Source: an archaeon (GTDB lineage: Archaea > Aenigmatarchaeota > Aenigmatarchaeia > Aenigmatarchaeales > JACQIB01). Taken from it: a stretch of 64,000 bases of DNA. Position 1 is the first letter of the stretch. Every line of letters begins with the position of its first letter. Below, in pieces: positions 1-64,000 of the stretch. Below the pieces are notes generated by a model. The model did not search any database. It worked only from the letters and a program-made list of their open reading frames with translations, and was not told the origin of the DNA. A program made the position numbers and the translations under genes. Where the stretch lies: positions 11,163 through 75,162 of the forward strand of contig DATDSO010000010.1 of NCBI GenBank assembly GCA_035291225.1. Reading direction: 5' to 3'.

Positions 1-349
1 CTTTCCATTCAATGTCTTTTTTATCGAGTTCTGCGGGAGAGAAGGCGGAAATTCTTTGTTTTACTTTCTCTTCAAAAGCTGCTTTCGCCTGCTCAAAAGT
101 GTTCGTTTTTTCATCCATATATTTTTCAGATGTTCCATAATCATAAAGAGCGAGAGGGGTTTCAAATTTGGCAACAGAATCCAAAGACCTTTTCAAACTT
201 TCTGAAACTCCCTCCAGCTCGTAAAGTTTAACAGAGCCTGCAGCCACATCAACGTGCCTTGAATAGAAAATGCTTTTATCCATAACAAAAATTATTGTTA
301 TCATTATCATCATAAAAATTCCCAGAAAAAATGGTGCACTCCCTTTCAT
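1..349 (-). CDS. Prepilin-like protein (class III signal peptide), C-terminus beyond window edge
   Basis: Not in ORF track (runs off the edge). Minus-strand ATG at 347-349 overlaps the upstream stop by 1 nt, with a GGAGGTGA SD upstream. N-terminus MKG|SAPFFLGIFMMIMITIIFV is K-G followed by about 20 hydrophobic residues. Confidence 0.55.
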   Translation of the reverse strand, partial: MKGSAPFFLGIFMMIMITIIFVMDKSIFYSRHVDVAAGSVKLYELEGVSESLKRSLDSVAKFETPLALYDYGTSEKYMDEKTNTFEQAKAAFEEKVKQRISAFSPAELDKKDIEWK

Positions 350-879
350 TATCTCACCTCCCTCGAACTGCAGAAAATAAATTTGCCGGATTTTGCGTCA
401 GCGTAAACCAGATGGCTCACGCAATGCAGCTGTTTGTCTGGCCGTATGCCGGCGCGCAGATTAAAAATTTCTTTTCCTTCTGATTTAAATGTGGCTTTGT
501 ATTCTCCAATGCCAAAATCTTTTATAATTTCTTTTGCAACTTTTTGTATGTCATAGCTTTTTCCTTCAATGGCTAGAGAAGTTATTTTTGTATCAGTATC
601 GCCACTATTGGAGAAAACGAAATATGGGAGTATGTCCTTGAATGGAATTCCATGATGAGAATACTCTAAGATTGAATTCATCTCATTGCCGGCTGCAGGA
701 GTGTCGTAATAAACATCTCCATAGACAGTTCCTGTCATGTTTATATGCAAAAGGAAAATTACAATTGCTGAAACAAAAAGCATAAACAGAGTTGAAAACA
801 TTGACAGAACTGCCATCATTACATCTGACAAATATGTTATTGTCCCCTTTTTCCTTGAAAATTTATTTGACTTTGACAT
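349..879 (-). CDS. Prepilin-like membrane/secreted protein
   Basis: N-terminus ..SRKKG|TITYLSDVMMAVLSMFSTLFMLFVSAIVIFLL. Start overlaps the upstream gene by 17 nt; part of a tightly coupled operon. Confidence 0.6.
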   Translation of the reverse strand: MSKSNKFSRKKGTITYLSDVMMAVLSMFSTLFMLFVSAIVIFLLHINMTGTVYGDVYYDTPAAGNEMNSILEYSHHGIPFKDILPYFVFSNSGDTDTKITSLAIEGKSYDIQKVAKEIIKDFGIGEYKATFKSEGKEIFNLRAGIRPDKQLHCVSHLVYADAKSGKFIFCSSREVR

Positions 880-1279
880 TTAAAATCCCCGCCGCTGTTC
901 TATCTGAATATTTTATCAAAACTGGTAAAGCTCTCGAGAGCGTTGTGCCGCCTGAGAAATCTTTTCCTATTGAAATAACTTCTTGGCCGCCTCGCTCGGA
1001 AATTTTTGCGTAAAACTCTATCGGAGCATTGACGCAAAAATTTGCTTTTGCGGACTGAACTTTTGCTGCGTCTATAACTCCTTTCCTTACTTCTCCATAG
1101 ACAGTTTCTGCCAAGCATGGAGCTGCAGCAATTGCATGCGCCAGATCTACTGTCATCCTTATATTATCATAAACTCTTACCTGCCCCTGAAATGCTCCTG
1201 ACTGGAGAATCATCCCCAAAATTCCGGCAATCAAAAATCCCATTGTAAACATCTTCAAAATAAATTCTGCTATATCCAT
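863..1279 (-). CDS. Operon member with N-terminal hydrophobic helix (no clear K/R-G site)
   Basis: MDIAEFILKMFTMGFLIAGILGMIL.. Start overlaps the upstream stop by 1 nt; GAGGTGA SD. Confidence 0.55.
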   Translation of the reverse strand: MDIAEFILKMFTMGFLIAGILGMILQSGAFQGQVRVYDNIRMTVDLAHAIAAAPCLAETVYGEVRKGVIDAAKVQSAKANFCVNAPIEFYAKISERGGQEVISIGKDFSGGTTLSRALPVLIKYSDRTAAGILNVKVK

Positions 1280-1731
1280 TATCTCACCTCAAGCCCGAAA
1301 AATGTGCTGTTCTTAGTGATTTTTATTTTGCTCTTGCTTGCGCTTGTAAATGATTTTGTGGTCGGCAAGGGAGTTCTGCTGCATGTTATAGTGGGAGAAG
1401 GGTTTATTGACCGGTATTGGGTGTATCCGCCGCGTTCGATTGTTGTCCAGTCGCGCAATTTTTTCGCGGGTGGCACTGCCTGAACTGCATTCCCGACAAC
1501 ATTCAAATCAAATTGCGTTGGTTTTTCTATGATATATGTGAAGTCATAATCTTCAGTTCTGCAGCCAAAGCTGAAAGCCGAACTCAAAGATGCCTGAACA
1601 ACTGACGGAGATGTCAAAAGCATTCCGGCAACTGTGTCTGTTCCAAAAACTAAAGACCAGTAGATAACCATAAATATCAAAATAATTATGCCAATCGTTG
1701 TGACAACATCATAAACTATTGTTCCTTTCAT
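1279..1731 (-). CDS. Prepilin-like protein
   Basis: MKG|TIVYDVVTTIGIIILIFMVIYWSLVF. ATGA overlap with the upstream 740-aa gene; GGTGAGCGG SD. Confidence 0.65.
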   Translation of the reverse strand: MKGTIVYDVVTTIGIIILIFMVIYWSLVFGTDTVAGMLLTSPSVVQASLSSAFSFGCRTEDYDFTYIIEKPTQFDLNVVGNAVQAVPPAKKLRDWTTIERGGYTQYRSINPSPTITCSRTPLPTTKSFTSASKSKIKITKNSTFFGLEVR

Positions 1732-3950
1732 CCGCTCACCACAAAAGTTATGCTCGAATCTTTGGCAACAGAGATGCCGATTTTATCGCTGCCCGCAATT
1801 GGGAAATCTCCCTGATTTTTTTCTTTGCCAAACGTCGTTGCCCAAGTTTGCGTATCTGCATTCCATCTCTTCACATAATCACAATTTGCCACCAAACCAC
1901 AAAGTTTGGAAGCTTTTGTTGAATAGCTTTCGGGAACAATAAAAAAGTTGTATTTTCCTCCCGTAAGCTTGTATGGGGTTCCCGCGGAAGCTTGAACCGG
2001 AGCTTCTGTTGACGGATCTACTGAAATAGAAGAGTAATCAAGTTTGCATCTTCCGGTTGCGTCTGAAATTTTGATTTTATCAAAAGCAAATTTCTGGCCT
2101 GCTTGAGATTTCAATATTATAGAAACGCGCTCGGGAAAGGATTTCGCCGCGCGCTTGTCTATTTGCCTCCATGAACCTTCACCTGTCGCTATTTCTGTTT
2201 TTATTTCTGTGCTGCATGGCTGGCTGTCATCAGTATCGAGAACTCCTGCATAAATTTCAATTACTGTTGCTTCTTTCTGCTCGTTGAATCTGTATGTATG
2301 CGTTTGCAGGTTCGCGCAAATTCTTCCTGCGGCCAAGCCTTCGTCTGAAGTTTCGCATATACGATAATTCTCGGAACGCAGAATCGAGCATGAATTTGAA
2401 GTTGCTTCTTTTGAAATGAATCCCATGTACTTTCCAACAGTTGTCAGATTAAATGGCTGAGTGTCGGTCAGCCTTAATTCATTTCTTATTGGAGTAACGA
2501 TTTCTTCCGGTTCTACGCAATTTATTTTATCTATATCTTTTTCTGCCCCATAATTGTAAATCTCGCAGCAATCAACAAAAATTTCCTCTGCAGCGTGGCG
2601 CGTTTTTAGCGTCTTCATTTTTTCCGGAGTTAATTCTGTAAATGGTATTCCGGGCCACATCAGAGTTTCTGCGCAGGAAAATGCGCCTCTGCAAAGATCG
2701 CCTGCATCCAAACACGGCACGCCGTAAAGAGAAGATAATTTGTTCCAGCTTATTCCCTGAGAACCTGCAACTTTTTTCACAGCAGTTCTTCCAATAACTT
2801 CAGCGAGGAATTTTTTGCTTCCTGTGACTTTTACAGCTTCTTTTCCAATTTCTTTCGCAACATCGTGCTCAATAATTTGGCCGGTTTTTTGGTAAACTTT
2901 TCCGGCTGCGATTTCTCCGGCAGTTCTTGCGGTTTCTCTTCCGCCATATTTCCCTGTAACTTTTATTGCTTCCTTTTCCGCGTCTTTTGCTATCTGCTCA
3001 ATAACTTCTCTGCCTAATTTTGTTCCCAGTTTTTCCGCGGCGACTGTGGCTCCTTTGGCTGCGCCACGCTTTGCTGCGGCTTTTGACCCGAACGAAAGAA
3101 TATCTGTTGCAACATCAGCAGCAAAGCACAAGTCCTCTCCTGCATAGAGAGCAACCAAACCATTTAGCAAACCTTCATCGGCGTAGCAATAATTTGATGC
3201 GTCTGCGCCAGCTCTTGCTACGTTAGCTATTATCTCACTTCCGGATTTTTTAAAAGAAACTTTTGCATAGCATGGGGCAGCGAGATAGAATTTTGGATTT
3301 TCAAGTGAAAGCGGCGTAGAGGAGCGTTCCAATTTAATATCAACTATATTTTGCGGCAGTTTCAAAGTGAAATTTTGCTCAAGCCCGCGCACGTTCAAGC
3401 ACAAACCTTTTCCAGTTGTGCATCCTTCCTGCAAGTATTTTGTTCTGTAAAATTGCTTGAATCTTGTTAATGTTGGGCCAATATCCCACCATCTCTCTCC
3501 TATTGTTGAGCGCTCGAAAGGATATGTTTCAGACCACTTCTGCAATTTTGTTGCATCGAAGCCGTTGGAAGCTGCTGCTTCTGAAAAAACTACCGGCATC
3601 GAAAATCCGCCCCGCTCTCCTAATTTTGTTTCCTCAACTGGTTTTGTTTGGATTTTTTGGTAGTACAAAAGATATTGCGGAACCATCAAACCATAGTATG
3701 CTTGAATGTAGCCAACGCCAGTTAAGCTCCATTTGCTTTCCTGACAAAGTTTTACAACAGCATCCTTGCTGCAGCCCTGCTTGCCTTCGCCTGCTGCGCA
3801 CTCTATTGCAAGCTTAACTTCCTCCAGAGAAATTCTCGCCAAGTCGTCGCAAGAGCTGCGCGGAAACAAAACATAAAACATGAACACAGTAATTATGGCT
3901 ATTATCATTCCCACCATCAGTTTTAGAACTTCCTCGGAAACTCCTCGCAT
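1728..3950 (-). CDS. Giant prepilin-like protein, Cys-rich ectodomain (740 aa)
   Basis: MRG|VSEEVLKLMVGMIIAIITVFMFYVLF N-terminus. More than 30 Cys; central Ala/Lys/Gly-rich degenerate repeats (..AAKRGAAKGATVAAEKLGTKLGREVIEQIAKDAEKEAIKVTGKYGG..AKEIGKEAVKVTGSKK..). No family recognised. Confidence 0.7.
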   Translation of the reverse strand: MRGVSEEVLKLMVGMIIAIITVFMFYVLFPRSSCDDLARISLEEVKLAIECAAGEGKQGCSKDAVVKLCQESKWSLTGVGYIQAYYGLMVPQYLLYYQKIQTKPVEETKLGERGGFSMPVVFSEAAASNGFDATKLQKWSETYPFERSTIGERWWDIGPTLTRFKQFYRTKYLQEGCTTGKGLCLNVRGLEQNFTLKLPQNIVDIKLERSSTPLSLENPKFYLAAPCYAKVSFKKSGSEIIANVARAGADASNYCYADEGLLNGLVALYAGEDLCFAADVATDILSFGSKAAAKRGAAKGATVAAEKLGTKLGREVIEQIAKDAEKEAIKVTGKYGGRETARTAGEIAAGKVYQKTGQIIEHDVAKEIGKEAVKVTGSKKFLAEVIGRTAVKKVAGSQGISWNKLSSLYGVPCLDAGDLCRGAFSCAETLMWPGIPFTELTPEKMKTLKTRHAAEEIFVDCCEIYNYGAEKDIDKINCVEPEEIVTPIRNELRLTDTQPFNLTTVGKYMGFISKEATSNSCSILRSENYRICETSDEGLAAGRICANLQTHTYRFNEQKEATVIEIYAGVLDTDDSQPCSTEIKTEIATGEGSWRQIDKRAAKSFPERVSIILKSQAGQKFAFDKIKISDATGRCKLDYSSISVDPSTEAPVQASAGTPYKLTGGKYNFFIVPESYSTKASKLCGLVANCDYVKRWNADTQTWATTFGKEKNQGDFPIAGSDKIGISVAKDSSITFVVSG

Positions 3951-3979
3951 GTATTTTATTCAAGAAGCTTATTTAAAAA

Positions 3980-4357
3980 TTACTCAGCTTTCGGGCAGTC
4001 GCAGCCAAGCTTTCCTTTAACATCATCTTCTGTGACACTTGCCCCGACTTGCTTGTTATTTGCTATTCTATAGAGGTCTTTTATCTTAATATCACCTGTT
4101 GAAGAATATTGCTTCGGCACGCCGCCGCATTTGTAATCTGTTATAGAAACAGTCCTTCCCTTATCATCAGTTGTGCTAGATTGAGAGCAGAGATTTGGGA
4201 TTGGACTGATAAAGGGAGTGCAGCAAGATTGCAAAAGTCCTCTCGCCGCCGGAGCTTCGAGCTGGGCTTGTGCCGTTGGCAAAAATCCTATAGCTGCGAA
4301 AAATAAAATCAGCGCCCCAACAACAGCAACCAAAACCATAATAGGCTTTTCTACCAT
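3980..4357 (-). CDS. Small secreted Cys-rich protein
   Basis: Sec-like signal MVEKPIMVLVAVVGALILFFAAIGFLPTAQA|QLE; 6 Cys; lies inside the operon. Confidence 0.55.
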   Translation of the reverse strand: MVEKPIMVLVAVVGALILFFAAIGFLPTAQAQLEAPAARGLLQSCCTPFISPIPNLCSQSSTTDDKGRTVSITDYKCGGVPKQYSSTGDIKIKDLYRIANNKQVGASVTEDDVKGKLGCDCPKAE

Positions 4358-4389
4358 AAGAAACTTTCTCGGCTGCGTTTATAAACTTT

Positions 4390-4557
4390 TCAAGAAGTTT
4401 TCCCAGTGAGGGATGAGAAGAGTCCTTTTATCAGATCCAAAATAGGATTCGAAAGCCCTTGGCCTGTCTGCGCAATAGAAATTCCTATTAACATGAGAAT
4501 AACTATTGCTACAATTGCCACGACGAACATGATTATTCTGTCATCAACACCTTTCAT
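4390..4557 (-). CDS. Mini prepilin-like protein (55 aa)
   Basis: Internal start of ORF 4390..4620 chosen: AGAGGTGAT SD, then MKG|VDDRIIMFVVAIVAIVILMLIGISIA. ATGA overlap with the upstream gene. Confidence 0.55.
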   Translation of the reverse strand: MKGVDDRIIMFVVAIVAIVILMLIGISIAQTGQGLSNPILDLIKGLFSSLTGKTS

Positions 4558-4748
4558 TCTATCACCTCTGAAGTTTTTTGCTGCTGGCCGGATGAGCATT
4601 TGCCAAGATTTCCCATGCATTCAAGTATTTTTTCAACAAGTGTTCCGCCGGTTTCAAGGGGCTGTGTAACTATCTTTATGCCAACTGCCAGAACCATCAC
4701 AGACAAAAATACAACCACAAGAAAAACAATTGTGCTCATGCCTTTCAT
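4554..4748 (-). CDS. Mini prepilin-like protein (64 aa)
   Basis: Internal start of ORF 4554..4991: MKG|MSTIVFLVVVFLSVMVLAVGIKIV. ATGA overlap with 4745..4978. Confidence 0.55.
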   Translation of the reverse strand: MKGMSTIVFLVVVFLSVMVLAVGIKIVTQPLETGGTLVEKILECMGNLGKCSSGQQQKTSEVIE

Positions 4749-4978
4749 GGAAATTTCACCGGAAACATTTTTTTGAAATGATTTGAAATTATTATTGCAA
4801 GCAAAAGAGAGAAAATGTAAACTGTTTCCAGACTGCTGTAAGAGCCTTCTGTCGGTTTCGGCCCCTTCTTGCTTGCAAGCAAAACAAAAAGTATTATTGC
4901 AACTACAAGTCCGAAAACTACCATTGCGAAGACCTGTATTGAAAATTCGCTGTCGCCTTTCAAAAATTTTCTTTTCAT
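4745..4978 (-). CDS. Mini prepilin-like protein (77 aa)
   Basis: MKRKFLKG|DSEFSIQVFAMVVFGLVVAIILFVLL. 1-nt overlap with the upstream gene. Confidence 0.55.
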   Translation of the reverse strand: MKRKFLKGDSEFSIQVFAMVVFGLVVAIILFVLLASKKGPKPTEGSYSSLETVYIFSLLLAIIISNHFKKMFPVKFP

Positions 4979-5181
4979 TATTTGCCACCAAAAATTGTTG
5001 ATAAAATATTGTTTACCCAGCTTTCAGAGCCGGTTCCGCTAACCTGCCCCAAACTTTGTTGATACAAATAAAATAGAATCATCAAAACTATAAGTATCCC
5101 GACAAGGAATGCCGCTTCTGAAGGAAATTGCTCAAAAACACTGCCTTTGGATTTTTTCATATTTTTCATAAAAATCATCAT
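4978..5181 (-). CDS. Mini prepilin-like protein (67 aa)
   Basis: ..NMKKSKG|SVFEQFPSEAAFLVGILIVLMILFYLY. ATGA overlap with the 778-aa gene. Confidence 0.55.
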   Translation of the reverse strand: MMIFMKNMKKSKGSVFEQFPSEAAFLVGILIVLMILFYLYQQSLGQVSGTGSESWVNNILSTIFGGK

Positions 5182-7514
5182 GTGAATGGTATTGCATAGT
5201 TTACTGGATATATATTATTATTTTCATTTGTTTCTTCTGTTGTTCCTGTTGAATCAACTCTAACATCTGCGCGGTATAATCCGTTTGGATGTGAATACTG
5301 GGGGCTTACAACTGTGTGGAATGATTTTCCTGCTTCTATTTTTGTATAATCTCCGCTCGCTATCGATAACTTTTCTCCTGTGTTAGAGTTAACGATTGAA
5401 TATTCATATTTTCCTGCGTTCGCTGATGCGGTTCCGAGATTATTTATTGTGATATCTATTTTTATTTTATTTGAGACATCACCTGCAATAACATCAGCCA
5501 CTGGCGCAAGGTCGGCGAGATTGGCCCGAGCTGTTGTTGTAGTTGAACTTGTCGCGGCACCGCGGCCTGCAACAACTGCAGATGAAGTTGTTGTGGTTGT
5601 TTTTGGTTTTGTTGTAGTTGTCGCAGCTGAAGCTTCTCCCAAATCTACAATTATGATTGAATAATCTTTCCAGAATCTCGTGTTCATCACACTACCTACA
5701 GGTATGCCCCAAGCAAGATTACAGTCGCCATAGCTCCTGCTTGCTATTCTATTGCAGGAATCTGTCTGTATTAAATCAAGTTTTGGCCCATTGTTATTTT
5801 GAATCGGTTCCCAACACCACCCGCAACCTATAGTCCCCCAGCCGCACCCATCTGTTTTTTCTGACTTGCCTTCTATTTTTGTCAAAAATCTATTTACAAT
5901 AATATTATATTTATGATTTTTCAGGAATTTTCCTTGGTCTAAGTTATGTTTTATGTCTATTTCAAATAATTTTTTATTATTGCTTGGACAGATGTCACCC
6001 AAATCTATGGGGTTGTAATTCTTTCCGTCGCCGATTTCTCCTGACTCTGTGAGTGTGTTGTAATAAAGTTTCTTAAAATTAATAGGACCTTCGATATCTG
6101 TGTCATAGCAATCTTGGCCAAAGCAGGTTTCTATATTTTCCTGCCAATTTTCCTGCCCAACTTTTGCGTCGAAATAAGTTCTGCCAGTACATACAGTTTC
6201 CCCACCTTGGACGTTGGTGCAACTTTTCGAAACGCCAATTTTATAGTCATTGCCTTTCGGCTTTGAAGAAGAGTCCTTGAAATTTTTTATAAATGTTGGA
6301 AAGTCAAAATCGTTTGCTGCAGTGAATGTTATGTCTAATTTTCTCCTTAGGTCGGCGTATAGAGGAGCGGCAGGAGAATTTCTGTTCGCGTTGCTGCGTG
6401 AAAAGCGGTTTGAATCTTGGCCGTTGCCGGCAAAAACAAAAGCAAGCCTGTCTGGAATCTGCTCTGTTGTTATAATTCCCAAGTCAAGTTTCTCGGGAAC
6501 TTTTTTTATTTCATAAACATATTTTTTATTATTTTTATTCCAATAGAGAATCCATCTATAAGTTGGTGAGCACGTTCCGCTGCCGCAATCTGGTAGAAAT
6601 TTATCCGCGCCCAAATTCGAATCATCTGTTGCATATTGCTGCTCTATGAAATGTTTTGTTCCATCATATTTTTTTTCGTAACCTGAAAATACAAGAGATG
6701 TCGCTGGCAGGGCCTGAAGTCCTGGTATTGAGATGGGCAAGGCAGGAAACTGGCTGTAGCCAGTTATTTTATCATCATTTCCACTCTCACACATCTTACA
6801 GGAAGTGTCATAACTATCAAGACCGCCGGCTGATCTTCCCGGAGCGCTTTTGCCGCAATCCTTGTTCCCAAAGCTGACGAGCTGGCCTTTTCCGGGAGAA
6901 ATTAATTTTTCTCCTTTTGTGCAGAAAGGCTTATCGTGTGTTGGGTTTCTTGATAATCCTCTAAGAAAAGAATTTATGCACGCTTCATCAAATCGCTGGG
7001 GGCATTGTGAAAGAAAACGCACAAATAAAGGCTGGCCGCTTTGGCCGACTAAATCATAGCAACCTTTCTCCTGAATTATTTTCTTTTCCTGTTCAGGCGT
7101 TAAATCTTTATCCTCATCGTATTTTCCTTTCTGAGAATTATAATTTATTTTAAACAAAGCAGAATCTATATACAGCAAATCTGTTATACCATAATTATCC
7201 AATTTTATTCCGTGCTCACTTTCTCCATTTGCTATGAAATCATCTCGGATTGTTTTGGAAAGAGAGCATCCTACAATACCGGCTGTTAATGGAATTTCTC
7301 CCGGAGCTATATTCAACATTTCCAAAACATTTTTTGACTCCCCTTCTGGTATTTCTTCAATGGGCAGTGTTAATGTCGGAATCTTCCCTTCGATATCACT
7401 GAGCTGGCCTCCCAGATCAACAGAAATTCCCAAAAATTTCAGAAGTCCGGCTGCCAAAAATATCAATGCAACAACTATCAGGAGAAACACTACCATCTCT
7501 TTTGTCGAAACCAT
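5178..7514 (-). CDS. Large Cys-rich surface protein with Thr-linker and C-terminal CARDB-like domain (778 aa); first gene of operon
   Basis: N-terminal anchor MVSTKEMVVFLLIVVALIFLAAGLL; about 35 Cys; linker ATTTTKPKTTTTTSS..SSTTTTA. C-terminus DLAPV..ITINNLGTASA..VRVDSTGTTEETNENNN matches the CARDB pattern (DL..N.G......vD..n.v.E.nE.NN). Confidence 0.7.
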   Translation of the reverse strand: MVSTKEMVVFLLIVVALIFLAAGLLKFLGISVDLGGQLSDIEGKIPTLTLPIEEIPEGESKNVLEMLNIAPGEIPLTAGIVGCSLSKTIRDDFIANGESEHGIKLDNYGITDLLYIDSALFKINYNSQKGKYDEDKDLTPEQEKKIIQEKGCYDLVGQSGQPLFVRFLSQCPQRFDEACINSFLRGLSRNPTHDKPFCTKGEKLISPGKGQLVSFGNKDCGKSAPGRSAGGLDSYDTSCKMCESGNDDKITGYSQFPALPISIPGLQALPATSLVFSGYEKKYDGTKHFIEQQYATDDSNLGADKFLPDCGSGTCSPTYRWILYWNKNNKKYVYEIKKVPEKLDLGIITTEQIPDRLAFVFAGNGQDSNRFSRSNANRNSPAAPLYADLRRKLDITFTAANDFDFPTFIKNFKDSSSKPKGNDYKIGVSKSCTNVQGGETVCTGRTYFDAKVGQENWQENIETCFGQDCYDTDIEGPINFKKLYYNTLTESGEIGDGKNYNPIDLGDICPSNNKKLFEIDIKHNLDQGKFLKNHKYNIIVNRFLTKIEGKSEKTDGCGWGTIGCGWCWEPIQNNNGPKLDLIQTDSCNRIASRSYGDCNLAWGIPVGSVMNTRFWKDYSIIIVDLGEASAATTTTKPKTTTTTSSAVVAGRGAATSSTTTTARANLADLAPVADVIAGDVSNKIKIDITINNLGTASANAGKYEYSIVNSNTGEKLSIASGDYTKIEAGKSFHTVVSPQYSHPNGLYRADVRVDSTGTTEETNENNNIYPVNYAIPFT

Positions 7515-7539
7515 AATACCGCCAATATTCTCTTTTCCC

Positions 7540-7551
7540 TATTTTTAAAAC
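7540..7551 (-). promoter_or_regulatory. TATA box of the prepilin-like operon
   Basis: Minus-strand GTTTTAAAAAT about 31 nt upstream of ATG 7514. Only TATA-like element seen for the 11-gene block. Confidence 0.45.
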
Positions 7552-7614
7552 TTCACAAAGCAATATAAATTGAAAATTACAATGTCTTTTATGCCGATTG
7601 AAGGGGTGAAAAAA

Positions 7615-8226
7615 ATGGTATTGAAACGAAGCCACACGCCGCCAAAACTTTCAACTTTTGAAATAGTTTTTGCCAACATGAAAAATCGCGCTTCGGTTAC
7701 AAAATACCAAAAAAAAGATGTGCAGCTGCATATGGTTGAAAAAATTCTCATGTCTGCAATTTTTGCGCCGAGCGCTGGAAACTGCCAGCCATGGGAATTT
7801 ATTGTTGTGCGAGACAAGGAAATGAGAAAACAGATTACTCAATCGTGCTTTGATCAGATATGGATGCTCGAAGCTCCGGTTTTTATAGTTGTGGGAATAA
7901 ATACGCGCATTGCGGGTTCTGTTTACGGAGAGCGCGGGGAGAAGCTTTATGGAGTTCAAGATACTGCGGCTGCAATTGAAAATATGCTTTTGTCTGCGCA
8001 GTCGCTCGGTTTGAGCTCCTGCTGGGTCGGAGCTTTTTCTGAACCGAAAGTTTCTATTCTGCTGAAATTTCCAGAGTATGTCCGCCCATGCGCAATAATT
8101 ACTTTAGGTTGGCCCGCTGAAGAACCGAAAGAAATGAACAGGCATCCGCTAGATGAAGTTGTTCACTTCGAGAATTTTGGTGAAACTCCTCTAAGCAAAA
8201 GAGTCGGCCAACATCATATCGCATAA
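7615..8226 (+). CDS. Nitroreductase family protein
   Basis: ..APSAGNCQPWEFIVVRD.. and ..DTAAAIENMLLSAQSLGLSSCWVGAF.. motifs. ATG 7615 preceded by a GGGGTGA SD (the ORF track starts at TTG 7570). Confidence 0.8.
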   Translation: MVLKRSHTPPKLSTFEIVFANMKNRASVTKYQKKDVQLHMVEKILMSAIFAPSAGNCQPWEFIVVRDKEMRKQITQSCFDQIWMLEAPVFIVVGINTRIAGSVYGERGEKLYGVQDTAAAIENMLLSAQSLGLSSCWVGAFSEPKVSILLKFPEYVRPCAIITLGWPAEEPKEMNRHPLDEVVHFENFGETPLSKRVGQHHIA

Positions 8227-8233
8227 GAAATTT

Positions 8234-8413
8234 CTATAGAGTTTCCAAAACTTTTGCTTTAATTCTTCCTTTCCCTCCGTGCGGTTCAGCAAGCTCATTT
8301 CCGCAAACCAAGCATTTTACTTTCTGGCTCGGTTTGTTGAAAATTATCTGCTCGTTTTTGCACTTGCAAACTACTTTCAAAAATTTGCTTTCTGGATTTG
8401 GAATTTTGTACAT
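8234..8413 (-). CDS. rps27e: 30S ribosomal protein S27e
   Basis: ..[41 protein letters not shown]: C-x-C...C-xx-C zinc knuckle and S27e length. ATG 8413 (alternative TTG 8422). Confidence 0.85.
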
Positions 8414-8418
8414 TTTAA

Positions 8419-8661
8419 TCAATTAAATTTGACAGCGTAGTCTTTATATCCTAAAGCTTCCGGCAGGGTAAACAAAATAATATCTGTTTGAGCGTATAGC
8501 CGACCGTTATTATATGGAGTATACATTTCATGGGAAATTTCAATTTCATTGCCATTAAATTTAACAAATCCATCATTATGAAATTTTATAGATTTTAAAT
8601 AATCGGCAGCCTTTGTTGCGAAATCTTTTTCAGCACCATTAATTGTAATTGTCATTCTCAT
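8419..8661 (-). CDS. Hypothetical protein wedged between rpl44e and rps27e
   Basis: 80-aa ORF with ATGA overlap with rpl44e. No family recognised. Confidence 0.5.
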
Positions 8662-8945
8662 GCTTTAACCAGCTCATACTTTTTCGCTCTAAATCCCAAG
8701 CCGATTGTGTGCTGCTTTCCGCACTCTTTGCATTTGTAAAGCAGGGAAAGTTTTTTCGTTGGCTTTGCTCTGTCATGAGGATTGCTTTTCGGGAACGAGC
8801 CAAAGCCTTTCATTTTTCTCAAGAAGCTTCTTTGGCCGACTGCCATCTCTCGCCTCTGTTTACTAGTGGAAGAGCGGTGCACGTCGTGCTCTGTGTGCTT
8901 TCTGCAGTAATTGCAAAATCTCTGCTGCATTTTCGGGGCTTGCAT
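8658..8945 (-). CDS. rpl44e: 50S ribosomal protein L44e
   Basis: ..FCNYCRKHTEHDV..GQRSFLRKMKGFG..YKCKECGKQHT..RAKKYELV: typical L44e zinc-ribbon layout. Confidence 0.85.
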   Translation of the reverse strand: MQAPKMQQRFCNYCRKHTEHDVHRSSTSKQRREMAVGQRSFLRKMKGFGSFPKSNPHDRAKPTKKLSLLYKCKECGKQHTIGLGFRAKKYELVKA

Positions 8946-9004
8946 GATTTTCTTTCGCAGGGAAGGTTTATAAATTTGTTTTTTAAAGCAAGCGCATGGC
9001 CCAA

Positions 9005-10414
9005 TTAGTAATCTGGAATTTCCATTGCCTCTTGCAAATTAGCTTCTGTCAAAACTCCCAGATTTTTCAGCATTTCTATCATTCCGGCTTTTGAATTTCC
9101 TTGGCAGTCTTGCATTAGCTCTTTCCAATACGGTGGTCCTAGTGCTACTTCTAATCTTTTCTTAACTTCACCCAATTCCCCATGTCGTACAATCAGTGTT
9201 TGATTATCAAACATTCTCGGAGACAGAATTGCTGCATTTTTAGGAGCAGAAACAAAATCTATAGTTTCCCTCTTTGCTCCAATAAATTCAAGGTGTTTCA
9301 CTGCAAGCTCTGCTGGAATTTGGGTTGTCCTCATTTTATGCTCTACGCAATCAAGTCCCTGTTCGCTTGCTGCGGATGCAAATGCTTTTGTTATGTAATC
9401 CCTATGCGTAGGATTCACGCCAGCATTTATCAAAACCGCCCGCGCGTTTTTTCTTTCTTTCAGCTTTCGGAAAAATGCTTCTGCAACTTCTGTTCTATTG
9501 AAAAAATTTTCCGGGTGATACGCGTCTTGGCTCGTACGAGTATTTGCCTGCGAGCCTAACAACAACTTCTGCGCTTCATCAATAATTAATGCATCTGCTG
9601 ATGCCGGCTCTGCATGCAATGTTGGACTCTCGTGTCTGAAGAGTTCTCCCAAAATAACTTCAGCAGAAGTTGCGTCCGAAAGCCCGTGTCCGCTTTTCAT
9701 CAGAGGTCTATAATTTCTGGATTCAATTTCTCTTTTCATATTTACCATTAAGTTAAAACTTTTTCCCGAGCCGCGCTGGCCGCTTGCCACAACAACTTTG
9801 CCTCGGTCTAAATCATCCGCAATTTCTTTTGCTTCTGGAATGTAAAGCCTTCGGAAATAAACCCAAATATCATGGTTTCCTTTGATGGGCTCTCCGGGCG
9901 GTATTTCCGGCGCAGGAATTTTTCCGCCAAGTTTTTTAATCGGGGATTTGTTGGGTTCCCCATTGTTCAAACTAGAAAGGTAATCGTTAATAGCATTTTC
10001 CACGCCCGCGCCTTTCAGAGAAAATGTATTTGAAACTCTGCTTAAAGGAGCATCAGTCCCATAGTAAGCATAGAGCAGAGCTTCTACTCGGGCTAAAAAA
10101 TCTTTTCCGGTTAGCTTCATGTGAATTTCACGCACTTCTGTAAACACCATGGGAAACCTGTAAGTGCCGTCAACAAACTGCGCAAATGCTTCTTCAGGCA
10201 TATACGGAAGAGCCTGCCTCAATTCGTGCTCTAACTCAACATAAGCAAGATCAGAGAAGCGCTCGGAATATCTAAGTGGAACTTTCCCGTCTCCATATCT
10301 CCTGCGGAAGCTTCCGATCTTTTCTGCTTGGGCATCCCTGCCTGACTTGCGCAAAATATTTTCCCATTTTTGCATTACCATTGCTTCTGGCATAAAAATC
10401 AAATTTAATCTCAC
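9005..10414 (-). CDS. P-loop NTPase of unknown function
   Basis: Walker A VVVASGQRGSGKSF and Walker B ALIIDEAQKLL. Start uncertain: GTG 10414 lies about 31 nt from TATA 10442-10449, the first ATG is 10393, and the ORF track starts at 10477. Composition looks atypical. Confidence 0.6.
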   Translation of the reverse strand: MRLNLIFMPEAMVMQKWENILRKSGRDAQAEKIGSFRRRYGDGKVPLRYSERFSDLAYVELEHELRQALPYMPEEAFAQFVDGTYRFPMVFTEVREIHMKLTGKDFLARVEALLYAYYGTDAPLSRVSNTFSLKGAGVENAINDYLSSLNNGEPNKSPIKKLGGKIPAPEIPPGEPIKGNHDIWVYFRRLYIPEAKEIADDLDRGKVVVASGQRGSGKSFNLMVNMKREIESRNYRPLMKSGHGLSDATSAEVILGELFRHESPTLHAEPASADALIIDEAQKLLLGSQANTRTSQDAYHPENFFNRTEVAEAFFRKLKERKNARAVLINAGVNPTHRDYITKAFASAASEQGLDCVEHKMRTTQIPAELAVKHLEFIGAKRETIDFVSAPKNAAILSPRMFDNQTLIVRHGELGEVKKRLEVALGPPYWKELMQDCQGNSKAGMIEMLKNLGVLTEANLQEAMEIPDY

Positions 10415-10534
10415 TACCCCAAAAGAGTATAGATAGCAATCTATAAATAGATGTGGGTTTCCTCTGGAAAGCTTCATAAACTACAAAAGCAATTATGCAT
10501 CAGACGATGCATTTTTGCATAAGGCGATATTTTT

Positions 10535-11215
10535 ATGCCACACGCTGAAACCATAATTATTTCCCTCGGCGGCTCGCTGGTTGTTCCGGAGGAAATTGAT
10601 TTGGATTTTCTGAAAAAATTCCGCGAGCTTGTTTTGCGCCACAGCAAAAACAAAAAATTTGTTTTGATGGTGGGGGGCGGGAAAACCGCAAGGAACTACC
10701 AAAAAGCAGCAGGGGAATTTTCTGCCAGCAATTTTGATTCTGACATGATTGGAATTATGGCAACAAGGCTGAACGCAGAATTGGTGCGTGCAATTTTCAG
10801 CAAGGAAGCATACAAAAAAATAATTTACAACCCGACTGAAAAAATAAAATTCTCAGAGAAAATTTTAGTGGCAGCTGGCTGGGAGCCCGGCTGCTCAACT
10901 GACTTTGATGCGGTTTTAATCGCGAAAAATTTTGGGGCAAAAACAGTAATTAATTTATCCAACATTGATTATGTCTATGACAAAAATCCAAAAGAATTTC
11001 CAGACGCGGCTCCGATTGAAAAAATTTCCTGGAAAGATTACAGAAAAATGTTTAGCGGCACATGGACTCCGGGATTCAACAGCCCGTTTGACCCGGTTGC
11101 CGCAAAGGAAGCGCAGAAGCTAAAGCTGAAAGTTATTATTGCCAACGGAAAGAATTTGGAAAATCTTGAGAGGGTTTTGAGAGTGGAGGGGTTTGTTGGA
11201 ACGGAAATATTCTAA
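10535..11215 (+). CDS. pyrH: UMP kinase, archaeal type
   Basis: IIISLGGSLVVP.., ..MVGGGKTARNY.., ..AAGWEPGCSTDFDAVLIA..; 226 aa, typical archaeal PyrH. Confidence 0.85.
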   Translation: MPHAETIIISLGGSLVVPEEIDLDFLKKFRELVLRHSKNKKFVLMVGGGKTARNYQKAAGEFSASNFDSDMIGIMATRLNAELVRAIFSKEAYKKIIYNPTEKIKFSEKILVAAGWEPGCSTDFDAVLIAKNFGAKTVINLSNIDYVYDKNPKEFPDAAPIEKISWKDYRKMFSGTWTPGFNSPFDPVAAKEAQKLKLKVIIANGKNLENLERVLRVEGFVGTEIF

Positions 11216-11877
11216 ACAACAACTTCCGCCGCGCCCCGCATAGAAAGCAAGCCAGCAACTTCTGGCGGAACTTCTGCTGTTTGCCCATTGGCGAACGGCC
11301 CATAGTAATTCAAGTCCGCGCCTACGAATTGCGGCAAATCCATAAGCAATTTTATTTTTCTAAAATCGGGTTTTGGAATTTCTTTTGGAATCTCCGGAGC
11401 CGCAGGCGGCTGCGCGTCTAATTTTTCAGAAGCGATTTCGGAAATTTCTCTATTGTGTGTTGCAGAGATATTTTCATTCGAGCCATTTTTTTCTGATGTT
11501 TCAATTTTTGGGGCTTCCATAATTTGGTTTGAATTTTTTACTTCCTCAACCAATTTCCTTGCCTCGGAAATTTTTTCTTCAACAAATTTGTCATAGCTCC
11601 ACATTTGCTGCTGAATTTCGTTTTTGAAATTCTTCAAGCTTAAAATCATAATATCAAAAAACTTCTGCTCTTCTAAAGTCAGCCCATCCGGCGGAATATT
11701 TCCGCGGACAGTGTGCAGAGCAGCAAGAACAATTTTTTTCTCGCGCCGATTCACGAGCTCTTCAAGAATTTTTTTCGCGCTCTCAACTTCAAGCATGGAC
11801 TGCGTGTCCCTTCTGGAGCTTTTGTGTTCAATCCATTGGCGCACTGCTGAAAAAAATCCCGCAGGAAGCTTCTGCAA
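11212..11877 (-). CDS. GINS subunit (Gins51-like)
   Basis: LQKLPAGFFSAVRQWI.., ..NRREKKIVLAAL...LTLEEQKFF.. (A domain) and C-terminal ..MDLPQFVGADLNYYGPFANGQTAEVPPEVAGLLSMRGAAEVV (B domain). TTG start; homology seems to continue upstream (see findings). Confidence 0.65.
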   Translation of the reverse strand: MQKLPAGFFSAVRQWIEHKSSRRDTQSMLEVESAKKILEELVNRREKKIVLAALHTVRGNIPPDGLTLEEQKFFDIMILSLKNFKNEIQQQMWSYDKFVEEKISEARKLVEEVKNSNQIMEAPKIETSEKNGSNENISATHNREISEIASEKLDAQPPAAPEIPKEIPKPDFRKIKLLMDLPQFVGADLNYYGPFANGQTAEVPPEVAGLLSMRGAAEVVV

Positions 11878-12045
11878 TTTCTCCTCTTTCTCAGCTCGGT
11901 GCGCGGCGCGAATTGTTTCATAGGTTATTATTTCTGCAATAAAAATCGCCTCATGATTTTTATGGACTGCAGAAGGCTTTAAGCTTTCTGCTGGACCATA
12001 GAAGGTCGAAAATAATTCGAACTAAAAGTTTATAAAACTATTAAT

Positions 12046-15000
12046 TTATTGTGGTTGAGGCGTTGCAGCAGGCTGAGTTGTAGAAGCCTTTGCGGAAATC
12101 TTTTTGAAGACAAAGAATGCTGCGCCTGCTAAAATAACTAAAACAACTGCGCCGACTGCAATAAATTCTGTCCCACCAGAAGACGGCAAAGTTGTTATTG
12201 TTTCTGTGGTGGAGATTGTTGACAAAGGCGGGCGTGTTGTTGTTAATTCTATGGTTGTAACTGTAGAAGGCAGCATTTCACCGGTAATAAGTTTAGCCTG
12301 CACTTCAAAAGTTTTTGTAGCAGTTGTTATCGTATTGCCATCGACATCTGTTACAATACCATACCACGAAACAGTTCCAGTGTAGCCATTGTCGTTGGAC
12401 CATGTATATGAAGCTGAACTTTCGTTTCCGCTAAATTTTTGTGTTGATCTTAAAACAAAATCACCGCTCTCTTTAACAAAAAATTGGGCTGTATCGAGCT
12501 CTATATTATCTTTCGCGTTTACTGTCAGTTTGTTATTTCCATCAAAAGTTATGGATTCCGACTGCTCCGTTTGTCCAGTGTAAGATGGTTTTTCTGTGTC
12601 TTTGTTTATGTTAACTTCAGGATCAACGATTCCCTCATTGCCATAAACATCAACAGCAGTCATATACCAAGTTAACTTGCTTAGCCCTTCCTTTCTAGGA
12701 ACTCTATAATCAAATTCTATCCAACCTTCTTTAAAGCCGGCCTCGAATGTTTTTGTTTCAATAAAAGTTGGACCTTCTCCCAAATCCACATAAAGCTTCG
12801 CCTCTTTGATGTCGGACTCATCTTTCCAGTATTTTGAAAATCTCATTGTCTGACCATAGACTGCTTGCTTCGGTGTTCTGTCTTCTGTCCATTGCGGAGG
12901 ATTTTCAATTTTGAATCTTGTAATATTAGATTTTGTTTCTAAACCAACAGCATCTTTTGCTGATACGCTTATTTCAACATCACTATTCTCAGCTAGATTT
13001 GGACTCGGAATATAATCATAATTAATACAATTTCTTATGCCTGCAGTATTCTTCAGAGAGTCTTGCTGTTTTGCAGTGTCTGCTGGCTGCGTTGTTACAG
13101 TTGTTGTAGTTCCCGCAACTGCGGTTGTTCCCGGAACTGTTGTGGTCGTTGTGCTGCCACTCGGCTGTGCTGTGTTGTCATTAGTTTGTATTTGGGCTTC
13201 ATTTACATTAAAAGCTCCACTTATTGATCCCGAAGCAGAAGCTGAAGAAGCTTGCTGAGCAACACCAACCGAAGATGCGCTTCCAGCAGTTGTTGTGGTT
13301 GTGCTAGTCGAAGAAGATGGACTCGGCAGCGCATTTTCTTTTACGCTAATTTTATACGATGCCGGATTTATGTTCCAGTCTTTCATGCACGCCTTGAATC
13401 GTATACTTTCCTTCAGAACTGTGCTTACTTTTGTTGCATTTATTCTTATGCTAGTGATTTCAGGAGGCTCGATATCTTTCACCCTAAATAATTTTTGAGA
13501 AGCCTTTGCCACATTCCCAACTTTATCATAGGCTGTAATATTCCAAACCACTGCAGAGCCGGGCATTATTCTATCATGATAGCCAGAGGAGAAATCTCCG
13601 CCGCCTATACCGCCGGTTCTTGAACCAGATCCCTCGACAACGTCTCTAAAAATTCTGTCTCTTATGATATTATTTACACTCAACAGTTTCCTTCCTACTA
13701 TCATTAAACTCTCATCATCATTTGCAGAGCTTGGTTGCTGCTCTCTTGGAGTCGGTATAGAAATTTCAAAATCTACTGTTGTTTGCGTTTTCACTCCTTT
13801 CTGATTGGAATATCTGTCGCCTACTATCACAGTAGAATTCAAATCCAATATAACTGTTGAAAGTCCGTTGCATCTGCTTTGTGGGTCTTTTGTGGTGTCA
13901 GCTTTATCCTGCCAAACTGTTCTTAATTTTATTTTTGTTCCGGGAATTAGTTCTGGCAAATCACCGCTCAGCGGATTTCCACTGGAGTCTAAAATCTGCT
14001 GTGAAATAAGCTGCGGCGGGTTTGCATCATAAATTCCGTTTGGATCTTGGCAGAGTGGATCAAGAGTAAATGTTGATTCAGTGCTTTTTTTCTCGTTGCC
14101 AGCTTTATCTTTAGCAAGAAGATACCATTTAACAATATATTGCTGATTTAGAGGGCTTGCAACATATGCCAGATAATCATTCTTGTCTAGTGTTATACTT
14201 CTTTTATCAGAAGTCTGTGTGTAAAAATATGTGACCTTTTTGTTCACAACTTCTTTTCCATTGAGAAAAACTGAAACAGACTCCAATCCAGTTTCCTGAT
14301 CGCCGGCATTAAACATTATTGTCGCTCGCTGGTTTGCTGAAAGGGCTGTAGGCGAGTCTGCAACCGAAAGTGTCGGCGCAACATCATCTAAGATAACAAG
14401 TTGGCCATAATCTTCATCTGCCGCTGTGTTCAAATCTGGCGCTGAAACAGAGTTGCTTTCTGTATCTTTCGCGCGGGCAAACCAAGTTATTGCTGAGCCT
14501 TTTTTAGCGTCGGTTGGGATTTTTAGAAGCCAGCTTAATTCTTTTGTGTCATCGTTAACGGTTTCCGTATGAGAGTCATGAACCCAGCTTCCATCTGTTT
14601 TTTGATAATCCCACTCAAAAACAATTTCAGAAAGCCTCACGTTATCCCTGCAGCTTACTGTCAGTTGCTTGTTTTCACCCTGCTTTATCGCTACAGAATT
14701 TTTATTTTTGAGTTCGCAAGTTGGTGACGTGACATCTTTCACCATGAAATAATCTGTGTAAAAATTAGATTTCTGATCTGCTGCATCTTTTGTTTCAGCA
14801 TAGAATCTGAATTTTTTTCCTTCTTGCGTTGTGCCTGCGCTCAGCGCCGCTTGTCTGCAGCTGCTATCGCAATCTATGTAATCGTTTACATATCCGTCTA
14901 TCTGACCCCCTGTTATCTGAACTGGCTTGCCCCCTTCTGCTTCTATGTAAAAGTTTGTTATTTTCAAATTTCCTTTCTCGTCTCCTTTTTCGGTGAAGTC

Positions 15001-17568
15001 GTCTGTGCATCTTGCTTGAAGAGACTTAACGCTATTTGGATTGATTTTCACTATTGGATCTTCAGTTCCTATATCAAGTTCGCATTGGGGAGGCTGGGAA
15101 TCTTTTGGCGGAGGTGCTTCAACTATTTTTATTTCTTTCAGTGTAGCAGGCTCTGCTGTTTCTGAGTCTTTCGAAACTTTCCCTTCAGCTGTTCCAGCAA
15201 TGCCCCTTCCCATAATGTCTACTTTAATATTATTTCCCACATCAGATTTTGTTGGCTGGCATGAAAGTCTTAACTTGAAGATTGAAGCGGCCAGCAGAGG
15301 GTTTGGATTGTCTATAAGCATTTTGCATTGCGAGGCTCTCATTCCTTGCAGCTTTATTCCAAGAGCCCCTGAAACGACATCATACTCTGTCGGCGTTATT
15401 GTGGAGCCTCTCTGCGCAACACTATCAAAAATAATTTTTTCAGATAAACTTTCTTTTGCAACAGTTTCTTTTGAAACAATTTTCAGCTGTTCCTTTGTGA
15501 CTGGAATTCCGGCTCCCCGCAAAATTCGCACAGCATTGTCGAGCTTGGCGTCTTCTGTTTCAATTGCTCTTTTGGCAAGTTCTTCTGTTATCAGACCATG
15601 ACTTGTAGCAACTTTTACAATTGTTTTGAGCTGGTCTGGAGTGAGAGAAATTCTTTGAGTTGCAAGGTCTTTGCTGACTTTATCAAAAACACTTTTGAAA
15701 CCATCGACTCCTTTAAGGGCAAGTTCCCTTGTTGCAACATCGGAAGCTATCATGGATTTCGCAATAACTTCCAAATTTTCCCTGCTAACTTGAACTCCTT
15801 TATTATAAAGCTCTTTTGAAACAGAATCTAATTTATCTTTTGAATTTTCCAAACCTTTATTAGCGAGATTTGTTGTTGTCACGCCGGCATTTACCAAAGC
15901 GCTCCTTGTAGTTTCTAGTTGCTGGCGTGTCAGTGTAATTTGTTTTTCCGCCAAATCTTTAGTAACAGCCTCTGCTGTATTTATTTCTTGTTCGTTTGTT
16001 AATATACCGACATTTAACAAGCCTGTTATAATCAATTGTTTTGTTATTGTATCAAGTTGCTCCGGTGTCAGAGATATCTGGGCTTTCAAAGAATTAGAAA
16101 CCTGCACAAGCTTGTCGCGCGAACTTTCAAGGCCTTTTTGCGCGAGCTGATATTTTGTAACCTCAGCGGCAACAAGCGTTTTTATTATAACTTCTGTCTG
16201 CACGCGGGTGTAAGTTGCGCCGCCGACAATTTTATTTTTAGAATCATTATAAACCTGATTAATCTTGTCGCTGGAATATTCCACTCCTTTGATTGCGAGT
16301 TCTCTTGTAGTCACGCCAGCTTCAGTAAGCATCTTATAAGCAATCTGTAGCTGTTGATATGTTGTCGGAACTTTTACTCCCTGCAAAGTTTTCACGGCCG
16401 CATCAAGTTTGTTTTTTTCATTTTCTACTCCCTTCCACGCAAGGTCGCGAGCTGTCAAGCCCGAATCCGAAAGGGTTTTCGCAATTTTATCGAGAGTTTG
16501 TGTGCTTGTCTGCACCCCTTTTGAACTAAGATCTTTTGATACGCCGATAAAATCATTGAACTTTGTCTGCGCAGTTCTCGCAATTTCAGAAGTCTTTGTG
16601 GAAAAGAAATCTAAATTAATTGGCATTGTCGGACCAGCTATCTTTGGCAGCCAAGAAAAAGAAAGAAAATTTTGCTTTTGCTGAGGTGGTGGAGAAGTTT
16701 TCTTTGCAGCCGGCGGTGGTGTTGTTGGTTTTTCTCTGCCAACCGCAGAATTTTTCATGCAGAGGCCAAAGCTGTTTAATTTAGAGTTCTGCCAAAAACA
16801 AGTCGCAGCATCGCTCGGGCATCTATATCCGCTGGCTCCGCAGGCATCTCCATAATTATCCTTATTTTTTGAGGATGAAACAAGAACAGACAAGTCTGGG
16901 AGTTGTTTGATTTCAACTTCCATTTTCACCTGACCAAAACGAACGAATGGATTATGATAAATTTCTTCGTTTTGAGCGCAGCCTGCTGCTATACAATAAA
17001 CTCCCTCTTCTGTCGGAAGCTCTATAAAATCTGTTTCAGCTTTTAATCCCTGATTATTTGTGTTTTCACAATCGACTTCCCCGGTTGTTATACCACCCGC
17101 ATTGATGCATCCGTATAAAGGAGTGCATATTGTGCCATGTGTTTTACAATCTCTGCCGGCGTAATTTGAAACAACCTCTGCATCTTTGTAATTTTTTGCA
17201 TTACATGGACCTTTAACAATAGAAACGCCTGCTGAAAGTTGGATCGTTCCCCTAGAAGTTGCTGGAAGGTCCAGAGCCCTGTCCCTGCAGTTGATTTTTT
17301 CCGCAGATATTTTAACCTTCTCTCCGGCGTTAAAAAGCCTTATTTTATCTGTTACATCATATTTTCGCGGACCTTCTGTGGCAACCTGTAGCTTCTGCCC
17401 ACCCGAAGCAGTGACAGTCAGATAGCCGCTCGCAGCGCTGTACTGCGCTTGAGAAACCGATTCCGCCTGCGGCGTGTTCGTATTATATCCCGCGATGTAT
17501 AAGGTTACAAGAAAAATAAATAATGTTGCGATAATCGGAAGTGAATTATTTCTTTCTTTTTTAGACAT
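12046..17568 (-). CDS. Giant surface protein (1840 aa): Cys-rich head, helical tandem repeats, about 7 Ig-like modules, Thr-linkers, C-terminal TM anchor
   Basis: N-terminal anchor ..SLPIIATLFIFLVTLYIAGY. Modules start with D..pP(t/q) motifs (DVTSPTCEL, DDVAPTLSV, DIEPPEITS, ENPPQWT, DTEKPSYT). C-terminus ..GGTEFIAVGAVVLVILAGAAFFVFKK plus a TTQPAATPQPQ tail. Confidence 0.8.
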   Translation of the reverse strand: MSKKERNNSLPIIATLFIFLVTLYIAGYNTNTPQAESVSQAQYSAASGYLTVTASGGQKLQVATEGPRKYDVTDKIRLFNAGEKVKISAEKINCRDRALDLPATSRGTIQLSAGVSIVKGPCNAKNYKDAEVVSNYAGRDCKTHGTICTPLYGCINAGGITTGEVDCENTNNQGLKAETDFIELPTEEGVYCIAAGCAQNEEIYHNPFVRFGQVKMEVEIKQLPDLSVLVSSSKNKDNYGDACGASGYRCPSDAATCFWQNSKLNSFGLCMKNSAVGREKPTTPPPAAKKTSPPPQQKQNFLSFSWLPKIAGPTMPINLDFFSTKTSEIARTAQTKFNDFIGVSKDLSSKGVQTSTQTLDKIAKTLSDSGLTARDLAWKGVENEKNKLDAAVKTLQGVKVPTTYQQLQIAYKMLTEAGVTTRELAIKGVEYSSDKINQVYNDSKNKIVGGATYTRVQTEVIIKTLVAAEVTKYQLAQKGLESSRDKLVQVSNSLKAQISLTPEQLDTITKQLIITGLLNVGILTNEQEINTAEAVTKDLAEKQITLTRQQLETTRSALVNAGVTTTNLANKGLENSKDKLDSVSKELYNKGVQVSRENLEVIAKSMIASDVATRELALKGVDGFKSVFDKVSKDLATQRISLTPDQLKTIVKVATSHGLITEELAKRAIETEDAKLDNAVRILRGAGIPVTKEQLKIVSKETVAKESLSEKIIFDSVAQRGSTITPTEYDVVSGALGIKLQGMRASQCKMLIDNPNPLLAASIFKLRLSCQPTKSDVGNNIKVDIMGRGIAGTAEGKVSKDSETAEPATLKEIKIVEAPPPKDSQPPQCELDIGTEDPIVKINPNSVKSLQARCTDDFTEKGDEKGNLKITNFYIEAEGGKPVQITGGQIDGYVNDYIDCDSSCRQAALSAGTTQEGKKFRFYAETKDAADQKSNFYTDYFMVKDVTSPTCELKNKNSVAIKQGENKQLTVSCRDNVRLSEIVFEWDYQKTDGSWVHDSHTETVNDDTKELSWLLKIPTDAKKGSAITWFARAKDTESNSVSAPDLNTAADEDYGQLVILDDVAPTLSVADSPTALSANQRATIMFNAGDQETGLESVSVFLNGKEVVNKKVTYFYTQTSDKRSITLDKNDYLAYVASPLNQQYIVKWYLLAKDKAGNEKKSTESTFTLDPLCQDPNGIYDANPPQLISQQILDSSGNPLSGDLPELIPGTKIKLRTVWQDKADTTKDPQSRCNGLSTVILDLNSTVIVGDRYSNQKGVKTQTTVDFEISIPTPREQQPSSANDDESLMIVGRKLLSVNNIIRDRIFRDVVEGSGSRTGGIGGGDFSSGYHDRIMPGSAVVWNITAYDKVGNVAKASQKLFRVKDIEPPEITSIRINATKVSTVLKESIRFKACMKDWNINPASYKISVKENALPSPSSSTSTTTTTAGSASSVGVAQQASSASASGSISGAFNVNEAQIQTNDNTAQPSGSTTTTTVPGTTAVAGTTTTVTTQPADTAKQQDSLKNTAGIRNCINYDYIPSPNLAENSDVEISVSAKDAVGLETKSNITRFKIENPPQWTEDRTPKQAVYGQTMRFSKYWKDESDIKEAKLYVDLGEGPTFIETKTFEAGFKEGWIEFDYRVPRKEGLSKLTWYMTAVDVYGNEGIVDPEVNINKDTEKPSYTGQTEQSESITFDGNNKLTVNAKDNIELDTAQFFVKESGDFVLRSTQKFSGNESSASYTWSNDNGYTGTVSWYGIVTDVDGNTITTATKTFEVQAKLITGEMLPSTVTTIELTTTRPPLSTISTTETITTLPSSGGTEFIAVGAVVLVILAGAAFFVFKKISAKASTTQPAATPQPQ
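15411..16551 (-). repeat. About 6 tandem 60-65-aa helical repeats inside the giant surface protein
   Basis: Recurrent unit ..VSKDL..KGVQ.S...L..IAK.L...GvT.reLA.KGvE.s.DKL.. (for example LTARDLAWKGVENEKNKLD, TTRELAIKGVEYSSDKIN, TKYQLAQKGLESSRDKLV, TTTNLANKGLENSKDKLD, ATRELALKGVDGFKSVFD). Confidence 0.6.
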
Positions 17569-17595
17569 TTAATCGAAATCTATTCAATTTTGAAA

Positions 17596-17603
17596 CTTAT
17601 AAA
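17596..17603 (-). promoter_or_regulatory. TATA box of the giant surface protein gene
   Basis: CTTATAAA (minus strand TTTATAAG) about 31 nt upstream of ATG 17568. Confidence 0.45.
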
Positions 17604-17667
17604 TGTTCTTTTTCAATTTTTTATCGTTCATTAATAACAAAGAATAATTCTCTATTCTGTTTATTGT

Positions 17668-17675
17668 TTTATAAA
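17668..17675 (+). promoter_or_regulatory. TATA box (TTTATAAA) of CARDB lipoprotein 1
   Basis: Box centre is 25.5 nt from ATG 17697. Context GTTTTATAAATAGATTTT is repeated upstream of the paralogue. Confidence 0.55.
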
Positions 17676-17696
17676 TAGATTTTTGCAAGCATTTGC

Positions 17697-18620
17697 ATGA
17701 AGAAAACTGCGCTCCTGCTTGCCGCAATTATTTTTATCTCAGGCTGCACTGCCTCGCAGATAGATATTTTTTTGAAAGCATCTCCGTTGGTGAGCAGTTT
17801 TCTTGAGCAATATCCGAACGCAAAAGTTACTACAATTCTCGTTGCGCAAGGAACAGTTCAGGCGCAGATCGAAAAAATAAAAGAGGACTGCGGTCCGGAC
17901 TTTCCGCTGGCGAGCTATTACAAAACAACTTTGGATGACAAGGAAAATGGAATAATGCTTGTAATCTGGATGGATTCCAAAAATTATCAGATAACCTGCG
18001 CTGTCAAAGAAAGCGCGGGCGTAAAAAAAGAAGTGAACGCAAACGAAACAATAGAAGTAACCACTACAACTCAGCCAATTCCAACAACTTATTACCCACC
18101 CACGACAGCCGCGCCGTCTACAACATCACCATCTATAATTGCAACAACACAGCAGGCAACAACCACCACCTCTAATGCAACGCAAAATTCTACAAATGCA
18201 ACCAGCGCAACAACCACTTCAACTATAGAATCTACTACAACCACAACTATCCCGTTGCCAGATTTGACTGCAGCTCCATGTTGTGTGAATGGGACTACTC
18301 CCGGCACAAGGACATTTATTTCTAATATCTATAATGGTTTTGCTCCCGGCGGCACCGATGTTAACACAACATTTTATATAAAAATTGAGGCGCTCTTTAA
18401 CAACAATGCTTCAGCAGGAGGCATCAATACTTCATCAGGAACCTGCACAACTTCCCTGCCTTCGCTTATTTCCGGCAGCATGTCCCAAGCGGGCTGCCAG
18501 ATATACATAAGCACCAAAGGATCATACACTTTCATAACAACTGTGGACAGCACTAACGTAATAGCGGAGTCAAATGAAAATAATAATGTTAATGTTTTTT
18601 CAAATCTTGATCTTCCTTAA
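17697..18620 (+). CDS. Surface lipoprotein with Thr-linker and CARDB-like domain
   Basis: Lipobox ..AAIIFISGC; linker TTTTQPIPTTYYPPTTAAPSTTSP..TTTTSNAT..; C-terminus LPDLTAAP...TTVDSTNVIAESNENNNV. Confidence 0.7.
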   Translation: MKKTALLLAAIIFISGCTASQIDIFLKASPLVSSFLEQYPNAKVTTILVAQGTVQAQIEKIKEDCGPDFPLASYYKTTLDDKENGIMLVIWMDSKNYQITCAVKESAGVKKEVNANETIEVTTTTQPIPTTYYPPTTAAPSTTSPSIIATTQQATTTTSNATQNSTNATSATTTSTIESTTTTTIPLPDLTAAPCCVNGTTPGTRTFISNIYNGFAPGGTDVNTTFYIKIEALFNNNASAGGINTSSGTCTTSLPSLISGSMSQAGCQIYISTKGSYTFITTVDSTNVIAESNENNNVNVFSNLDLP

Positions 18621-18655
18621 TTTAGTTTTTTGAATTTTACGCTATTTCACTAAGT

Positions 18656-18663
18656 TTTATAAA
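18656..18663 (+). promoter_or_regulatory. TATA box (TTTATAAA) of CARDB lipoprotein 2
   Basis: Box centre is 26.5 nt from ATG 18686. Context GTTTTATAAATAGGTTTT. Confidence 0.55.
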
Positions 18664-18685
18664 TAGGTTTTCAGAAATATTATAT

Positions 18686-19900
18686 ATGAAAAAATCCGCG
18701 TTCTTGCTTTTAATAATAATTCTAATAGCAGGCTGCACGCAATCTGGCCTGACTCCTATTGCAAAAAATCTGCCGGAAGTGAAAGAATTTTTGAATCAAT
18801 ATCCAGAAGCAGCAATAACCGCATCAGCATATTCTCCTTCTGCTGTTAAATTTGTTGTGAAAAATTTCGCGGAGCAATGCCCAAATCTTGGAGAGGAAGG
18901 AAAAAGCTATCAAAAAATAACTATTGTGGATGGAAAAACAAAGCAGATGATGATTGTTTGGATCGAAGCGAAAAACAATGAATTCGTCTGCGCAATCAGA
19001 ACTTCTTTAAGCGGAGAAATTGTTACAACAACTTCCAGCACAACCACAACCCTGCCACCGACAACAACTGCTCAAATCACAACAACTTCCAGCACAACAA
19101 CTACAATTCCGCCGACTACTACAACAACTGCAAATGCGACAAACGCGACAACAACTTCATCTTCAACTACAACAACCATTCAGCCTTTGCCGGATTTGGC
19201 AATTTCAAGCATAATTATAAATAAGGATTATAGGTTTATTCAAGGATTTTTTTATCATAATTTTTCATATACAATAACAAACATTGGCGCGGCAACATCA
19301 AATGCCACAAAAATTCAATTCAATATAACAAATTCCAGCGCAGGAAATTCCACAATCACGAGCTTTGAGCTGTATGTCGGATCGCTGGCTCCTGGCGAAA
19401 CTCTGACAAACACAACGCAAAAAAATTATACATTGAAAGGGGATTATTTTCTTGTAGCTTCTGTTGACAGTATTTCAAGCAATGCTGAACAAAGCGAAAC
19501 GAACAACATGAACTCAAAACATTTTCCAGTGCCTTACGCATTTTCAAGCAATGCAAATTTGATAATTTCGGAAATAAATTATATATTCAAGGAAAGCCTT
19601 CCTTCATGCGAATACTACACAATTAATGCGACTGTAAAAAATGCAGGAACAGAAAATTCCAATGAAGGTTATGTGCGATATGAAATTTACAAGGATGGCG
19701 TTTTAAATGAAGCGAGTGTTGTCGGCGGCTCAGGAATCATACCAATTCTTGCCACATCACAATCTTACAATGTAAGTATCGCAAATAAATGCACATCAAC
19801 AGGAACTTACGTTACAAACGCAACTGCAGACTATTATGACATGACTAAAGAAATAAATGAAATAGATAATTGGAAAACACAAAATCTCGTAGTTCCGTAA
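18686..19900 (+). CDS. Surface lipoprotein, paralogue of 17697..18620, with two CARDB-like domains
   Basis: Lipobox ..IIILIAGC. N-domain is paralogous (FLNQYPEA.. vs FLEQYPNA..; MMIVWIEAKNNEFVCAI vs MLVIWMDSKNYQITCAV). LPDLAISS...VDSISSNAEQSETNNMN, then a second unit ..ADYYDMTKEINEIDNW. Confidence 0.7.
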   Translation: MKKSAFLLLIIILIAGCTQSGLTPIAKNLPEVKEFLNQYPEAAITASAYSPSAVKFVVKNFAEQCPNLGEEGKSYQKITIVDGKTKQMMIVWIEAKNNEFVCAIRTSLSGEIVTTTSSTTTTLPPTTTAQITTTSSTTTTIPPTTTTTANATNATTTSSSTTTTIQPLPDLAISSIIINKDYRFIQGFFYHNFSYTITNIGAATSNATKIQFNITNSSAGNSTITSFELYVGSLAPGETLTNTTQKNYTLKGDYFLVASVDSISSNAEQSETNNMNSKHFPVPYAFSSNANLIISEINYIFKESLPSCEYYTINATVKNAGTENSNEGYVRYEIYKDGVLNEASVVGGSGIIPILATSQSYNVSIANKCTSTGTYVTNATADYYDMTKEINEIDNWKTQNLVVP

Positions 19901-19904
19901 ATTT

Positions 19905-21242
19905 TTATTTTTTCCTCTTTGGGTTTTTTTTCTCGATTTCCTTTTTTAGTTTCTCCTCCTCAATTCTCTCGTACCTCTTGCGCGCAAAATTTTTAAAAGC
20001 CTCATTAATCGGATTCTTGCATCCTGCCGCGCAGTGCAACTCTCCTTGGCATAATCCAATAGATTTCATAAACTGCTCATTCTCGCAGTTGGGCGGCAGA
20101 ATTTCGCGCTGCTGTCTGCCGTGCCACTTCAAAGTTGTGCGCACAAATCTTTCTGGCAAAGGCTGAGGCAAGTTTTTATTCCACTCCAAAATTCTACTCT
20201 CGGTTTTTTCCCACGGCCAGTTTGCTGAGCGAAAAAAAGCTATTAGAGTGAAAACCGAGCGCTTGCGGCCGTCAGGAATTCCAGAAATAATTTTTTTCAT
20301 GCAAGGCGGGAAAAATTCTTCCGGAATCGGTTCGGAAATTTTTCCTTTTGTTTTTGGCTTTTCAACTGCAATAATTTTTTCCGGCTTTAATTTTGCAGTC
20401 CAGTCCAAAGCCTGCAGCAAAAGCTCAGTCCCTTCCTCGGGCTTGCTTTCCAAAAACGGGGCTGAAAAATTTATGTTTGGAATTTCCGCAAACTTCGGGG
20501 AAAAATTTTTCAGCTTGAACGCGCGCAGTGGCAGGGAAACCAGCCAAGTTTTGTGGTGCAAAGAATATGGAGCGCGAAACATATGCCTTGAGCTCCAGCC
20601 TTCTTCAATATCTAAAAATGTGTATGGAGTAAGTTCAGAAATTTCTATTCCTTTTGTTAAGCTTGCAACGCCACCTTCTTCTTTCACAAGAGCCTCAAAA
20701 ATTTTATCCCTGCATTTTTCCTTTATGAATTTACAAAGAGACTGCAAGCCCTCAGGATATTTTTTTGCGAGCAGCTGAAAATCAATTGTCTGCGGAAACG
20801 CCTCTGCTGAAATAGCGATATGGAATCCGCGCCTGCCGGAAAATTTAACAGTTGGGGAAATTCCAAAATCTTTCAAAAAATTTACAACTTCAACAGCTGC
20901 GGCGCGGCCATGCTCTAATTTAAATTTTGCGTCAATGTCTATAATCAAATCCCAGCCCGCGCGCAAATTGTCCTGCTCCTCTTTTGAAAGCTGAGAGGAA
21001 AGCTGCATTGGATTTTTCCAGCGCTCAACTGAGCAGTGAAAAGCAACAACTCCTTTTTTCACTTTTTCCAAAATGTCCGCAGGATACTGCAAAACATCAG
21101 GCCGCTTTGAGTAGCCTCCGTCAGCAAAAGTTCCAGCCGACTCTCTATCCTTAGCGCACGCAAGAATTGCAGACTGGACTTTCGGGTTTGAGTAGTATTT
21201 CAGAATTTGATTTTGAGAAAGCTGAGTTGATGCGGTTTCCAT
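19905..21242 (-). CDS. priS: DNA primase, single-chain fusion of PriS catalytic domain and PriL-like Fe-S C-terminal domain
   Basis: PriS motifs WDLIIDIDA and KFSGRRGFHIAIS. C-terminal ..FFPPCMKKIISGIPDGRKRSVFTLIAFF.. plus PPNC..GLC..HC..GC resembles the PriL-CTD 4Fe-4S domain. Confidence 0.8.
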   Translation of the reverse strand: METASTQLSQNQILKYYSNPKVQSAILACAKDRESAGTFADGGYSKRPDVLQYPADILEKVKKGVVAFHCSVERWKNPMQLSSQLSKEEQDNLRAGWDLIIDIDAKFKLEHGRAAAVEVVNFLKDFGISPTVKFSGRRGFHIAISAEAFPQTIDFQLLAKKYPEGLQSLCKFIKEKCRDKIFEALVKEEGGVASLTKGIEISELTPYTFLDIEEGWSSRHMFRAPYSLHHKTWLVSLPLRAFKLKNFSPKFAEIPNINFSAPFLESKPEEGTELLLQALDWTAKLKPEKIIAVEKPKTKGKISEPIPEEFFPPCMKKIISGIPDGRKRSVFTLIAFFRSANWPWEKTESRILEWNKNLPQPLPERFVRTTLKWHGRQQREILPPNCENEQFMKSIGLCQGELHCAAGCKNPINEAFKNFARKRYERIEEEKLKKEIEKKNPKRKK

Positions 21243-21275
21243 GCAAAAGTTTCTGCGAGAAGATTTATAAGGATT
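21228..21275. repeat. 48-bp direct repeat, copy 1 (primase 5' end plus TATA)
   Basis: TGATGCGGTTTCCATGCAAAAGTTTCTGCGAGAAGATTTATAAGGATT; 46/48 identical to 21695..21742. Confidence 0.9.
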
Positions 21276-21614
21276 TTACTTTTTCTTGGATTTGGGTTTT
21301 TGGGATTTTTGATAGAAATAAATTATAAGTGAAGCTAGAATATAACTCCAAACAATTGAAAGGAACCAACCAATATATTCGCCAACCCCTCTCACAGCTC
21401 CTTTCATAAGAGGTATCATCCAAAAAATCAAATTAGATAGAAAGCCTCCAATAGCCAATGCAATACCGGATAGTTGCTGTGGATATTTACCTCCCGGAGC
21501 TACTGTATAATAAACTTCAGCTGCCATTGCCGTGCCAATAACACCCAAAATCAATAAAATAATTGTTAGAAACACTTTCTGCTTTGTCAATTTAAAAAAT
21601 TCTTTCCAATTCAT
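21276..21614 (-). CDS. Small integral membrane protein (3 TM), hypothetical
   Basis: Hydrophobic 112-aa ORF with a KPKSKKK tail. Own TATA 21636-21643, 25.5 nt from ATG 21614. Flanked by the 48-bp direct repeats. Confidence 0.6.
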   Translation of the reverse strand: MNWKEFFKLTKQKVFLTIILLILGVIGTAMAAEVYYTVAPGGKYPQQLSGIALAIGGFLSNLIFWMIPLMKGAVRGVGEYIGWFLSIVWSYILASLIIYFYQKSQKPKSKKK

Positions 21615-21694
21615 ATTCTAGTATTGCAATGCAGATTTATAAGCTTTCTTTCTAAACAATCTTCATGAACAAAATGATTTTAAGAAAGCGGGGC

Positions 21695-21742
21695 TGATGC
21701 GGTTTCCATGCAAAAGTTTTGGCGAGAAGATTTATAAGGATT
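21695..21742. repeat. 48-bp direct repeat, copy 2 (dhs promoter plus relic primase start)
   Basis: TGATGCGGTTTCCATGCAAAAGTTTTGGCGAGAAGATTTATAAGGATT. On the minus strand it encodes the relic METASAPLS* (primase begins METASTQLS). Confidence 0.9.
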
Positions 21743-21759
21743 CACTCCGAACCCAGATT

Positions 21760-22707
21760 ATGGAAAGGAAAAATTTATTGTCCCGCGAAGTTTCAGACTT
21801 CCGAATAGAAAAAGATTCAGTTGCCCAGCTCGCGGAAAAAATGTGGCAAGGTGGCGGCTTTTCTGCAAAAGGCTTTGGGACTTCTGTGGAAATTTTGTCT
21901 GAAATGTTTGCTGACAAAAGCTGCAAAAAGTTTTTTTCATTTCCAGCGGATATTTGCGCAACAGGCTTGCGCGGCGCGATTGCGCAGATGATTGAAAAAA
22001 ATTTAGTTGATGTGATTATAACAACCTGCGGAACCCTTGACCATGACTTGGCGCGCGCATGGGGCGGGAAATATTTTCACGGCGCATTTGAAATGAATGA
22101 TGAGGATTTGAGAGAGATGGGAATAAACCGCTTGGGAAATGTTCTTGTTCCAAATGAAAGCTATGGCGAGCCGCTGGAAAAAAATATGCGCCCGATTCTG
22201 GAAGAATTGCAAAAGAAAAAAACAGAATGGGGCGGGCGCGAATTGATTCACGAATTCGGCTCGCGCTTGAATGATAAAAATTCAATTCTTTTTCAGGCAG
22301 CAAAAAAAAATATTCCAATTTATGTTCCAGGAATAACTGACGGCGCGTTTGGCTCACAGCTGGTTTGGTTTTCTCAGGAAAATAAATTTTCTGTTGATTT
22401 GCTTGCGGACGAGCGCGAGCTTGCGGACATTTGCTTTCGCAAGGGAAAAACCGGCGCGTTAATGATTGGCGGTGGAATTTCAAAGCACCACACAATTTGG
22501 TGGAACCAATTCAAAGGCGGGCTTGATTATGCTGTGCAAATCACAACTGCAACTCAGTATGATGGCTCTCTCTCGGGCGCGCGATTGTCCGAAGCAGTCA
22601 GCTGGGGGAAAGTTTCTCCACAAGCAAAATATGTTAATGTGGATGGCGATGCGACAATTTTGCTTCCAATTATTTTGGCAGCGGTTTATGAGAAATTGGG
22701 AATTTAA
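21760..22707 (+). CDS. dys: Deoxyhypusine synthase
   Basis: ..ITTCGTLDHDLARAWG.., ..VPGITDGAFGSQL.., ..IGGGISKHHTIWWNQF.., ..DGDATILLPIIL. ATG 21760 is 25.5 nt from TATA 21731-21738 (the ORF track starts at 21697). Confidence 0.85.
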   Translation: MERKNLLSREVSDFRIEKDSVAQLAEKMWQGGGFSAKGFGTSVEILSEMFADKSCKKFFSFPADICATGLRGAIAQMIEKNLVDVIITTCGTLDHDLARAWGGKYFHGAFEMNDEDLREMGINRLGNVLVPNESYGEPLEKNMRPILEELQKKKTEWGGRELIHEFGSRLNDKNSILFQAAKKNIPIYVPGITDGAFGSQLVWFSQENKFSVDLLADERELADICFRKGKTGALMIGGGISKHHTIWWNQFKGGLDYAVQITTATQYDGSLSGARLSEAVSWGKVSPQAKYVNVDGDATILLPIILAAVYEKLGI

Positions 22708-22708
22708 T

Positions 22709-23452
22709 CTACTCCTCGCTCACTCGCGGCGCAAGGACAAAAGAAATTTTGCAAAGCTCGGAAACAAAATCCATTCTCAAAGGATAATCATTTCCAAGAG
22801 AAATTTTCGCGCGGTCGCAGATTTTTCCTGCTTTAATCATTTTTTTCAAATACTCAAGCGGGTAGCGCGATTTTACTTTTGCCTCTGCTGTTAGAACCGG
22901 CAAAGCTACCGAGCCTTTCTCCAAAATCAATTCAGTTTTTGAAGAATCTGATTCAGCAGACATTCTGAAATTTTCCCCGAGCTCAAAAATCGCAGAATCC
23001 GCAATCACGTCCGCATCAGAAATTCCATCTGAAATTACATCCGCGCGCACTTCTGCGGTTGCTGGAAAATTAAACTGTGTTATGTTGGGGACTTCCCCGG
23101 TGTTCAATTCCAAAATCGGCACTGCGAAATTTCTCACAGAGTCTCCTGTTAAAGTTATGTGAAGGCGCGAGCCGTCAAGCTTCAGGGAAATTTTATCAGA
23201 AGGGCCAGCACGGCGCAAAATTGTTAAAAAATTTAATAAATTCAATCCTGCGGTTTCCTCTTTGTCGCAGTTATAATCGGAAAATGCTTTCGCGGAAATT
23301 TTCAAGTCCACAACAACAACCATTGCTCGGTCAGAGGCTGTCAGCTCCAAGCCCTCGGGCTTGAATTTGAAATTCGCCTCGTCAATTATTTGCGCAGCTG
23401 TGTCTATTGAATCCCTTAGCAGTTTAACATCAGAGGCGGTTGCTGAGAACAT
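22709..23452 (-). CDS. pcn: DNA polymerase sliding clamp (PCNA)
   Basis: 247 aa; N-terminus ..KLLRDSIDTAAQIIDEANFKFKPEGLELTASDRAMVVVVDLKI.. and overall PCNA layout. Confidence 0.85.
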   Translation of the reverse strand: MFSATASDVKLLRDSIDTAAQIIDEANFKFKPEGLELTASDRAMVVVVDLKISAKAFSDYNCDKEETAGLNLLNFLTILRRAGPSDKISLKLDGSRLHITLTGDSVRNFAVPILELNTGEVPNITQFNFPATAEVRADVISDGISDADVIADSAIFELGENFRMSAESDSSKTELILEKGSVALPVLTAEAKVKSRYPLEYLKKMIKAGKICDRAKISLGNDYPLRMDFVSELCKISFVLAPRVSEE

Positions 23453-23558
23453 TTTTATCGAATAATTAATGGAAGTACAGATTTAAATCCTTTTGCTTTC
23501 TGTAGATGAAAAGCAAAACTTATTAACTTAGCCCGCGCACAATTATGCGGTAAGTTCT

Positions 23559-24776
23559 ATGAAAATTGTTGTAATCGGCGACACACATTTAGGCTATGAT
23601 TTCGGTGGGCCGCGCGGAGAGGATTCTTTTTTAGCTCTGGAGGAAGTAATTGAGCGCGCGCAAGACGCAGACTTGATTTTAATGCTTGGAGATGTTTTTG
23701 ATAACAGAATTCCAAAGCCGGAAATTTTCGCGCGCGGCGCGAGGATTTTAGGCAGGGCACAAAATTTTGGGCCGAGCAAAGCAAAATTAATTGCTCTCAA
23801 TGGGAAAGAAGAAAAAGAAATTTCCCCCACTGCTCTGAAAGGAATTCCGATTGTTGCAATTTCTGGAACGCATGATAGAAGGAGCAGGCATTTGGTAAAT
23901 CCTGTTCAGGCTCTGGAACATGCGGGCTTGCTAATTAATTTGCACTGCGCAACTGCTGTTTTCGAAATCAACGGAGAAAAAGTTGCGATTCACGGTTTGA
24001 GCGGCGTGCCTGAAAGATATGCGAAAGATGTTTTGCTGTCTTGGAATCCTGTTCCGACAAAAGATGCGAAAAATATTTTTCTCATGCACCAGTCAATTGA
24101 ACCTTATATTTATTCCCCGCTCGAGCCGCCTTCCCTGAAGTTGGAAGATTTGCCAATTGGAATGAATTTGTATTTGCTCGGGCATATGCACTGGCGCGAC
24201 CAGAAAAATTTTCGTGGAGGCCAATTAGTTCTCACAGGCAGCACGATTTTCACTTCAATCCACAAAACTGAAGCAGAGCAGCAGAGAAAAGGATTTTGGA
24301 TTTCTGACGGAAATCTTGCTGATTTTGTTCCGCTGAAAAACAGCAGAAAAGTTTTGTGGCATGAAATGTATTTTACTGAAAATACAAAAGTGGAAATTGA
24401 AAGCGCGCTTTTTTCCCTGCCGCAGCAGGATGGCGGGCTTTTGCCAATAATAAATATTAAAGTAAAGGGAAAACTTCCTGCAGGAGTTTCCACGCCAAAC
24501 TTTTCAGATTTAGAGGAAAAATATTCCAGCAAGGGAATTATCAGAATAAACAAAAATATTGAAGCAGAGGATTTTCAGGAGCAGATTGAACTCCTCCATG
24601 CTTTGCGCGAGGCAAAACTTTCTCCGGAAGAGCAGGGGCTAAAACTTTTAGCTGAAAATTTGAAGCAGGCAAACTGCGGAATCCGCGCAGAGGAAATTTT
24701 TGATTTGCTTGTTGATGGGAATGCGGATTTGATTTTTAATTTGCTTTCGGGAAAACAGAAAACTTTGGGTGCTTGA
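23559..24776 (+). CDS. mre11: DNA double-strand break repair nuclease Mre11
   Basis: Phosphoesterase motifs VIGDTHLG, LGDVFD, SGTHD, LGHMH. Immediately followed by rad50. Confidence 0.85.
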   Translation: MKIVVIGDTHLGYDFGGPRGEDSFLALEEVIERAQDADLILMLGDVFDNRIPKPEIFARGARILGRAQNFGPSKAKLIALNGKEEKEISPTALKGIPIVAISGTHDRRSRHLVNPVQALEHAGLLINLHCATAVFEINGEKVAIHGLSGVPERYAKDVLLSWNPVPTKDAKNIFLMHQSIEPYIYSPLEPPSLKLEDLPIGMNLYLLGHMHWRDQKNFRGGQLVLTGSTIFTSIHKTEAEQQRKGFWISDGNLADFVPLKNSRKVLWHEMYFTENTKVEIESALFSLPQQDGGLLPIINIKVKGKLPAGVSTPNFSDLEEKYSSKGIIRINKNIEAEDFQEQIELLHALREAKLSPEEQGLKLLAENLKQANCGIRAEEIFDLLVDGNADLIFNLLSGKQKTLGA

Positions 24777-27146
24777 ATGATAACAAAAGTCCAATTGCAA
24801 AACTGGCGCTCGCATGAACAGACTGAATTAGATTTCTGCGAGGGCACGAACGCGCTTATTGGAATTATGGGAGCTGGGAAAACATCTATTCTGGATGGAA
24901 TCTGTTTTGCGCTCTTTGGAACTTTCCCAGCTTTAGTAAGCAAAAAAGTAAAACTTGAAGATGTTGTGATGAAAAAGCCCAAAGAGAAAAAATTTGCGGA
25001 AGTTAATGTTTTCTTTGAGCTGGATGACAAGGAATTTTCTGTTAAGCGCAGAATTGAAAACGGGCGCGCAACAGGCGAGCTGCGCTGCGAGGGAAAATTA
25101 ATTGAAAGCCCGCAGACAAACAAAGTCACTGAAGAGGTTGAGAAAATTCTGAAAATAAATTATGACCTGTTCACACGCGCAGTCTATTCGGAGCAGAACC
25201 AGATTGATATGTTTTTAACAATTCCAAAGGGCCAGCGCATGAAAAAAATTGATGAAATTCTGGCGATAGACAAATTTGAGAAAGCCCGCCTTACAACAAG
25301 GTCAATAGTAAATAAATTTTCCTCTACAGTTTCTGAGAAGCGCGAGCTTGTGAAGGATTTTGAATCCGGAGAAGAGCTGAAAAATTTCCCGCGCATGAAA
25401 AAAGAAATTGAAGAGCTGGAGCTTGAGCGCGCGAAAATGGAAAAAAATATTTCTGCGGTCCGCGATAAAAAGCAGAAAGCTGAAAGAAGCCTGTCTGCTA
25501 TGCGCGAGACAGAAAAGAAATTCCGCGAGCTTGAAACAGAAATGAAAACTTCTATTGCTCTAAGCAGGCAGTTCGAAGAAGATATTGACCGCGTAAAGCA
25601 TGAAGTTATGGACTACTCCGAGGAAAGTGATGAGCAAATCGGAGAGCGCGTTGCTTCTATTGAAAATGATTTTCTGAAAATGAAAGCCCAGATTGAAGAG
25701 GAGCGCGAGAAAATTTCATCGCTGCGGGAAATAATTTCCAGCAAGGAAACAAAAGTCAAGCTTATTGATTCTGAAAAAATTCCTGAAATTAAAAAGCACA
25801 TCAAGGAAATGAATGAACTTGAAGCAGACGCAAAAAAGCACCCACTGAGAAAAATTTCCGCCCAGCTTGAGCAGAGAGTAGAGGAACTTGAAAGCCACAA
25901 GGAGGGAGCGCAGACTGCGTGGGCGCAAATCAAGGAAGTTGAGGAAAGCGTGCGCGAATTTGAGTCTGTCGGGGAAGTTTGCCCAGTCTGCGAGAATGAA
26001 TTGAGTGAAAGAAAAAAGGCCGCGATTCTGGAAAAGAAAAATGAAAGGATTAGAAAACTGAAATCTGAAATCACAAAGCATGAAACCGGAAAAGACAAAA
26101 TGAAAATTGAAATTGAAAAATTGAAAACCGAGCTCAAGCTTGCCGAGAGAATTGAACAAAGGCTTTCACAATTGGAAGGGATTGAAAAGCAACTGAAGTT
26201 TGTTGAAGATGCAAAAAAGCAATTGCGCTCGGAAGTTTCCGAGCACAGCAATGAATTGAAAATGGCTGAGAAAGCTTTGAAGCTTGCTGACGGAGGATTT
26301 GAAGAAAAGCAAAAAGAATTTGAAAAAATGAAAAATGTTTTTGACAGGAGAAAAGAAATTCAGGAAAAACAGAAAAGGCTGCGCGAGCTGAGCCAGAGGA
26401 TTGAACAGCTTCAGGCGCAAAAAGGGCGTTTTGTTGGATTTGCTCCGGAAATTATTCCGGCGGTTGAAAAAGAATTTCAGGAAGCGATTGGAATGGAAAA
26501 GCACGCTGAGGCGAAGCTTGAGGGATTGATTGCTATTATCAGCGAGAAAGATTCCCGCATTTCTGAAGTGCAAAATAAAATGAAAATTCTGGAATTGCAC
26601 GGAGCTGAAATTAAAAAATTGGAGGCAATGCAAAACCAGCTTGAGCTTTTGGAATCTGGATTGGAAGCGACGCAGGGGCAGCTGAGAAAAAATTTTGTTT
26701 TGGCTGTGAATCAGGCAATGGGTTTGCTTTGGCAGAATTTGTATCCATACAAAGATTTCTATTCTTGCAGGCTTGCTGTTGAGGAGGGAGATTATATTTT
26801 GCAATTGCAGGATGCGACTGGATGGATTCCGGTTGATGGAGTTGCGAGCGGCGGAGAAAGAAGTTTGGCTGCGCTGACTTTGAGAATTGCTTTCTCGCTT
26901 GTGCTCGCTCCTCAGCTGCGCTGGCTTGTGCTTGATGAGCCAACGCACAATTTGGACGCTAAAGCTGTTGAAGATTTGGCAATTGTTTTGCGCGACAGGA
27001 TTTCAGAATTTGTTGAGCAGGTTTTTTTAATTACACACGACCCCGCGCTTGAGAATGCAGTTTCCGGTTATTTGTACAGGCTTGAGCGAGCAAAAGAAAA
27101 AAATGAAGAGACGCGGGCTATAAAAGTTTTCGGGCCTGAAGCATGA
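24777..27146 (+). CDS. rad50: DNA double-strand break repair ATPase Rad50
   Basis: Walker A GIMGAGKTSILDGI, long coiled coil, zinc hook CPVC, signature SGGERS, Walker B LVLDEPT. Confidence 0.9.
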   Translation: MITKVQLQNWRSHEQTELDFCEGTNALIGIMGAGKTSILDGICFALFGTFPALVSKKVKLEDVVMKKPKEKKFAEVNVFFELDDKEFSVKRRIENGRATGELRCEGKLIESPQTNKVTEEVEKILKINYDLFTRAVYSEQNQIDMFLTIPKGQRMKKIDEILAIDKFEKARLTTRSIVNKFSSTVSEKRELVKDFESGEELKNFPRMKKEIEELELERAKMEKNISAVRDKKQKAERSLSAMRETEKKFRELETEMKTSIALSRQFEEDIDRVKHEVMDYSEESDEQIGERVASIENDFLKMKAQIEEEREKISSLREIISSKETKVKLIDSEKIPEIKKHIKEMNELEADAKKHPLRKISAQLEQRVEELESHKEGAQTAWAQIKEVEESVREFESVGEVCPVCENELSERKKAAILEKKNERIRKLKSEITKHETGKDKMKIEIEKLKTELKLAERIEQRLSQLEGIEKQLKFVEDAKKQLRSEVSEHSNELKMAEKALKLADGGFEEKQKEFEKMKNVFDRRKEIQEKQKRLRELSQRIEQLQAQKGRFVGFAPEIIPAVEKEFQEAIGMEKHAEAKLEGLIAIISEKDSRISEVQNKMKILELHGAEIKKLEAMQNQLELLESGLEATQGQLRKNFVLAVNQAMGLLWQNLYPYKDFYSCRLAVEEGDYILQLQDATGWIPVDGVASGGERSLAALTLRIAFSLVLAPQLRWLVLDEPTHNLDAKAVEDLAIVLRDRISEFVEQVFLITHDPALENAVSGYLYRLERAKEKNEETRAIKVFGPEA

Positions 27147-27176
27147 GGATTTAAATTTAGAATCACAAGCATATCT

Positions 27177-27707
27177 ATGGAACTTCAAGGATATGTGCAA
27201 CAAATAAAAGATCTTGTGCAGAAAGGAAATTATACCCGTGCCGAGGCTGTGTTTTATGTTGCAGTGGCAGATGAAGGCAGAAAAGTTTTCGGCGTTGGAA
27301 GCCATGCTCCATATTCCAAATTGCAGCCGTTTGTTGACGCTTTAGATAAAAGTGGCTTGTGGGGGCATATAGCAAAAATGAAGCCAGACACGCAACCGAT
27401 AAGATTTGTGCAGGAAATAATTCATAACAGAAATTCTATTATACCTAATATTTCTGGGATTTCCGCAGAAACTGTGATAAATATTTTAGAAGAAGCGAAC
27501 AAAAAAGGCATAACTGATAGAAGAAATATGGTAGATGTTGTTAAAGAATATATTCCTAAAGGTCAGATGAAAAGAGATAGCAGGATAAAAGAATGGTATG
27601 AAGATATTTATTCTCTCGCTGTTGGAAAAACTTGGCAAAATATGCCTATGCCAAAAAGGCAGGATGTTGCGATGACCGGTGTCCACAAGGAAAAAGCTGT
27701 TGTGTGA
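27177..27707 (+). CDS. Hypothetical protein (ORFan between rad50 and herA)
   Basis: 176-aa ORF; no motif recognised. Composition differs visually from its neighbours. Confidence 0.5.
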   Translation: MELQGYVQQIKDLVQKGNYTRAEAVFYVAVADEGRKVFGVGSHAPYSKLQPFVDALDKSGLWGHIAKMKPDTQPIRFVQEIIHNRNSIIPNISGISAETVINILEEANKKGITDRRNMVDVVKEYIPKGQMKRDSRIKEWYEDIYSLAVGKTWQNMPMPKRQDVAMTGVHKEKAVV

Positions 27708-27747
27708 AAGGTTTAAATACCTTAAATAACCTTTATTTAGTGGTAGT

Positions 27748-28146
27748 ATGTGTATAACAGATCTTCCTGAAGGCCATCTGGAGCAGTGCGTCGGAGACGC
27801 GGTTTATGCTATTGGGTTAAAACTCAAAGAACATGAGATAGGCGGCAAAGTTGATTATCTTGGAAGTGAATTTTATAGAGCGCTTGAGATGGTTGAAGAT
27901 AGAGCCCTCAAAAGAGAATTCTTTCGCGGAGGTGAAGTTGAAGAACTCAGAAAAAGACTTTTAAGAGTTGAAGGAACTTTCAGAAAAGAAAGCATGCGTA
28001 GGAGTTATAGAAAGTTTGTTGAAAATGTTGTCATGCAATATGCTCAGGGAAACCCGCATTTATTTTTGATGTTGTGGGAAAGAACTCAAAGATTCAAAAG
28101 AGAGGCTGTTTCTGGAAAAGATGAAACGCCCGACTACATAAGATAA
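27748..28146 (+). CDS. Hypothetical protein (ORFan between rad50 and herA)
   Basis: 132-aa ORF, basic/helical. No family recognised. Confidence 0.5.
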   Translation: MCITDLPEGHLEQCVGDAVYAIGLKLKEHEIGGKVDYLGSEFYRALEMVEDRALKREFFRGGEVEELRKRLLRVEGTFRKESMRRSYRKFVENVVMQYAQGNPHLFLMLWERTQRFKREAVSGKDETPDYIR

Positions 28147-28165
28147 TTTTTTTATTTCTTTGGCC

Positions 28166-29677
28166 TTACATAAACGCCTTTGCATCCCTTTCCTTCTGCT
28201 CGCGCCCGTCAGCGAAATTCAGGCAAGCCTGCTCAAGCGCAATTCCGCGCTCGTTCTTTTTGCTTTTGCGCTCGCGGACTTTCAGAAACAGCGGATAGTT
28301 CACAGCTTCTCCAACAATCAACGCTTCCCCAACGCGCAAAGAAGAAATTGTTCCGAGAACATCTGAAGTCAAACCTTCGGAGCTTTCTCCAATGTGCTTC
28401 AAGTCATACGGGTTTGTCACGCGCAGAATTATGTGCGTGTTGCACTGGGACAAAGCAGTTGTGGAAAGATTTATCGGCCTCTGGGAAATCAAACCCAAGC
28501 ACGCGTGGAATTTTCTTCCCTCGCGCGCGATTTTTTCAATTATATTTCTGGAAATCGCGCCTTCTCTATTCACGCCTTCCGGGCAGAAATTGTGAGCCTC
28601 CTCCACAATAAAAGCAAACGGCGGAATCGCTCCGCTCCTGCGCGCGTTGAAAAGTTTCTGGCCCAAGTAAGTTACAATAATTTGTTTTTCCTTCAGAGAA
28701 ACCATGTCTGAAATATCTATCACAGTCAAATGCCCGGGGCGCGTTAATTTTTGCAGGGATGGATTGTCGTATCCGGAAAATAATCCTGTTGAGTCCAACT
28801 CGTAAATCAAAGTGTATAGAATATCTCTTGTTGTGGATTTTATTTCGCTTGACTCTAATTTGTTCAGAACATCCCTGAAATCAAAAACTTTCCCGCGGTT
28901 CTCATCATTCATTACAGCCAGAAATTTATTCAGCTCTCTTTTTTGCACAGAAGTCATGTGCGGCATAATTTCCGCAATCATTCCCGCGCTCAATCCCGGC
29001 ACGCCGATTCTGAAATCTCTTCCGAGAATTACATCCGTTCTGTCCTTGTAATTTTTATCTTCCGCAAATCCAATGTATTCTCCATGCGTGTCAATCACAA
29101 CTGTAGCCACTTGCCCGTCCTCTGATTTTCTGTCCAGCAATTCTTCAATCAAGCAGGAAGTTAAATAAGATTTTCCGGCTCCCGACTGCGCGAGAATCGC
29201 AAAATGCTTTTGCAGCAGCCGCGTCATGTTTAATTTCACAAGCATGTTGTGATGCTCAACTGTTCCCAAGTGCAAGCCTTTTTCCAAATCCAACCCGAAA
29301 AAAATTGAGAGAATGGAATTTTCCGCATTGAAAACTTTTGCTCCCGGGCTTGCTGGAAAAGCCGAGCGCATTAATTTTTCAGAGCTGTAAACTCCCAAAG
29401 GAACTGCTTCCGCAACTAAATATTCCCAGCGCTCTGATGGAAATAATTCTGTCAAAGGCTTTCCCGAGCGCTCAAATTCCTGCACAGATTCCGCGCGCTC
29501 AAAATACCTGTTTGTTTTTATTATTTCAGAAATGCGCGCGATTAATTTTCCCTCTTGGGTTTCAAGCATCACAAACTGGCCCTTTCTCGCTGAGCCTGTA
29601 ACTATAAACGCGAGCTTTGTTGTGCTCGGGCTGTCCGGTGTTGAGATTATTGTTCCGAGAGCGCTGCTTGTTTCCAT
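28166..29677 (-). CDS. herA: HerA-type DNA repair helicase/translocase
   Basis: Walker A AILAQSGAGKSY, Walker B FIVEEAHNF, ..GLISQRP... ATG 29677 is 25.5 nt from TATA 29699-29706. Confidence 0.85.
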   Translation of the reverse strand: METSSALGTIISTPDSPSTTKLAFIVTGSARKGQFVMLETQEGKLIARISEIIKTNRYFERAESVQEFERSGKPLTELFPSERWEYLVAEAVPLGVYSSEKLMRSAFPASPGAKVFNAENSILSIFFGLDLEKGLHLGTVEHHNMLVKLNMTRLLQKHFAILAQSGAGKSYLTSCLIEELLDRKSEDGQVATVVIDTHGEYIGFAEDKNYKDRTDVILGRDFRIGVPGLSAGMIAEIMPHMTSVQKRELNKFLAVMNDENRGKVFDFRDVLNKLESSEIKSTTRDILYTLIYELDSTGLFSGYDNPSLQKLTRPGHLTVIDISDMVSLKEKQIIVTYLGQKLFNARRSGAIPPFAFIVEEAHNFCPEGVNREGAISRNIIEKIAREGRKFHACLGLISQRPINLSTTALSQCNTHIILRVTNPYDLKHIGESSEGLTSDVLGTISSLRVGEALIVGEAVNYPLFLKVRERKSKKNERGIALEQACLNFADGREQKERDAKAFM

Positions 29678-29791
29678 ACAAATCACAGAATGCCTAAGTA
29701 TTAAATAGATTGCAGGCTTAAATTCTTTTTAGAATTCCTTTTATGAGCGGTTGACATATGTATATTTAAGCTTTACGGTGTATAGATTTTT

Positions 29792-30340
29792 ATGAGAGCA
29801 ATTGTTGAAAGACCTGTACAAAATCCTGCAGGAGAATTAAGATACGGCTTTGTTGATGATAAAAGTTTAAAGGTGTATGAAACAGTTCCGGGTCCCAATA
29901 ATCCACTCAGAAAAACTCCGGGATATTTAGTTTGCGGCGTTGCAGACCTATCCGGAGGTTTAACTAGAAGGCCCGTTAGAACTGGTGCTTTTAAACTCGA
30001 CTTAAATAAACATCATTCTGATACTTTTGCATTTGAACCAGATGAGTTTGTTTCCCGAACTTTCTATGCTGATCGCAGGCGCGTAACTTGGCAAATAGAA
30101 TTTTTATTCAGAGAAACTTCTAGAGCAATATGTTTAGAAGATGGAAGTATTCTCGTCCGAGAAGATTTGGTAGGAAATTCTGAATATTTAAAAACACTGG
30201 ATAGTCTTGCGAAAGCTTACGCCGATGTTTTCGGAGGAAAAGCGATGATTCCAGGAATTAACTCTCCGGAAATTTTTCGTGACAATGGCTACGGTGTATT
30301 TAGCCTCCGCGGTGTATTTGGCCTCGAAGCTCCAATTTGA
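29792..30340 (+). CDS. Hypothetical protein
   Basis: 182-aa ORF with own TATA (29762-29769, 26.5 nt from the ATG). No family recognised. Confidence 0.5.
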   Translation: MRAIVERPVQNPAGELRYGFVDDKSLKVYETVPGPNNPLRKTPGYLVCGVADLSGGLTRRPVRTGAFKLDLNKHHSDTFAFEPDEFVSRTFYADRRRVTWQIEFLFRETSRAICLEDGSILVREDLVGNSEYLKTLDSLAKAYADVFGGKAMIPGINSPEIFRDNGYGVFSLRGVFGLEAPI

Positions 30341-30404
30341 TAAAGCTTAAGTTTCAATTTTTCTAAAGGATTTTAATTTTAAATCTTGAAAAACAATCAA
30401 TTCC

Positions 30405-31172
30405 ATGCCCTCCTACAAATTCCTCACAGAGCGCGCTTTGTTCATTCCAAAAGAAAAAGCTTTGGTAATAGCGGATTTGCATTTGGGAATTGAATATGGA
30501 TTGAGAAAATCCGGAATAACAATTCCCAGCCAGACGGAAAATTTGCGCGCCCGATTAGAAAAATTAATCAGGCAAACGGCCGCGAAAAAATTAATTATTC
30601 TCGGGGACATCAAGGATGAATTCCGCGGGCTGAGCTGGCAGGAAATGAGAGAAGCCCCAAACTTTTTTTCTGAGCTCGCAAAAAAAGTTGAGTTGCATTT
30701 GGTAAAGGGAAACCACGATGGATTAATTGAAAATATTTTGCCAAAAAGCAAGAGGATAAAAATTTACGAGCCTGTTGGTTTTAGATTGGGAAATTTTGCT
30801 TTCACGCACGGCCATGCATGGATTTCCAAAGAAATGATCAAAGCGAAAATTTTGCTGATGGGAAACCTGCATCCGGCTGTTGAATTTTATTCCGGGCGCT
30901 CGAGACTGGTTGAGCACATTTGGCTGCGCGCCCCATTGAACAAAAAAGTTTTTGAAAAGAAATTTGCAGAGAAAACAAATTTGGAAACTGCAATAATTCT
31001 ACCGGCTTTCAATTTGCTTTCGGGCGGAGCTTCTGTAAACAGAAAAGGATTTGAGATTTACAAGCCTTTCAAGAAAGCTTTTGCGTGGAAAGCGGCTGAA
31101 ATATTTTTGCTGGATGGAATTTGTTTGGGAATGTTAAAGAGTTTGAAAACAAAATCAAAAACCACCTATTGA
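30405..31172 (+). CDS. SbcD/Mre11-related metallophosphoesterase (MJ0037-like)
   Basis: Motifs VIADLHLG, ILGDIKD, GNHD, THGH. Confidence 0.7.
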   Translation: MPSYKFLTERALFIPKEKALVIADLHLGIEYGLRKSGITIPSQTENLRARLEKLIRQTAAKKLIILGDIKDEFRGLSWQEMREAPNFFSELAKKVELHLVKGNHDGLIENILPKSKRIKIYEPVGFRLGNFAFTHGHAWISKEMIKAKILLMGNLHPAVEFYSGRSRLVEHIWLRAPLNKKVFEKKFAEKTNLETAIILPAFNLLSGGASVNRKGFEIYKPFKKAFAWKAAEIFLLDGICLGMLKSLKTKSKTTY

Positions 31173-31228
31173 AAATAAGTTGTATCTGTCTATGAAAACT
31201 TTATAAATAAACCAATAGGAAATTCTAT

Positions 31229-32380
31229 ATGAAAAAAGTTGTTTTTGCTTTCGCGGTTTTCTTGCTATTATTTTCGTCTATGGCGTTCGCTTTGGTTATT
31301 ACAAAAGATACTATGGAGAGTACAACTGACAGAACAGCGGTGTTCAATGTAACAACAGACCAGTCGACTATTATTACAATTTTTTATGCCAACGAGACTT
31401 GGTATAATGCTCATTCTTCCGATCCGCTGAACATAAGAATTAACAATCAGTATAATGATAATATTTACAAAATTACAAGAACTCCAACGATTAGCGGGCT
31501 TTCTCCCGGCACAAAATATTATTATTATGTTTACGCTTCAACCTCTGGAGGGCAGGGCGCGCAGGGGCAGATAAAATCCTTCACAACCGCGGCCAACCAG
31601 CCTCCGACTGCAACACAAGTTTCTGCCACAGACATAACAACAGATTCAGTCAAACTTTTATGGACAGCAAGCTCTGATGTTGATTTCGCTTCTTACAAGA
31701 TTTACAGGAGTGAAAGCGCAGGAGTCGATGAAAGCTCAACTCTTGTCATAACGATAACAGAAAAAAATAATGCAAGCTATACTGACGCTCAACTCACCAA
31801 TAACACAACTTATTATTACAAAGTTTATGTTGTTGATAGCGGCGACTTGAGCACTGGAAGCAATGAGGTTTCTGGAAAAACAACAGAAATCCCTGCCACA
31901 ACAACAAGCACACCGCCATCTTCTACAACAACCAGCATTGATTCGGCTATAACAACGACATCTACAACTGCTCCTCCAACTACAACCACAACTTTGCCCC
32001 CAGCAACCACGACAACTCAGGCAGCTACAGAAGCTGAAGCGCTTTCTGCAATACAACTGGCTAATTCCACAATAAATGCTGTTAGAGATTCGAAGAATAT
32101 TGCAGAGGCTCAAAAGGCTTACAATGATGCCATAGAAAATTACAACACAGGGAATTTTGAAATTGCAAAATCAAAAGCAGAGGAAGCCAAAAACACTGCT
32201 CTTAATGCTCCTGATTTGAAAAAAGAAAGCAGTGACAATTCTTTCTTGATTTTGACGGTTGGAGCTGTTATTCTTTTAGTAATTATTGGCGCAGCTGTTT
32301 ATTTTCTAATAATAAAAAAGAAATCGCCGGCGCAAATTGCTAGAGATTTGGCGCGAAGCCCTGCACCTGAGCAGAGCTAA
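31229..32380 (+). CDS. Surface protein: signal peptide, FN3 domain, Thr-linker, helical stalk, C-terminal TM anchor
   Basis: MKKVVFAFAVFLLLFSSMAFA; FN3-like ..PPTATQVSATDITTDSVKLLWTASSD..YKIYRS..YYYKVYVVD; TTSTPPSSTTTS..PPTTTTTLPPATTTT. C-terminal module is paralogous to 39377..40681. Confidence 0.7.
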   Translation: MKKVVFAFAVFLLLFSSMAFALVITKDTMESTTDRTAVFNVTTDQSTIITIFYANETWYNAHSSDPLNIRINNQYNDNIYKITRTPTISGLSPGTKYYYYVYASTSGGQGAQGQIKSFTTAANQPPTATQVSATDITTDSVKLLWTASSDVDFASYKIYRSESAGVDESSTLVITITEKNNASYTDAQLTNNTTYYYKVYVVDSGDLSTGSNEVSGKTTEIPATTTSTPPSSTTTSIDSAITTTSTTAPPTTTTTLPPATTTTQAATEAEALSAIQLANSTINAVRDSKNIAEAQKAYNDAIENYNTGNFEIAKSKAEEAKNTALNAPDLKKESSDNSFLILTVGAVILLVIIGAAVYFLIIKKKSPAQIARDLARSPAPEQS

Positions 32381-32439
32381 TCAAAAATAAATATAAAAAG
32401 AAAAAATTTGCGGAAAAATTTCCGCAAGAAACTTCTATC

Positions 32440-32727
32440 TCAAACTACAGCAATCTTCCCAGTCTTTCCAACACCCAGCTGCACTTCACCTTTGAATTCT
32501 TTTGTGAAGCCGTTTGTCAGCTCTACTTCTACTCCTTCTTGAATTCCTTCTGATTGCTGGCCCCATAGAGCAATTGGCATTGAGCCCGAGTCGTCCTGCA
32601 AAACCGCATTGACTAAAGTTGTTTGAGTTCCAAACTTGGTCTGGATTTGCTTTGGCTCGCTCATGCTCGCAACTTTCGCGCGCAGGGAAACGTTGTTCAT
32701 TCCGCTTTTGAGTTCAGATATTTTCAT
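32440..32727 (-). CDS. OB-fold single-stranded DNA-binding protein (short SSB/RPA-like)
   Basis: 95 aa. ..ISELKSGMNNVSLRAKV..VNAVLQDDSGSMPIALWGQQ.. is a typical OB-fold anticodon/ssDNA-binding pattern. Confidence 0.55.
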   Translation of the reverse strand: MKISELKSGMNNVSLRAKVASMSEPKQIQTKFGTQTTLVNAVLQDDSGSMPIALWGQQSEGIQEGVEVELTNGFTKEFKGEVQLGVGKTGKIAVV

Positions 32728-32735
32728 TTTCTCAC

Positions 32736-33200
32736 CTATGCTTCCTCTTCTCCGCCCTCTTCGCCTGCGCCTTCAGACTCTTCTGCTTCAACTTCTGAAG
32801 CAGCTTCCTCGACTTCCTCTGCTGGCGATTCCTCGCTCGAGCTTGGAGAGCCTGCGACCGCAACTTCTCCGATTGCGTGCCTTCCGCGCACTTCCTTTAT
32901 TCTGATATGCACTTTGTCTCCCTTGTTCGTTCCCGGAACAAAGACAACGAAATTTTTTACTCTCGCTATTCCGTCCCCGCGCTGGGAAACTTCTGAGATT
33001 TCCACATCGTACTCTTCTCCCTCTTTTACTGGAGCAGGTTCGCTTGAGCGCCCGAAATCTCTTCGTCCGCCGCCTCCGAAACCGCCTCGGCCTCCTCCTC
33101 CGCCAAATCCTCCGCGTCCGCCGCTTCCGAATCCTCCACTGCGTCCGCCGCTTCCGCCTCGGCCTCCGCCGAATCCTCCTCTTCTTTCACCGAAACCCAT
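32736..33200 (-). CDS. TRAM-domain RNA-binding protein with N-terminal RGG/GAR-like tail and acidic C-terminal tail
   Basis: N-terminus GFGERRGGFGGGRGGSGGRSGGFGSGGRGGFGGGGGRGGFGGGGRR. TRAM core EGEEYDVEISEVSQRGDGIARVKNFVVFVPGTNKGDKVHIRIKEV. Tail ..EEVEEAASEVEAEESEGAGEEGGEEEA. AGGAGATGA SD. Confidence 0.75.
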   Translation of the reverse strand: MGFGERRGGFGGGRGGSGGRSGGFGSGGRGGFGGGGGRGGFGGGGRRDFGRSSEPAPVKEGEEYDVEISEVSQRGDGIARVKNFVVFVPGTNKGDKVHIRIKEVRGRHAIGEVAVAGSPSSSEESPAEEVEEAASEVEAEESEGAGEEGGEEEA

Positions 33201-33454
33201 ATTTATTCATCTCCTATTTTTATTAGTTTGAGAAAAGCGTAGCTAAGGCTGAATTGCTTTTGCAATTGAAACCGTAAACTCGCATTCTCGCACCAAATTT
33301 TTTTACCGTAAGAATTAGCACTTGGTTTTCCCTCGCACCCTACCCACGGCTGAATATTTTTGGGAAGTTGAGGTTTATAAATGCGATGAATTCACGAGCT
33401 CACTGCTTCTCGTAAACTCGAAGCAGTTCGCAATCAATATGTAAAAATTATTTT

Positions 33455-33504
33455 CACACACATTGATGTGAGCGCGCACGGGTTTACCCTGCGCGCGAGC
33501 CATC
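33455..33504 (+). repeat. GC-rich hairpin repeat, copy e1
   Basis: CACACATTGATGTGAGCGCGCACGGGTTTACCCTGCGCGCGAGCCATC. About 10-bp GC stem, TTTA loop, flanking GA/GA mismatch. Lies 22 nt upstream of TATA 33526. Confidence 0.8.
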
Positions 33505-33554
33505 AAAACTTTTCATTTTCAAATCTTTATAAATTTCAAAAACAGAAAAGTTTA

Positions 33555-33692
33555 ATGCCCGAAACTCTAATCTCAATTTTCTTCGCGCTCGTTGTTGTTT
33601 TGCTAATCTGGAAAGTTTTCAAGAAAGTTGTTGGAGCAATAGTTGTCGGCGGGCTTTTGCTTGCTGTTTTGTGGCTGCTGGGATTGGTTTGA
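33555..33692 (+). CDS. Small membrane protein (45 aa, 2 TM)
   Basis: MPETLISIFFALVVVLLIWKVFKKVVGAIVVGGLLLAVLWLLGLV. ATG is 25.5 nt from TATA 33526-33533. The longer ORF-track start lies inside the hairpin repeat. Confidence 0.5.
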   Translation: MPETLISIFFALVVVLLIWKVFKKVVGAIVVGGLLLAVLWLLGLV

Positions 33693-33708
33693 AAATTTTC
33701 CAAGAGGT

Positions 33709-34074
33709 TTAACTTTCGTTCCTTTTAGAAAAATAATGTACGGCACCTGCGGTGAGTGGTAGAACCAATACTCCAGTAATAAGCCATCCAATATATTCGA
33801 AATATGGTATTCCGACCACAAATTTCCTAGAGAGCTCAAAACCCTCGTAATCAATCTGTCCAGTAAGAATAGATTTCACTGCAGTTGCTCCGCCCATAGC
33901 TGCTCCCGCCACAACACCTCTTGCGAGCGGTCCTGCAAGAAGATGTCTTAAGCGGCCTTCGTACGGCTGCCCCTTAGAGCGCTTGTATAAAGCAAGGTAG
34001 GGCTGAAACAAAGATTTCTTGAAACCTGCTCCGAGCCCGTAAGCTATTGATTCAGCTCTTTCAAATCTGCTCAT
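33709..34074 (-). CDS. Hypothetical membrane protein
   Basis: 121-aa ORF with Gly/Ala-rich and C-terminal hydrophobic segments. Confidence 0.5.
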   Translation of the reverse strand: MSRFERAESIAYGLGAGFKKSLFQPYLALYKRSKGQPYEGRLRHLLAGPLARGVVAGAAMGGATAVKSILTGQIDYEGFELSRKFVVGIPYFEYIGWLITGVLVLPLTAGAVHYFSKRNES

Positions 34075-34125
34075 AAAAAACTATACCACTAAAACTTTAT
34101 AAACACAGCAGCATATTTTATTTGC

Positions 34126-34881
34126 ATGAACTTCAGAAATCTCTTGCTCTCATTTGTAATCGGCGCGGTTCTGTTTGCCCCAGCAGCTTTGGCTTACCAG
34201 TCTGACGGGCCAACAGGGCTGACAAGTTTTGCTTTCGGAATTGTTTCATCTATTTCAGATTTTTTTGGAAAAATATTCGCCACGCCAAATCTTGTTGTAA
34301 GCGATGCGAAATTTTCCGGGGATGATTTGCAGATAACGATTACAAACACAGGGAAAGCTGTTGCCAATTTTAAATCGGATATAGTTGATGCTGGAATAAT
34401 AGATTCTGATAGCAATGTTCCAGCACTATGCAAGTCAAGCGGAAATTATTGTGTTGACAACCCTAAGAGCGGCATAAGTTGCACAGCGAGCGGAGGTCGT
34501 TGCACAACGAGAATACCAAAGACTGGCTATGGATTTTGCTCTTGTGTTTTCAGGCCAAAAACTACGGAAATTCAATCAATAAAATTAAATGCCGGCCAAT
34601 CAACTACAATCACAATAAAAAATGTTGGCGCGCCAAAAGTAGCCACAAAATATTCTTTGAGAATTGCAGGCTCTGGAAACATAAAAGAGTTCGCCACTGA
34701 TAAAACTATTCAGCCGGCATCAGTAACCACAACAACTCCAGCAGGCGGATCCCAAGGAGAGGGGCAAGGATCAGGGCAGGGTAGTGTTGGTGGAAACTCA
34801 CAAGGACAGCAGGGACAACAAGGACAGGGAGCAACTCAAGGGCAGTCGCAAGGACAGGGAGAAGGCAACCGAACAGGCTAA
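34126..34881 (+). CDS. Secreted protein with Cys-containing beta domain and Gln/Gly-rich low-complexity tail
   Basis: Signal MNFRNLLLSFVIGAVLFAPAALA; tail GGSQGEGQGSGQGSVGGNSQGQQGQQGQGATQGQSQGQGEGN. TATA 34096-34103 (AAAACTTTATAAA, the same context as gene 31229). Confidence 0.6.
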   Translation: MNFRNLLLSFVIGAVLFAPAALAYQSDGPTGLTSFAFGIVSSISDFFGKIFATPNLVVSDAKFSGDDLQITITNTGKAVANFKSDIVDAGIIDSDSNVPALCKSSGNYCVDNPKSGISCTASGGRCTTRIPKTGYGFCSCVFRPKTTEIQSIKLNAGQSTTITIKNVGAPKVATKYSLRIAGSGNIKEFATDKTIQPASVTTTTPAGGSQGEGQGSGQGSVGGNSQGQQGQQGQGATQGQSQGQGEGNRTG

Positions 34882-34896
34882 ATAAATATAAGCAAG

Positions 34897-35298
34897 TTAA
34901 TTTCTCTTAAACTCTTCAAACAACTTCTCAACGCCTCGCGCGTCAATTTTCTTTTTCACAAATCCGCCCGCGCCATCAAACTGCACGCGTGAATGCGAAA
35001 GCACTGCGCCGGAAAAATTTTTGGGAATGTGCATCAATTCATGTATCAATATTTTTATTTTTTCATCCTCGGGCTGCTTATCAAATTTTTCAGAAATAAC
35101 TTCAAGCACATAGTGCGGCTTTATTTTCAGCGCGTCCTGCCAGATTTTTGGAAGGCTCCATATGCGCGCGATTGCTCTGCTGGAAGAGCCTGTTGAGCGG
35201 TAGCAAACAATTCTTTTCGCGTCTATATGTAAAAACTTTAACTTCTCGCAAATCTTGAAAATATTTTCCGATATGTCTGGGGCGGGGGAGAATTTCAT
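34897..35298 (-). CDS. Putative zinc metallopeptidase (HExxH, SprT-like small archaeal family)
   Basis: ..KILIHELMHIPKNFSG..; 133 aa. Confidence 0.55.
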   Translation of the reverse strand: MKFSPAPDISENIFKICEKLKFLHIDAKRIVCYRSTGSSSRAIARIWSLPKIWQDALKIKPHYVLEVISEKFDKQPEDEKIKILIHELMHIPKNFSGAVLSHSRVQFDGAGGFVKKKIDARGVEKLFEEFKRN

Positions 35299-35456
35299 AA
35301 TTTATCATGTTATTTTTTATTTTAGCTTTTTTAGATTTATATATTTTTCTATTGGAGTTTTTCGCGCTTCTTCGAGAAGTTTTTTTATTTCATCTCTTAA
35401 ATCTCCTTCATCATCTAGCTTACAAGTTTTCATGATAAAAATTTACATAATGCAAT

Positions 35457-35867
35457 TTAAATTCTTATTAAGCCAAACACAGCAAAAATTCCTGCAAGAA
35501 TTCCAGCTGCGACAATCCACTCGCTTAGCCCGCCCACACGCACAATTCCTTTTATTTTTGGACCAACTGGCCAGAAAGGCATGAGCCCTCTGTGGGTTAT
35601 TGAATCAGAAATTATGTGCGAAACAAAACCAATTGAAAACATTACAGCAACCTGAAAATTTATCCAGCCAAGCGCAAAGCCTGCTGCCAAAAGAAAAAGC
35701 AAAAACCAAACCGAGTGCGCCCAAGTCCTGTGCTTGAAATGCAAATCAATATCGGGAATCATCGCGCCCACCAAAGCAAAAACAGAAAGGTATGCTGGAT
35801 AATTTAAAATTTTATTTAGCAATAGGAAAAGCAGGAAAGCAAACAGAAGGTGGGTGCGCTTTTGCAT
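35457..35867 (-). CDS. Membrane-bound metal-dependent hydrolase (YdjM/DUF457 family)
   Basis: 4 TM with His motifs HRTWAHSV and SHIISDSITHRG. Confidence 0.65.
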   Translation of the reverse strand: MQKRTHLLFAFLLFLLLNKILNYPAYLSVFALVGAMIPDIDLHFKHRTWAHSVWFLLFLLAAGFALGWINFQVAVMFSIGFVSHIISDSITHRGLMPFWPVGPKIKGIVRVGGLSEWIVAAGILAGIFAVFGLIRI

Positions 35868-35909
35868 GGGATTTTTTATTTTTGGGAAAATAAAAAGATT
35901 TTTTTGAAA

Positions 35910-35952
35910 GGCTCGCGCGCACGGATAAACCGATGCGCGCTCGCTATTGATA
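35910..35952 (-). repeat. GC-rich hairpin repeat, copy e3
   Basis: Minus strand: TCAATAGCGAGCGCGCATCGGTTTATCCGTGCGCGCGAGCC. Lies upstream of a T-rich TATA-like element of gene 35457..35867. Confidence 0.75.
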
Positions 35953-36066
35953 TATAAAAATATTTTGTGGGCGGAAATATTTTGAATAAATTCTTTTCAT
36001 ACAATTTGACGAGGCGCATAGATTTACCTTGCGCCGAGCATAGAAAATTTCTTATTTCCAAAAATT

Positions 36067-37161
36067 TCAAAACGGCCTCTGCTCTCTTCTCAATTTCATC
36101 AAGCTTGGCACAATTCCAATCCTGTCCACAAGCTGGTCGTGCAAAGCATTTGCGTCATTCTCCTGCAGTTTCGCACGCAAGTCTGCTTCAATCAGCGGGG
36201 CGGGAAATCCATAGCCAGAGTGAGGGCTCATTGCCAAAACAAGCGAGGCGATTTTGTCTGCTGTTTCAATTGGATTTTTTTCCGAGAAAAAATCCACGCG
36301 CACAGGCCTGTCAAACTCTGCGGATTTCAGATAGAAGGAAAATATTTTTTCTCCTGCTGGACCTAAATCAGAAAGCACTGGATGCTGCGCTGGCTGGGAG
36401 GAAAATTTAAAAACTGCTGTTCTCTCTCCGTGCTCCAAGCAGTGGTAAAGCAAGTTCGTGTCGCGCGTGCCAGACAGAATTTTTTGTAATTCAGGAACGC
36501 GCGGGCTTTCTATTTGCCCGAGGATTTTTTCCGCAATAATTTCGCAAAATCTGCGGCCGCGCGAATCCTCAACGCAGCCCGCAAGCAAAGAGCCAGAAGA
36601 ATTTTTATAAAGATTTTTGAAGCTCTGCAAAACCAGTTGGTAGCGTGCAAACGCCGGAGAATTTTTCTGGGGCTTGTCATTTCCATGTGGCACAATCATT
36701 CCGTCCATGAGAACAATATGCGGGGAAAATTTTGAAAAACATTCTGCAGCCAAATCAACTTCGCCGCGCTGGCGTTCAAGAGAAGAACTCATCGCAAACT
36801 CCTCATCATTGTAAGGGTCTGAAACAACTATGAGTCTCGGAGTTACAATAGCGTGCGGGTGGTATGCAACTTTTTCCAATTTCCCGGAATTGTAATTGAA
36901 AACAACAGCGACCGCGCGCGTGAGAATTAAATCCATTCCGTGGTATTCATGCTGCGAAAGCCCGCCATCTATTGCAGCAACTATTTTTTTATCCAGAGAA
37001 TCAGCAGAAACTTTTTGTATTAAATTTTTTTCAAGAACATCCCCGCCGAGCTCAACGCTTGCGGAAATTTCGCGCAGAAATTTTCCCAGCTTCTCTCTGC
37101 TTGCCTCAAGATTTTTTATTTTTTCTGCGATTTCTGCGAGCTGGGGGAGAAGTTCGTGCAT
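36067..37161 (-). CDS. nurA: NurA-like 5'-3' nuclease
   Basis: ..VAAIDGGLSQ.. and ..IVLMDGMIVPH.. acidic motifs; about 360 aa. ATG 37161 chosen (25.5 nt from TATA 37183-37190); the ORF track starts at 37197. Confidence 0.65.
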   Translation of the reverse strand: MHELLPQLAEIAEKIKNLEASREKLGKFLREISASVELGGDVLEKNLIQKVSADSLDKKIVAAIDGGLSQHEYHGMDLILTRAVAVVFNYNSGKLEKVAYHPHAIVTPRLIVVSDPYNDEEFAMSSSLERQRGEVDLAAECFSKFSPHIVLMDGMIVPHGNDKPQKNSPAFARYQLVLQSFKNLYKNSSGSLLAGCVEDSRGRRFCEIIAEKILGQIESPRVPELQKILSGTRDTNLLYHCLEHGERTAVFKFSSQPAQHPVLSDLGPAGEKIFSFYLKSAEFDRPVRVDFFSEKNPIETADKIASLVLAMSPHSGYGFPAPLIEADLRAKLQENDANALHDQLVDRIGIVPSLMKLRREQRPF

Positions 37162-37182
37162 GATTTTATTTGAAGGTGAAGG

Positions 37183-37190
37183 AATATAAA
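37183..37190. promoter_or_regulatory. Shared bidirectional TATA box (AATATAAA) for nurA and bud32
   Basis: Box centre is 25.5 nt from minus-strand ATG 37161 and 25.5 nt from plus-strand ATG 37212. Confidence 0.5.
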
Positions 37191-37211
37191 GTTTCAAAAC
37201 AATTGTTCTGT

Positions 37212-37889
37212 ATGCAAATTTTGAAAAGAGGTGCAGAAGCTATTTTGTATTTAGACAGCGAGAAAAATCTTGTAAAGGAAAGAATAAAAAAATCTTACCG
37301 GCTGCCGGAAATAGATTTGAAATTGCGCGCCGAGCGCACGCGCGCAGAAGCGCGCTTGATAAATGAAGCTGGGCGCGCGGGCGTTTCTGTGCCGAAAATT
37401 TTTTTTGTTGACGAGGCTGGCGCGAAAATTGTTATGGAATTTCTTTCGGGGGAAAGATTGAAAGAAATTTTTAATTCTGAATTGCCATTGAAAGAAAAAG
37501 AAAAACTTGCAGAAAAAATCGGGGAGTCTATAGGCAAATTGCATTCACATAATTTAGTCCATGGAGATTTGACAACAAGCAATTTAATTTTGCACGATCG
37601 GCAGAATCTTAAAGATTCTGCGAGCCCGCAAAATTCTCAAAATTTTGCTGGGGGGAAAATTTTCTTTATTGATTTTGGTTTGGGTTTTCAATCAAGCCGA
37701 GCAGAAGATTTCGCAACTGATTTGTCTGTTCTGAAAGAAGCGCTCAAGTCCACGCATTTCAAAGACTTAAATAGTTTGTGGGAGCAGATAATTTCAGGAT
37801 ACAAGAAAACTTTCCCTGAGGCAGAAAAAGTATTTAAAGCCTTGGAGAATATTGAATTAAGAGGAAGGTATATTGAGAGGGCTGGTTGA
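37212..37889 (+). CDS. bud32: Bud32/PRPK atypical protein kinase (KEOPS subunit)
   Basis: ..LKRGAEAILY.., ..RTRAEARLINEAGRAGVSVP.., HSHNLVHGDLTTSNLIL, FIDFGL, ..RGRY. Confidence 0.8.
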   Translation: MQILKRGAEAILYLDSEKNLVKERIKKSYRLPEIDLKLRAERTRAEARLINEAGRAGVSVPKIFFVDEAGAKIVMEFLSGERLKEIFNSELPLKEKEKLAEKIGESIGKLHSHNLVHGDLTTSNLILHDRQNLKDSASPQNSQNFAGGKIFFIDFGLGFQSSRAEDFATDLSVLKEALKSTHFKDLNSLWEQIISGYKKTFPEAEKVFKALENIELRGRYIERAG

Positions 37890-37895
37890 TAAACA

Positions 37896-38249
37896 ATGAC
37901 AAATGAAATCCAAACAGCACAGGCAACACCTAGCGTTGCAGCTGACGGGGGTCGAGGAGATGGTGATGGCAAGTCCGTATCATCAGCTTCGACGAGAAAA
38001 GAAGAAAAATTCAATTTCTTCAAATGGGTGCGCGGGAAAAACAGACAAGAATTTTTGGAAAATGGAAGCTATGTTTTAATGGTTGTTGCAGCGGTCTTAG
38101 TTTCAGGCGGTTTGCTTCTTGGAAGCTTTGTTCCTGGAATTGTAATTGTCGCAAGCATCGGCGCGTTCATTCTTTTGCCTGGGCTTGTGATTTATGTTAT
38201 CTCTCAATTAATGCTTCCGGATGAAAACAAGGAGGGAGAAAATAAATAA
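37896..38249 (+). CDS. Hypothetical membrane protein (2 TM)
   Basis: 117-aa ORF with hydrophobic segments VLMVVAAVLVSGGLLLG and IVIVASIGAFILLPGLVIYVI. Confidence 0.5.
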   Translation: MTNEIQTAQATPSVAADGGRGDGDGKSVSSASTRKEEKFNFFKWVRGKNRQEFLENGSYVLMVVAAVLVSGGLLLGSFVPGIVIVASIGAFILLPGLVIYVISQLMLPDENKEGENK

Positions 38250-38303
38250 TTTTTCTCAAGAGTTGCTGGGTTTCGGCTCAACAACATCTGATTTGGTGAA
38301 ATC

Positions 38304-38765
38304 ATGGCAAGAATTTATGCAAGAAAACACGGAAAGTCCCGCAGCACGCGGCCGCAAATTCCCGCAGGTTGGGTTCAGTATTCTGCAGATGAGATTGAAA
38401 AATTAGTTGCTAAGCTTGGCCGCGATGGATTGCAGCCAGCGCAAATCGGTTTGGTTTTGAGAGACCAGTATGGAATCCCGCTTGTGAAATCCGCAACAGG
38501 AAAAACTATTTTGAAAATTCTTTCTGAAAATAATCTGGCGCCAAAAATCCCATCGGACCTTTTCAATCTTCTGAAAAAATCTGTTGTATTGCATGCTCAC
38601 ATTGAAAAAAATAAGAAAGATGCGCACGGCATTAGGGGATTGGAGCTATTGGAAAGCAAAATACGCAGGCTTGTGAAATATTATGTTTCCGAAGGAAAAA
38701 TGCCAGAAGGCTGGAGATATGATGCGAATGCAGCAAAGCTTATTGTGGAGAAAGGTGAATTATAA
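38304..38765 (+). CDS. rps15: 30S ribosomal protein S15 (uS15, S13e type)
   Basis: MARIYARKHGKSRSTRP.., ..LVLRDQYGIP.., ..HIEKNKKDAHGIRGLELLESKIRRL.. Confidence 0.85.
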   Translation: MARIYARKHGKSRSTRPQIPAGWVQYSADEIEKLVAKLGRDGLQPAQIGLVLRDQYGIPLVKSATGKTILKILSENNLAPKIPSDLFNLLKKSVVLHAHIEKNKKDAHGIRGLELLESKIRRLVKYYVSEGKMPEGWRYDANAAKLIVEKGEL

Positions 38766-39385
38766 TGGCCGAAGAAAGAATTCAAGAGCAGAAAGCTGAG
38801 GAAAAACTGGAGCAGAAGCCTGCAGAAACAAAGCAAAAAATCGAAAAATCTCTTAAAGGGAAAGTTTGGGTAAAAATTTTGGCGCCGAAATTTTTTGAGG
38901 AAAAATCTTTGGGAGAAACTTTGGCAGGCGAGCCTGAGCAGGTTTTGAACAGGACAATCGAAACGGGTGCGTTTGAATTTGGAAATCCGGAGAAATTCTA
39001 CTATAAATTATTTTTCAAAGTTGCAGAAGTCAATGGAAATATAGCCAGAACAGTTTTTTTTGGACACGACTGCTCACGCGATTTTCTGGCAAGAGTTGTT
39101 CACTATAACTCGACTAGAATTGATACAAACCAGATTGTTCAGCTAAAAGACGGGAAGCTGAGGATAAAAACCGTTGCTATAACAGCAAGACCTGTGAGTA
39201 AAACAATTGAAAAAATAGTTAGAGAGAAAATTTCCGAGTCTGTAAAAAATCTTTCTGGATTGAGCGTGGAAGAGTTTTCAAAGAAAATAATTTCTGATGA
39301 AATTCAGCAGTCTATAAGAAGCGCGGTAAATAAAATATATCCTCTGCGCACTTTAGAATTCAGAAAAAGTGAAGTTTTAGGCTGA
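38765..39385 (+). CDS. rps3ae: 30S ribosomal protein S3Ae (eS1)
   Basis: ..KGKVWVKILAPKFF..; about 200 aa. Overlapping start/stop with rps15. Confidence 0.8.
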   Translation: MAEERIQEQKAEEKLEQKPAETKQKIEKSLKGKVWVKILAPKFFEEKSLGETLAGEPEQVLNRTIETGAFEFGNPEKFYYKLFFKVAEVNGNIARTVFFGHDCSRDFLARVVHYNSTRIDTNQIVQLKDGKLRIKTVAITARPVSKTIEKIVREKISESVKNLSGLSVEEFSKKIISDEIQQSIRSAVNKIYPLRTLEFRKSEVLG

Positions 39386-40681
39386 TGGAGTTGCAGAAGG
39401 CTGAGGCGCAGGCGGTTGAGTCTGAACAGCGGTTTGTGGGGGTTTTCTTGTTTTCATGTAATAAATTATTCCTACTAAAACAACTATTATCAGAATTGCA
39501 CCAATCGAAACAAACAGAATTGGAGACTCTTCCTTCTTGATATCTTTTATTGCAGAAACAGACTGCAGCGCCAGATTCTTGGCAGCAGCATAATCAGCAG
39601 TGTTGTAAGATTCTACTGCACTGGAGTAGAGTTTCATGGCATTAGTCACATCTTTTTGCCCTGCAACAGAAATTATTGTTTTGTTAGCTGATTCTATTGC
39701 CGCGAACGCTTCTGCTTCTGTCACAGCCCATGTTGTGGGTGTTGGTGGGGGTAGAGTTGTTGTAGCTGCCTGAATGTCTTGTCCGGAAGTCTGGGTTATT
39801 GTTGTTGTGGTGGTCGTTGGGGGCAGAGTTGTTGTTGAAGATTGTGAAGTTGTGGTCGATGAAGAAGGCGCTGAAGCTGTAGGAGAGCTTGTGGTTGTCG
39901 TGGATGATGGAGATGCTTGAGCATCTGAAGAGCCGTCGCTGAAAATTGGTGTTGTTGAACATAACATTCCGGTACATCTGTTTAACGCCACCGATTTTAT
40001 GCTGTAAAAGTACGTTGCGCCATTAGAAACAGTTGCGTCATTATAAGTTGTTCCAGTTGGGTCCGTATCTTTGCATATAGTTGCATCAGTGCTGCTGATT
40101 AAGTTCGCATTATTAGAGGATGGGTTTGCGCTTGTACTTCTGAAAACTTTATAACAAATTATTGAGATAGCATTGCCTGTATAGACCGGAGCGGTCCATG
40201 AAAGATTCGCAACAGAATTGCCGGATTGCATAGCAACATTTGCCGGCGGGTCTGGGTTATTTTGATGGGTTACAGTGATTTGGGCGGAAGCAACTTGATT
40301 GTTGTTCGAATCGAGACTAAGTGCTTTCAACGTTCTCGTGCTTTTCTCCGATGGCCTCCCCTGAGAAATTTGGCTCCATGTTGCGCTGAATGGCGATGTG
40401 CTGTCATCAGCATAAACATTGTCCTCAACATCCAGAAATCTGACTTTCGACACGCCTCCAAAAGCAGATGCAGACACTGTTACTGAATCATTTATTTTTA
40501 TTCCATTTGGAGGAGAAGTTATTGAAACTGAAGGTGGTATTCCTGTAAGCAACCCTGTGGGTCCCGAAGTGGAGAAGAGGAGCCCTCCGGCAACAACCAA
40601 AACAGCAGCTACGGCTAAAAGTAAGTAATAGGAATCTTCTCTAGAAGCGCCGAAATTATATTTTTGTATCAAAAGAATCAC
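39377..40681 (-). CDS. Surface protein: N-terminal anchor, Ig-like plus FN3 domains, Thr/Ser-linker, helical stalk, C-terminal TM anchor
   Basis: GTG start is 26.5 nt from TATA 40704-40711. FN3-like ..PDPPANVAMQSGNSVANLSWTAP..YKVFRS..; SSTTTTSSPTASAPSSSTTTSQSSTTTLPPTTTTTT. C-terminal module is shared with 31229..32380. Confidence 0.7.
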   Translation of the reverse strand: MILLIQKYNFGASREDSYYLLLAVAAVLVVAGGLLFSTSGPTGLLTGIPPSVSITSPPNGIKINDSVTVSASAFGGVSKVRFLDVEDNVYADDSTSPFSATWSQISQGRPSEKSTRTLKALSLDSNNNQVASAQITVTHQNNPDPPANVAMQSGNSVANLSWTAPVYTGNAISIICYKVFRSTSANPSSNNANLISSTDATICKDTDPTGTTYNDATVSNGATYFYSIKSVALNRCTGMLCSTTPIFSDGSSDAQASPSSTTTTSSPTASAPSSSTTTSQSSTTTLPPTTTTTTITQTSGQDIQAATTTLPPPTPTTWAVTEAEAFAAIESANKTIISVAGQKDVTNAMKLYSSAVESYNTADYAAAKNLALQSVSAIKDIKKEESPILFVSIGAILIIVVLVGIIYYMKTRKPPQTAVQTQPPAPQPSATPSA

Positions 40682-40737
40682 TGAAAGTTTTTGGAGTCCA
40701 ATACTTATAAATCTGTCAACATGGCATAAAAAATTTA

Positions 40738-40745
40738 TTTATAAA
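40738..40745 (+). promoter_or_regulatory. TATA box (TTTATAAA) of the SRP RNA gene
   Basis: Box centre plus 25.5 nt gives 40767, matching the start of the terminal helix (GCAGGAGC at 40768). Confidence 0.5.
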
Positions 40746-40767
40746 CTTTTAGTTCCAATAAAATTTT

Positions 40768-41038
40768 GCAGGAGCTAGGTCTGGGTGGTTAGGCCTCACC
40801 TCTATCGGCGAGCGGTCTTTAGCCGAGCCAAAGCCTGAAGGCGAATGCAAGGACTTGTGAAGTCTGCGCAGCTGACTGAGAAGTTTCGCCTCGCGGAATG
40901 GGTTATGCAGCGAACCCGCAGAGGTGCGGAAGCAAGCATGCGTAAGCTGTGTAGTCCGTGTTTGCGAGATACGAAATGGAGAAAGTTGCTCAGGTAAACT
41001 TTGCAAATTTTTGCATTCCACCGAGGGCGCGCTCCTGC
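40768..41038 (+). ncRNA. Signal recognition particle RNA (7S/SRP RNA), about 271 nt
   Basis: GC-rich island. 5' GCAGGAGC pairs with 3' GCTCCTGC (41031-41038), followed by ATATTTTT. Alu-domain-like GCUAGGUCUGGGUGGUUAGGCCUCACC. Helix-8-like AGGUGCGGAAGCAAGCAUGCGU (compare AGGUCCGGAAGGAAGCAGC). Confidence 0.8.
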
Positions 41039-41094
41039 ATATTTTTAATTCTGCAATGCAAAAACTTTTTAAACCGCCATGGGAAAATATACTC

Positions 41095-41871
41095 ATGCCA
41101 AAATATTCCTATGCTTCCAGAAACCAAACAGAAAACAAATACATCATTTACGTTTTCGCAGCCGTTGTTGTCGGCGGAATTTTGGGATTTGCTTTCTCGG
41201 AAATTCAAAAAGGTTTTTCAGAAGTTCCGAATTATGTTTCTATGTCCTCGCAGATTCCTTCAACTGGCTTTCAAAGCAAAATAAATTTAGCTGCTGTCGA
41301 TAATAAGGGCAACGGTGTTGTCACACCTTTGACAGCAGAAGTAAAGCCGGGCGACGGAAAAATCCTGATTAACATAGACAAGCTGAATTACTGGACGGAC
41401 ACACAGCAGTCCATGCAGACTGCGCGCGCAGTCGCTGAAAGAATTACTGGAGCCAATGCAAAAAAAATGGATTTGATTTACTCAATAAAAACTGATAACG
41501 CAACTTTGGTTGGCGGGCCTTCGGCAGGAGCTGCGCTTACAATTGCGACAATCTCTGCTCTGCAGAATAAAACTCTGAATCCGAATATAATGATAACTGG
41601 AACAATTGAAGAAGATGGCTCTGTCGGCAAGGTTGGTGGGATTATAGAAAAGGCTGTTGCGGCAAAAGCAGTTGGCGCAAAATTATTTCTGGTTCCAAAA
41701 GGAGAAGGCACGCAGGTTTACACAAAACCTGAAGAAAAATGCTCAAGGCTTGGCGGCTTCTTATTCTGCGAAACAACATACCAGCGCATAGAAGTTTCTG
41801 TCGGCGAAAGCGTTGGAATAGAAGTAAAGGAAGTTGCAAATGTTGAGGAAGCAATGAAATACTTCCTCTAA
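41095..41871 (+). CDS. Membrane-anchored S16 peptidase (Lon proteolytic domain only)
   Basis: N-terminal TM YIIYVFAAVVVGGILGF; catalytic Ser motif GGPSAGAALTIA; ..AKAVGAKLFLVPKGE. Start ATG 41095 or 41056; the ORF-track start lies inside the SRP RNA. Confidence 0.7.
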   Translation: MPKYSYASRNQTENKYIIYVFAAVVVGGILGFAFSEIQKGFSEVPNYVSMSSQIPSTGFQSKINLAAVDNKGNGVVTPLTAEVKPGDGKILINIDKLNYWTDTQQSMQTARAVAERITGANAKKMDLIYSIKTDNATLVGGPSAGAALTIATISALQNKTLNPNIMITGTIEEDGSVGKVGGIIEKAVAAKAVGAKLFLVPKGEGTQVYTKPEEKCSRLGGFLFCETTYQRIEVSVGESVGIEVKEVANVEEAMKYFL

Positions 41872-41884
41872 TCAACTGCCAGAA

Positions 41885-42034
41885 TCATTTTGCCTTTCCA
41901 ACAATCTTGAACATTTTTGTTCCGCAAACAGTGCAGGTTCCGCTCAAAGCGCCCATTCCGTTCTTCATTGTAACATCCTTCGGGTCTTTCATTTCGCGGT
42001 TCTCCCTGCATTTCATACATCGTCCTTCTGCCAT
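41885..42034 (-). CDS. Small zinc-ribbon protein (DUF5679-like, 49 aa)
   Basis: Not in ORF track (under 60 aa). GAGGTGAT SD, then MAEGRCMKCRENREMKDPKDVTMKNGMGALSGTCTVCGTKMFKIVGKAK with a CxxC...CxxC pattern. Confidence 0.6.
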   Translation of the reverse strand: MAEGRCMKCRENREMKDPKDVTMKNGMGALSGTCTVCGTKMFKIVGKAK

Positions 42035-42168
42035 AAAATATCACCTCTAATTTTATAGGCTAAGTAGAAGGTATATGTTTATAAAGGTTTTGAAATAGCC
42101 GGCAGAAAATCTTTATATACCACCTCCCACATTATTCTTCAGAAAGATTTTTTAATTTTTAGATCATT

Positions 42169-42399
42169 ATGACAACAAACTCATCGCGCCCTCTTGACGT
42201 ATTGGACCGAGCAAAAGGAAAACGCGTAATCCTGAAAACAAAAAATGGCTCAGAGATTACTGGCGTTTTGCAGGCATTTGACCTGCACTTGAATATTTGG
42301 CTGGAGGAAGCAGAAGAAAGAAAGGACGATAAAGTAGTGAAGCTCGGACCGACTCTTGTAAGAGGCGACACGATAATTTATGCAAGCCCGGCTGCGTGA
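42169..42399 (+). CDS. Sm-like (LSm/SmAP) RNA-binding protein
   Basis: ..RPLDVLDRAKGKRVILKTKNGSEITGVLQAFDLHLNIWLEEAEE...LVRGDTIIY: Sm1/Sm2 motifs. Conserved archaeal neighbour of rpl37e. Confidence 0.85.
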   Translation: MTTNSSRPLDVLDRAKGKRVILKTKNGSEITGVLQAFDLHLNIWLEEAEERKDDKVVKLGPTLVRGDTIIYASPAA

Positions 42400-42468
42400 A
42401 AAAATTTCTTTAGGAAAATTTTGAAAAGCTAGCTTGAGCTTGCATGATTATGTGAGAATATTTATTGA

Positions 42469-42517
42469 CACACAATGATGCGAGCGTGCGCGAGTTTACT
42501 CTGTACGCGAGCCCATC
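42469..42517 (+). repeat. GC-rich hairpin repeat, copy e2
   Basis: CACACAATGATGCGAGCGTGCGCGAGTTTACTCTGTACGCGAGCCCATC. Lies 10 nt upstream of TATA 42527-42534. Confidence 0.75.
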
Positions 42518-42562
42518 CAGAAAATCTTTATAAACTTTCTCTTCTCAAACCAATTGATTAAA

Positions 42563-42751
42563 ATGGTTTCAAAAGGAACATCAAGTTTCGGCAAGCACAA
42601 CAAAATCACGCACATACGCTGCCGAAGGTGTGGACATCACTCTTATCACATAAACAAAAAAACCTGCGCCTACTGCGGATTTCCCGCGCCGAGATTGAGA
42701 AAGTTCGGATGGCAGTGGAAAAGGGTTTTGACGAGAGAGAGAAAGAGATAA
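42563..42751 (+). CDS. rpl37e: 50S ribosomal protein L37e
   Basis: MVSKGTSSFGKHNKITHIRCRRCGHHSYHINKKTCAYCGFPAPRLRKFGWQWK: L37e zinc ribbon. Confidence 0.85.
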   Translation: MVSKGTSSFGKHNKITHIRCRRCGHHSYHINKKTCAYCGFPAPRLRKFGWQWKRVLTRERKR

Positions 42752-42802
42752 TTTTTCTCTCAAAAACAGATTTATATTTCCTTCTGTTCAACAGATTTCT
42801 GC

Positions 42803-42976
42803 GGGCCCATAGCTCAGTCTGGTAGAGCACTCGGCTCTTTGTTCCAAAGAGCAACACGAGCCTTTTTAGCTGTCGGCAAAATCTGAAAGATTTTGCGAGC
42901 TCCCAAAAAAGCTGAAAGCTTTTTGGCGATGAGTAAAACCGAGGGGTCGCGGGTTCGAATCCCGTTGGGCCCACCA
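42803..42976 (+). tRNA. tRNA-Lys(CUU) with about 97-nt anticodon-loop intron; CCA encoded
   Basis: GGGCCCA-TA-GCTC-AGTCTGGTA-GAGC-A-CTCGG-CT-CTT..[about 42840-42936]..AA-CCGAG-GGGTC-GCGGG-TTCGAAT-CCCGT-TGGGCCC-A-CCA. TATA 42771-42778. The exact intron junction is ambiguous. Confidence 0.8.
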
Positions 42977-42993
42977 CAGATGCATCAGACAAC

Positions 42994-43236
42994 GTCGAGG
43001 TGGCTCAGCCTGGTAGAGCACCAGACTCATAAATTTTTTATGAGAATTGATAGCAAAAGCAAAATCTTAAGATTTTGCTGCGCATCGAAATCGCAGATTT
43101 TGATTGCTAACGCTAAATGAAAAAATGAACTCTGGGGGTCGCGGGTTCGAACCCAAGCCTTTTTATCAAAAAAGGCTAGGGCTTATCCAAAAAGGAAAAT
43201 AGCTTCGGATATATGAAACGCCCGCCCTCGACACCA
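42994..43236 (+). tRNA. tRNA-Met (elongator) or Ile2, anticodon CAU, two introns (about 98 nt anticodon loop, about 68 nt T-loop); CCA encoded
   Basis: GTCGAGG-TG-GCTC-AGCCTGGTA-GAGC-A-CCAGA-CTCATA[43032-43129]C-TCTGG-GGGTC-GCGGG-TTCGAAC[43153-43220]CCCGC-CCTCGAC-A-CCA. The anticodon stem lacks the initiator GGG/CCC. Confidence 0.75.
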
Positions 43237-43277
43237 AATTTATAAGAATACTGTTAGATTTAATTTGAGATGATTTC

Positions 43278-44384
43278 ATGGCCATATCAGAACTAATAGG
43301 TATAGATGTTCCGCCGCTTCTAAGAAAATATTTTAACGCTCTTTCTGAAATTGAAAAGAAACATATAAAAGACAGAATAAGTTCTATAAGGTCCAAGTAC
43401 AATTCAATAAAATCTTTGCGGACTCCGAAATATTTTAAGACTCAGGTGGATCCTATGTTTTTCTGTTTTGAGGATCTTCCGTTTTTTGGAAAAGAATACT
43501 GGTTTATGAAATTTACCCCTACCGCACCGAAAGATAACAGGCAGATATTAGCAATGTTCGGGCGCGCCACAGAAAACATGGAAATAAACAGAAAAAAAGT
43601 TATTTCAAGAAAATCCAGCAAAGGCCAGAGTGGATTCATGAGTTGCTGGTATTTCGACCAAAAAAAGAGGGATGTTGCTGATGACAAATGCGAAATTAAA
43701 ATTAATGCCGGAAGCATAGAATCTGACTCTGGGAGCGCTGAAATTATAATGAGAGGGAAATTCCCAAAATATAAAATAATTATAAAAAAGGGCGGCAAAG
43801 AAGTTTCCGATTTGGAGATTACAGAAGCGGCAAAAGATGAAAGCTCTTATGAATTTGAGTCTTTTTTCAAAGCCTTCGCGGGCTTTGCTCTGATAAATTT
43901 AAATTTTAATTTCAAAGGAAAGCTCAATGGGAAAAAAATTCTTGGAAAGTGCTATATTCAAAAAGTTATTGTTGTGGGGCCCTTGGTGCCGTGGTATTGG
44001 GGAAGAGTAACTTTTGAAAACGGCTCAGTTTTGAAGTATTATCTACCCCGGATAGAATTGCTGGGAGTTGATTACAATATTCTTTCGCAATTTGTTTTTT
44101 ATGATTCCAGAACAGGCAAGAAACAGAGCTTCAATGGCCTTAATGTGAAAAAACTTGATGGAGAGCTGCCAAGATTTATGGTGTCAGATTCTGATGGGAA
44201 TATATCCATAATCATAGATACGTATTCTTCTCACAATTTCATTTTCAAAAAAATCGGCACTTTCAATTATTCGGAATTTCTGGGAAGAGTGAAGTATATG
44301 TATATCAACGGCAGGAAAATAGATATTTCAAAACTGGGAAATGGCATAGGTTTGGTGGAAGAAGCTAGCGGCTATGTTCTGTAA
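43278..44384 (+). CDS. Hypothetical protein (368 aa)
   Basis: Long ORF with no confident family. ..GKEYWFMKF.. and ..VPWYWGRVTFENG.. faintly recall AttH/CrtC-like lipocalin folds (weak). Confidence 0.55.
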   Translation: MAISELIGIDVPPLLRKYFNALSEIEKKHIKDRISSIRSKYNSIKSLRTPKYFKTQVDPMFFCFEDLPFFGKEYWFMKFTPTAPKDNRQILAMFGRATENMEINRKKVISRKSSKGQSGFMSCWYFDQKKRDVADDKCEIKINAGSIESDSGSAEIIMRGKFPKYKIIIKKGGKEVSDLEITEAAKDESSYEFESFFKAFAGFALINLNFNFKGKLNGKKILGKCYIQKVIVVGPLVPWYWGRVTFENGSVLKYYLPRIELLGVDYNILSQFVFYDSRTGKKQSFNGLNVKKLDGELPRFMVSDSDGNISIIIDTYSSHNFIFKKIGTFNYSEFLGRVKYMYINGRKIDISKLGNGIGLVEEASGYVL

Positions 44385-45294
44385 GTGTGGATAAAAATTT
44401 CACTGTGTCAACAACAGCCTCTTTGGTGGAAATTCTTGGTTTCCATCCGAAAGATTTTAATTTTTCTATGGACAGCAGCATTAACGGAACATCTCCGGGC
44501 CAGCCCTGGCTTCCGCCAGTATATCTATATTTAACATTTTTCAATCCAAGATTTTCTGCAACAATATCTGCTATCTCCTTTGTTGTTATTTGCTCCTCGC
44601 TTCCAACATTAAAAACTTCTAGATTACCTTTAATTTTTTCTTCCAAGAAAATTGTGGCGTCGGCGCAGTCCGAAACATGCAGATAAGATTTTTTTTGCTT
44701 TCCGTCTCCAAGGATTTCGAGCTCTTTGGGATTTTTTTTCAGTTTTTTGAAAAAATCAAAAACAACTCCATGGGTGGAGTGTGGCCCGATTATGTTGGCG
44801 TATCTGACTATTATTGCCCGCAAACCATAAAGGCGAGAATAAGACGTGATGTAATTTTCGCTTGACGCTTTCGCGGCAGCATAGTTGCTTATCACAGAAA
44901 TTGGCGCTGTTTCCGATGTTGGCATTTCTGCATTTCCGTAAACAACAGAAGAAGAAGCAAAAACTATGGTTTTGACATTATTTTTTCTGCAGGCTTCCAA
45001 AACATTCAATGTTCCGACGGCATCCAGATTAAAATTTTCAACAGGATTATGAAAGCTCTCCCTGACTCTCGGATCGGCAGCAAAATGATAGCAAACCTCC
45101 ACATCTTTAAGCGTGGTTTTTATCTGCTCCGCATTAAGAATATCTCCCTTAATTATTTCGCAATTTGCCGGCAAGTACTCTCTCTTTCCCCCAGAAAAAT
45201 TATCAAAAACAGCAACTTTATTTCCCTCCGCAAGTTTTGCAACCAAGTTGCTGCCGATAAATCCCGCCCCGCCTGTTACCAAAATATTTTTCAT
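44365..45294 (-). CDS. NAD-dependent nucleotide-sugar epimerase/dehydratase
   Basis: ILVTGGAGFIGSNL Rossmann motif and ..YAAAKAS.. (YxxxK); 309 aa. Confidence 0.8.
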   Translation of the reverse strand: MKNILVTGGAGFIGSNLVAKLAEGNKVAVFDNFSGGKREYLPANCEIIKGDILNAEQIKTTLKDVEVCYHFAADPRVRESFHNPVENFNLDAVGTLNVLEACRKNNVKTIVFASSSVVYGNAEMPTSETAPISVISNYAAAKASSENYITSYSRLYGLRAIIVRYANIIGPHSTHGVVFDFFKKLKKNPKELEILGDGKQKKSYLHVSDCADATIFLEEKIKGNLEVFNVGSEEQITTKEIADIVAENLGLKNVKYRYTGGSQGWPGDVPLMLLSIEKLKSFGWKPRISTKEAVVDTVKFLSTLTEHSR

Positions 45295-45303
45295 AAATAT
45301 CTT

Positions 45304-45981
45304 TTATTTATAGTAGCCTCTATCTTCAATTTTTAATTTTATTTTCGCCGCACCTAAAATATAATACTTTATGCAGGTTCTGTAAAAACTTTGCGAAAAC
45401 CTGCGTGTGGATGCCGGCATTGAAATGCTTTTTAGAAATCTTACGCCTCCGAATTTTCTTAATCTGGAACCCATCTCGTAATCCTCCAGAAATCTTGTTC
45501 TGAATGGATTTGCCAAAAGAGTTTTTCTTTCTATAGCCATGTTTGCTCCCCAGAGGCAATTATATCCAAATTTTGCTAGAATTCTAGGAGCCAAATCCGC
45601 CCAAATTTTAAAGCCGAGTTTTTGTTTCAAACCGCCGTCTATTGCTGTAAGAGGACCAGAAACAGCAACTACTTTTCCAGAAATAGCTTTCACTATATTT
45701 TTCACCCAATCTTTTTTTGGAATGCAATCCGCATCGCAGTATGCAACTATTTTTCCTGAAGCCGCTCTTGCCCCAACATTGCGCGCATCTGAAATTCCTT
45801 GGCCATTGTCATAGACAATTTTATCAGCATATTTTTTTGCTATGCTCTCAGTTTTATCAGTAGAGTGCCCGTCGACAATTATTATCTCCGGCTTCAGATT
45901 CTGGCTTTTTAGAGCTTTCAGGCAGGCTTCTATAACTTTTTCTTCATTGCGTGTGCAGACAACAACGCTCACTTCTTTCAT
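45304..45981 (-). CDS. Family 2 glycosyltransferase
   Basis: VSVVVCTRNEEKVIEACL.., ..IIIVDGHSTDKT.., ..YCDADC.. Confidence 0.8.
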   Translation of the reverse strand: MKEVSVVVCTRNEEKVIEACLKALKSQNLKPEIIIVDGHSTDKTESIAKKYADKIVYDNGQGISDARNVGARAASGKIVAYCDADCIPKKDWVKNIVKAISGKVVAVSGPLTAIDGGLKQKLGFKIWADLAPRILAKFGYNCLWGANMAIERKTLLANPFRTRFLEDYEMGSRLRKFGGVRFLKSISMPASTRRFSQSFYRTCIKYYILGAAKIKLKIEDRGYYK

Positions 45982-46011
45982 AATTCTCCCTCAAACTAAA
46001 AATTATTTTAA

Positions 46012-46204
46012 TGGAGCCTCAGGAGAGATTTTCTGTTATATCCAAAAGCAATTTTCCTTTTTGGATAAGCCCTAGACTTTTTCGCGAAAAAGGCTTGGGT
46101 TTGAACTCCCGACTTGCGCATTCTGTGTAACTCCGTCACACAAGCCCGTGCAACAGAGTTGCCCGTTACAAGTGCGCCGCTCTACCGAGCTGAGCCACTG
46201 AGGC
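46012..46204 (-). tRNA. tRNA-Thr(UGU) with two introns (45 nt anticodon loop, 71 nt T-loop); CCA encoded
   Basis: Minus strand: GCCTCAG-TG-GCTC-AGCTCGGTA-GAGC-G-GCGCA-CTTGTA[46166-46122]A-TGCGC-AAGTC-GGGAG-TTCAAAC[46098-46028]CTCTC-CTGAGGC-T-CCA. Confidence 0.75.
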
Positions 46205-46266
46205 ATGAAAACAGTATGTAAAAGAAGGTTTTAAATTATTAACATTTCGGCCATATTTCGTGAAAA

Positions 46267-46776
46267 CTAATCTTCAAACTCAAATGATATCCATCTGAAC
46301 TGGTTTTTTGAAAACTTCGCATACGCCCAATAAAATGTTTCGTGCATAAGAAATATTATAATCGTGTAGACTGCCAGCGCATGATAGCTTGTCCAGCCAT
46401 TGCTATATGCAAAAAGCCCAATATCCACGAGCTTTGCCTCGAGAAAAACTCCGTATAAAATGCTCACAAGCATAAAAACTATGCTAAATCTTGTATGCCT
46501 GTTCGTCGGAAGCATTAGCGACCAAAAAATTCCGCCGAAAAAAGTAATGAACATTATTTCAATTGGAACATAAAAAATATAGAAGCTTCCCTGCAGGCTT
46601 TCCCAGTATCCCGTTATTTTTCCAATATTTTCTAGTATAAAATCGAAGAAACTTAAAAGTAGACCGACTGCGATAGCCGCCTTTACCTTATTTTTGTTCT
46701 TCTTCCAAGAACTTGCGGCAAAGAGAAGCGCTAAAAAAACCGCGCCAAGCTTTATCAATAACCATGCTACTGCCAT
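46267..46776 (-). CDS. Hypothetical integral membrane protein (5-6 TM)
   Basis: Hydrophobic 169-aa ORF. Confidence 0.55.
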   Translation of the reverse strand: MAVAWLLIKLGAVFLALLFAASSWKKNKNKVKAAIAVGLLLSFFDFILENIGKITGYWESLQGSFYIFYVPIEIMFITFFGGIFWSLMLPTNRHTRFSIVFMLVSILYGVFLEAKLVDIGLFAYSNGWTSYHALAVYTIIIFLMHETFYWAYAKFSKNQFRWISFEFED

Positions 46777-46835
46777 ATATTCACCTATATTTTTAGTTAA
46801 GTCTTATTTTTAAATATTACTCTGTAGAATGGAAT

Positions 46836-47705
46836 TTGGAAAAGGTGCGAAAAATGAAACTCAAAGAATATTTCTTTTCAGACACACAAAGATACTCCTG
46901 GCTAAAAAACACGCTCCAATTTCTGGTGGGGGCAACCTTCTTTATTTCCATGTCAAATTCTGCAGACATTTTGAAAATTTTAATATCATTGATTGGGGCA
47001 GTAATGGCTTATCATTCTGTTTATGGCCTCAATGATATTATAGATTTGAAAGAAGATTCTAAAAATCCTCTGAAGCGTTCGGTAAAAAAAGTTGCCAGAG
47101 GCGAAATAACAATAGAAGAGCAGGCTTCCAGAATATTCCTACATGAAGTTATAGGGCTTTCAATATGCTTTTATGTCAGCATGGTTTTCGGTCTTCTCAT
47201 AGCGGCCGCGCTGGTTTTGAATTTTTTTCATTCCTATAAACCGTTTGGAATAAAAAACACCCCGTTTGGCATGATTAATTTATTTTTGATAGAATCGATA
47301 AAATTTTCATCCCTGTGGTTTGCTCTCGGCGGAGGCTTTGGAAATTTCCCATATTTCTTAGTCATCTGCATTTCTGCGATCTATTCTGTTTCTTATTTTA
47401 TTTATAAAAAAGAGGGGGACCTGAGCTTTATCAGGAGCAGGCGTTCAATGATATTTTTTGCAGTAATAATTCTTTCCTATTTTTCATCTTTCTATTATTA
47501 TCAGCAGCTAAGAATAACCGCCCTCGCGATTTTGCCTGTATTTTTTCTGCCATTGTTGATAAAAAAATCTGCGAATGTGGAGTCCAGAATAAGAACAGGC
47601 TCTGAATTTACTTTGCTGATTTTGCTTATTTTGAACTTGGCGAATCTTTCGCCAATGATTGAGCTGTTCAAATCTATCAGCATATTTTTGGCTTCTCTTT
47701 TCTAG
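46836..47705 (+). CDS. UbiA-family prenyltransferase-like membrane protein, paralogue 1
   Basis: ..YGLNDIIDLKEDSKNP.. fits NDxxDxxxD; about 8 TM. TTG 46836 is about 25 nt from TATA; alternative ATG 46854 has an AGGTG SD. Ends ..LASLF like its neighbour. Confidence 0.6.
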   Translation: MEKVRKMKLKEYFFSDTQRYSWLKNTLQFLVGATFFISMSNSADILKILISLIGAVMAYHSVYGLNDIIDLKEDSKNPLKRSVKKVARGEITIEEQASRIFLHEVIGLSICFYVSMVFGLLIAAALVLNFFHSYKPFGIKNTPFGMINLFLIESIKFSSLWFALGGGFGNFPYFLVICISAIYSVSYFIYKKEGDLSFIRSRRSMIFFAVIILSYFSSFYYYQQLRITALAILPVFFLPLLIKKSANVESRIRTGSEFTLLILLILNLANLSPMIELFKSISIFLASLF

Positions 47706-47744
47706 AGAATTTAAATAGAAAAAACAAATTAATCAAGATAGACA

Positions 47745-48596
47745 ATGAATGCAACAAGTACTTTTATCTACAACAACCACAATTTTCATTTTATAAAGAA
47801 TATTTTGCAGTTTTTTGTAGGTATAACCTTATTGCTTCTCACGGGAGCGGATATGGACTTAATGAAAGTCGTTTTGGCAACGATTGGGTTTGTCGTGGCC
47901 TATCAGTCAGTTTATAGTCTAAATGATATTTCAGACCTTTCTGAGGACCGTTCAGACAAAATCAAAAGAATGATAAAACCCCTTGCGAGAGGGGAAAGAA
48001 GTATAGAAGATCAGGTTGGAAGAATGTTCCTTTACCTCGTCATCGGCCTCTCATTCAGTTTCTATGTAAATATATTTTTTGGTTTCATCATGGTGCTTCT
48101 TTTATTTTTTAATTTCCTCCATTCTTACAGGCCTCTGGGTTTGAAAAAAACGCCCCTATCGCTTGTGAATATTATTTTTATAGAAGCAATAAAATTTTCT
48201 GCCGGCTGGCTTGCGGTGGGAGGAGATTTTTTTAAAATACCTTATTTTGTAATTTTTGCCATATCTGGAGCATATACGCTTTCGTATGTCGTCTACAAAA
48301 ATAATATAGAACTCTCATCAATGCTAAAAAAACGCTCTTTGCTCATTTCTGCGATGGTTTTGATTTCTTATTTGGCCTCCCTTTTTTTGTATAAAAATTT
48401 GAGACTGACTCTTTTCGGAGTGGTAATTATTCTGTTATTTCCCTATCTAATGAAGCGTGAAAATGAGGTAGAATCGAAATTTCGTAGCGCATTTTTTTTC
48501 ACATTTTTCATTTTGTTGGTCTTCAATATTTTGAATATCATATCTCTTTATGAGCCGTTTGCCTCAATAAACCTCTGGCTTGCTTCTCTCTTCTAG
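47745..48596 (+). CDS. UbiA-family prenyltransferase-like membrane protein, paralogue 2
   Basis: ..YSLNDISDLSEDRSDK.. fits NDxxDxxxD. Collinear similarity to 46836..47705 (ARGE..IE(E/D)Q, FHSYKPFG/LHSYRPLG, C-terminal LASLF). Confidence 0.6.
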   Translation: MNATSTFIYNNHNFHFIKNILQFFVGITLLLLTGADMDLMKVVLATIGFVVAYQSVYSLNDISDLSEDRSDKIKRMIKPLARGERSIEDQVGRMFLYLVIGLSFSFYVNIFFGFIMVLLLFFNFLHSYRPLGLKKTPLSLVNIIFIEAIKFSAGWLAVGGDFFKIPYFVIFAISGAYTLSYVVYKNNIELSSMLKKRSLLISAMVLISYLASLFLYKNLRLTLFGVVIILLFPYLMKRENEVESKFRSAFFFTFFILLVFNILNIISLYEPFASINLWLASLF

Positions 48597-48606
48597 AAAA
48601 TTTTAG

Positions 48607-48724
48607 TGGTGGGGTCGGAGTGATTTGAACACTCACAAGCAGTTGCCTTCATTCATCGCCGAAGCTCGTTTCTCCAAAAAGAAACATTGGAGACTGCCGT
48701 CATACCAGGTTAGACCACGACCCC
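48607..48724 (-). tRNA. tRNA-Trp(CCA) with about 41-nt anticodon-loop intron; CCA end encoded
   Basis: Minus strand: GGGGTCG-TG-GTCTAACCTGGTATGAC-G-GCAGT-CTCCAA[intron]A-ACTGC-TTGT-GAGTG-TTCAAAT-CACTC-CGACCCC-A-CCA. Confidence 0.75.
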
Positions 48725-48748
48725 TTTATGAAAAATTGCCACAGCACT

Positions 48749-48756
48749 TTTATAAA
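48749..48756. promoter_or_regulatory. Palindromic TATA box (TTTATAAA) shared by tRNA-Trp (minus) and HIT gene (plus)
   Basis: Box centre is 28.5 nt from the tRNA 5' end (48724) and 27.5 nt from ATG 48780. Confidence 0.5.
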
Positions 48757-48779
48757 CTTGCTATGCAGAAAAATTATCC

Positions 48780-49178
48780 ATGGAAAACTGTATTTTTTGC
48801 GCAATAGTTGCAGGCAAAGTTCCGGCCTTCAAAATTTATGAAGACGAAAAATTTCTGGCTTTTCTGGATATACGGCCGCTGAATCCGGGCCACACTCTGC
48901 TAATTCCAAAAACTCACTACCGCTGGGTTTGGGATGTTCCAGATGCAGGAGAATATTTTGAGGTCGTGAAAAAAATTGCCACTGCGATGAAAAAATCCTT
49001 TCAGACAGAGTGGGTTGTTTCTACAGTAATCGGCGAGGCAGTTGAGCATGCGCACATACAAATTATTCCGCGTTTCCCCGAGGATGGGCATGGCGGCGCA
49101 ATAAATTGGACTGCTCACAAACAAATTGCGAAAGAACAAATGGAATATCTGGCAGAGAAGATTAAGGAAGCTTTATAG
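48780..49178 (+). CDS. HIT-family (histidine triad) nucleotide hydrolase/transferase
   Basis: ..CIFCAIVAGKVPAFKIYEDEKFLAFLDIRPLNPGHTLLIPK.. and triad ..EHAHIQIIP.. Confidence 0.85.
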   Translation: MENCIFCAIVAGKVPAFKIYEDEKFLAFLDIRPLNPGHTLLIPKTHYRWVWDVPDAGEYFEVVKKIATAMKKSFQTEWVVSTVIGEAVEHAHIQIIPRFPEDGHGGAINWTAHKQIAKEQMEYLAEKIKEAL

Positions 49179-49185
49179 CAAAATT

Positions 49186-50769
49186 TTAATTTTTACTGCA
49201 GCAGGCTTCAATAAATCCAAAGAAAAGCGGAGACGGTTTTTCTGGACGGCTTTTAAGTTCCGGATGGGCCTGCGTGCCAACAAAAAATTTATGGTTAGAG
49301 ATCTCTATGAATTCCGGTAAATTTTTATACATACCAGAAAATACAAGACCTTTTTCTTCAAGAATACGGACAAATTTTGGGTTGACTTCAAACCTATGTC
49401 TGTGCCTTTCCACTGCTTCGGCGCTCCCATAGAGTTTTCTTACCAAAGACCCATTTTTTAAAACAGCAGCATAGTCTCCTAGCCTCATTGTTCCGCCCTT
49501 TTTATCAACATGTTCCTGCTCCGGCATTAAGAAAACAACAGGAAATTTCGTTTTGGGATTTATTTCAGTGCTGTTTGCCCCGGCAAGGCCGGCAACATTT
49601 CTGGCGAACTCGACCACTGCCAGCTGCATGCCGAAACATAATCCAAGGAACGGCAAATTATTTTCCCTCGCGAACTTTACACACTCAATCTTTCCTTCTG
49701 TTCCTCTGGCTCCGAAACCCCCAGGAATAATTATGCCATCAGCTTCCTTCAAAGCCTCGGATGCAGAAATCTTTTTATTTTCAACCTCGGTTGTTTCAAC
49801 AAAACCTATTTCAACCTTGCATGAAAGGTGCGCGCCTGCATGCTTGAGCGCTTCAGACAAACTGTAATAACTATCTTTCAGCTCAGTGTATTTTCCGCAA
49901 ATCTTTATCCTAACAGTCTTCTTCGCATCCTTCATTTCAGACACAACTTTATACCACGGCTTTAAGTCATATTTCAATTTTATGCCGAGCTTCTCTTCAA
50001 TTAATTTCGGCACGCCCTCCTTTTCAAAAAGCAGGGGAAGTTCATAAATAAATTTCATATCAGGATTGCTGACAACTTCTTCTTTTCTCAGGTTTGAGTA
50101 GAGGGCAATTTTTTCCCTTACACGCTCGCTCAAAATATTTTTGGACCTGCAGACAAGAATGTCCGGCTGTATTCCCGCCTGCCTCAGCATCTGAACAGAC
50201 TGTTGAGTTGGCTTGCTTTTTTGCTCACCCACAGAATCCAGAACAGGAATGTATGTCACATGAGCAAAAAATGCGCCCTTTTTTTCTTCCATCCAAATTT
50301 GCCTTGCAGCCTCTATGTAAAGTTGATTTTCAATATCCCCAACTGTGCCGCCAATCTCAATTAACAAAATATCTGCTTTTTCCTCTCTTGCTATTTTTTT
50401 CCAAACTCTTTTTATTTCATCCACAACATGCGGAACCATCTGCACGGTTTTTCCCAAAAATTCCCCCTTCCTTTCTTTCTCAATAATGGAATTGAAAATT
50501 TTTCCCATTGTGAGGTTCCAGTCTTTTTTGCACTCGATTCCAAGAAAGCGCTCATAGTGGCCGAAATCCATATCAACCTCTCCGCCATCTTTCAGCACAA
50601 AGACTTCCCCATGTTCAATCGGATTCATTGTTCCGGGGTCAACGTTGAGGTATCCATCGCACTTTACAGGAATGATTTTGTGATTTTCAAAGAATCTTCC
50701 AATAGTGGCAGATACGACTCCCTTACCAATTCCAGATAGAACCCCGCCCGTAATGAAAATCCATTTCAC
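49186..50769 (-). CDS. pyrG: CTP synthase
   Basis: MKWIFITGGVLSGIGKG.. N-terminus and a glutamine amidotransferase domain ..PFLGLCFGMQLAV..; 527 aa. Confidence 0.9.
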   Translation of the reverse strand: MKWIFITGGVLSGIGKGVVSATIGRFFENHKIIPVKCDGYLNVDPGTMNPIEHGEVFVLKDGGEVDMDFGHYERFLGIECKKDWNLTMGKIFNSIIEKERKGEFLGKTVQMVPHVVDEIKRVWKKIAREEKADILLIEIGGTVGDIENQLYIEAARQIWMEEKKGAFFAHVTYIPVLDSVGEQKSKPTQQSVQMLRQAGIQPDILVCRSKNILSERVREKIALYSNLRKEEVVSNPDMKFIYELPLLFEKEGVPKLIEEKLGIKLKYDLKPWYKVVSEMKDAKKTVRIKICGKYTELKDSYYSLSEALKHAGAHLSCKVEIGFVETTEVENKKISASEALKEADGIIIPGGFGARGTEGKIECVKFARENNLPFLGLCFGMQLAVVEFARNVAGLAGANSTEINPKTKFPVVFLMPEQEHVDKKGGTMRLGDYAAVLKNGSLVRKLYGSAEAVERHRHRFEVNPKFVRILEEKGLVFSGMYKNLPEFIEISNHKFFVGTQAHPELKSRPEKPSPLFFGFIEACCSKN

Positions 50770-50848
50770 AAAAGCCCGAACAAACTTCTCGACAGCGATT
50801 TAAATTCTTTTCGGTTGGAAGGGCCATAAATTTTTAATTATGAAAAAT

Positions 50849-50960
50849 TGGTGCGCCGTCTGGGATTTGAATTCCTGTGCACTTTTCGGTGCAACCCAGG
50901 TCATGAGCTTGCTTCTAATTTTGATGGAAGGCTCAGATCCTACCACTAGACAAACGGCGC
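50849..50960 (-). tRNA. tRNA-Gly(UCC) with two mini-introns (15 nt anticodon loop, 23 nt at T-stem/T-loop junction); CCA encoded
   Basis: Minus strand: GCGCCGT-TT-GTCT-AGTGGTA-GGAT-C-TGAGC-CTTCCA[50924-50910]A-GCTCA-TGAC-CTGGG[50894-50872]TTCAAAT-CCCAG-ACGGCGC-A-CCA. Confidence 0.7.
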
Positions 50961-50999
50961 CCACATCTATTTTTATTTAGCAGAGCTTTAAATAAGTTC

Positions 51000-51317
51000 A
51001 TGGTTTTCAGGAGAAAATTTAACAGGGGGCATTTCAAGCGCCACAAAGCCGAGGAGCGCAACCAAATAGCTTTTGAAAGGGTGCAAACTCTCTCACAAAT
51101 AATTTTGGGGAATCCTGCCAGCCTCCACGCGCCACGCCATATGAAAACGATTTCTGCTATTTGCAGAAAAAATAAAGTTCCATTTCCGCGCGCTTTTGCG
51201 AACAGAACCTGCGGGAAGTGTGGAAGATATTTGGCTGCCGGAAAAACTTTCTTTTTCAGAATAAAGAAAGGCAAACCGATGAAAATTTGCATATGCAGAA
51301 ATATTTTGAAGAAATAA
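51000..51317 (+). CDS. RNase P protein component 4 (Rpr2/RPP21-like)
   Basis: Basic 105-aa protein; ..RHMKTISAICRKNKVPFPRAFANRTCGKCGRYLAAGKTFFFRIKKGK..ICICRNI fits the Rpr2 helical N-terminus plus zinc ribbon. Confidence 0.5.
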   Translation: MVFRRKFNRGHFKRHKAEERNQIAFERVQTLSQIILGNPASLHAPRHMKTISAICRKNKVPFPRAFANRTCGKCGRYLAAGKTFFFRIKKGKPMKICICRNILKK

Positions 51318-51647
51318 TCATAAATTTTTCTGCTTTGAAAAATAATAGAAAATCAAAATTCCTAAGCCGTTTGCAGCCATGTCCAATAAGTCGAACTCCC
51401 TACCAAAAGTCGGTTGGATAAATTCTAGCAGCACTCCAAGAAAAAATGCCGCGCCTAAAAATTTTTTATCAGAGAAGCCGCGCCATAAGACAAATGCAAA
51501 TCCATAGTAGAGGGACATATGTAAAATTTTGTCTATGTTAAAAGTTGGGGGACCGGGAGGAACTTGTGTAAATGAGGCTGCAATCACAAGAATAGTGTAA
51601 ATAACCGAGAGTGTGCGGAAGTCTGCCGGAGCATAGTCATTTAGCAT
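51318..51647 (-). CDS. VanZ-like membrane protein
   Basis: ..KILHMSLYYGFAFVLW.., ..LLEFIQPTFGREFDLLDMAANGLGILIF.. Confidence 0.55.
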   Translation of the reverse strand: MLNDYAPADFRTLSVIYTILVIAASFTQVPPGPPTFNIDKILHMSLYYGFAFVLWRGFSDKKFLGAAFFLGVLLEFIQPTFGREFDLLDMAANGLGILIFYYFSKQKNL

Positions 51648-51698
51648 ATTTTCTTTTGTTTCGGAATGCTTTTAAATCTTGGATTTCTTTAGTATTGA

Positions 51699-51983
51699 AT
51701 GCCAGTTTCATCCGCCCCTTACACAAGAAAGTATGAGCACACAGCGAGCCGCGGGCATGAAGGTTTGGTAACTTGCGGATACTGCGGCAGGCAAGTCCCG
51801 CGATATAAAACTTTTACGAAATTCAAAGGGTTCCGCATAAATGACCCGACAATTCTTGCGGCTGTTGACCGCTCGCAAATGCATTTCTTTCAGCAGAAAA
51901 TGTATGTATGCCCGAGCTGCGCAAGGTTTCATAAGATTGTGCAGAGAGGGAAAACGAAAATGAAGAGCCATATGAACCGCTGA
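51699..51983 (+). CDS. rps26e: 30S ribosomal protein S26e (eS26)
   Basis: ..SRGHEGLVTCGYCGRQVPRYKTFTKF...YVCPSCARFHKIVQRGK parallels eukaryotic [26 protein letters not shown]...YCVSCAIHSKVVRNR. Confidence 0.65.
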   Translation: MPVSSAPYTRKYEHTASRGHEGLVTCGYCGRQVPRYKTFTKFKGFRINDPTILAAVDRSQMHFFQQKMYVCPSCARFHKIVQRGKTKMKSHMNR

Positions 51984-52027
51984 AAGCACCTTTAAAAATC
52001 TCAAATTCTAATAGCTTTTGTGATAAA

Positions 52028-52354
52028 ATGAAAATACTTGAAGTCAGAGCAGTGCCTGCGGCTGAGGCGAAAGAGGTTTTGCTAGCAAGAGAAAAAGAGA
52101 AAGAGCTGGGCTATGAACAGAAATTGGCAGCTGAACATTTGAAAAAATTCGCGCGCTTGAAAGCGGAAGATTCAAAAAAACTTGTTTCTGAACTTGATTC
52201 GGTTGTAAAAATGAGCCCAGATACGCTCGCGCAAGTTGTAAACCTGCTGCCGAAAACGGCTGAAGAGCTGAGGCTAATCTTCGCAAAGGAAAAATTCAAT
52301 CCTTCTGAAGAAGAGATAAAAAAAATCCTCGACGCAGTAAAAAAAGTTGCGTAA
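52028..52354 (+). CDS. rpoF: DNA-directed RNA polymerase subunit F (Rpo4)
   Basis: 108 aa. ..EAKEVLLAREKEKELGYEQKLAAEHLKKFARLKAEDSKKLVSEL..; conserved neighbourhood rpoF-DUF655-ksgA. Confidence 0.65.
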   Translation: MKILEVRAVPAAEAKEVLLAREKEKELGYEQKLAAEHLKKFARLKAEDSKKLVSELDSVVKMSPDTLAQVVNLLPKTAEELRLIFAKEKFNPSEEEIKKILDAVKKVA

Positions 52355-52369
52355 GTTTTTGGTGATTCT

Positions 52370-52927
52370 ATGAGAGATGATTATTGTGTAGTTTTAGATT
52401 TTTTGCCAAAGGGGCATGCGGCATGGAAAAGGCCTGAACCAATCGCACAGTGTATTGGGGAAAAATATTTCGCTTTGCTTGAGATTGTTCCGCGCGAGGG
52501 AATTGTTTTGAAAAACGGGGATAAAGTTTACATTGGAGATGCTGAGCGCAAAGAGGTGGAAAGAATAAAGAGAAGGATTTCCGAAAAAGAGCTCACAACT
52601 TTTGCGCGCAATGAGCTGCCGTTTATTGTTGAAAAAATTGTGAAAGAGAATGAAGCGCGGTTTGTTGGTTTCGTGAATACGGCGCAGCCGGTTTCAACGC
52701 GCGTGCACCAGCTAGAGCTTTTGCCAGGAATTGGAAAAAAGCATATGTGGGATATAATTGGAGAGAGGAAGAAAGGGCCGTTCAAAAACTTTGAGGATTT
52801 GAAAGCGCGTGTAAAGCTTTTGCCTGAGCCTGTTGGAATGTTCCAGAAAAGGATTCTGCAGGAAATTGAAAATGAGAATGAAAGGTTTAGATTATTTGCT
52901 ATTGGGCCGCCGAGGAAAGAATTCTGA
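52370..52927 (+). CDS. DUF655 putative RNA-binding protein
   Basis: ..CVVLDFLPKGH..PIAQCIGEKYFALLEIVP.., ..ELTTFARNELPFIVEKIVKENEARFVGFVN.., ..HQLELLPGIGKK.. Confidence 0.7.
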   Translation: MRDDYCVVLDFLPKGHAAWKRPEPIAQCIGEKYFALLEIVPREGIVLKNGDKVYIGDAERKEVERIKRRISEKELTTFARNELPFIVEKIVKENEARFVGFVNTAQPVSTRVHQLELLPGIGKKHMWDIIGERKKGPFKNFEDLKARVKLLPEPVGMFQKRILQEIENENERFRLFAIGPPRKEF

Positions 52928-52967
52928 GAAATAATTTATTTAAATATCTTTAGTGTGAGATTGGTCT

Positions 52968-53873
52968 ATGAAATTTTTTGCTGTTGATGATACCGGTATA
53001 GATCCGTTTAGAGAGTCCGGTGAGATAGATGCTGAATTAGTCAAATCTATAGCTGGCTTAGTTTCATCGGAGACCGATATTTCTGATGTAGTTTCAGGAT
53101 TGAAAGAACGAGGAGATGTTGTGAGAGATTTTACTGAATTATCAAGAGAGGCTTCAGACGGGATTGGAGATATTTGGAAGAGAGAATTTTCGGATGTTAA
53201 TATGGCAACTCCTCCCGCCCAAGAGTGCGGCATCATTGTAAGAATGATGATGGCGGAAGCAATCCACTTAGATTCAACCGGCGCTGTAATGCTTTCTGAT
53301 GGTGGCTCTGCAGCATTCCCTTATAGGAAAACTATCTTGCTGCCAAAAGAAAGAATGGAAAAAAAGTCAGTTTCTCCGTGGACTAGATATCATGCACTAA
53401 CAACAACTATGAGACTTTCGGACTTTATGATGCAGCATCAAGTTAGAGGGGAATATGGGGAAAATGTTGCTCGGTCAAACCAAGATATTGAAAAGTGCGT
53501 TGGAACTTTTAGGGCCGCAGTAGCTCAATTGGACATGGAATCTGCGTCGAAAAAAAATCCGAGGCTGGCACCCTATGTGGTTGATGTTAAGAAGAGAATT
53601 CTGGCAGGTGGAAGCGCGCCGGGCTATACAACTCTAAGAGCCTATATGGCAGCTTTGTCTATGAAAACCTTTGGAATTGATCCGCAAACAGTTTGTAAAG
53701 TGGATTACGCGGACTTTTCCGACGGTAGATTAGTAATGGGATTTGATCACGGCAGGCCTACTTATGGCAATAGAGTAGAAGCAGTTAGATCAAGATTGGA
53801 CGCGTATGGAATAGAACATATAGAAGTTTCTCCTCTCCCATGGAGCCCTCAGCGGGATATTGGGTATTCTTAA
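52968..53873 (+). CDS. Hypothetical protein inserted between DUF655 gene and ksgA
   Basis: 301-aa ORF; no family recognised. Visually atypical codon and composition pattern. Confidence 0.5.
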   Translation: MKFFAVDDTGIDPFRESGEIDAELVKSIAGLVSSETDISDVVSGLKERGDVVRDFTELSREASDGIGDIWKREFSDVNMATPPAQECGIIVRMMMAEAIHLDSTGAVMLSDGGSAAFPYRKTILLPKERMEKKSVSPWTRYHALTTTMRLSDFMMQHQVRGEYGENVARSNQDIEKCVGTFRAAVAQLDMESASKKNPRLAPYVVDVKKRILAGGSAPGYTTLRAYMAALSMKTFGIDPQTVCKVDYADFSDGRLVMGFDHGRPTYGNRVEAVRSRLDAYGIEHIEVSPLPWSPQRDIGYS

Positions 53874-53895
53874 AACTTCAAAATCAAATAAGTTC

Positions 53896-54621
53896 ATGCC
53901 TAAAAAATTTCTTAGCCAGAATTTTCTGAATGACAATAATTTAGCAGAGAGGCTTGCGGGCTATGCGGGAATTTTTTCTTCTGAAATAGTTTTGGAAATC
54001 GGGCCTGGGCATGGAATTATTACAAGGGCGTTGTGCGAGCGGGCTGGAAAAGTAATTGCTGTTGAAAAAGACAAGTTGCTGGCAGAGAGGTTGGAAGAGA
54101 AAAAATTTCCTAATATAGAAATTATTTGCGCAGATATTCTGGATTTTGATTTCGCGCGCGTGGACAAAATTGTCGCAAACATTCCATTTAAAATTTCTTC
54201 CGCAATTCTTGAGAAGATTTTTGAGAGCAAAAAGCCTGCTGTTTTGATTTTGCAGAAAGAGTTTGCTGAAAGGCTTACAATAAAAGCCGGCGACAGGAAT
54301 TATTCTCGGCTGAGCGTGGCTGCGCAGTTTTTTTCTGACTGTAAAATTCTGGAAAAGGTTTCAGCGAAAAAGTTCAAGCCAAAGCCCCGCGTGGACGCGG
54401 CTGTTGTGAGAATTTTGCCGAAAGAGCCTGCGTTTCCTGCTGATAAAAATTTCTGGAAAATCGTAGATGCGCTTTTCAGGCACAAGAAAAAAATTGTGCG
54501 CGCGGCTTTGAGAGATGAGAAAATAAGAATTGACTTGCCAAAGGATCTTGCGGAGAAGAGAGTGTTCTGCTGCGATTTAGAAGATTTGAAAGAGATTTGT
54601 GAAAATATTTCCGCACAATGA
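53896..54621 (+). CDS. ksgA: 16S rRNA (adenine1518/1519-N6)-dimethyltransferase KsgA/Dim1
   Basis: ..LSQNFLNDNNLAERL.., VLEIGPGHGIITRAL, VIAVEKD, ANIPFKISS. Confidence 0.85.
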   Translation: MPKKFLSQNFLNDNNLAERLAGYAGIFSSEIVLEIGPGHGIITRALCERAGKVIAVEKDKLLAERLEEKKFPNIEIICADILDFDFARVDKIVANIPFKISSAILEKIFESKKPAVLILQKEFAERLTIKAGDRNYSRLSVAAQFFSDCKILEKVSAKKFKPKPRVDAAVVRILPKEPAFPADKNFWKIVDALFRHKKKIVRAALRDEKIRIDLPKDLAEKRVFCCDLEDLKEICENISAQ

Positions 54622-54662
54622 AGAGCTTGCCGCACCCTTCTATTATGAAAAATATTTTTCTT

Positions 54663-54710
54663 AACACATATTTTAGCGAGGCTCGCGAGTTTACTCCGCG
54701 CCGAGCAAGC
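54663..54710 (+). repeat. GC-rich hairpin repeat, copy e4
   Basis: AACACATATTTTAGCGAGGCTCGCGAGTTTACTCCGCGCCGAGCAAGC. Abuts TATA CTATAAAA (54710-54717) of gene 54741. Confidence 0.7.
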
Positions 54711-54740
54711 TATAAAAATTCTAAATGTAAAACATAATTC

Positions 54741-55139
54741 ATGCCAATCTGCCCCAACTGCAAAAAAGATTCTCTGATTTATGTCCCATGGCTCGGTCAG
54801 ATGTGGAAATGCAGAAAGTGCGAGTATCAGGGACCGATAGTTATTGAAATGAATGAGCGTGCTTTGCAGAGCCTGCTTAGAAAAATTCCTAGAGGGAAAG
54901 TTACAACTTACAAAATTCTTGCGAAAAAATTAGGAGTGCATCAGCGCGCAGTTGCTGGAATGCTGAGAAAAAATGACCCGAAAGCTGCGCCCTGCTACAA
55001 GGTTGTTGCTTCTGATGGAAAAATCGGTGGGTATTCTGGCACGGGCGGGGTTAAGAGGAAAATTTCTTTGCTGCGCGCAGATGGGATTGAAATTGAGAAG
55101 GGAAAAATTGATTTAAGACGCTTTCTATTTGTGTTCTGA
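54741..55139 (+). CDS. MGMT-family protein (O6-alkylguanine-DNA alkyltransferase DNA-binding domain) with N-terminal zinc ribbon
   Basis: CPNC...CRKC ribbon; ..IPRGKVTTYKILAKKLGVHQRAVAGMLRKN..APCYKVV..: active-site-like PCYKV instead of PCHRV. Confidence 0.7.
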   Translation: MPICPNCKKDSLIYVPWLGQMWKCRKCEYQGPIVIEMNERALQSLLRKIPRGKVTTYKILAKKLGVHQRAVAGMLRKNDPKAAPCYKVVASDGKIGGYSGTGGVKRKISLLRADGIEIEKGKIDLRRFLFVF

Positions 55140-55213
55140 ATCTTCACTATTTTAAGGTGGCAAAAGCTTTATATACTGGCTCTGCCTATTGTTATTAGGC
55201 TTTAGTGATTATA

Positions 55214-55462
55214 ATGGCTTTAGTTAAATCCGGCTCGCGCAGGGTTCCTATTGGGTTTGAGAACAGGCTTCAGTTCAACGGGCCATTCTATGCGCGCGTT
55301 GACATGAAAAGGCCTGCTGTCCAGAGAGTTGGAGATAATGTAAAGAAATGCTTTTTTTGGGAAGGAACCAAGCAATGCTTGAACGTGCAGTGTTTTTGGA
55401 AAAGCGTTGGGACTTGCTCTGTTTATAATAGAATTAATGGAAAGAGAAGGGTTGCGAAATAG
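55214..55462 (+). CDS. Hypothetical small basic protein (82 aa)
   Basis: TATA 55167-55176, GTGAT SD-like, ATG 55214. No family recognised. Competes with a long antisense ORF judged spurious. Confidence 0.35.
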   Translation: MALVKSGSRRVPIGFENRLQFNGPFYARVDMKRPAVQRVGDNVKKCFFWEGTKQCLNVQCFWKSVGTCSVYNRINGKRRVAK

Positions 55463-55475
55463 GTTTGTGATTTTT

Positions 55476-55751
55476 ATGCCTGAAGTAAAATTTTTTGAAA
55501 ACAAAATTTTCATTGATAATACTGTTCTGGAAAAACAACAAGCTCTGCTTTTCCTTGAAGCTTTCAAGAAAATGAAAGAGCATTTACAGAAAAATCCAGA
55601 TGAGAAAGGCGTGAAAAAAATAGTTGTTGAAAATAAAATGTTTGATTTCAATGTCGGTGGGAAAGTTGGAGTTGCTTCTGTTTTTGCTGATGAAATACTG
55701 ACAAGGGAAGAGCTGGATGCGCTTGAAATGAATGAAGGGTTGCTGAAATAA
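55476..55751 (+). CDS. Hypothetical small protein (91 aa)
   Basis: GTGATTTTT-ATG start context; K/E-rich like the host proteins. No family recognised. Confidence 0.4.
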   Translation: MPEVKFFENKIFIDNTVLEKQQALLFLEAFKKMKEHLQKNPDEKGVKKIVVENKMFDFNVGGKVGVASVFADEILTREELDALEMNEGLLK

Positions 55752-56054
55752 TTTTGGTGAAAAACATGGACGGCCATTCAAGAAAACTTAATGCTGCGAT
55801 GGAAGGTAGAGGAAGTAATAGAAGTTTAAGGAAATATGGTGCTCAAGTTTATATGAAAACTACATCGCCAGATGCGGAAGAGATTTTATAATTCTTTTCA
55901 AAAAAACCAAAAGAGGTGAAAAAATGTCATTCAAAAAAATTCAGCAAGTTTTCGCCAGTATGGTTAAGAAAATAACAAAAATGTTTTGAATTTTTTAATT
56001 TTTTCTTTTCTTATTTTTAATCAAAGGGTTCTAAAAAATCTTTTGCCTAAACAG

Positions 56055-57140
56055 TTAAGCCATGGACTCCAGAACTTCCTTCAAGCCCGCATCAGTCCGG
56101 ATAGCTGTCGGGCACAAGTAAGTTCTTTCTGCTGAAAATTTTCTCTTTTTCAAATTGAAAATAACTTTTTCTATAGGTTGGGAATTTTTCTTGTGGAGCT
56201 TGCAGAGCAAATTCATTTCGTAATAAAACGGCTGTGTGGATTCTTCTGTTAGAGAGCGCAGCAATTTTATTTCTGCTCCGGCTTTTTTGAAATTTCTTTT
56301 TTTGATTTCATCTGAAACAGCAGAGCAAAATTCTTTTTCATTTACTTTTCCCAAGTAAATTGGGCCGAGAATTTCTGTCTGGCTGCCGCAGAAATCGCAG
56401 ATGTTCTCTGAGCCTGTTTTTCTGTTCGCGCATTTTCTGCAGTAGCTTACAAAATTAATTTGCTTCAAAAGCTTTTCAATTTCGCCTGCGTGCGCGATTT
56501 TTCCAAAAATTCTGTAGTAGTGCTTGTGTGAAAAGGAAAGAACAGGAATAAAGGCGCGGTCCCATTTTGCGAAAGTTAGAATTGAAAAAGTTATCAGGCT
56601 GCGCAAACCAAGCTCTTGGTAGAAATCTGTTTTCCGCAAAAGCAGCCCGTATTTTCTCAAGCCGGCAAAAGGCTTTGAGCCGCACAAGGCAGCGGTATCG
56701 GTTGCTGTTGTCCCAACAAAGCCTTTGTGGAAAATTGCGTTCGCTGCCCCATCCACAAATTGCGCTGGCGAGCCAAAAGGATCTAAATCTATGAAATCAA
56801 AAACTTTTCCAGAAAAAAATAATTTATTTGCATCTGACCAATTTGCTTTGCAAACTTTTTGCAGTTTGTTCAGAGAAATATTTTTCTTTATCGCCCGCAC
56901 GGCAATTGGATTGCTGTCATTCAGCAAAACTTCTTTTACTCCGGAAATTTCTTTTGCGTATCTGAGTCCGCGGATTCCGGTTGCTGAAAGCGCGTCGCAT
57001 ACTGAAATTGGTTTTCCGAATTGCTTTTGCCATACAGCGAGCGCGGCAACTGAAATGTCGCGCACAAGCTCGGCATCGGGGTTGAAAAATGTTTTTTCGC
57101 CTGAAAAGATTTCAACTGAGCCTTCAAGGATTTTTTGCAT
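56055..57140 (-). CDS. trm1: tRNA (guanine26-N2)-dimethyltransferase Trm1
   Basis: ..ALSATGIRGLRYAKE.., ..NDSNPIAV.., IDLDPFGSPAQFVD, C-terminal CRKC..CDFCGS. ATG is 25.5 nt from TATA 57162-57169. Confidence 0.85.
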   Translation of the reverse strand: MQKILEGSVEIFSGEKTFFNPDAELVRDISVAALAVWQKQFGKPISVCDALSATGIRGLRYAKEISGVKEVLLNDSNPIAVRAIKKNISLNKLQKVCKANWSDANKLFFSGKVFDFIDLDPFGSPAQFVDGAANAIFHKGFVGTTATDTAALCGSKPFAGLRKYGLLLRKTDFYQELGLRSLITFSILTFAKWDRAFIPVLSFSHKHYYRIFGKIAHAGEIEKLLKQINFVSYCRKCANRKTGSENICDFCGSQTEILGPIYLGKVNEKEFCSAVSDEIKKRNFKKAGAEIKLLRSLTEESTQPFYYEMNLLCKLHKKNSQPIEKVIFNLKKRKFSAERTYLCPTAIRTDAGLKEVLESMA

Positions 57141-57173
57141 GTGGGGAATTCGCTGGCGAGCTTTAATAACATT

Positions 57174-57211
57174 TCACGAATGATTCGTAAGGCGATTGAC
57201 GAATTTCAGTG
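57174..57211 (-). repeat. Operator-like repeat, copy A (upstream of trm1 TATA)
   Basis: Minus strand: CTGAAATTCGTCAATCGCCTTACGAATCATTCGTG. Ends 5 nt upstream of the trm1 TATA. Confidence 0.7.
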
Positions 57212-57248
57212 GAAAGGTTTTAAAGGGGTTTGAAAGCTCTCAGGTGTT

Positions 57249-57440
57249 ATGGTAGAACTATCACTTGCAAAAGATCTTCATGAAAGTTTGTTAGGAAGGA
57301 ATGGAAGACCTCCGATAGCAAAGCCTACTACGCCTCCAGTTTATGTACAAGATGCGGATCCATCACTTCAGCAGACACAGCTGCCACCTTCGGGCGCGTC
57401 TGCTAAGCCAAGAGAAGCGCGAGAAAGATATTTTGACTGA
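57249..57440 (+). CDS. Hypothetical small Pro-rich protein (63 aa)
   Basis: ORF only; no family recognised. Confidence 0.3.
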   Translation: MVELSLAKDLHESLLGRNGRPPIAKPTTPPVYVQDADPSLQQTQLPPSGASAKPREARERYFD

Positions 57441-57501
57441 TTTTGCTTTTTGTCGTAGTTAAGCATATAAACTTTACTCCAAAATAAAAGTGAGAATAAT
57501 T

Positions 57502-58536
57502 ATGCAGCTAAACACAACAGAGCAATTCAAAAAAGTTCTTGCTGAAAAAAGAGAGATTGTCTGGGCTGAGATTCAGAAATTTTTGCCGAGTAAAGAGCCA
57601 AAAGAATTCTACAAAATCGTGCGCGAGTATCCTGAGAGAAAGGGAAAATATTTGCGCCCGAGTTTAGTTTTGCTTGCGTGCGAGGCTTTCGGCGGGGATC
57701 CGGCGAAAGCTGTCAGAACTGCGGCAGCAATGCAGACTTCTGAAGATTGGATTTTGATTCATGATGACTGGATGGACGGTTCGGATATGAGAAGGGAAAA
57801 ACCTTGCCTGCACAAAATTTACGGGGACTACCATGCGATAAATGCTGGCGATGCCTTGCACATGATAATGTGGAAAATGCTTTTGGACAATCATGAAGTT
57901 CTCGGATATGAAAAATCAATGGAAGTTGCGAATGAATTTTACAATATTCTTTTGACAACAGCAGAGGGCCAGTGGCTTGAGGGGGCTTGGATGCAGAGCG
58001 GAAACATTGCGCTGACTGATGAGGATTGGTTCAAGGTTGCTGACGCAAAAGCCGGATACTACACAATAACAGGGCCAATGAGATTGGGGGCAATTGTTGC
58101 GGGAAGAAATAAAGAAACGCTTGATAAACTTTTTGAATTTGGAATTCCATTCGGCCGCGCGTTCCAGTTGCAGGATGATATTTTGAATGTCGCGGGTGAT
58201 GAGAAAAAATACGGGAAGGAAATTGGAGGAGATATTCTGGAGGGCAAGCGCACGCTGATACTCGGGCATTTGATGAGAACTTGCGCGCCGCAAGAAAAAA
58301 AGAAAGTTGAAGAAATTTTTGCAAAGTCGCGGCCGCAGAAAACTGAAGAGGAAAAAAATTATGTTTTAGATTTAATGCGCAAGCATGGAAGCATTGATTA
58401 TGCGCGGGCTGTTGCGAAAAAACTTTCAGGCGAGGCAAAAGAAGTTTTTGAGAAAAATTTTCAGAGCCTGCCAGAAACAGAAGCAAAAAATAATTTGCGC
58501 CTTGCTGTAGATTTTGTTGTGAATAGGGATGTTTAA
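57502..58536 (+). CDS. idsA: Polyprenyl (geranylgeranyl) diphosphate synthase
   Basis: First Asp-rich motif ILIHDDWMDGSDMRR, second FQLQDDILNV. Alternative GTG start 57490. Confidence 0.85.
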   Translation: MQLNTTEQFKKVLAEKREIVWAEIQKFLPSKEPKEFYKIVREYPERKGKYLRPSLVLLACEAFGGDPAKAVRTAAAMQTSEDWILIHDDWMDGSDMRREKPCLHKIYGDYHAINAGDALHMIMWKMLLDNHEVLGYEKSMEVANEFYNILLTTAEGQWLEGAWMQSGNIALTDEDWFKVADAKAGYYTITGPMRLGAIVAGRNKETLDKLFEFGIPFGRAFQLQDDILNVAGDEKKYGKEIGGDILEGKRTLILGHLMRTCAPQEKKKVEEIFAKSRPQKTEEEKNYVLDLMRKHGSIDYARAVAKKLSGEAKEVFEKNFQSLPETEAKNNLRLAVDFVVNRDV

Positions 58537-58540
58537 ATTT

Positions 58541-58575
58541 TCTTCGTCAATCGCCTTGTTCGCAAATTGTCGTGG
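58541..58575 (+). repeat. Operator-like repeat, copy B (upstream of TATA 58581)
   Basis: TCTTCGTCAATCGCCTTGTTCGCAAATTGTCGTGG. Shares the 15-nt exact core TTCGTCAATCGCCTT with copy A. Ends 6 nt upstream of the TATA. Confidence 0.7.
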
Positions 58576-58609
58576 TTAGGTTTATAATTGGGTTTTTCTT
58601 TTCAAGTAA

Positions 58610-59395
58610 ATGGAAAAAGATTTGCGGTCAAGCATTCCAATCGGTGGCGGGGCTCCGCCTGCAGGATTTCCTTACAAAGCGCAAGAGCTGCCGTATGGAG
58701 CTAGAAGGATTGCGCCCGCTCTGCCTGAAAATGTTCAATATGGAGCCTCTGTAGAAAAAAGTGAAAGCGCAAGACTTTTAGTTCTTGATTTGACTGGGGT
58801 TCTTGTTCCCAAAGAAAGTTTGCTCGCGGCGCGGCTTTGCACAGAGCATAGGCCGCATTTGGTTTCTGCTGGAATGGAAATGCTCAGGAAATATGGAGGC
58901 GGCGCCATGACTGCAACTCAACTGATAGTAGGTTGTGGCTATATGCTGAAAGGATTGACGGAAGAGCAGGTAAGAGCGGGCGCGCGGAAAATTGAGCCTG
59001 CCGCAGGGGCGAGAGAATTTGTTTCTGCTGCGCGCGAGAGAGGTTTTATTCCGGCAATTATCACAAGCGACCTACAGGAGGCTGCTGAAAAAGTTGCTGG
59101 CGATTTGGGAATTCCGCAAGAGCTAGCAGTTGGGAATGTTGGAGTTTATAATTCTGGAGTTCATACAGGAGCTTTCAGAACTCCGTATGTCGCTGATGCT
59201 GGAAAAACTGCCACGGCAATTAGATTGAAGGAAAATGTTGGCGTGGCTGCTGTTGTTGCTGTTGGAGATGATTGGACAAATCAAGATTTGTTCGGAGCAT
59301 CGGATTTTTCTGTTGCTTTCAATGCGCCGCCTGGATTGGAGGCACATGCAAGAGTTTATGGCGGGTTTGATGAATTATTGGCTGCGCTTGATTAG
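58610..59395 (+). CDS. HAD-superfamily-like protein (phosphoserine-phosphatase-like fold, degenerate motif I)
   Basis: ..LLVLDLTGVLVP.. (DxT instead of DxDxT), ..AIITSD.., ..VVAVGDDWTNQDLF... ATG is 25.5 nt from TATA 58581-58588. GC-richer than its neighbours. Confidence 0.45.
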   Translation: MEKDLRSSIPIGGGAPPAGFPYKAQELPYGARRIAPALPENVQYGASVEKSESARLLVLDLTGVLVPKESLLAARLCTEHRPHLVSAGMEMLRKYGGGAMTATQLIVGCGYMLKGLTEEQVRAGARKIEPAAGAREFVSAARERGFIPAIITSDLQEAAEKVAGDLGIPQELAVGNVGVYNSGVHTGAFRTPYVADAGKTATAIRLKENVGVAAVVAVGDDWTNQDLFGASDFSVAFNAPPGLEAHARVYGGFDELLAALD

Positions 59396-59424
59396 TTTTT
59401 AAAGTTTTCGTGCGGATTGATTTT

Positions 59425-60213
59425 ATGGATTTGACAATAATCAAAGTCGGCGGCTCGGTTATAACGGATAAAAAAAGTTTAGAGCCGAAAGTCAATGAAA
59501 AAAATCTGGAAATTTTCGCGCGCGATGTTTCGGAAATTTTTAGAAAGAATTCTGCGCGCTTAATTATTTGCCACGGAGCAGGCTCGTATGGGCACCAGAT
59601 TGTTAAGAGAACTGGAATTCACAAGGGAATTGAAACCGCCGAGCAGGTTCATGCATTTGCTGAAACTCAAAAACAAATGAATGAGCTGAATGTTTTGGTT
59701 TGCTCTGCGCTTTTGAAAAATGGAGTGCCGGCAATTCCTACTCAGGTGAGCGCGAATGTTGTTATGGACGCTGGGAGAATTTCTGAGTGGGACACAAAAG
59801 CAATTGAAGGATTTTTGGAAGTGGGAATGGTTCCAGTTGTTTATGGAGTGCCTGCTTTTGACAAAAAACAGAAATGCTCAATTCTAAGCGGGGACCAGAT
59901 TGCGCCCTTTCTCGCGAAAAAATTGGGCGCAAGAAAAATTATTCATGGAACAAATGTGGATGGGATTTTTACTGCAGACCCGAATTTGGATTCGGCCGCG
60001 GAAAGGATTCCGGAAATTAATTCTGAAAATTTAGAGAGTGTGAAAAATTTGCTTGGAGAATCTTCAGCAACAGATGTGACAGGCGGGATGTTTGGAAAGG
60101 TTTCAGAGCTTTTAGATTTGGGAGTTGAGTCGCAGATTGTTAATGCATTTTTGCCTGGGAGGGTTGTTGAAGCGTTTGAAGGGAAGAGTGTTGGGACGAA
60201 AATAGTGATGTGA
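59425..60213 (+). CDS. ipk: Isopentenyl phosphate kinase
   Basis: Amino-acid-kinase fold: LTIIKVGGSVITDK.., ..IICHGAGSYGH.., ..ILSGDQI... ATG is 25.5 nt from TATA 59396-59403. Confidence 0.8.
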   Translation: MDLTIIKVGGSVITDKKSLEPKVNEKNLEIFARDVSEIFRKNSARLIICHGAGSYGHQIVKRTGIHKGIETAEQVHAFAETQKQMNELNVLVCSALLKNGVPAIPTQVSANVVMDAGRISEWDTKAIEGFLEVGMVPVVYGVPAFDKKQKCSILSGDQIAPFLAKKLGARKIIHGTNVDGIFTADPNLDSAAERIPEINSENLESVKNLLGESSATDVTGGMFGKVSELLDLGVESQIVNAFLPGRVVEAFEGKSVGTKIVM

Positions 60214-61029
60214 TTGACTACAATTTTAAAAATCGGAGGATCTGAAGTTACGGATAAGCGGAAGGCTGTTGAGCCAAAAGGAGATTTACATTCTACGGTT
60301 GAAGCTTACTTTAGGCGCGCTGATGTGGAAAGATACGCAAGAGAATTGATGGAAGGCTTAGATGGTGGGAGAGATATCATTCTTATACATGGTGCAGGAG
60401 CTTCTGCTCATTATGAACTTGAAGTAGCATATCCGACTCATAAGTCTCCACAAAGAGTAATAGAAGCCGCATCTTATACTAGCAAATTATTTTGTGAAAC
60501 TTTAGAAGATTGCGGTTTGAAAGTCCGTAGGCATGAGCCCGCGGAGCTTGTAACAAACATGGAAAAAGGGATTGAATGGGCAAAACTTATGCGCGAGTTT
60601 GATAATGATATTGCGGACGGAGTTATTCCTGTCGCTCACGGAACTCTTGTAAGAAGCGGCGTAGGCGGACCATATGATGGCTATGTTGTTTTGTCGGGGG
60701 ATGTTGTTCCTATTCAAGCAGCAGTTCATAAAAAACAAAGAACGCTTTTCTTTACTTCAGACCAGAGAGGAATTTATGACAGAAATCCTTCAGAGCCTGG
60801 AGCAGTGCTTTTGAGAAGAATAACGCCATCGGAAGATGTTGGAAAATATTCTATCCGCGGAAGAGAAGCAGATGTTTCTGGCGGGCCTCTTGGAAAAGCA
60901 AGGTTGCTTCAGGCTGCTGTGCGTGAGCATGGAATAACGTCACATATTTTCAGCGCAATGGAACATGGAAACATAAGAGAAGTCTTGCAGGGAAATTTAG
61001 AAGTTGTTGGAACAACCATATGTCAGTAA
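60214..61029 (+). CDS. Second IPK/FomA-like amino-acid-kinase-family paralogue, unknown substrate
   Basis: TTG start directly after the ipk stop. TILKIGGSEVTDK.., ..ILIHGAGASAH.., ..VLSGDVV... Codon pattern differs from ipk. Confidence 0.6.
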   Translation: MTTILKIGGSEVTDKRKAVEPKGDLHSTVEAYFRRADVERYARELMEGLDGGRDIILIHGAGASAHYELEVAYPTHKSPQRVIEAASYTSKLFCETLEDCGLKVRRHEPAELVTNMEKGIEWAKLMREFDNDIADGVIPVAHGTLVRSGVGGPYDGYVVLSGDVVPIQAAVHKKQRTLFFTSDQRGIYDRNPSEPGAVLLRRITPSEDVGKYSIRGREADVSGGPLGKARLLQAAVREHGITSHIFSAMEHGNIREVLQGNLEVVGTTICQ

Positions 61030-61063
61030 AAAAATATTTAAGTTTCCAAAGTTAGCAATCATA

Positions 61064-62089
61064 ATGCCAGAACTCCTTGATGTTGTAGATGAAAATGACA
61101 ATGTAATCGGTCAGGAAGAGAGAGATGTTTGTCTAGCAAAAAATCTTCTGCACCGCTCGGTCCATGTTTTTGTTTTCAATTCAAAGGGAGAGCTTTTGCT
61201 GCAAAAGCGCTCTATGAAAAAGAAAATTTTTCCCGGCAGGTGGTGCGCGTCTTGCTCTGGCCATGTTTCTGCTGGGCAAACTTATGAAGAGGCGGCTGTG
61301 CGCGAGCTTGAAGAGGAAATTGGAGTTTCTGTTGAGAATTTGAAATTTGTTGCGAAATTTTTTGATTTGAATCCTGTTGATAGCGAGATTGCAAAACTTT
61401 ACACAACTTCGCATGAAGGCCCTTTCAAAATTCAGGAAGAGGAAGTGGATGAGGTAAAATTTTTGCCTATGGAAAAAATAAAAGAGGAAATAAAAAATTC
61501 TCCGGAAAAATATACATCGGATTTTGCGCTGGCGTTGAGTGTATTTTTAAATTCTTCCGCAGCAAAATCATCCATGCCAGAAATGATAATTCTTGTTGAT
61601 GAAAACGATAAAGAAATTGGCGCAGAGGAAAAAGTCCGTGCGCATGAGAATGGAGGAAAACTCCACCGCTCGTTTTCAATTTTTGTTTTCAATTCACGTG
61701 GGGAAATGCTTTTGCAATTGCGCGCAAAGAAAAAATATCATTTTGGCGGGCTTTGGTCAAACACCTGCTGCAGCCATCCGAATGCTGGGGAAAGCTTGGA
61801 GAGTGCTGTGCATAGAAAATTGAAGCAGGAAATGGGGTTTGATGCCGAGCTGAAAGAGGCTTTTAGTTTTATTTACAAAGTTGAGGATAAAAATTCCGGT
61901 TTGACTGAATGGGAGTTTGACCATGTTTTTATTGGAAAGCATGATGGAGAAGTTCCGTTAAATCCTGAAGAGGCGGATGATTTCAAATTTGTTTCTGTGC
62001 CAGAGCTGAAACAAGATGTTGAAAAAAATCCGGAAAAATATACTTTATGGTTTAGAACAGCATTGCCGAAAGTTTTAGAAAAAATTTAA
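61064..62089 (+). CDS. idi: Tandem fusion: Nudix hydrolase domain plus type 1 isopentenyl-diphosphate isomerase
   Basis: N half: ..HRSVHVFVFNSKGELLLQKRS..GHVSAGQTYEEAAVRELEEEIGV (Nudix box). C half: ..HRSFSIFVFNSRGEMLLQLRAKKK..WSNTCCSHP..EWEFDHVF..PEKYTLWF (IDI1 Cys/Glu motifs). Confidence 0.8.
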   Translation: MPELLDVVDENDNVIGQEERDVCLAKNLLHRSVHVFVFNSKGELLLQKRSMKKKIFPGRWCASCSGHVSAGQTYEEAAVRELEEEIGVSVENLKFVAKFFDLNPVDSEIAKLYTTSHEGPFKIQEEEVDEVKFLPMEKIKEEIKNSPEKYTSDFALALSVFLNSSAAKSSMPEMIILVDENDKEIGAEEKVRAHENGGKLHRSFSIFVFNSRGEMLLQLRAKKKYHFGGLWSNTCCSHPNAGESLESAVHRKLKQEMGFDAELKEAFSFIYKVEDKNSGLTEWEFDHVFIGKHDGEVPLNPEEADDFKFVSVPELKQDVEKNPEKYTLWFRTALPKVLEKI

Positions 62090-62090
62090 T

Positions 62091-62471
62091 TTATTTCTTC
62101 TCGGGCTTTTTCTCTTCCATTAAATTCATTTCAACATGTATGCCGCCAATCACGCTTGCGGTTAAATTGTAAATCAGCGCGCCGATAATTCCTGCGAGAA
62201 ATCCAATTATCAAACTGAGAATTGGAAATGCTATTATTGCTATGCCAGAAATTCCTGCGAGAAGTGAGCTTGCTGTGGAAGCTGCGCCGCTTGCTGCTTG
62301 AGAAGCGCCAAGCAACGGAATTGAACTGATTAGCGGCCCGATAATTCCTGAGATTGTCTGCAAAGCAAGAGAGGCTAAAATTCCGTTTATCAAACCAAGG
62401 ATTGCAGCAATTATTGCTGTGATTTTTCCAACCGAGAGCGGGTCCAAGTGCTTGAATTCATATTTTGGCAT
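62091..62471 (-). CDS. Hypothetical membrane protein (Gly/Ala/Ile-rich, 3 TM)
   Basis: Hydrophobic 126-aa ORF. Confidence 0.5.
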   Translation of the reverse strand: MPKYEFKHLDPLSVGKITAIIAAILGLINGILASLALQTISGIIGPLISSIPLLGASQAASGAASTASSLLAGISGIAIIAFPILSLIIGFLAGIIGALIYNLTASVIGGIHVEMNLMEEKKPEKK

Positions 62472-62688
62472 AGAAAATTTCGTATGTGCCTAAATAAAAA
62501 GATTTTTCTAATATAACGTCGTAATAATTAACAGTGTAATAATCTATAATCACGAAAAAATGGTTAGTTATCTTTATAAGCCGGCTTCACTCATATGGTA
62601 AAGCTAAAAAACTAAAACCGCGCCTGTGTGATAGTGAATAAATTTTAGTGTGCAGTCTGCGAGCAGTTGCGGTTCTATCGGTGAAACG

Positions 62689-62853
62689 ATGAAATGCGAC
62701 ATATGCAGAATACCCATGCCTGACGTTAAGGCAGTAGGCTACATACGGATACCAAACAGCGACAATGACACGAAAATCTGCGAATGCAAGAAGTGCTACA
62801 ACAAGCGACGAACAAGGACCTCAAAAATTCTAAAATCCTGGGCAATTAACTAG
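62689..62853 (+). CDS. Small Cys-rich (zinc-finger-like) basic protein, 54 aa
   Basis: GGTGAAACG-ATG; MKCDICRIP...CECKKCYNKRRTRTSK. Confidence 0.35.
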   Translation: MKCDICRIPMPDVKAVGYIRIPNSDNDTKICECKKCYNKRRTRTSKILKSWAIN

Positions 62854-62888
62854 CGGCTTAACTTTTTCCGCTTTTGTTTTTTCTTTTT

Positions 62889-63245
62889 TTATTTTCTGTT
62901 CAGCTTTAGCTGGGTTTTCCATCTATTCTCATGGTCAGAAAGTTTTTTGTCTATTGCGGAATTCAAATCCGCATTCAGATATTTTGAAAGAATCGAGAGC
63001 GCAATTATAATGTCTGTGATTTCCTTTCCGGCTTCCTCTGCTGCCTGCTCTTTTGTAAAAGCAGTTTTGTGCGGTGATTGCCTCCCCTTTGCGCGCAAAA
63101 CAACTTCAGTAAGCTCACCAATTTCCTCCATTAATTTCATCATCGTCATGAATTCTGCTTCTTTATCTGGATGAAGTTCGCGTATCATTCTTTCTATTTC
63201 CCACGCGCGCCCGACAACCTCGGATATAGTTAGCTCTTTAGGCAT
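62889..63245 (-). CDS. MazG-like nucleotide pyrophosphohydrolase
   Basis: ..KLMEEIGELTEVVL.. and ..EEAGKEITDIIIALSILSKYLNADL..: EExxE/ExxD helical pairs. Confidence 0.6.
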   Translation of the reverse strand: MPKELTISEVVGRAWEIERMIRELHPDKEAEFMTMMKLMEEIGELTEVVLRAKGRQSPHKTAFTKEQAAEEAGKEITDIIIALSILSKYLNADLNSAIDKKLSDHENRWKTQLKLNRK

Positions 63246-63303
63246 GAAAAACAATAGAATAACCAGATTAAAAAGATATTAAAATTAAAAAAATTTAATC
63301 AGT

Positions 63304-63478
63304 TTACTTTCCTCCGAGCTTGTGCGCTTTCACAAAAGCCCAAAGCTTTTTTGTCATTGTGCTTGGCGGCATTCCTCCTTTTCCGAAGATTTTTGAGATT
63401 GGCCAGTCAGCGACTTTGTCAAAATTTACAGAGTATCCGCCGAAAGCGGCCTTTTTCTTTTTTCCGAGTCCGAACATA
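63304..63478 (-). pseudogene. Possible frameshifted small basic protein with SWIB-like N-terminal half
   Basis: GGGGGTGA SD plus ATG 63478 gives MFGLGKKKKAAFGGYSVNFGQSR*. The -1 frame continues ..DKVADWPISKIFGKGGMPPSTMTKKLWAFVKAHKLGGK*. An extra G in AATTTTGGAC joins the frames. Confidence 0.3.
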
Positions 63479-63595
63479 TTTTCACCCCCATTTGCATTTT
63501 TTTAATTAAAAGATTTTCCAAAAATAATTCGGTTTCCCTATTTAAAAAACAATGGAAGAGCTCATTTGACTTCCGCAACCTTAACCACATGCCAC

Positions 63596-63648
63596 AATCG
63601 AAACCTTTTGGGTTTCGATTTGCATAAAAATCATGAAATGATTTTTAT
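63596..63648 (-). terminator. Two perfect tandem hairpins downstream of the parvulin gene
   Basis: AATCGAAACC-TTTTG-GGTTTCGATT (63596-63620) and ATAAAAATCAT-GAA-ATGATTTTTAT (63624-63648), 18 nt past the stop at 63666. Confidence 0.3.
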
Positions 63649-63665
63649 TGCAGCCGAATTCTGTT

Positions 63666-63947
63666 TTACCTAACTTCAGCGACTTTTATTATATGCCAAC
63701 CAAACTCCGTCTTAACAGGAACAGAAATTTGGTTTGGCTTTAAATTGAAAGCTGCATTCTCAAATTCTCTAACCATTCTTCCGCGGCCGAACCAGCCCAA
63801 ATCCCCGCCGCGCTTTGATGACGGGCACATGCTTTTCATTTGCGCGAGCCGCGTGAAATTTGCTCCAGAATTCAAATCAACAACAATCTGTTTTGCCTCT
63901 TCCTCTGTTTTTACCAGAATGTGGAATGCATGGACCTGTGAAACCAT
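63666..63947 (-). CDS. Parvulin-type peptidyl-prolyl cis-trans isomerase
   Basis: ..HAFHILVKTEEEAKQI.., ..SSKRGGDLGWFGRGRMVREFENAAF.., ..TEFGWHIIKV. Confidence 0.85.
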   Translation of the reverse strand: MVSQVHAFHILVKTEEEAKQIVVDLNSGANFTRLAQMKSMCPSSKRGGDLGWFGRGRMVREFENAAFNLKPNQISVPVKTEFGWHIIKVAEVR

Positions 63948-64000
63948 AAGAAAAATCTATCTTTCAGGTTTAAATAACTTTTGTAATTTTACTGCTGCCC

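Follow-up and report, generated by a model that had tools for sequence, protein, structure and literature searches.

A probable pilin, minor-pilin and adhesin gene cluster of a type IV filament system in an Aenigmatarchaeota genome

Background

Type IV pilus loci of archaea have been described that code for several minor pilins and for large Cys-rich proteins with signal peptides, considered to be adhesins or minor pilins (Makarova et al. 2016, PMC4858521). Uncharacterised signal-peptide proteins encoded beside FlaI/TadC in DPANN archaea were inferred to be diverse, fast-evolving pilins, according to the account that accompanies Fig. 2A of Makarova, Wolf & Koonin 2019 (PMC6393860). The Epd pilus locus of Methanococcus maripaludis, which is 'system 1' of a 2026 classification of type IV filaments (TFF) and equals clade 1 of PMC4858521, consists of 11 genes, whose products include class III proteins of adhesin-like and galactose-binding kinds (bioRxiv 10.64898/2026.04.22.720090).

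A preliminary description of a 64,000-nucleotide stretch of an Aenigmatarchaeota contig (hereafter the window) had proposed that an operon at one of its edges codes for an undescribed type IV-like filament or attachment organelle with large adhesin-like subunits. We found support for a type IV filament with large adhesin-like members in gene synteny, in motor genes of the same genome and in a conserved N-terminal motif. The term 'undescribed' overstated the case, given that pilins of DPANN pilus loci had already been predicted, as the relevant part of PMC6393860 relates, and that Cys-rich adhesins or minor pilins had been described (PMC4858521). The cluster probably supplies the pilins, minor pilins and adhesins of a type IV filament (type IV pilus-like) system, of a type that is typical of DPANN archaea. 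It is a poorly annotated member of this known type rather than a new organelle. What is added here to Makarova 2019 is the delineation of the families P1 and P7-P12, along with their conserved order and N-terminal motifs.

Results and discussion

Organization of the cluster

Our ORF calls agree with the preliminary description in placing 11 consecutive co-directional genes (P1-P11, Table 1) on the minus strand between the ATG at 7514 and the window edge. Eight of the ten junctions overlap by 1-17 nt, the series from P1 to P11 being overlaps of 4, 1, 4 and 4 nt, gaps of 32 and 29 nt, and overlaps of 4, 1, 17 and 1 nt. The internal Shine-Dalgarno sites were likewise recovered, with GGTGA, GAGGTGA or GGAGGTGA lying 5' of six internal genes (those of the 77-, 64-, 55-, 150-, 138- and 325-aa products), and GAGGTGAT is present upstream of P5. 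The extent of eleven genes had to be revised, as the array continues past position 1 with the remainder of the P11 gene (complete at L001 10531-11508, 325 aa), followed by P12, a 108-aa candidate major pilin.

A single TATA-like box had been reported; we found three promoter-like elements in the window (BRE/TATA-like, AAGYTTTWTAWA type), 20-30 nt 5' of the starts of P1, P6 and P7, which are the only three spots in the window's cluster without a gene overlap. A single operon with one TATA box is therefore not supported. These motifs are kept in relatives: the P6 box is conserved 5' of the orthologues in L012 and L016, and 'gcttttta(a/t)' 5' of the P7 orthologues in L012, L013, L015, L016 and L020. 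The P7 transcript is likely leaderless, and P12 has its own promoter.

Table 1. Genes and promoter-like elements of the cluster within the window (arrows mark predicted cleavage sites)
Feature	Positions	Strand	Description
P1 promoter-like element	7542-7553	minus	BRE/TATA-like, upstream of P1
P1	5178-7514	minus	778 aa; predicted large surface adhesin subunit
P2	4978-5181	minus	67 aa; mini-pilin-like, KSKG↓SVFEQ then transmembrane helix
P3	4745-4978	minus	77 aa; mini-pilin-like, FLKG↓DSEFS then transmembrane helix
P4	4554-4748	minus	64 aa; mini-pilin-like, MKG↓MSTIV
P5	4390-4557	minus	55 aa; mini-pilin-like, MKG↓VDDRI
P6 promoter-like element	4378-4388	minus	BRE/TATA-like, aagtttataaa, ends 20 nt 5' of P6 ATG
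P6	3980-4357	minus	125 aa; paralogue of candidate major pilin P12
P7 promoter-like element	3970-3978	minus	TATA-like, tttttaaat, ~20 nt 5' of P7 ATG
P7	1728-3950	minus	740 aa; predicted giant pilin-like adhesin or tip subunit, MRG↓VSEEV
P8	1279-1731	minus	150 aa; minor-pilin-like, MKG↓TIVYD
P9	863-1279	minus	138 aa; pilin-like, leaderless
P10	349-879	minus	176 aa; minor-pilin-like, RKKG↓TITYLSD
P11	1-349	minus	first 116 codons of 325-aa pilin-like protein, MKG↓SAPFF

Class III-type N-termini

As had been claimed, eight of the 11 products begin with a [K/R]G motif, with a hydrophobic helix following 0-8 residues on, a combination seen at the N-terminus of none of the 73 other non-overlapping ORFs of the window (there were two internal chance matches). 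The residues after the Gly had been described as hydrophobic; the helix is indeed present, but the stretch is not purely hydrophobic, because polar or acidic residues often occupy its first few positions (VSEEV, VDDRI, DSEFS, SVFEQ). Among orthologues from genomes that span GC contents of 0.41 to 0.59, [KR]G is retained in 13 of 15 for P7 (the G in all 15), 11 of 14 for P8, 12 of 13 for P10 and 13 of 13 for both P11 and P12. The motif is absent from the window's P1, P6 and P9. In the cluster sequences that we read, an Ala-x-Ala type site after the helix occurs in P6 only. No member matched Class_IIIsignal, Pilin_N, Arch_flagellin or any other pilin model of Pfam or NCBIfam.

Large Cys-rich members

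Two very large Cys-rich proteins stand out, as noted before, P1 with 20 Cys in 778 aa and P7 with 22 in 740 aa, and we found no match of the large proteins to known non-filament families. P1 opens with a transmembrane helix, continues with a Cys-rich core of ~560 aa that is conserved, and ends with a Thr-rich linker and, at the C-terminus, a CARDB domain; the last two had been recognised from the sequence, and Pfam places CARDB at residues 677-769 (nt ~5208-5486) with E=1.1e-7, over the curated cut-off. Its orthologues are 531-678 aa long and occupy the same locus position in relatives; three, from L013, L015 and L020, start with MKG or MRG, the window lineage being without the G, and among the orthologues compared the CARDB tail occurs in the window and L022 only.

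In P7 the MRG↓VSEEV terminus and a transmembrane helix are followed by an N-domain that is conserved and rich in Cys, then by a variable helical insert rich in Lys, Ala and Glu, and at the C-terminus by a beta-sandwich region. The alignment of this family (A1) revealed a nearly invariant G3 and 20 invariant Cys columns. Just 13 close homologues were detected among 5.8 billion proteins, and a profile search extended these to 166 clusters. The AF2 model has a mean pLDDT of 62, with 70-90 in the C-terminal half, and Foldseek recovered weak matches to CUB, discoidin, CBM32 and CBM22. We predict that P7 is a giant pilin-like adhesin or tip subunit. Candidate adhesion modules of the cluster are CARDB in P1 and the C-terminal beta-sandwiches of P7, which weakly resemble CBM, discoidin and CUB domains.

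Small pilin-like members

The four mini-pilins of 55-77 aa proposed earlier correspond to P2-P5. Orthologues were found in L012 for P2, and in L012 and L022 for P3. The mechanically called ORF of P4 (4554-4991) is an over-extension from a TTG; the start given in Table 1 is backed by the gene calls of L001 and L002, a GGTGA 5' of it and the 4-nt overlap with P3. P5 belongs to a family of ~50-aa 'KG↓(V/I)ELP' pilins with no globular head. P6 has 6 Cys, hits L007 9622-9909 in a phmmer search (9.7e-7) and could be aligned with the P12 family (alignment A4). Its orthologues open with MKG↓AISLP, and the window lineage has lost the KG (MVEKPIMVLV...AQA), so that here P6 may be cut by ordinary signal peptidase instead. 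A profile of the P12/P6 family searched against the PDB gave a type IV pilin match only at E=0.36.

Orthologues of P8 occupy the same slot in every relative locus that reaches past the P7 gene. P9 begins with M-D/E-x-A-E-F right at the helix, and two orthologues have MKG↓LEPAEF. In P10 the residues K11, G12 and T15-Y16-L17-S18-D19 are invariant (alignment A3). Its AF2 model (mean pLDDT 79.4, pTM 0.62) shows a single N-terminal helix of 62 residues (11-72), which starts at the predicted cleavage site and leads into a small α/β head with a beta-sheet. Foldseek found no solved pilin similar to this model, the best match being to ribosomal proteins at E=0.027.

Motor genes in relatives and in the same genome

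Co-occurrence in related genomes, which the preliminary description had left to be checked, was found in at least eight relatives, where orthologous genes lie directly 3' of an assembly ATPase gene and a platform gene. They follow the T2SSE ATPase and T2SSF platform genes in one co-directional array in L007, L009, L013, L015, L017, L018 and L020; L014 has the same array on a contig that begins inside the platform gene, and in L019 the same gene set is rearranged, yet adjacent. In these arrays the ATPase (PF00437) and platform genes come first, followed by ~4 small genes, then a P1-like gene, a further 3-5 small ones and a P6-like gene, and after these P7, P8, P9, P10, P11, P12 and Alba. L029, from a Nanoarchaeota MAG, is laid out in the same way around a distant homologue of P7. 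The platform protein has 714 aa, and Pfam T2SSF matches six of eight members (best E=1.8e-8). The ATPase has 745 aa with a long N-terminal extension, and its closest solved relatives are A. fulgidus GspE (2OAP, 1.2e-32), FlaI and CpaF.

The preliminary description saw no assembly ATPase, platform protein or prepilin peptidase in the window, and we too found genes for none of them there or within 10 kb past position 1. In the window's genome the pilin genes are unlinked from those of the ATPase and platform: an ATPase orthologue (P0042, HLE07560.1; 66% identity) and a platform orthologue lie together at a separate locus, L010. P0042 and the window's P7 share collection tags (19 contigs, the longest of 873,710 bp), and L010 and the window are alike in composition (GC 0.42 and 0.41; tetranucleotide r=0.986). 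No prepilin peptidase (Peptidase_A24) was found in the window, its 10 kb flanks or the ATPase loci L010, L029 and L030. Support for reading the cluster as part of a type IV filament system comes from this synteny in relatives and from the presence of both motor orthologues in the same genome, as well as from the conserved [K/R]G of the orthologues and the N-terminal helix and head of the P10 model.

Alternative explanations

The same machinery might build a short pseudopilus or bindosome-like assembly in place of a long adhesive pilus, displaying the giant Cys-rich P1 and P7 at the cell surface or serving to take up or secrete material such as DNA or nutrients across the envelope. This we regard as unlikely, even though ~11-17 minor-type pilin-like genes per locus stand against 1-2 copies of P12, the Sulfolobus bindosome offers a precedent for class III leaders on large non-filament proteins (bioRxiv 10.64898/2026.04.22.720090), the ATPase weakly matches the NCBIfam model of the bindosome ATPase BasE (1.7e-18, far under the cut-off), and Aenigmatarchaeota are without nucleotide and amino-acid synthesis and need import (PMC8407114). 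Domains of substrate-binding proteins or ABC transporters are absent in and beside the cluster, no ComEC-like channel gene is close by, and both the ~50-aa headless pilins and the well-conserved 108-aa pilin with its own promoter resemble shaft subunits. That the products are no more than surface proteins of an ordinary kind, N-terminally anchored or Sec-secreted (e.g. S-layer-associated), with adjacency to a secretion ATPase in some genomes a mere coincidence, is quite improbable. The gene order after the ATPase and platform is conserved across lineages from 30% to 59% GC, a conserved Gly directly precedes the helix, the motif is concentrated in the cluster relative to the other ORFs, and the long helix of the P10 model begins at the conserved Gly. 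Such proteins would nonetheless account for the failure of pilin family models to match any member, the AQA site of the window's P6, typical of ordinary signal peptidase, the plain N-terminal transmembrane helix of P1 and the lack of linkage to the ATPase in this genome.

The database names 'FlaI' and 'FlaJ' of the linked genes in Aenigmatarchaeota MAGs suggest an archaellum (motility) locus. FlaI is the best NCBIfam match of the ATPase (1.3e-42), 'archaeal flagellar protein FlaI' is among its source annotations, and FlaG, FlaI and FlaJ homologues have been reported in Aenigmarchaeota (PMC8407114). However, that match scores 146 bits where the curated cut-off is 550, the ATPase with its extension contrasts with the 513 aa of solved FlaI chains, the cluster proteins scanned include none with an archaellin domain, and FlaH, FlaF/G and FlaX/CDE are annotated in none of the loci, all of which makes an archaellum hardly credible. 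We give as little credence to an integrated virus or mobile element coding for membrane and receptor-binding proteins. The abundance of small membrane proteins with a single pass, and the large Cys-rich ones without family assignment, would suit it, but housekeeping genes flank the cluster (nitroreductase, S27e and L44e to one side, Alba to the other), Alba comes next in every relative locus that reaches that far, the GC content of the cluster matches that of the rest of the window, and neither the cluster nor the 10 kb around it has an annotated integrase, capsid or terminase gene.

Proposed mechanism

For the type IV filament we propose a mechanism whose every step is drawn from sequence features, gene linkage and the P10 model. 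Most products would carry a class III-type leader of very few residues (M-x0-10-[K/R]-G), and a prepilin peptidase would cleave after the Gly to expose an N-terminal hydrophobic helix, often with an acidic residue in the first 7 positions. The FlaI/GspE/CpaF-type ATPase and the T2SSF platform protein would pull the subunits out of the membrane and polymerise them via these helices. On the pattern of PilY1 with the minor pilins of bacteria, and of GspH-K, the conserved block P7-P8-P9-P10-P11 might form a priming or tip complex, with the disulfide-rich P7 as its exposed ligand-binding head. P12 and/or ~50-aa headless paralogues such as P5 could make up the filament shaft, and P1 would be a second large subunit, on which this lineage appears to have gained a CARDB domain for adhesion, borne by a Thr-rich stalk. 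The system probably serves to attach the cell to a surface or to a host, in keeping with reports that DPANN archaea are reduced and depend on hosts.

Comparison with known systems

The DPANN 'dark-matter' pilin loci, as described in the text of PMC6393860, have a FlaI-type ATPase, a TadC-type platform and then many uncharacterised signal-peptide proteins, as do L007, L009, L013 and L029; relative to that description, the pilin module of the window differs in lying apart from its motor genes. The Epd system is similar in its multi-gene array with one ATPase and several minor pilins, in a very short headless major pilin, and in large class III proteins with adhesin-like or galactose-binding domains. 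It differs in that its locus holds two platform genes as well as a dedicated peptidase, where we see one platform of ~700 aa and no linked peptidase; moreover, the ATPase here bears the long N-terminal extension, and the cluster proteins scanned gave no Pfam class III signal peptide match at E<=1.

The set of 4-5 small pilin-like proteins with one very large subunit is reminiscent of bacterial tip complexes (PilV/W/X/FimU with PilY1; GspH/I/J/K), with which it may share the roles of filament initiation and adhesin display at the tip. Similarity of sequence or fold to these was not detected, and P7 itself bears a pilin-like N-terminus, whereas PilY1 does not. To our knowledge, archaea have no secretin. 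The Sulfolobus bindosome (BasEF and sugar-binding proteins) likewise has class III leaders on proteins that are not of pilin size, and depends on a TFF ATPase/platform pair encoded elsewhere; unlike it, the present genes have no solute-binding domains or ABC transporter linkage and are clustered as a pilin array. The modular pilins PilB and PilC of Streptococcus sanguinis (PMC8179133, PMC9934059) are unrelated in sequence and come from a different domain of life, but they follow the same logic of a pilin N-terminus fused to bulky adhesion modules, which are vWA or lectin domains in S. sanguinis and would here be CARDB on the stalk of P1 and the CBM-like beta-sandwich tail of P7.

Gene organization and promoter-like motifs

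The ORF calls place 11 consecutive minus-strand genes, named P1–P11 in transcription order, in the first 7.5 kb of the window. As noted in the preliminary description, eight of their junctions overlap by 1–17 nt: from P1 to P6 there are overlaps of 4, 1, 4 and 4 nt and then a gap of 32 nt (P5/P6), and from P6 to P11 a gap of 29 nt (P6/P7) followed by overlaps of 4, 1, 17 and 1 nt. Six internal genes are preceded by GGTGA, GAGGTGA or GGAGGTGA. The same description had assigned a single TATA-like box to the whole array, which proved incorrect, as BRE/TATA-like motifs occur 20–30 nt from the ATG of P6 and P7 as well as of P1, with the P6 and P7 motifs at the only two internal non-overlapping junctions. 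These motifs are kept in relatives, and a fourth precedes P12, the next gene, located just beyond window position 1. The additional motifs at P6, P7 and P12 make it probable that the array comprises three or four transcription units, whose first genes would be leaderless or near-leaderless. The pattern AAGTTT(T/A)(A/T)(A/T)AAA, found upstream of P1, recurs in the window and looks like the general BRE+TATA promoter consensus of the organism; because its four copies are not above chance for a loose pattern, it is solely their position relative to start codons that points to this reading. A scan of the window for sigma-70 promoters and intrinsic terminators gave counts at shuffle level and is uninformative for an archaeon.

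Exact matching assigns the window to a metagenome contig of 129 kb. The locus L001, which is identical to the window across 10,879 nt and extends it past position 1, completes P11 and shows that it is followed by P12, Alba and an Exo_endo_phos gene, with no ATPase, platform or peptidase gene within 10 kb beyond position 1. Alba lies directly after the pilin array here and in L007, L009, L013, L014, L015, L017, L018, L020 and L024, that is, in every Aenigmatarchaeota locus reaching that far, despite widely differing GC; this adjacency reflects either a functional linkage or merely a conserved neighbourhood. Archaeal housekeeping genes make up the remainder of the window (L44e, S27e, PCNA, primase, Mre11/Rad50/HerA/NurA, SRP RNA and the like). 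An Rfam tRNA match in it spans 171 nt and presumably contains an intron of ~100 nt; ARAGORN, unlike Rfam, detects no tRNA in the window. It also carries an 1840-aa ORF with no Pfam family on record, which is adjoined by two CARDB-domain proteins; these, too, are candidates for surface proteins of this organism.

Coordinates of the genes, motifs and other features discussed in the text
Feature	Locus	Position	Strand	Remarks
P1	window	5178-7514	-	778 aa
P2	window	4978-5181	-	67 aa
P3	window	4745-4978	-	77 aa
P4	window	4554-4748	-	64 aa
P5	window	4390-4557	-	55 aa
P6	window	3980-4357	-	125 aa
P7	window	1728-3950	-	740 aa
P8	window	1279-1731	-	150 aa
P9	window	863-1279	-	138 aa
P10	window	349-879	-	176 aa
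P11	window	1-349	-	truncated by window edge; 325 aa in full (L001)
P12	L001	11553-11879	+	108 aa; start MAKG↓MELPVNVLVIVAIAV; ~700-1000 nt beyond window position 1
Alba	L001	11936-12283		
BRE/TATA-like motif, P1	window	7542-7553	-	also a copy of AAGTTT(T/A)(A/T)(A/T)AAA
BRE/TATA-like motif, P6	window	4378-4388	-	
BRE/TATA-like motif, P7	window	3970-3978	-	
AAGTTT(T/A)(A/T)(A/T)AAA	window	12026-12037	+	
AAGTTT(T/A)(A/T)(A/T)AAA	window	18652-18663	+	23 nt upstream of ATG 18686
AAGTTT(T/A)(A/T)(A/T)AAA	window	48748-48759	-	
Long ORF	window	12046-17568	-	1840 aa
CARDB protein	window	17697-18620	+	307 aa
CARDB protein	window	18686-19900	+	404 aa
Archaeal SRP RNA	window	40768-41038	+	Rfam
tRNA	window	42803-42973	+	Rfam
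Coiled-coil pair	L007	307-1391	-	
Coiled-coil pair	L010	8746-9944	-	
Coiled-coil pair	L029	8751-9929	-	
Coiled-coil pair	L030	8656-9934	-	
Gene between ATPase and platform genes	L010	12264-13340	-	358 aa; no family
Intein-bearing ATPase	L013	122-3898		
Intein-bearing ATPase	L029	10001-13732		
Run of small genes	L029	5849-8655	+	
Run of small genes	L030	4906-8650	+	

Assembly ATPase, platform protein and conserved gene order

The genomic context of two P7 homologues is decisive for the identity of the cluster. The P7 orthologue belongs to a co-directional array in which a 747-aa T2SSE ATPase is followed by a ~715-aa protein and then by some ten small proteins, each with a single membrane pass, plus a P1-like protein of 450–620 aa; the distal order is P7, P8, P9, P10, P11, P12, Alba. 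Local searches iterated across 21 loci recovered this order from ATPase to Alba in L007, L009, L013, L015, L017, L018 and L020 and, over the part that its contig covers, in L014; L019 and L027 are rearranged versions of the array. The assembly ATPase is recognized by Pfam T2SSE (E=2.6e-14), and its closest solved relatives are A. fulgidus GspE (2OAP), FlaI and CpaF. The ~715-aa protein beside it is the platform, since T2SSF matched 6 of 8 members (best E=1.8e-8), with the window genome's own copy reaching E=0.19 only; a profile of this family found no match among PDB sequences.

The window genome encodes an orthologous assembly ATPase, P0042 (HLE07560.1), a T2SSE/FlaI-type protein 66% identical to the L007 ATPase, at the locus L010. 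P0042 and the window P7 share collection tags (19 contigs, longest 873,710 bp), and the composition of L010 matches that of the window (tetranucleotide r=0.986). L010 also encodes a platform orthologue and a conserved pair of coiled-coil genes in divergent orientation, so in the window lineage the motor has become separated from the pilin module. In the closest relative, L012, the P1 gene likewise has housekeeping genes upstream.

In these DPANN loci, the coiled-coil pair (~250 and 110–130 aa) and the pilus ATPase are always transcribed divergently; the pair shows weak, sub-threshold Pfam matches only and may assist or regulate the motor from the cytoplasm. No gene separates ATPase from platform in L029 or in the Aenigmatarchaeota relatives examined; in L010 a gene on the opposite strand is inserted between them, and in L030 an extra 146-aa gene on the same strand. 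Several orthologues of the ATPase (P0023, P0073, P0080, P0090, P0109, P0112, P0126, P0131 and P0133) owe their length of ~1250 aa to an intein that includes a LAGLIDADG homing endonuclease (PF14890, PF14528). In two DPANN genomes (L029 and L030) the stretch separating the ATPase locus from a DUF357 gene holds 5–7 consecutive genes of 120–200 aa with no Pfam family on record, most with hydrophobic N-terminal regions and several looking like paralogues; this run has no counterpart near the ATPase of the window genome.

The N-terminal leader

The class III signal peptide that typifies type IV filament (TFF) subunits is a short basic leader that terminates in Gly (or Ala) and passes directly into a hydrophobic helix of ~20 residues. 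A rule-based scan for an N-terminal [K/R]G with a hydrophobic helix within 0–8 residues detected it in 8 of the 11 cluster products; among the window's 73 further non-overlapping ORFs, none had it at the N-terminus. The eight class III-like starts of the preliminary description are thereby upheld, and they are conserved in orthologues from genomes ranging in GC from 0.41 to 0.59. All 15 P7 orthologues have the G before the helix, preceded by K or R in 13; [KR]G is present in 11 of 14 P8, 12 of 13 P10 (the remaining one has KA) and all 13 P11 and 13 P12 orthologues. P1, P6 and P9 do not have the motif in the window genome. The P1 and P6 orthologues of other lineages begin with MKG or MRG, the Gly having been lost in the window lineage, where an AQA site in P6 would suit ordinary signal peptidase. 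P9 is usually leaderless, with M-E-x-A-E-F placed directly at the helix, and two orthologues have MKG↓LEPAEF. Many predicted mature N-termini carry Asp or Glu in the first 7 residues, which recalls Glu5 of bacterial pilins.

The Pfam class III signal model gave no match at E<=1 among the cluster proteins scanned. Precomputed Pfam annotation of the window, L001–L006, L010, L029 and L030 revealed no Peptidase_A24 (PibD, FlaK or EppA type), and a regular-expression and transmembrane scan of all loci compared found no GxGD-type prepilin peptidase. Within ~120 kb of the ~0.87-Mb window genome, and around the ATPase in three loci, no such peptidase was found; cleavage of the leaders is predicted.

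Small and giant pilin-like proteins

P5, P6 and P12 are paralogues with the common start KG↓(I/V)ELP(V/I)N that differ in their heads: P5 has none, and P6 and P12 have heads of ~60 and ~70 aa, respectively, each with 4 conserved Cys. P12, whose N-terminus is the most conserved in the entire locus, has its own BRE/TATA-like box and is duplicated in L013, L015 and L020; it is probably the major pilin, encoded outside the window. The best match of a P12/P6 family profile against the PDB was a type IV pilin, at a non-significant E=0.36. An AF2 model of P10 from a 7-sequence alignment (pLDDT 79, pTM 0.62) predicts an uninterrupted helix over residues 11–72 that begins where cleavage is expected and leads into a small α/β head. 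This modelled layout fits a pilin 'lollipop', in which a long N-terminal α-helix packs on a β-sheet head, yet Foldseek found no solved pilin resembling P10 and returned only chance matches to ribosomal proteins in the PDB.

The two giant proteins, P1 and P7, contain 20 and 22 Cys, respectively. The CARDB-like fold that had been proposed to follow a Thr-rich linker at the C-terminus of P1 was recovered as PF07705 at residues 677–769 (E=1.1e-7; 32.5 bits against a gathering cut-off of 22.7). CARDB was the sole Pfam or NCBIfam match among the ten complete cluster proteins of the window and selected proteins of relatives, and no pilin or archaellin model matched any of these. The ~560-aa Cys-rich core of P1 is conserved, and the stalk and CARDB tail are confined to the window and L022, so both are a lineage-specific addition. 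The AF2 model of P7 is of low confidence (pLDDT 62), with a better-predicted C-terminal third forming a beta-sandwich whose Foldseek matches to CUB, discoidin, CBM32 and CBM22 modules are weak (E about 1e-4 to 1e-3), a hint that this region may be a ligand-binding head.

Of 5.8 billion proteins, only 13 are close homologues of P7, and the one that is named comes from an Aenigmatarchaeota MAG. Scans with the P7 alignment gave only 4 loci in GTDB genomes, the three phylum-named records among them all being Aenigmatarchaeota, and 13 in JGI metagenomes, so the close family is narrow. An exhaustive profile search with this alignment retrieved 166 clusters, including a second tier of 800–1000-aa proteins from Nanoarchaeota and Aenigmatarchaeota MAGs that have in common the N-terminal region and an 'NPxFxLxxPC...SNYC' block. 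One of these, P0158, lies in L029, a locus of the same general layout in which the ATPase ahead of it contains an intein. MAGs named Aenigmatarchaeota, Micrarchaeota and Nanoarchaeota commonly encode an ATPase of the ~745-aa subfamily.

Proposed assembly scheme and alternative readings

Taking the sequence features, gene linkage and P10 model as its demonstrated parts, we infer a scheme of processing, assembly, subunit positions and attachment role. The short leaders would be removed by a prepilin peptidase, and the ATPase and platform pair would polymerise the subunits via their N-terminal helices. P7–P11 would make up a priming or tip complex whose exposed head is P7, the shaft would be built from P12 and/or the headless mini-pilins, and P1 would act as a second adhesin, the whole serving attachment to a surface or host cell.

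A virus or mobile element as the source of the cluster is rejected on the flanking genes and base composition. An archaellum would be recognized by archaellin-domain subunits together with FlaH, FlaF/G and either FlaX or FlaC/D/E; none of these was matched by Pfam in the cluster proteins scanned or is annotated in the cluster or ATPase loci, and the ATPase scores only 146 bits against the NCBIfam FlaI model, with its cut-off of 550. The missing defining genes, including archaellins and FlaH, and this low score rule out that reading. We consider it unlikely that the conserved DPANN locus builds a composite host-contact organelle and not a simple adhesive pilus, with its many pilin-like subunits forming a specialised tip or pseudopilus. 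That locus combines a single large platform protein and an ATPase bearing a long N-terminal extension with two divergently transcribed coiled-coil genes and ~15 pilin-like genes, the giant disulfide-rich P1 and P7 families among them. On that reading, the tip would recognise, and perhaps breach, the host envelope, and host range would be set by the fast-evolving heads of P7 and P1, in which modules such as CARDB are swapped.

Little is known about how DPANN archaea, which are ultra-small and for the most part depend on hosts, attach to them. Standard annotation misses their pilus subunits, as seen here with CARDB alone being matched by Pfam and NCBIfam. The present analysis delineates the conserved pilin-like families P1, P5/P6/P12 and P7–P11, with a processing motif and a specific ATPase/platform pair, all of which metaproteomics, cryo-ET and work on host range can specifically target. 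This genome shows that a pilin module may be remote from its motor genes, an arrangement that detection tools based on loci would overlook.

Comparison with known systems

A groundwater study treated type IV pilus components as absent from DPANN (bioRxiv 10.1101/2020.05.14.094862). Uncharacterised signal-peptide genes in DPANN pilus loci were inferred to be pilins in 2019 (PMC6393860), and a 2026 preprint classified ~29,500 archaeal TFF loci, DPANN included (10.64898/2026.04.22.720090). The general archaeal type IV pilus design, in which an ATPase and a platform are combined with one major and several minor pilins and with large Cys-rich signal-peptide proteins that serve as adhesins, is likewise published (PMC4858521). 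Given this design and the earlier DPANN pilin inference, the cluster is not a novel kind of machine, and the undescribed organelle initially envisaged is not borne out. The Epd system (TFF system 1) of Methanococcales has two separate platform genes, a locus-encoded EppA and DUF361/QxSxE-type pilins, whereas each DPANN locus considered here has a single ~700-aa platform gene and no peptidase in the locus; by these features the cluster is not of the Epd/system 1 type. It is instead an unannotated addition to the established archaeal type IV pilus design, distinguished by its unusually large pilin repertoire, two giant pilin-like proteins, leaderless P9, swapped-in CARDB module and physical separation from the motor genes.

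Follow-up and report, generated by a model that had tools for sequence, protein, structure and literature searches.

Putative protein-spliced introns of one structured family at the T-loop site of many tRNA genes in a DPANN archaeon

The related inserts in the T-loops of tRNA(CAU) and tRNA-Thr(UGU) in this stretch of DNA are most probably protein-spliced tRNA introns at position 59/60, members of one structured family (family A) that has spread to, or been swapped between, the tRNA genes of a DPANN genus. This reading is based on what was observed directly: a sequence family, the positions of its members, covariation, the geometry of the splice motif, the presence of the enzymes and the absence of an orthology signal. 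The window is the whole stretch of 64,000 nucleotides that was analysed, C10:11163-75162 of a host genome of 885 kb (12 contigs, 41% GC) that is found repeatedly in groundwater and soil metagenomes; the sequencing runs in which the locus was found were DNA metagenomes, with no RNA run among them. An archaeal SRP RNA is present in the window. The host genome (G000) was compared with a sister species of the same genus (G001) and with a member of a different genus (G004).

The tRNA(CAU) gene (42994..43236, plus strand) was recognised by sequence reading and stem pairing as Met-type, with Ile2 also a candidate. Its exons are 42994-43031, 43130-43151 and 43220-43236 with the CCA encoded, and all four stems (acceptor, D, anticodon and T) pair after both inserts are taken out. 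ARAGORN calls a tRNA at the locus after removal of the T-loop insert, and the exons are 96% identical to those of the sister ortholog. The first insert is an anticodon-loop intron of 98 nt (43032..43129, plus strand), for which homology to the sister ortholog gives position 37/38, with a boundary good to +/-1 nt; UCAU(33-36) can pair with AUGA at 43125-43128. No second genomic copy of this intron was found at E<0.01, and the sister ortholog carries a different intron, of 48 nt, at 37/38. The second insert is the family-A intron in the T-loop (59/60; 43152..43219, plus strand, 68 nt), which was matched with 87 bits (E = 6e-17) by R1, a covariance model built from 16 family-A copies. It consists of hairpin 1 (43152-43181), the core with hairpin 2 (43182-43213), the 3' guide UGAA (43214-43217) and the bulged bases A43218 and C43219, after which the exon resumes with G60 (43220).

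The tRNA-Thr(UGU) gene (46012..46204, minus strand; exons 46204-46167, 46121-46100 and 46028-46012, CCA encoded) was called by ARAGORN as Thr(tgt), with an intron of 45 nt, once the T-loop insert had been taken out, and its exons are 100% identical to those of the sister ortholog. The 45-nt anticodon-loop intron (37/38; 46122..46166, minus strand) is absent from that ortholog, and the anticodon-loop introns of both the Met and the Thr gene are unique sequences outside any intron family. The family-A intron in its T-loop (59/60; 46029..46099, minus strand, 71 nt) was matched by R1 with 104 bits (E = 5e-21) and ends in AGAA-AA, followed by U60 (46028).

Empty 59/60 sites are also present in the window. 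A neighbouring tRNA at 42803..42976 (plus strand; Rfam tRNA model, 54 bits), with an anticodon read as CUU (Lys), has an anticodon-arm intron of about 98 nt and an uninterrupted T-loop (TTCGAAT), which serves as an internal control for an empty site, and the 59/60 site of tRNA-Trp(CCA) (window 48607-48724, minus strand) is empty. The sister ortholog of tRNA-Trp(CCA) (L037:2921-3187) contains a family-A intron together with extra D-arm inserts, giving a clean empty/filled pair. On the raw window, ARAGORN with default settings found 0 of the four tRNA genes, and the Rfam tRNA model at its gathering threshold found only one of the four.

The first-pass annotation had placed the inserts at 43153-43220 (plus strand) and 46098-46028 (minus strand), and the strings that it quoted were recovered when the sequence was read again, coming after TTCGAA and TTCAAA and before the 3' T-stem, the acceptor strand and the encoded CCA, that is, in the T-loop as it had proposed. 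The likeness of the two inserts is above chance (90.6% over 53 nt, E = 7e-13, blastn against the 885-kb genome). They are clearly related, but their global identity of 84.5% makes the term "near-identical" generous, and the longest exact block that they share measured 25 nt rather than the 27 nt reported. The search for further genomic copies that it had proposed brought out a family of 19 members, within which the Met and Thr copies have no special relationship: the Met insert is closer to a copy in tRNA-Ser(GCU) (92%), and the Thr insert to one in tRNA-Leu(GAG) (C10:122405, 94%).

The two copies do form inverted repeats around 43221-46027, as the annotation had noted. The inversion of the 2.8-kb segment that it had suggested finds no echo in the sister genome, where window 42138-47706 is collinear and in the same orientation (G001:C23, 75-80% identity); in metagenome contigs from four runs the Met-Thr layout is likewise unchanged, with unitigs breaking at the repeat. 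A crossover between the intron copies was also considered from the layout of the genes and rejected: it would leave the 5' exons of tRNA-Met attached to the 3' exon of tRNA-Thr, and those of tRNA-Thr to the 3' exon of tRNA-Met, so that both tRNA genes would be destroyed. The genes between the two tRNAs (43278..45981) are bystanders outside the element, encoding a hypothetical protein of 368 aa (43278-44384, plus strand), an NAD-dependent epimerase/dehydratase (44365-45294, minus strand) and a family-2 (GT2) glycosyltransferase (45304-45981, minus strand). Their order and orientation are unchanged in the sister species, and a scan of 20 distant loci that encode the 368-aa protein turned up one doubtful hit and, in L060, two tRNA genes free of introns.

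By blastn, nhmmer and R1, the host genome contains 19 family-A copies of about 70 nt. Eighteen of these occupy 59/60 of different tRNAs, directly after TTCRAA, with a single base between each of them and the 3' T-stem, after which come the acceptor strand and CCA; the remaining copy is in the D-loop of tRNA-Tyr(GUA). No copy outside tRNA genes was found in the host genome by R1 at E<0.1. A motif scan tolerating inserts gave 39 CCA-encoding tRNA genes, of which 22 have some insert at 59/60, 17 have none there and only 3 are wholly uninterrupted, and the total of at least 54 introns sets a lower bound of about 1.4 per gene. In a few genes the 59/60 site is filled by sequences unrelated to family A. 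Removal of the T-loop insert gives ARAGORN tRNA calls at 15 of the 19 family loci, with pairing in all T-stems and acceptor stems, which bears out the first reading of the inserts as archaeal-type tRNA introns.

Several intron arrangements outside this main pattern were also observed. In tRNA-Tyr(GUA) (C4:169583-169735, outside the window) the cassette follows GCTCAAC in the D-loop and the T-loop is intact; an extra 11 nt (AGTAGCAGAGC) before the 3' strand of the D-stem is either a mini-intron or a mis-parse. An ortholog with the D-loop cassette was found at L054:328-480, and the 3' tail in these genes is AGGG/AGGA in place of AGAA. In tRNA-Ser(GGA), the T-loop contains a composite insert of 173 nt with a family-A 5' part and a second-family 3' part, the latter being the whole 84-nt intron that stands alone at 59/60 of tRNA-Ile(GAU) (C4:214975-214663 and C4:384252-384064); either one intron is nested within the other here or the insert is a recombinant. 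Two tRNAs share the motif CACCCCGCACCCCTATTAT, one of them in its T-loop intron and the other in an intron of the anticodon arm (C4:605722-605562, C4:504521-504741), and these introns are a second family that changes position. A T5 run lies inside hairpin 1 in 10 of 21 host T-loop introns of 50-100 nt. Oligo-T is an archaeal terminator signal, and such runs could attenuate pre-tRNA transcripts.

The family-A cassette has three parts: a 5' hairpin of 12-13 bp, a conserved core that reads UUAUCC(C)AAAAGG and is accompanied by a second, variable hairpin, and a 3' tail WGAA-A-N. Hairpin 1 starts at the 5' splice site or one base after it. Among 48 aligned copies it is 95.7% paired, with compensatory changes in 5 of 12 pairs (e.g., C-G to G-C or A-U), and its covariation score of 0.239 compares with 0.02-0.075 for partners slid by 1-3 columns. 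Pairing is less regular in hairpin 2 (78.6%), which has a modular apical part.

Junctions were tabulated for 45 T-loop inserts from the host genome and the sister species. The tails are AGAA in 34, TGAA in 7, AAAA in 2 and CGGA in 2, each followed by A-N, base 60 and the T-stem, and pairing of the tail with UUCR over at least 3 bp is available in 43 of the 45. Base 60 of the 3' exon is U, with G60 in both Met(CAU) orthologs. The result is an hBH half-motif of T-stem, 3-nt bulge and UUC:GAA helix that holds the 3' splice site, and unconstrained minimum-free-energy folding recovered the T-stem, the 3-nt bulge and UUC:GAA in 8 of 11 folded copies. In 36 of the 45 copies R57 stands opposite A, which limits the central helix to 3 bp. 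The short helix and hairpin 1 flank the 5' site (A58-A59, then i1), and the opposite strand is broken by hairpin 2. As modelled, the junction is thus a relaxed hBH/BHL-type motif on a three-way junction; the bulge-helix-bulge check proposed earlier comes out in favour of this relaxed form, whereas the strict hBHBh' (3-4-3) arrangement is not formed.

The same geometry bears on the exact position. The letters by themselves permit placement at 59/60 or 60/61. Because the tail GAA pairs with U54-U55-C56 and the 3-nt bulge is made up of the last two intron bases and base 60, the 5' exon must end at 59, and 59/60 is favoured over 60/61 on this pairing. The same placement is favoured by the folds and by base composition: U60 is found in 16 of 17 uninterrupted host T-loops, and filled genes may have any of C, G, U or A right behind A59. 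Both genes thus share one non-canonical T-loop site, as the annotation had stated, with the BHB-compatible boundary at 59/60 and not at 60/61; the introns are then 43152-43219 and 46099-46029, one base to the left of the boundary first read. In the D-loop copy, the tail AGGG matches the exon sequence CUCA. The tail has therefore changed together with the upstream exon, which fits an RNA guide, unlike a target duplication at the DNA level.

Enzymes that could act on such a motif are encoded in the host genome. Two PF01974 (EndA) ORFs lie 0.9 kb apart (C4:21011-21526 and C4:22454-23050), and RtcB is encoded at C11:31335-32651. M. jannaschii EndA (E = 2e-31) and N. equitans alpha, 3iey_A (E = 4e-29), are both matched by the 181/198-aa EndA ORF, which retains the active-site Tyr and His, while the absence of the His from the 171-aa ORF indicates a beta-like chain. 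The alpha-like ORF has an insert, VKPLKRGPKQAH, at the site of the lysine-rich N. equitans insert IPKKGKRSER, and a lysine-rich EndA insert of the N. equitans type has been linked to broad specificity (PMC3239211; PMC5829648). The C-terminal lysine-rich insert of the (alpha-beta)2 EndA of N. equitans (PDB 3IEY; 'L3' loop, PMC5829648) thus has a counterpart in the host, whose predicted enzyme differs in that Ala replaces, in both paralogs, the first Lys of the R-K-K motif seen in M. jannaschii and N. equitans. With this substitution in both paralogs, EndA activity is assumed rather than evident. The lysine-rich insert of the alpha-like chain is next to the catalytic His and might compensate for the Ala.

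Splicing itself, and the specificity of the enzyme, are predicted from these features as follows. In the pre-tRNA, the tail GAA would pair with the universal U54-U55-C56, and the last two intron bases together with U60 would bulge against the T-stem. An alpha/beta-type EndA with a Nanoarchaeum-like lysine-rich insert would be expected to cut both sites, and RtcB would be expected to ligate the exons and probably to circularise the intron. Since the guide complement is present in every tRNA, the cassette should be spliceable from any tRNA. On this reading it has spread through many of the genus's tRNA genes and has been exchanged among them.

The suggestion that the introns carry a functional RNA did not gain from the searches made. 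Rfam at E<=1 gave no credible match on the introns, the C box RUGAUGA was found in 0 of 41 scanned T-loop introns of 50-100 nt, with CUGA in 3 only, and conserved tandem GA of the K-turn type was not found in family-A introns. Unusually high conservation across species does leave some sequence constraint on the family-A introns unexplained.

Sequences resembling mobile elements were observed at several places in these genomes. A palindromic MITE-like element of about 62 nt (TGACAATGTGTGGTGTTCC...GAACACCTCACATTGTCA) is nested in three T-loop introns of the sister species (L035:8628-9006, L053:165-439, L057:221-1), in two of them exactly at the 59/60 border. On contig C5 (1.1 kb, uncertain linkage), positions 290-345 hold a free-standing hairpin, CTTTTCTTT-GGT-AAAGAAAAG, then CTAGGTCTCCCAAAAG, just past the stop of a TFS-like zinc-ribbon gene, and the contig ends in a partial IS200/IS605 Y1 transposase ORF. 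In another genome (G024, L026), a hairpin with an CCAAAAAAGGCA module related to family A follows the orthologous zinc-ribbon gene, so that intron modules exist outside tRNA genes too. The related contigs C2, C8 and C12 (1-2 kb) encode large serine-recombinase-like proteins and may be integrative elements or mis-binned DNA; on C2, an intron-less tRNA-Thr(UGU) adjoins the serine-recombinase-like gene. Contigs C3 and C9 encode IS630/Tc1-like transposases.

It is quite unlikely that family A is a small non-autonomous DNA transposon (a MITE or an IS200/IS605-type PATE) that targets TTCRAA, with splicing serving only to make its insertions harmless. The constant site and orientation, right 3' of TTCRAA (CTCAAC in the D-loop copy), the subterminal hairpins, the single partial Y1 (HUH) transposase ORF on C5 and the unrelated MITE-like elements in the three sister introns would all suit this explanation, as would conservation across species if a trans-acting enzyme had to recognise the element. 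The ends of the cassette do not look the part, however: terminal inverted repeats are absent, there is no consistent target-site duplication and none in the D-loop copy, and the two hairpins are unlike each other, with hairpin 1 starting 0-1 nt from the end. The ends of IS200/IS605 elements, as in IS608, are unlike a hairpin that starts 0-1 nt from the terminus. Moreover, family A was confined to tRNA genes at the R1 threshold given above, the sister species, which is richest in copies, gave no match to Y1 transposase or TnpB, and the tail co-varies with the upstream exon as RNA pairing would demand. TnpB was not found in the host genome either, and an exact match to the 20-nt core was absent from IMG/VR, so a viral origin of the family was also set aside.

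The comparison with relatives supports movement of introns between tRNA genes. About 30 family-A copies were found by R1 in the sister species; of the 39 other relatives searched, which belong to the same family or order, 2 gave weak matches. The matches in G004 are versions, about 50 nt long, of one subfamily at 59/60 of at least three tRNAs, including the Ala(UGC) ortholog, and its presence there, in another genus, indicates that the family is older than the genus. When 26 tRNA genes of the sister species were matched to the host by exon identity, the exons were 96-100% conserved while the introns turned over: seven to ten tRNAs have the intron in the sister species only, including Trp, Thr(CGU) and Val(GAC), and the intron subfamily often differs where both orthologs have one. 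The Thr(UGU) introns of the two species are only 68% identical and belong to different subfamilies, and within its own genome the sister copy matches those of three other tRNAs at 99%, 94% and 87% identity. For two of those three, the host orthologs (100% exon identity) have no T-loop intron (Val(GAC)) or one of a different subfamily (C4:296057).

Intron similarity hardly follows orthology. Mean intron identity was 0.744 for ortholog pairs and 0.699 for random inter-genome pairs (permutation p = 0.057), and the seven inter-genome pairs that reach 90% identity or more (up to 97%) include no orthologous pair (0/7). A third relative, from a JGI metagenome, has the same subfamily in two further tRNAs. 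Within genomes, three pairs in the host and eight in the sister species are at least 90% identical and lie in different tRNAs. The two species are only 50% identical at four-fold degenerate sites of five flanking genes, and modules have been mixed, the GCCGCUUCGCGG hairpin being joined to four different hairpin-1 types. Identity of up to 97% between non-orthologous copies, set against 50% at four-fold sites, together with the presence differences, supports recent spread of introns or gene conversion between tRNA genes, as the first reading had proposed on the basis of two copies. RVT_1 (reverse transcriptase) was not found in G000, G001 or G004, which speaks against retro-transposition; with no reverse transcriptase encoded, the route of copying would most likely be DNA-level recombination or gene conversion, as has been proposed for Thermoproteales (PMC4090602).

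These comparisons also bear on vertical inheritance, the explanation in which an ancient 59/60 intron has been present in all tRNAs without any movement and the likeness of its copies has been kept by the splicing constraint. We consider it quite unlikely. The Ala(UGC) intron is of the same subfamily (A/GCAAATCCC) in the host and in the other-genus G004, C4:18892 and L042, one ortholog pair out of seven, are each other's best match, and orthologs are slightly more alike than random pairs, all of which would be expected under vertical descent. The Thr(UGU) orthologs with their different subfamilies and the three sister tRNAs that resemble one of them, the non-orthologous pairs far more alike than the four-fold sites, the recombined modules and the same family in a D-loop argue for movement instead. 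A third explanation, that the inserts stay in the RNA and enlarge the T-loop elbow or that the genes are pseudogenes, is very unlikely. Positions 59/60 do point outward from the tRNA elbow, but the affected genes (22 of 39) include the only copies found of many isoacceptors, their exons are conserved across species while the introns turn over, the hBH geometry is present in every insert, and EndA and RtcB are encoded.

Introns that are spliced and exchanged between tRNA genes thus remain the preferred reading, with one addition. Identity of 90-97% across species that share only 50% of four-fold sites needs an extra factor, either a sequence constraint or exchange between species, and a purely passive view of the introns as spliceable junk fails to explain it. 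A tentative extension, to which we attach a rather low probability, is that family A is an actively propagating, T-loop-specific 'introner' of DPANN archaea whose sequence is held near-constant across species. Such constancy could come from dependence on a trans-acting factor, from a role of the excised (probably circular) RNA, or from movement between co-occurring species.

The phenomenon in itself is already known, both as introns with relaxed BHB motifs and as intron families common to several tRNAs; what is new here is the lineage, the cassette and the near-exclusive use of the T-loop site. In Thermoproteales, intron families common to several tRNAs have been read as the outcome of transposition (PMC4090602; Fujishima et al. 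2010 as cited in PMC4090602 and bioRxiv 10.64898/2026.10.13.758758). The two cases are alike in their lineage-specific bursts, in a host with a broad-specificity EndA (a predicted one for family A) and in many multi-intron genes. Family A differs in that it is found in a groundwater archaeon of the DPANN group, with a genome of 885 kb, and not in a crenarchaeon, in its dominance of one site (18 of 19 copies), in its long cassette of about 70 nt with a covarying hairpin and a conserved core, and in the 90-97% identity of copies from species that are close to saturation at synonymous sites.

For the motif itself, the closest precedent is the 59/60 intron of pre-tRNA-Cys(GCA) in ARMAN-2 (Ca. Micrarchaeum), which has a relaxed hBH/BHL motif and is cleaved in vitro, so that this class of motif is a proven substrate in DPANN (PMC3239211). 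The position, the half-motif (T-stem, bulge and short T-loop helix) and the DPANN host are the same in both (PMC3239211), whereas the ARMAN intron is a single case of 13 nt and its enzyme is a three-unit epsilon2 (PMC3239211), in place of the two separate alpha-like and beta-like ORFs of the family-A host. The host ORFs are closest to the M. jannaschii, N. equitans and M. kandleri chains.

In genomes of this kind, tRNA complements, and with them estimates of completeness and inferences from codon usage, will be badly underestimated, given that ARAGORN and Rfam miss most or all of the tRNAs in the window. To our knowledge, large-scale movement of protein-spliced tRNA introns is well documented only in Thermoproteales. 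The DPANN genus offers a second and cleaner case for how such introns arise and move, with one recognisable cassette, one preferred site, a reason for universal permissiveness, empty and filled orthologous sites in sister species, and mosaic copies that point to recombination. If the introner reading were true, family A would be a tractable system for the study of how endonuclease-spliced introns enter genes.

What the first reader, a model, noticed from the sequence alone, without database searches (positions are those of the whole stretch)
57490..62089. Compact isoprenoid-precursor cluster: GGPP synthase, HAD-like protein, IPK, a second IPK-like kinase, and a Nudix::IDI1 fusion
Seen: five co-oriented genes. 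They are idsA (both Asp-rich motifs), a HAD-like protein with a degenerate nucleophile motif (LDLTG), canonical IPK, a translationally coupled second amino-acid-kinase paralogue (TTG start directly after the ipk stop), and a Nudix-IDI fusion. Established: IPK makes IPP from isopentenyl phosphate in archaeal mevalonate routes, IDI1 interconverts IPP and DMAPP, and in plants Nudix hydrolases dephosphorylate IPP to IP in opposition to IPK. No upstream mevalonate-pathway enzyme is visible in this window, which says nothing about the rest of the genome. Inference: a salvage and homeostasis module that could phosphorylate scavenged prenyl or isopentenyl (mono)phosphates or alcohols (the second kinase) and tune the IP/IPP pool (the Nudix domain). 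That would be attractive for a symbiont that steals lipid precursors.
Basis: partly seen in the sequence, partly recalled or inferred. Interest (0 to 1): 0.62.

Follow-up and report, generated by a model that had tools for sequence, protein, structure and literature searches.

The report
Isoprenoid end-step cluster with extra kinase
A tiny-genome groundwater archaeon that lacks every known route to the five-carbon isoprenoid units still keeps the last enzymes for using them in one cluster, together with a rare second kinase, a diphosphatase-like domain fused to the isomerase and an odd phosphatase-like protein, which suggests it lives on precursors taken from a host.

Summary
The five co-oriented genes are real, and independent metagenome contigs carry the same order. 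They are a short-chain prenyl diphosphate synthase (IdsA), a SerB-fold HAD protein with motif I D-x-T, a canonical isopentenyl phosphate kinase (IPK1), a very divergent IPK paralogue (IPK2) whose TTG start abuts the IPK1 stop, and a YfcD-like Nudix domain fused to a canonical type 1 IDI.

The 885-kb, about 93% complete, Micrarchaeota-like genome has no HMG-CoA reductase, mevalonate-type GHMP kinase or decarboxylase, AcnX, UbiD, IspH or thiolase. It does have an orphan HMG-CoA synthase, GGGP synthase, CarS and two UbiA genes. Sixteen of 27 IPK-positive relatives also lack HMGR.

IdsA-HAD-IPK-Nudix-IDI is conserved in the family, and IPK-Nudix-IDI recurs in a distant archaeon. IPK2 has only two orthologue clusters among 5.8 billion proteins, each directly downstream of an IPK.

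IPK2 keeps every invariant IPK residue and the IPK fold. Its acceptor loop is remodelled and its alkyl pocket is not enlarged.

Best reading: an end-step module working on imported C5 units, with an IPK/Nudix IP-IPP cycle. The substrates of IPK2 and the HAD protein remain unresolved. This is a new variant of a known kind, of moderate interest.

The parts
57490..58536 (+). IdsA-like short-chain trans-prenyl diphosphate synthase, probably FPP/GGPP. The likely true start is ATG 57502.
   Evidence: PF00348 193 bits; best NCBIfam models IdsA_Meth 211 bits and GGPP_syn 174 bits, both below their equivalog cut-offs. First motif DDWMD with Trp five residues before it; second motif DDILN, invariant in relatives. 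A TATA-like element lies about 30 nt upstream.
58610..59395 (+). SerB-fold HAD-IB protein with altered motif I (LVLD-L-T-G-V) and a disordered 51-residue N-terminus
   Evidence: PF00702 35 bits; TIGR00338 54.7 bits, below the 144 cut-off. The Asp nucleophile, the motif III Lys and the motif IV Gly-Asp are invariant. The Asp two residues after the nucleophile is Thr or Gln, and the last Asp of motif IV is Asn. The AF2 core is confident, and the best Foldseek hits are phosphoserine phosphatases at TM 0.85. It holds the same position in relatives L025, L026 and L027.
59410..60213 (+). IPK1, canonical isopentenyl phosphate kinase, vertically inherited. The likely start is ATG 59425, giving 262 aa.
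   Evidence: NF040647 233.9 bits against a cut-off of 120. PDB 3ll9 IPK E 2.8e-50. It clusters with the IPKs of same-family and same-order genomes.
60214..61029 (+). IPK2, a divergent IPK paralogue with a TTG start that abuts the IPK1 stop
   Evidence: 25% identical to IPK1. NF040647 77.6 bits, below the cut-off. AF2 pLDDT 92.8, and the top 32 Foldseek PDB hits are all IPKs. All invariant IPK residues are kept, but S47A, G49A/P, M77A, L80T, D129T, V165Q, D166R/K, T199S and I202P (T. acidophilum numbering) are changed in all three orthologues. The only orthologues are P0002 and P0003.
61064..61600 (+). N-terminal Nudix hydrolase-type domain of the fusion protein (YfcD/IDI-like branch). The domain boundary is approximate.
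   Evidence: YfcD model 102.6 bits, IDI model 98 bits and Nud_hyd_Meth 78.9 bits, all below their cut-offs. The nearest solved structure is E. coli YfcD, 2fkb. The Nudix box reads G-x5-Q-x7-RELEEEIGV in the sequence, and the IDI catalytic Cys position is Ser. It is a separate gene in L026.
61601..62089 (+). C-terminal type 1 isopentenyl-diphosphate isomerase domain
   Evidence: NF002995 148.5 bits against 127, and TIGR02150 110.3 bits against 105.8, for the domain alone. The sequence shows His, His, Cys-Cys-Ser-His-Pro, Glu-Trp-Glu and Trp at the positions of E. coli IDI H25, H32, C67, H69, E114, E116 and W161 (translation).

Best explanation
This is the terminal part of archaeal isoprenoid precursor supply, held as one co-oriented cluster in a Micrarchaeota-like DPANN archaeon that can no longer make C5 units itself.

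Proposed flow:
- IPK1 phosphorylates isopentenyl phosphate (IP) to IPP.
- The C-terminal IDI1 domain equilibrates IPP and DMAPP.
- IdsA builds FPP/GGPP for the GGGPS, UbiA and CarS enzymes encoded elsewhere.

No known route to IP or IPP is encoded, so the substrate of IPK1 is inferred to come from the host or the environment, as IP/DMAP or the alcohols.

The N-terminal Nudix domain fused to IDI is inferred to hydrolyse IPP/DMAPP back to IP/DMAP. With IPK this would give an IP/IPP cycle that sets the diphosphate pool, as described for plant IPK and Nudix enzymes.

IPK2 is inferred to be an active kinase that still takes a small phosphorylated, C5-sized acceptor, with a specificity different from IPK1. 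It is made in step with IPK1 and may pair with it.

The HAD protein is inferred to handle the monophosphate/alcohol step, as a slow phosphatase or a phosphotransferase.

Shown: gene identities, fold, residue conservation, gene content of the genome, and synteny. Inferred: every substrate and the direction of flux.
For: - **Gene families:**
- **Genome census:** no HMGR. The only two GHMP kinases are HddA-like; one overlaps a gene with a GmhA-like motif recognised by eye, and the other sits in what looks like a sugar-modification cluster. No AcnX, UbiD, IspH or thiolase.
- **Downstream enzymes present:** GGGPS, CarS and two UbiA genes.
- **Relatives:** 16 of 27 IPK-positive relatives lack HMGR, 7 of them at least 90% complete.
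- **Synteny:** IdsA-HAD-IPK-Nudix-IDI is conserved in the family, with Nudix and IDI unfused in L026. IdsA-IPK-(YfcD-like Nudix)-IDI2 occurs in the distant L033.
- **IPK2 conservation:** all family-invariant residues are kept in three orthologues that are only 55% identical and come from genomes of 41% and 53-54% GC.
- **IPK2 fold:** IPK fold.
- **Coupling:** tight start/stop coupling is conserved, TGA|TTG here and a TTGA overlap in L008.
- **Divergence level:** between this genome and L008, IPK2 (55%) is as conserved as Trm1 (51%) and IdsA (57%).
- **Literature:** plant IPK/Nudix cycle (PMC8248349); IPK-IDI synteny in CPR bacteria that lack the other MVA genes (PMC6107057); a cultured Micrarchaeon that lacks HMGR and has its host's lipids (PMC8975820).
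Against: - The genome is about 93% complete, so one missing gene could lie in a gap. An HMG-CoA synthase-like gene is present.
- A same-genus genome has an HMGR fragment and a same-family genome has an intact HMGR, so loss is recent and might be incomplete.
- No transporter or uptake route for IP or the alcohols was identified.
- The Nudix domain is below the cut-offs of both characterised relatives, and no activity is known for it.
- The closest relatives have the cluster without IPK2, so IPK2 is not needed for the module to exist.
- The HAD protein lacks the usual general acid/base residue. It could also be an unrelated SerB-derived protein that is only inherited next to the cluster.
Confidence: 0.5

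Rival explanations
1. Decaying remnant. The cluster is what remains of a mevalonate pathway that is being lost. The cell takes finished lipids from a host, the genes are not yet inactivated, and IPK2 is a drifting duplicate.
For: HMGR is present in 25 of 61 relatives and only as a 158-aa fragment in the same genus. An orphan HMGS is present with no thiolase or HMGR. IPK2 is absent from the closest relatives.
Against: All five ORFs are intact. IPK2 keeps all 21 family-conserved positions across 55% divergence and a large GC shift. Sixteen HMGR-less relatives keep IPK. GGGPS, CarS and UbiA, which need GGPP, are also retained.
Confidence: 0.15
2. Ordinary pathway end. The organism makes IP itself through genes that lie in assembly gaps or belong to an undescribed route starting from HMG-CoA. 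The cluster would then be the normal last steps plus housekeeping phosphatases.
For: HMGS is present and looks catalytically intact. Completeness is 92.8%. In L033 the same IPK-Nudix-IDI block sits beside HMGS.
Against: Six independent markers are missing together. Motif screens of all six-frame ORFs found no thiolase or enoyl-CoA hydratase signature, although these screens are weak.
Confidence: 0.12
3. IPK2 is a non-catalytic or regulatory partner that forms a heteromer with IPK1, rather than a kinase with its own substrate.
For: Start/stop coupling is conserved in two deeply diverged lineages. In all three genomes that have it, it lies immediately downstream of an IPK. The solved-structure list for IPK1 also includes the alpha and beta subunits of the molybdenum storage protein, at weak scores. 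That IPKs crystallise as dimers and that this storage protein is a hetero-oligomer of the same kinase family are my own knowledge.
Against: Every catalytic and nucleotide-site invariant residue is retained, which is not expected of a purely structural subunit.
Confidence: 0.13
4. IPK2 is a long-chain prenyl phosphate kinase (for example geranylgeranyl phosphate to GGPP) that recycles host lipid side chains.
For: Engineered IPKs accept C10-C15 monophosphates once pocket residues are made smaller (PMC8500459). IPK2 has small residues at R1 (Pro/Ala), M77 (Ala) and L80 (Thr).
Against: R2-R4 are Val/Ile, Leu and Val, no smaller than in characterised C5 enzymes. The related clade of ordinary IPKs has similar residues. 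IdsA would be unnecessary if GGPP were salvaged.
Confidence: 0.07

Closest known systems
Archaeal isopentenyl phosphate kinase (NF040647; PDB 3k4o, 3ll9, 3lkk, 7lnu, 8u0k)
   Same: IPK1 is a full member. IPK2 has the same fold (Foldseek TM 0.7-0.8) and the same catalytic Lys, His and Asp set, Gly-rich loops and hydrophobic alkyl pocket.
   Different: IPK2 scores below the family cut-off and is 25% identical to IPK1. The loop next to the catalytic His is changed (S47A, G49A/P), as are D129T, L80T, M77A, D166R/K and I202P. It occurs only as a second copy directly after a canonical IPK. I found no description of tandem IPK pairs in the searched literature.
Plant IPK/Nudix (AtNudx1/3) control of the IP:IPP ratio (PMC8248349), and the IPP/DMAPP-preferring Nudix hydrolase of Methanosarcina mazei behind NCBIfam NF041653 (the enzymology is recalled from my own knowledge; the paper is not in the library)
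   Same: A Nudix hydrolase-type domain is paired with IPK and IDI, and a kinase and a diphosphatase would act on the same C5 pair.
   Different: Here the pairing is written into one gene cluster, and the Nudix domain is fused to IDI1. The domain is below the cut-offs of both the YfcD and the M. mazei models. No UbiD-type enzyme is detectable, so supplying DMAP for prenylated FMN is an unlikely purpose here.
IPK-IDI-I synteny in CPR bacteria that lack most mevalonate genes, and trans-prenyl synthase synteny in archaea (Hoshino & Gaucher 2018, PMC6107057)
   Same: The end-step genes IPK, IDI-I and a prenyl synthase are clustered in an ultra-small genome without the upstream pathway.
   Different: This is an archaeal (Micrarchaeota-like) case with a trans-prenyl synthase, a second IPK, a fused Nudix domain and a HAD protein.
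Phosphoserine phosphatase SerB and phosphotransferase ThrH (HAD subfamily IB; PDB 1f5s, 1rku)
   Same: Same core and four-helix cap fold (TM 0.85 to 1f5s). The Asp nucleophile, the motif III Lys and the first Asp of motif IV are kept.
   Different: Motif I is D-x-T/Q-G-V/I instead of D-x-D-x-T, and the last Asp of motif IV is Asn. The score is far below the SerB cut-off. It has a disordered N-terminal extension and sits between IdsA and IPK.
Synthetic isopentenol utilisation / isoprenoid alcohol pathways (alcohol kinase or phosphatase plus IPK; mentioned in PMC8500459, PMC4823809)
   Same: Two consecutive phosphorylations ending with IPK, followed by IDI, would suffice to make IPP and DMAPP from C5 alcohols. 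The cluster offers two kinases and a phosphoryl-transfer fold.
   Different: There is no evidence that either IPK2 or the HAD protein phosphorylates an alcohol. Natural IPKs do this only weakly (PMC4823809).

Membership tests
Isopentenyl phosphate kinase (NF040647 IPPK_Arch) | Whole-protein HMM score above the curated cut-off of 120 bits | tested here: met
   IPK1 scores 233.9 bits.
Isopentenyl phosphate kinase (NF040647 IPPK_Arch), applied to IPK2 | Whole-protein HMM score above the curated cut-off of 120 bits | tested here: not met
   IPK2 scores 77.6 bits. The related long-form IPKs P0023-P0042 score 130-178 bits; only P0044 (96.2 bits) also falls below the cut-off.
Isopentenyl phosphate kinase, applied to IPK2 | Amino-acid-kinase fold with IPK structures as nearest neighbours | tested here: met
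   AF2 pLDDT 92.8. Foldseek ranks 1-32 are all IPKs, E 1e-17 to 7e-13; UMP kinase, G5K and FomA rank lower.
Isopentenyl phosphate kinase, applied to IPK2 | Catalytic and invariant residues (T. acidophilum numbering): K5, G7-G8-S9, K14, H43-G44-x-G46, H50, G128, S142-G143-D144, D197, G200-G201, K205 | tested here: met
   All are present in the window copy, P0002 and P0003. Residue roles are taken from PMC8500459 and PMC4823809.
Isopentenyl phosphate kinase, applied to IPK2 | ATP-dependent phosphorylation of isopentenyl phosphate | not testable with these tools
   Needs an enzyme assay.
Type 1 IPP isomerase (NF002995 / TIGR02150), C-terminal domain | Score above the cut-offs, plus the catalytic Cys and Glu and the metal ligands | tested here: met
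   148.5 bits against 127, and 110.3 bits against 105.8, for residues 61601-62089 alone. The motifs TCCSHP and EWE and both His residues are visible in the translation.
Type 1 IPP isomerase, N-terminal domain | Score above the cut-off and a catalytic Cys | tested here: not met
   98 bits against 127, and 76 bits against 105.8. The Cys67 position is Ser and the His25 position is Cys, by alignment to IDI structures.
Nudix hydrolase, YfcD (NF011922) / M. mazei type (NF041653), N-terminal domain | Nudix box G-x5-E-x7-REUxEExGU, and a score above the equivalog cut-offs | tested here: inconclusive
   The box is complete except that the first Glu is Gln (read from the sequence). YfcD scores 102.6-128 bits against 152, and NF041653 scores 79-130 bits against 300. 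The nearest solved structure is YfcD, 2fkb.
HAD-IB phosphoserine phosphatase (TIGR00338) | Score above 144 bits and motif I D-x-D-x-T | tested here: not met
   54.7 bits. Motif I is D-L-T-G-V, or D-L-Q-G-V in P0297. The fold itself is SerB-like.
Short-chain trans-prenyl diphosphate synthase (PF00348; IdsA/GGPPS equivalogs) | Pfam domain, two Asp-rich motifs, and the equivalog cut-off | tested here: inconclusive
   PF00348 193 bits is met. The first motif is DDWMD. The second motif is DDILN, with Asn in place of the last Asp, conserved. IdsA_Meth at 211 bits against 468 and GGPP_syn at 174 bits against 500 are not met. Product chain length was not tested.

The most novel reading that the evidence does not exclude
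Micrarchaeota-like DPANN archaea that have lost the mevalonate pathway run a dedicated C5 salvage route, a natural counterpart of the engineered isopentenol utilisation pathway. A first phosphoryl transfer onto a host-derived C5 alcohol, or an unusual C5 phosphate, would be carried out by IPK2 or by the D-x-T HAD protein acting as a phosphotransferase. IPK1 would follow. The Nudix::IDI fusion would balance IP, IPP and DMAPP.
Probability: 0.15. Interest if true: 0.8.

Novelty: new variant of a known kind. Interest (0 to 1): 0.52.

Why it matters
How ultra-small DPANN archaea obtain membrane lipids is an open question. The usual answer is that they take whole lipids from the host.

This genome, and at least 16 related ones, keep IPK without HMG-CoA reductase. 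Here IPK is kept together with IDI, a GGPP-type synthase, GGGPS, CarS and UbiA enzymes. That points to uptake of C5 precursors followed by the cell's own lipid assembly.

The cluster offers four cloneable proteins to test this idea. If the Nudix domain is an IPP/DMAPP diphosphatase, this would be an operon-encoded IP/IPP cycle in an archaeon, comparable to the plant system.

IPK2 is a natural, strongly remodelled IPK. IPKs are widely used as biocatalysts for non-natural isoprenoids, so its specificity would be of practical interest.

Tried and rejected
1. **Close relatives of IPK2 in named genomes.** The scan found none. A search of 60 related genomes found only ordinary IPKs.
2. **Recent tandem duplication versus foreign origin of IPK2.**
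   - The fast and quick trees placed IPK2 with a clade of longer IPKs.
   - The quick tree turned out to be suboptimal.
   - The careful tree separates the canonical IPKs from this clade plus IPK2 with 100/100 support.
   - The AU test does not reject IPK2 joining the resident IPK1 clade, p = 0.26.
   - Two insertions shared with the longer clade favour that affinity, but the origin stays unresolved.
3. **Recent horizontal transfer of IPK2 or the HAD gene.** No compositional signal was found. The high GC of the HAD gene comes from its amino-acid content (GC3 0.355). IPK2 has GC3 0.28 here and 0.70 in L008 and L009.
4. **Resemblance of the IPK2 'SDQRG' motif to glutamate 5-kinase.** This was recalled from memory and is not supported: the motif segment finds only IPKs in the PDB.
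5. **The two GHMP kinases as hidden mevalonate kinases.** Rejected: they match HddA best and appear to sit in sugar-nucleotide contexts.
6. **The primary structural papers on IPK** (PMC2879073, PMC2887675, PMC3856688) are not held. Residue roles were taken from PMC8500459 and PMC4823809. The T. acidophilum numbering came from a remembered sequence. It was checked against five residues named in the paper and against the printed 3lkk alignment.
7. **The Methanosarcina Nudix paper** could not be found in the library.
8. **Regex screens for thiolase, ECH and HMGR** are weak. The GHMP pattern missed both known kinases, so the negative results carry little weight.

Full report
**Observation**

Five ORFs lie head to tail on the + strand between 57490 and 62089, downstream of a divergently transcribed trm1 gene (56055-57140, − strand). 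Their family assignments are:

- **IdsA:** prenyl diphosphate synthase, PF00348, 193 bits.
- **HAD protein:** PF00702; the best NCBIfam model is SerB at 54.7 bits, far below its cut-off of 144.
- **IPK1:** canonical isopentenyl phosphate kinase, NF040647, 233.9 bits against a cut-off of 120.
- **IPK2:** a second amino-acid-kinase protein whose only NCBIfam match is the same IPK model, at 77.6 bits.
- **Nudix::IDI:** a protein with two Nudix-fold halves.

Scored alone, the C-terminal half passes both type 1 IDI cut-offs. The N-terminal half falls below the cut-offs of YfcD, IDI and the Methanosarcina Nudix model.

The IPK1 stop TGA is followed directly by the TTG start of IPK2.

- The second Asp-rich motif of IdsA is DDILN, conserved in relatives.
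- The HAD nucleophile Asp is retained. The general acid/base Asp two residues later is what is lost.
- The fusion gene probably starts at ATG 61064, as its 341-343-aa homologues do.
- IdsA and IPK1 probably start at ATG 57502 and ATG 59425.

The stretch is present in at least nine groundwater or soil metagenome runs. Single contigs span all junctions without a difference.

**The organism and its pathway content**

The window lies in an 885-kb, 12-contig genome estimated at 92.8% complete. The nearest named IPK1 relatives, at 59% identity, are an uncultured archaeon and a Candidatus Micrarchaeota MAG.

Absent from the whole genome:

- HMG-CoA reductase.
- Any mevalonate-type GHMP enzyme. The only two GHMP kinases match the heptose kinase HddA best. 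One overlaps a gene with a GmhA-like motif that I recognised by eye. The other precedes what looks like an NAD-dependent epimerase in what looks like a glycosylation cluster.
- AcnX, UbiD, IspH and thiolase.

Present: a haloarchaeal/bacterial-type HMG-CoA synthase-like ORF on another contig, GGGP synthase, CarS, two UbiA genes in the window, and three amino-acid kinases in all, namely IPK1, IPK2 and PyrH.

Among 60 relatives HMGR is patchy, found in 25 of the 61 genomes searched. It is only a 158-aa fragment in the same genus.

Combining, 16 of 27 IPK-positive relatives have no HMGR, and 7 of these are at least 90% complete. Retention of IPK after loss of the upper pathway is therefore a recurrent state in this order, not a gap in one assembly. 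The comparable state in CPR bacteria, IPK syntenic with IDI-I in genomes that lack most MVA genes, is published (PMC6107057). A cultured Micrarchaeon that lacks HMGR has the same lipids as its host (PMC8975820).

**Synteny**

- In one close relative's assembly (IPK1 80% and fusion 79% identical) the order is trm1(−) | IdsA, MazE-VapC, HAD, then on a second contig a 59-aa ORF, IPK, Nudix::IDI.
- In another relative (L026, L027) it is IdsA, HAD, 59-aa ORF, IPK, Nudix, IDI, with the two Nudix-fold genes separate. The HAD gene and the Nudix gene are therefore stable members of the cluster in this family, and the fusion arose from neighbouring genes.
- In a distant archaeon (L033, IPK 37% identical) the order is TrmB-like regulator, IdsA, IPK, YfcD-like Nudix, type 2 IDI, HMGS. 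This links this Nudix branch to IPK and IDI independently of IDI type.
- The trm1 | IdsA-IPK arrangement also occurs in an Aenigmatarchaeota MAG.

**The second kinase**

IPK2 is 25% identical to IPK1. Among 5.8 billion proteins it has only two orthologue clusters, at 55-56% identity, before a drop to about 30% for ordinary IPKs. A full HMMER scan of 1.8 billion representatives found nothing closer. None of the 60 related genomes has it, and the close relatives L023 and L026 have IPK followed directly by the Nudix gene.

Both orthologues lie immediately downstream of an IPK:

- L008: trm1(−) | IdsA, IPK, IPK2 with a TTGA overlap, and IDI1 nearby.
- L009: IPK, IPK2, a weak CYTH-like protein, IDI2.

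L008 and L009 come from 53-54% GC genomes. Their IPK2 GC3 is 0.70, against 0.28 here, so there has been no recent transfer. Between this genome and L008, IPK2 (55%) is as conserved as Trm1 (51%) and IdsA (57%), while the IPK1 genes are only 39% identical and belong to different canonical subclades.

IPK1 groups with the IPKs of the same family and order, so it is the resident gene. IPK2 sits on a long stem outside the canonical clade, with a group of longer IPKs. Nine of the ten of these that I scored pass the family cut-off, and the group shares two insertions with IPK2. An AU test does not exclude an old duplication of the resident gene, p = 0.26.

The AF2 model is confident at pLDDT 92.8, and its 32 best PDB matches are all IPKs.

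All family-invariant residues, including the catalytic His and the three Lys, are kept in all three orthologues. The consistent changes are S47A, G49A/P next to the catalytic His, M77A, L80T, D129T, V165Q, D166R/K, T199S and I202P. Several of these positions lie within 5 Å of the substrates, or in the ATP region, in the T. acidophilum enzyme (PMC4823809).

The four pocket residues that limit chain length (PMC8500459) are Pro/Ala, Val/Ile, Leu and Val, which is not an enlarged pocket.

I conclude that IPK2 is most likely an active kinase for a small phosphorylated acceptor with altered specificity. Its coupling to IPK1 suggests that the two act together. I cannot assign its substrate.

**The Nudix domain**

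- Its nearest solved structure is E. coli YfcD, followed by the IDIs.
- It keeps the hydrolase-type Nudix box (RELEEEIGV), which is degenerate in true IDIs.
- It lacks the IDI catalytic Cys.
- From my own knowledge, the Methanosarcina mazei enzyme behind NF041653 prefers IPP and DMAPP, and was proposed to supply DMAP for prenylated FMN. I could not retrieve that paper.
- No UbiD-family enzyme is detectable here, so that purpose is unlikely in this genome.
- Control of the IP/IPP ratio, as in plants (PMC8248349), is the more economical reading.

**The HAD protein**

- It has only family-level homologues, then SerB at 30%.
- Residues 1-51 are predicted to be disordered. The rest is a confident SerB-like core plus cap.
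- The Asp nucleophile, the motif III Lys and the first Asp of motif IV are invariant. The Asp two residues after the nucleophile is Thr or Gln, and the last motif IV Asp is Asn.
- From general knowledge of the HAD superfamily, loss of that Asp slows hydrolysis of the aspartyl phosphate, as in P-type ATPases. This would suit a phosphotransferase or a slow, regulated phosphatase. That is inference only.

**Verdict**

The salvage-and-homeostasis reading is partly supported by genome content and by recurrent synteny, but not by any direct evidence on substrates.

The core arrangement (IdsA, IPK, IDI without the upstream pathway) is of a known kind. I found no description of the tandem IPK pair, the Nudix::IDI fusion or the D-x-T HAD partner in the literature I searched.

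Earlier notes from this scan report IPK-associated Nudix genes in several CPR bacteria and a HAD-Nudix fusion in an Aenigmarchaeote mevalonate operon. These are unchecked leads that agree with a general link between IPK and Nudix.

Noticed in passing
window 57189-57200 (+) and 58546-58557 (-): Two exact copies of the 12-mer AAGGCGATTGAC. Each lies about 50-60 nt upstream of a start codon (trm1 and the HAD gene), in the same orientation relative to its gene and just upstream of a TATA-like element. About 0.34 matches are expected by chance, and 5 of 100 shuffles reached two. It is a candidate shared operator.
   Followed up: partly
own genome G000:C4:588966-590495 (+), outside the window: An orphan HMG-CoA synthase-like ORF of the haloarchaeal/bacterial type (307 bits, below the equivalog cut-off). 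The Glu, Cys and His motif positions look intact by eye. The genome shows no thiolase or HMG-CoA reductase.
   Followed up: partly
L033:938-7091: A distant uncultured archaeon carries a TrmB-like regulator, IdsA, IPK, a YfcD-like Nudix, a type 2 IDI and HMGS in one co-oriented run. This is an independent instance of IPK-Nudix-IDI linkage.
   Followed up: partly
L009:1221-2210: In one IPK2-bearing relative a 329-aa protein with a weak CYTH (triphosphate tunnel) match sits between IPK2 and a type 2 IDI. The scores, 21.9 bits on Pfam and 37.9 bits on TIGR00318, are both below their cut-offs.
   Followed up: no
L023:81-260, L026:4093-4272, L027:1571-1750: A 59-aa ORF with no family match is called between the HAD gene and IPK in two relatives and just upstream of IPK in a third. 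I did not compare the three sequences. The ORF is missing in the window, where only 14-29 nt separate the two genes.
   Followed up: no
L025:7293-7971: A MazE/PIN (VapC-like) toxin-antitoxin pair is inserted between IdsA and the HAD gene in a close relative.
   Followed up: no
proteins P0201, P0206, P0220, P0251, P0256: Type 1 IDI occurs fused to many partners in metagenomes: prenyl synthase, a GHMP kinase in an archaeon, squalene/phytoene synthase, and an APH-type phosphotransferase in a Patescibacteria MAG.
   Followed up: no
window 62091-62471 (-): A 126-aa membrane protein with a DUF3566 match is conserved at 88-94% identity directly downstream of the fusion gene in relatives L023 and L024. 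A 126-aa gene is called at the same place in L026.
   Followed up: no
own genome G000:C4:336370-337988 and C4:137973-139971: Two HddA-like GHMP sugar kinases. One overlaps a gene with a GmhA-like motif, and the other precedes what looks like an NAD-dependent epimerase (both neighbours judged by eye). This suggests heptose or other activated-sugar synthesis for surface glycans in this small genome.
   Followed up: partly
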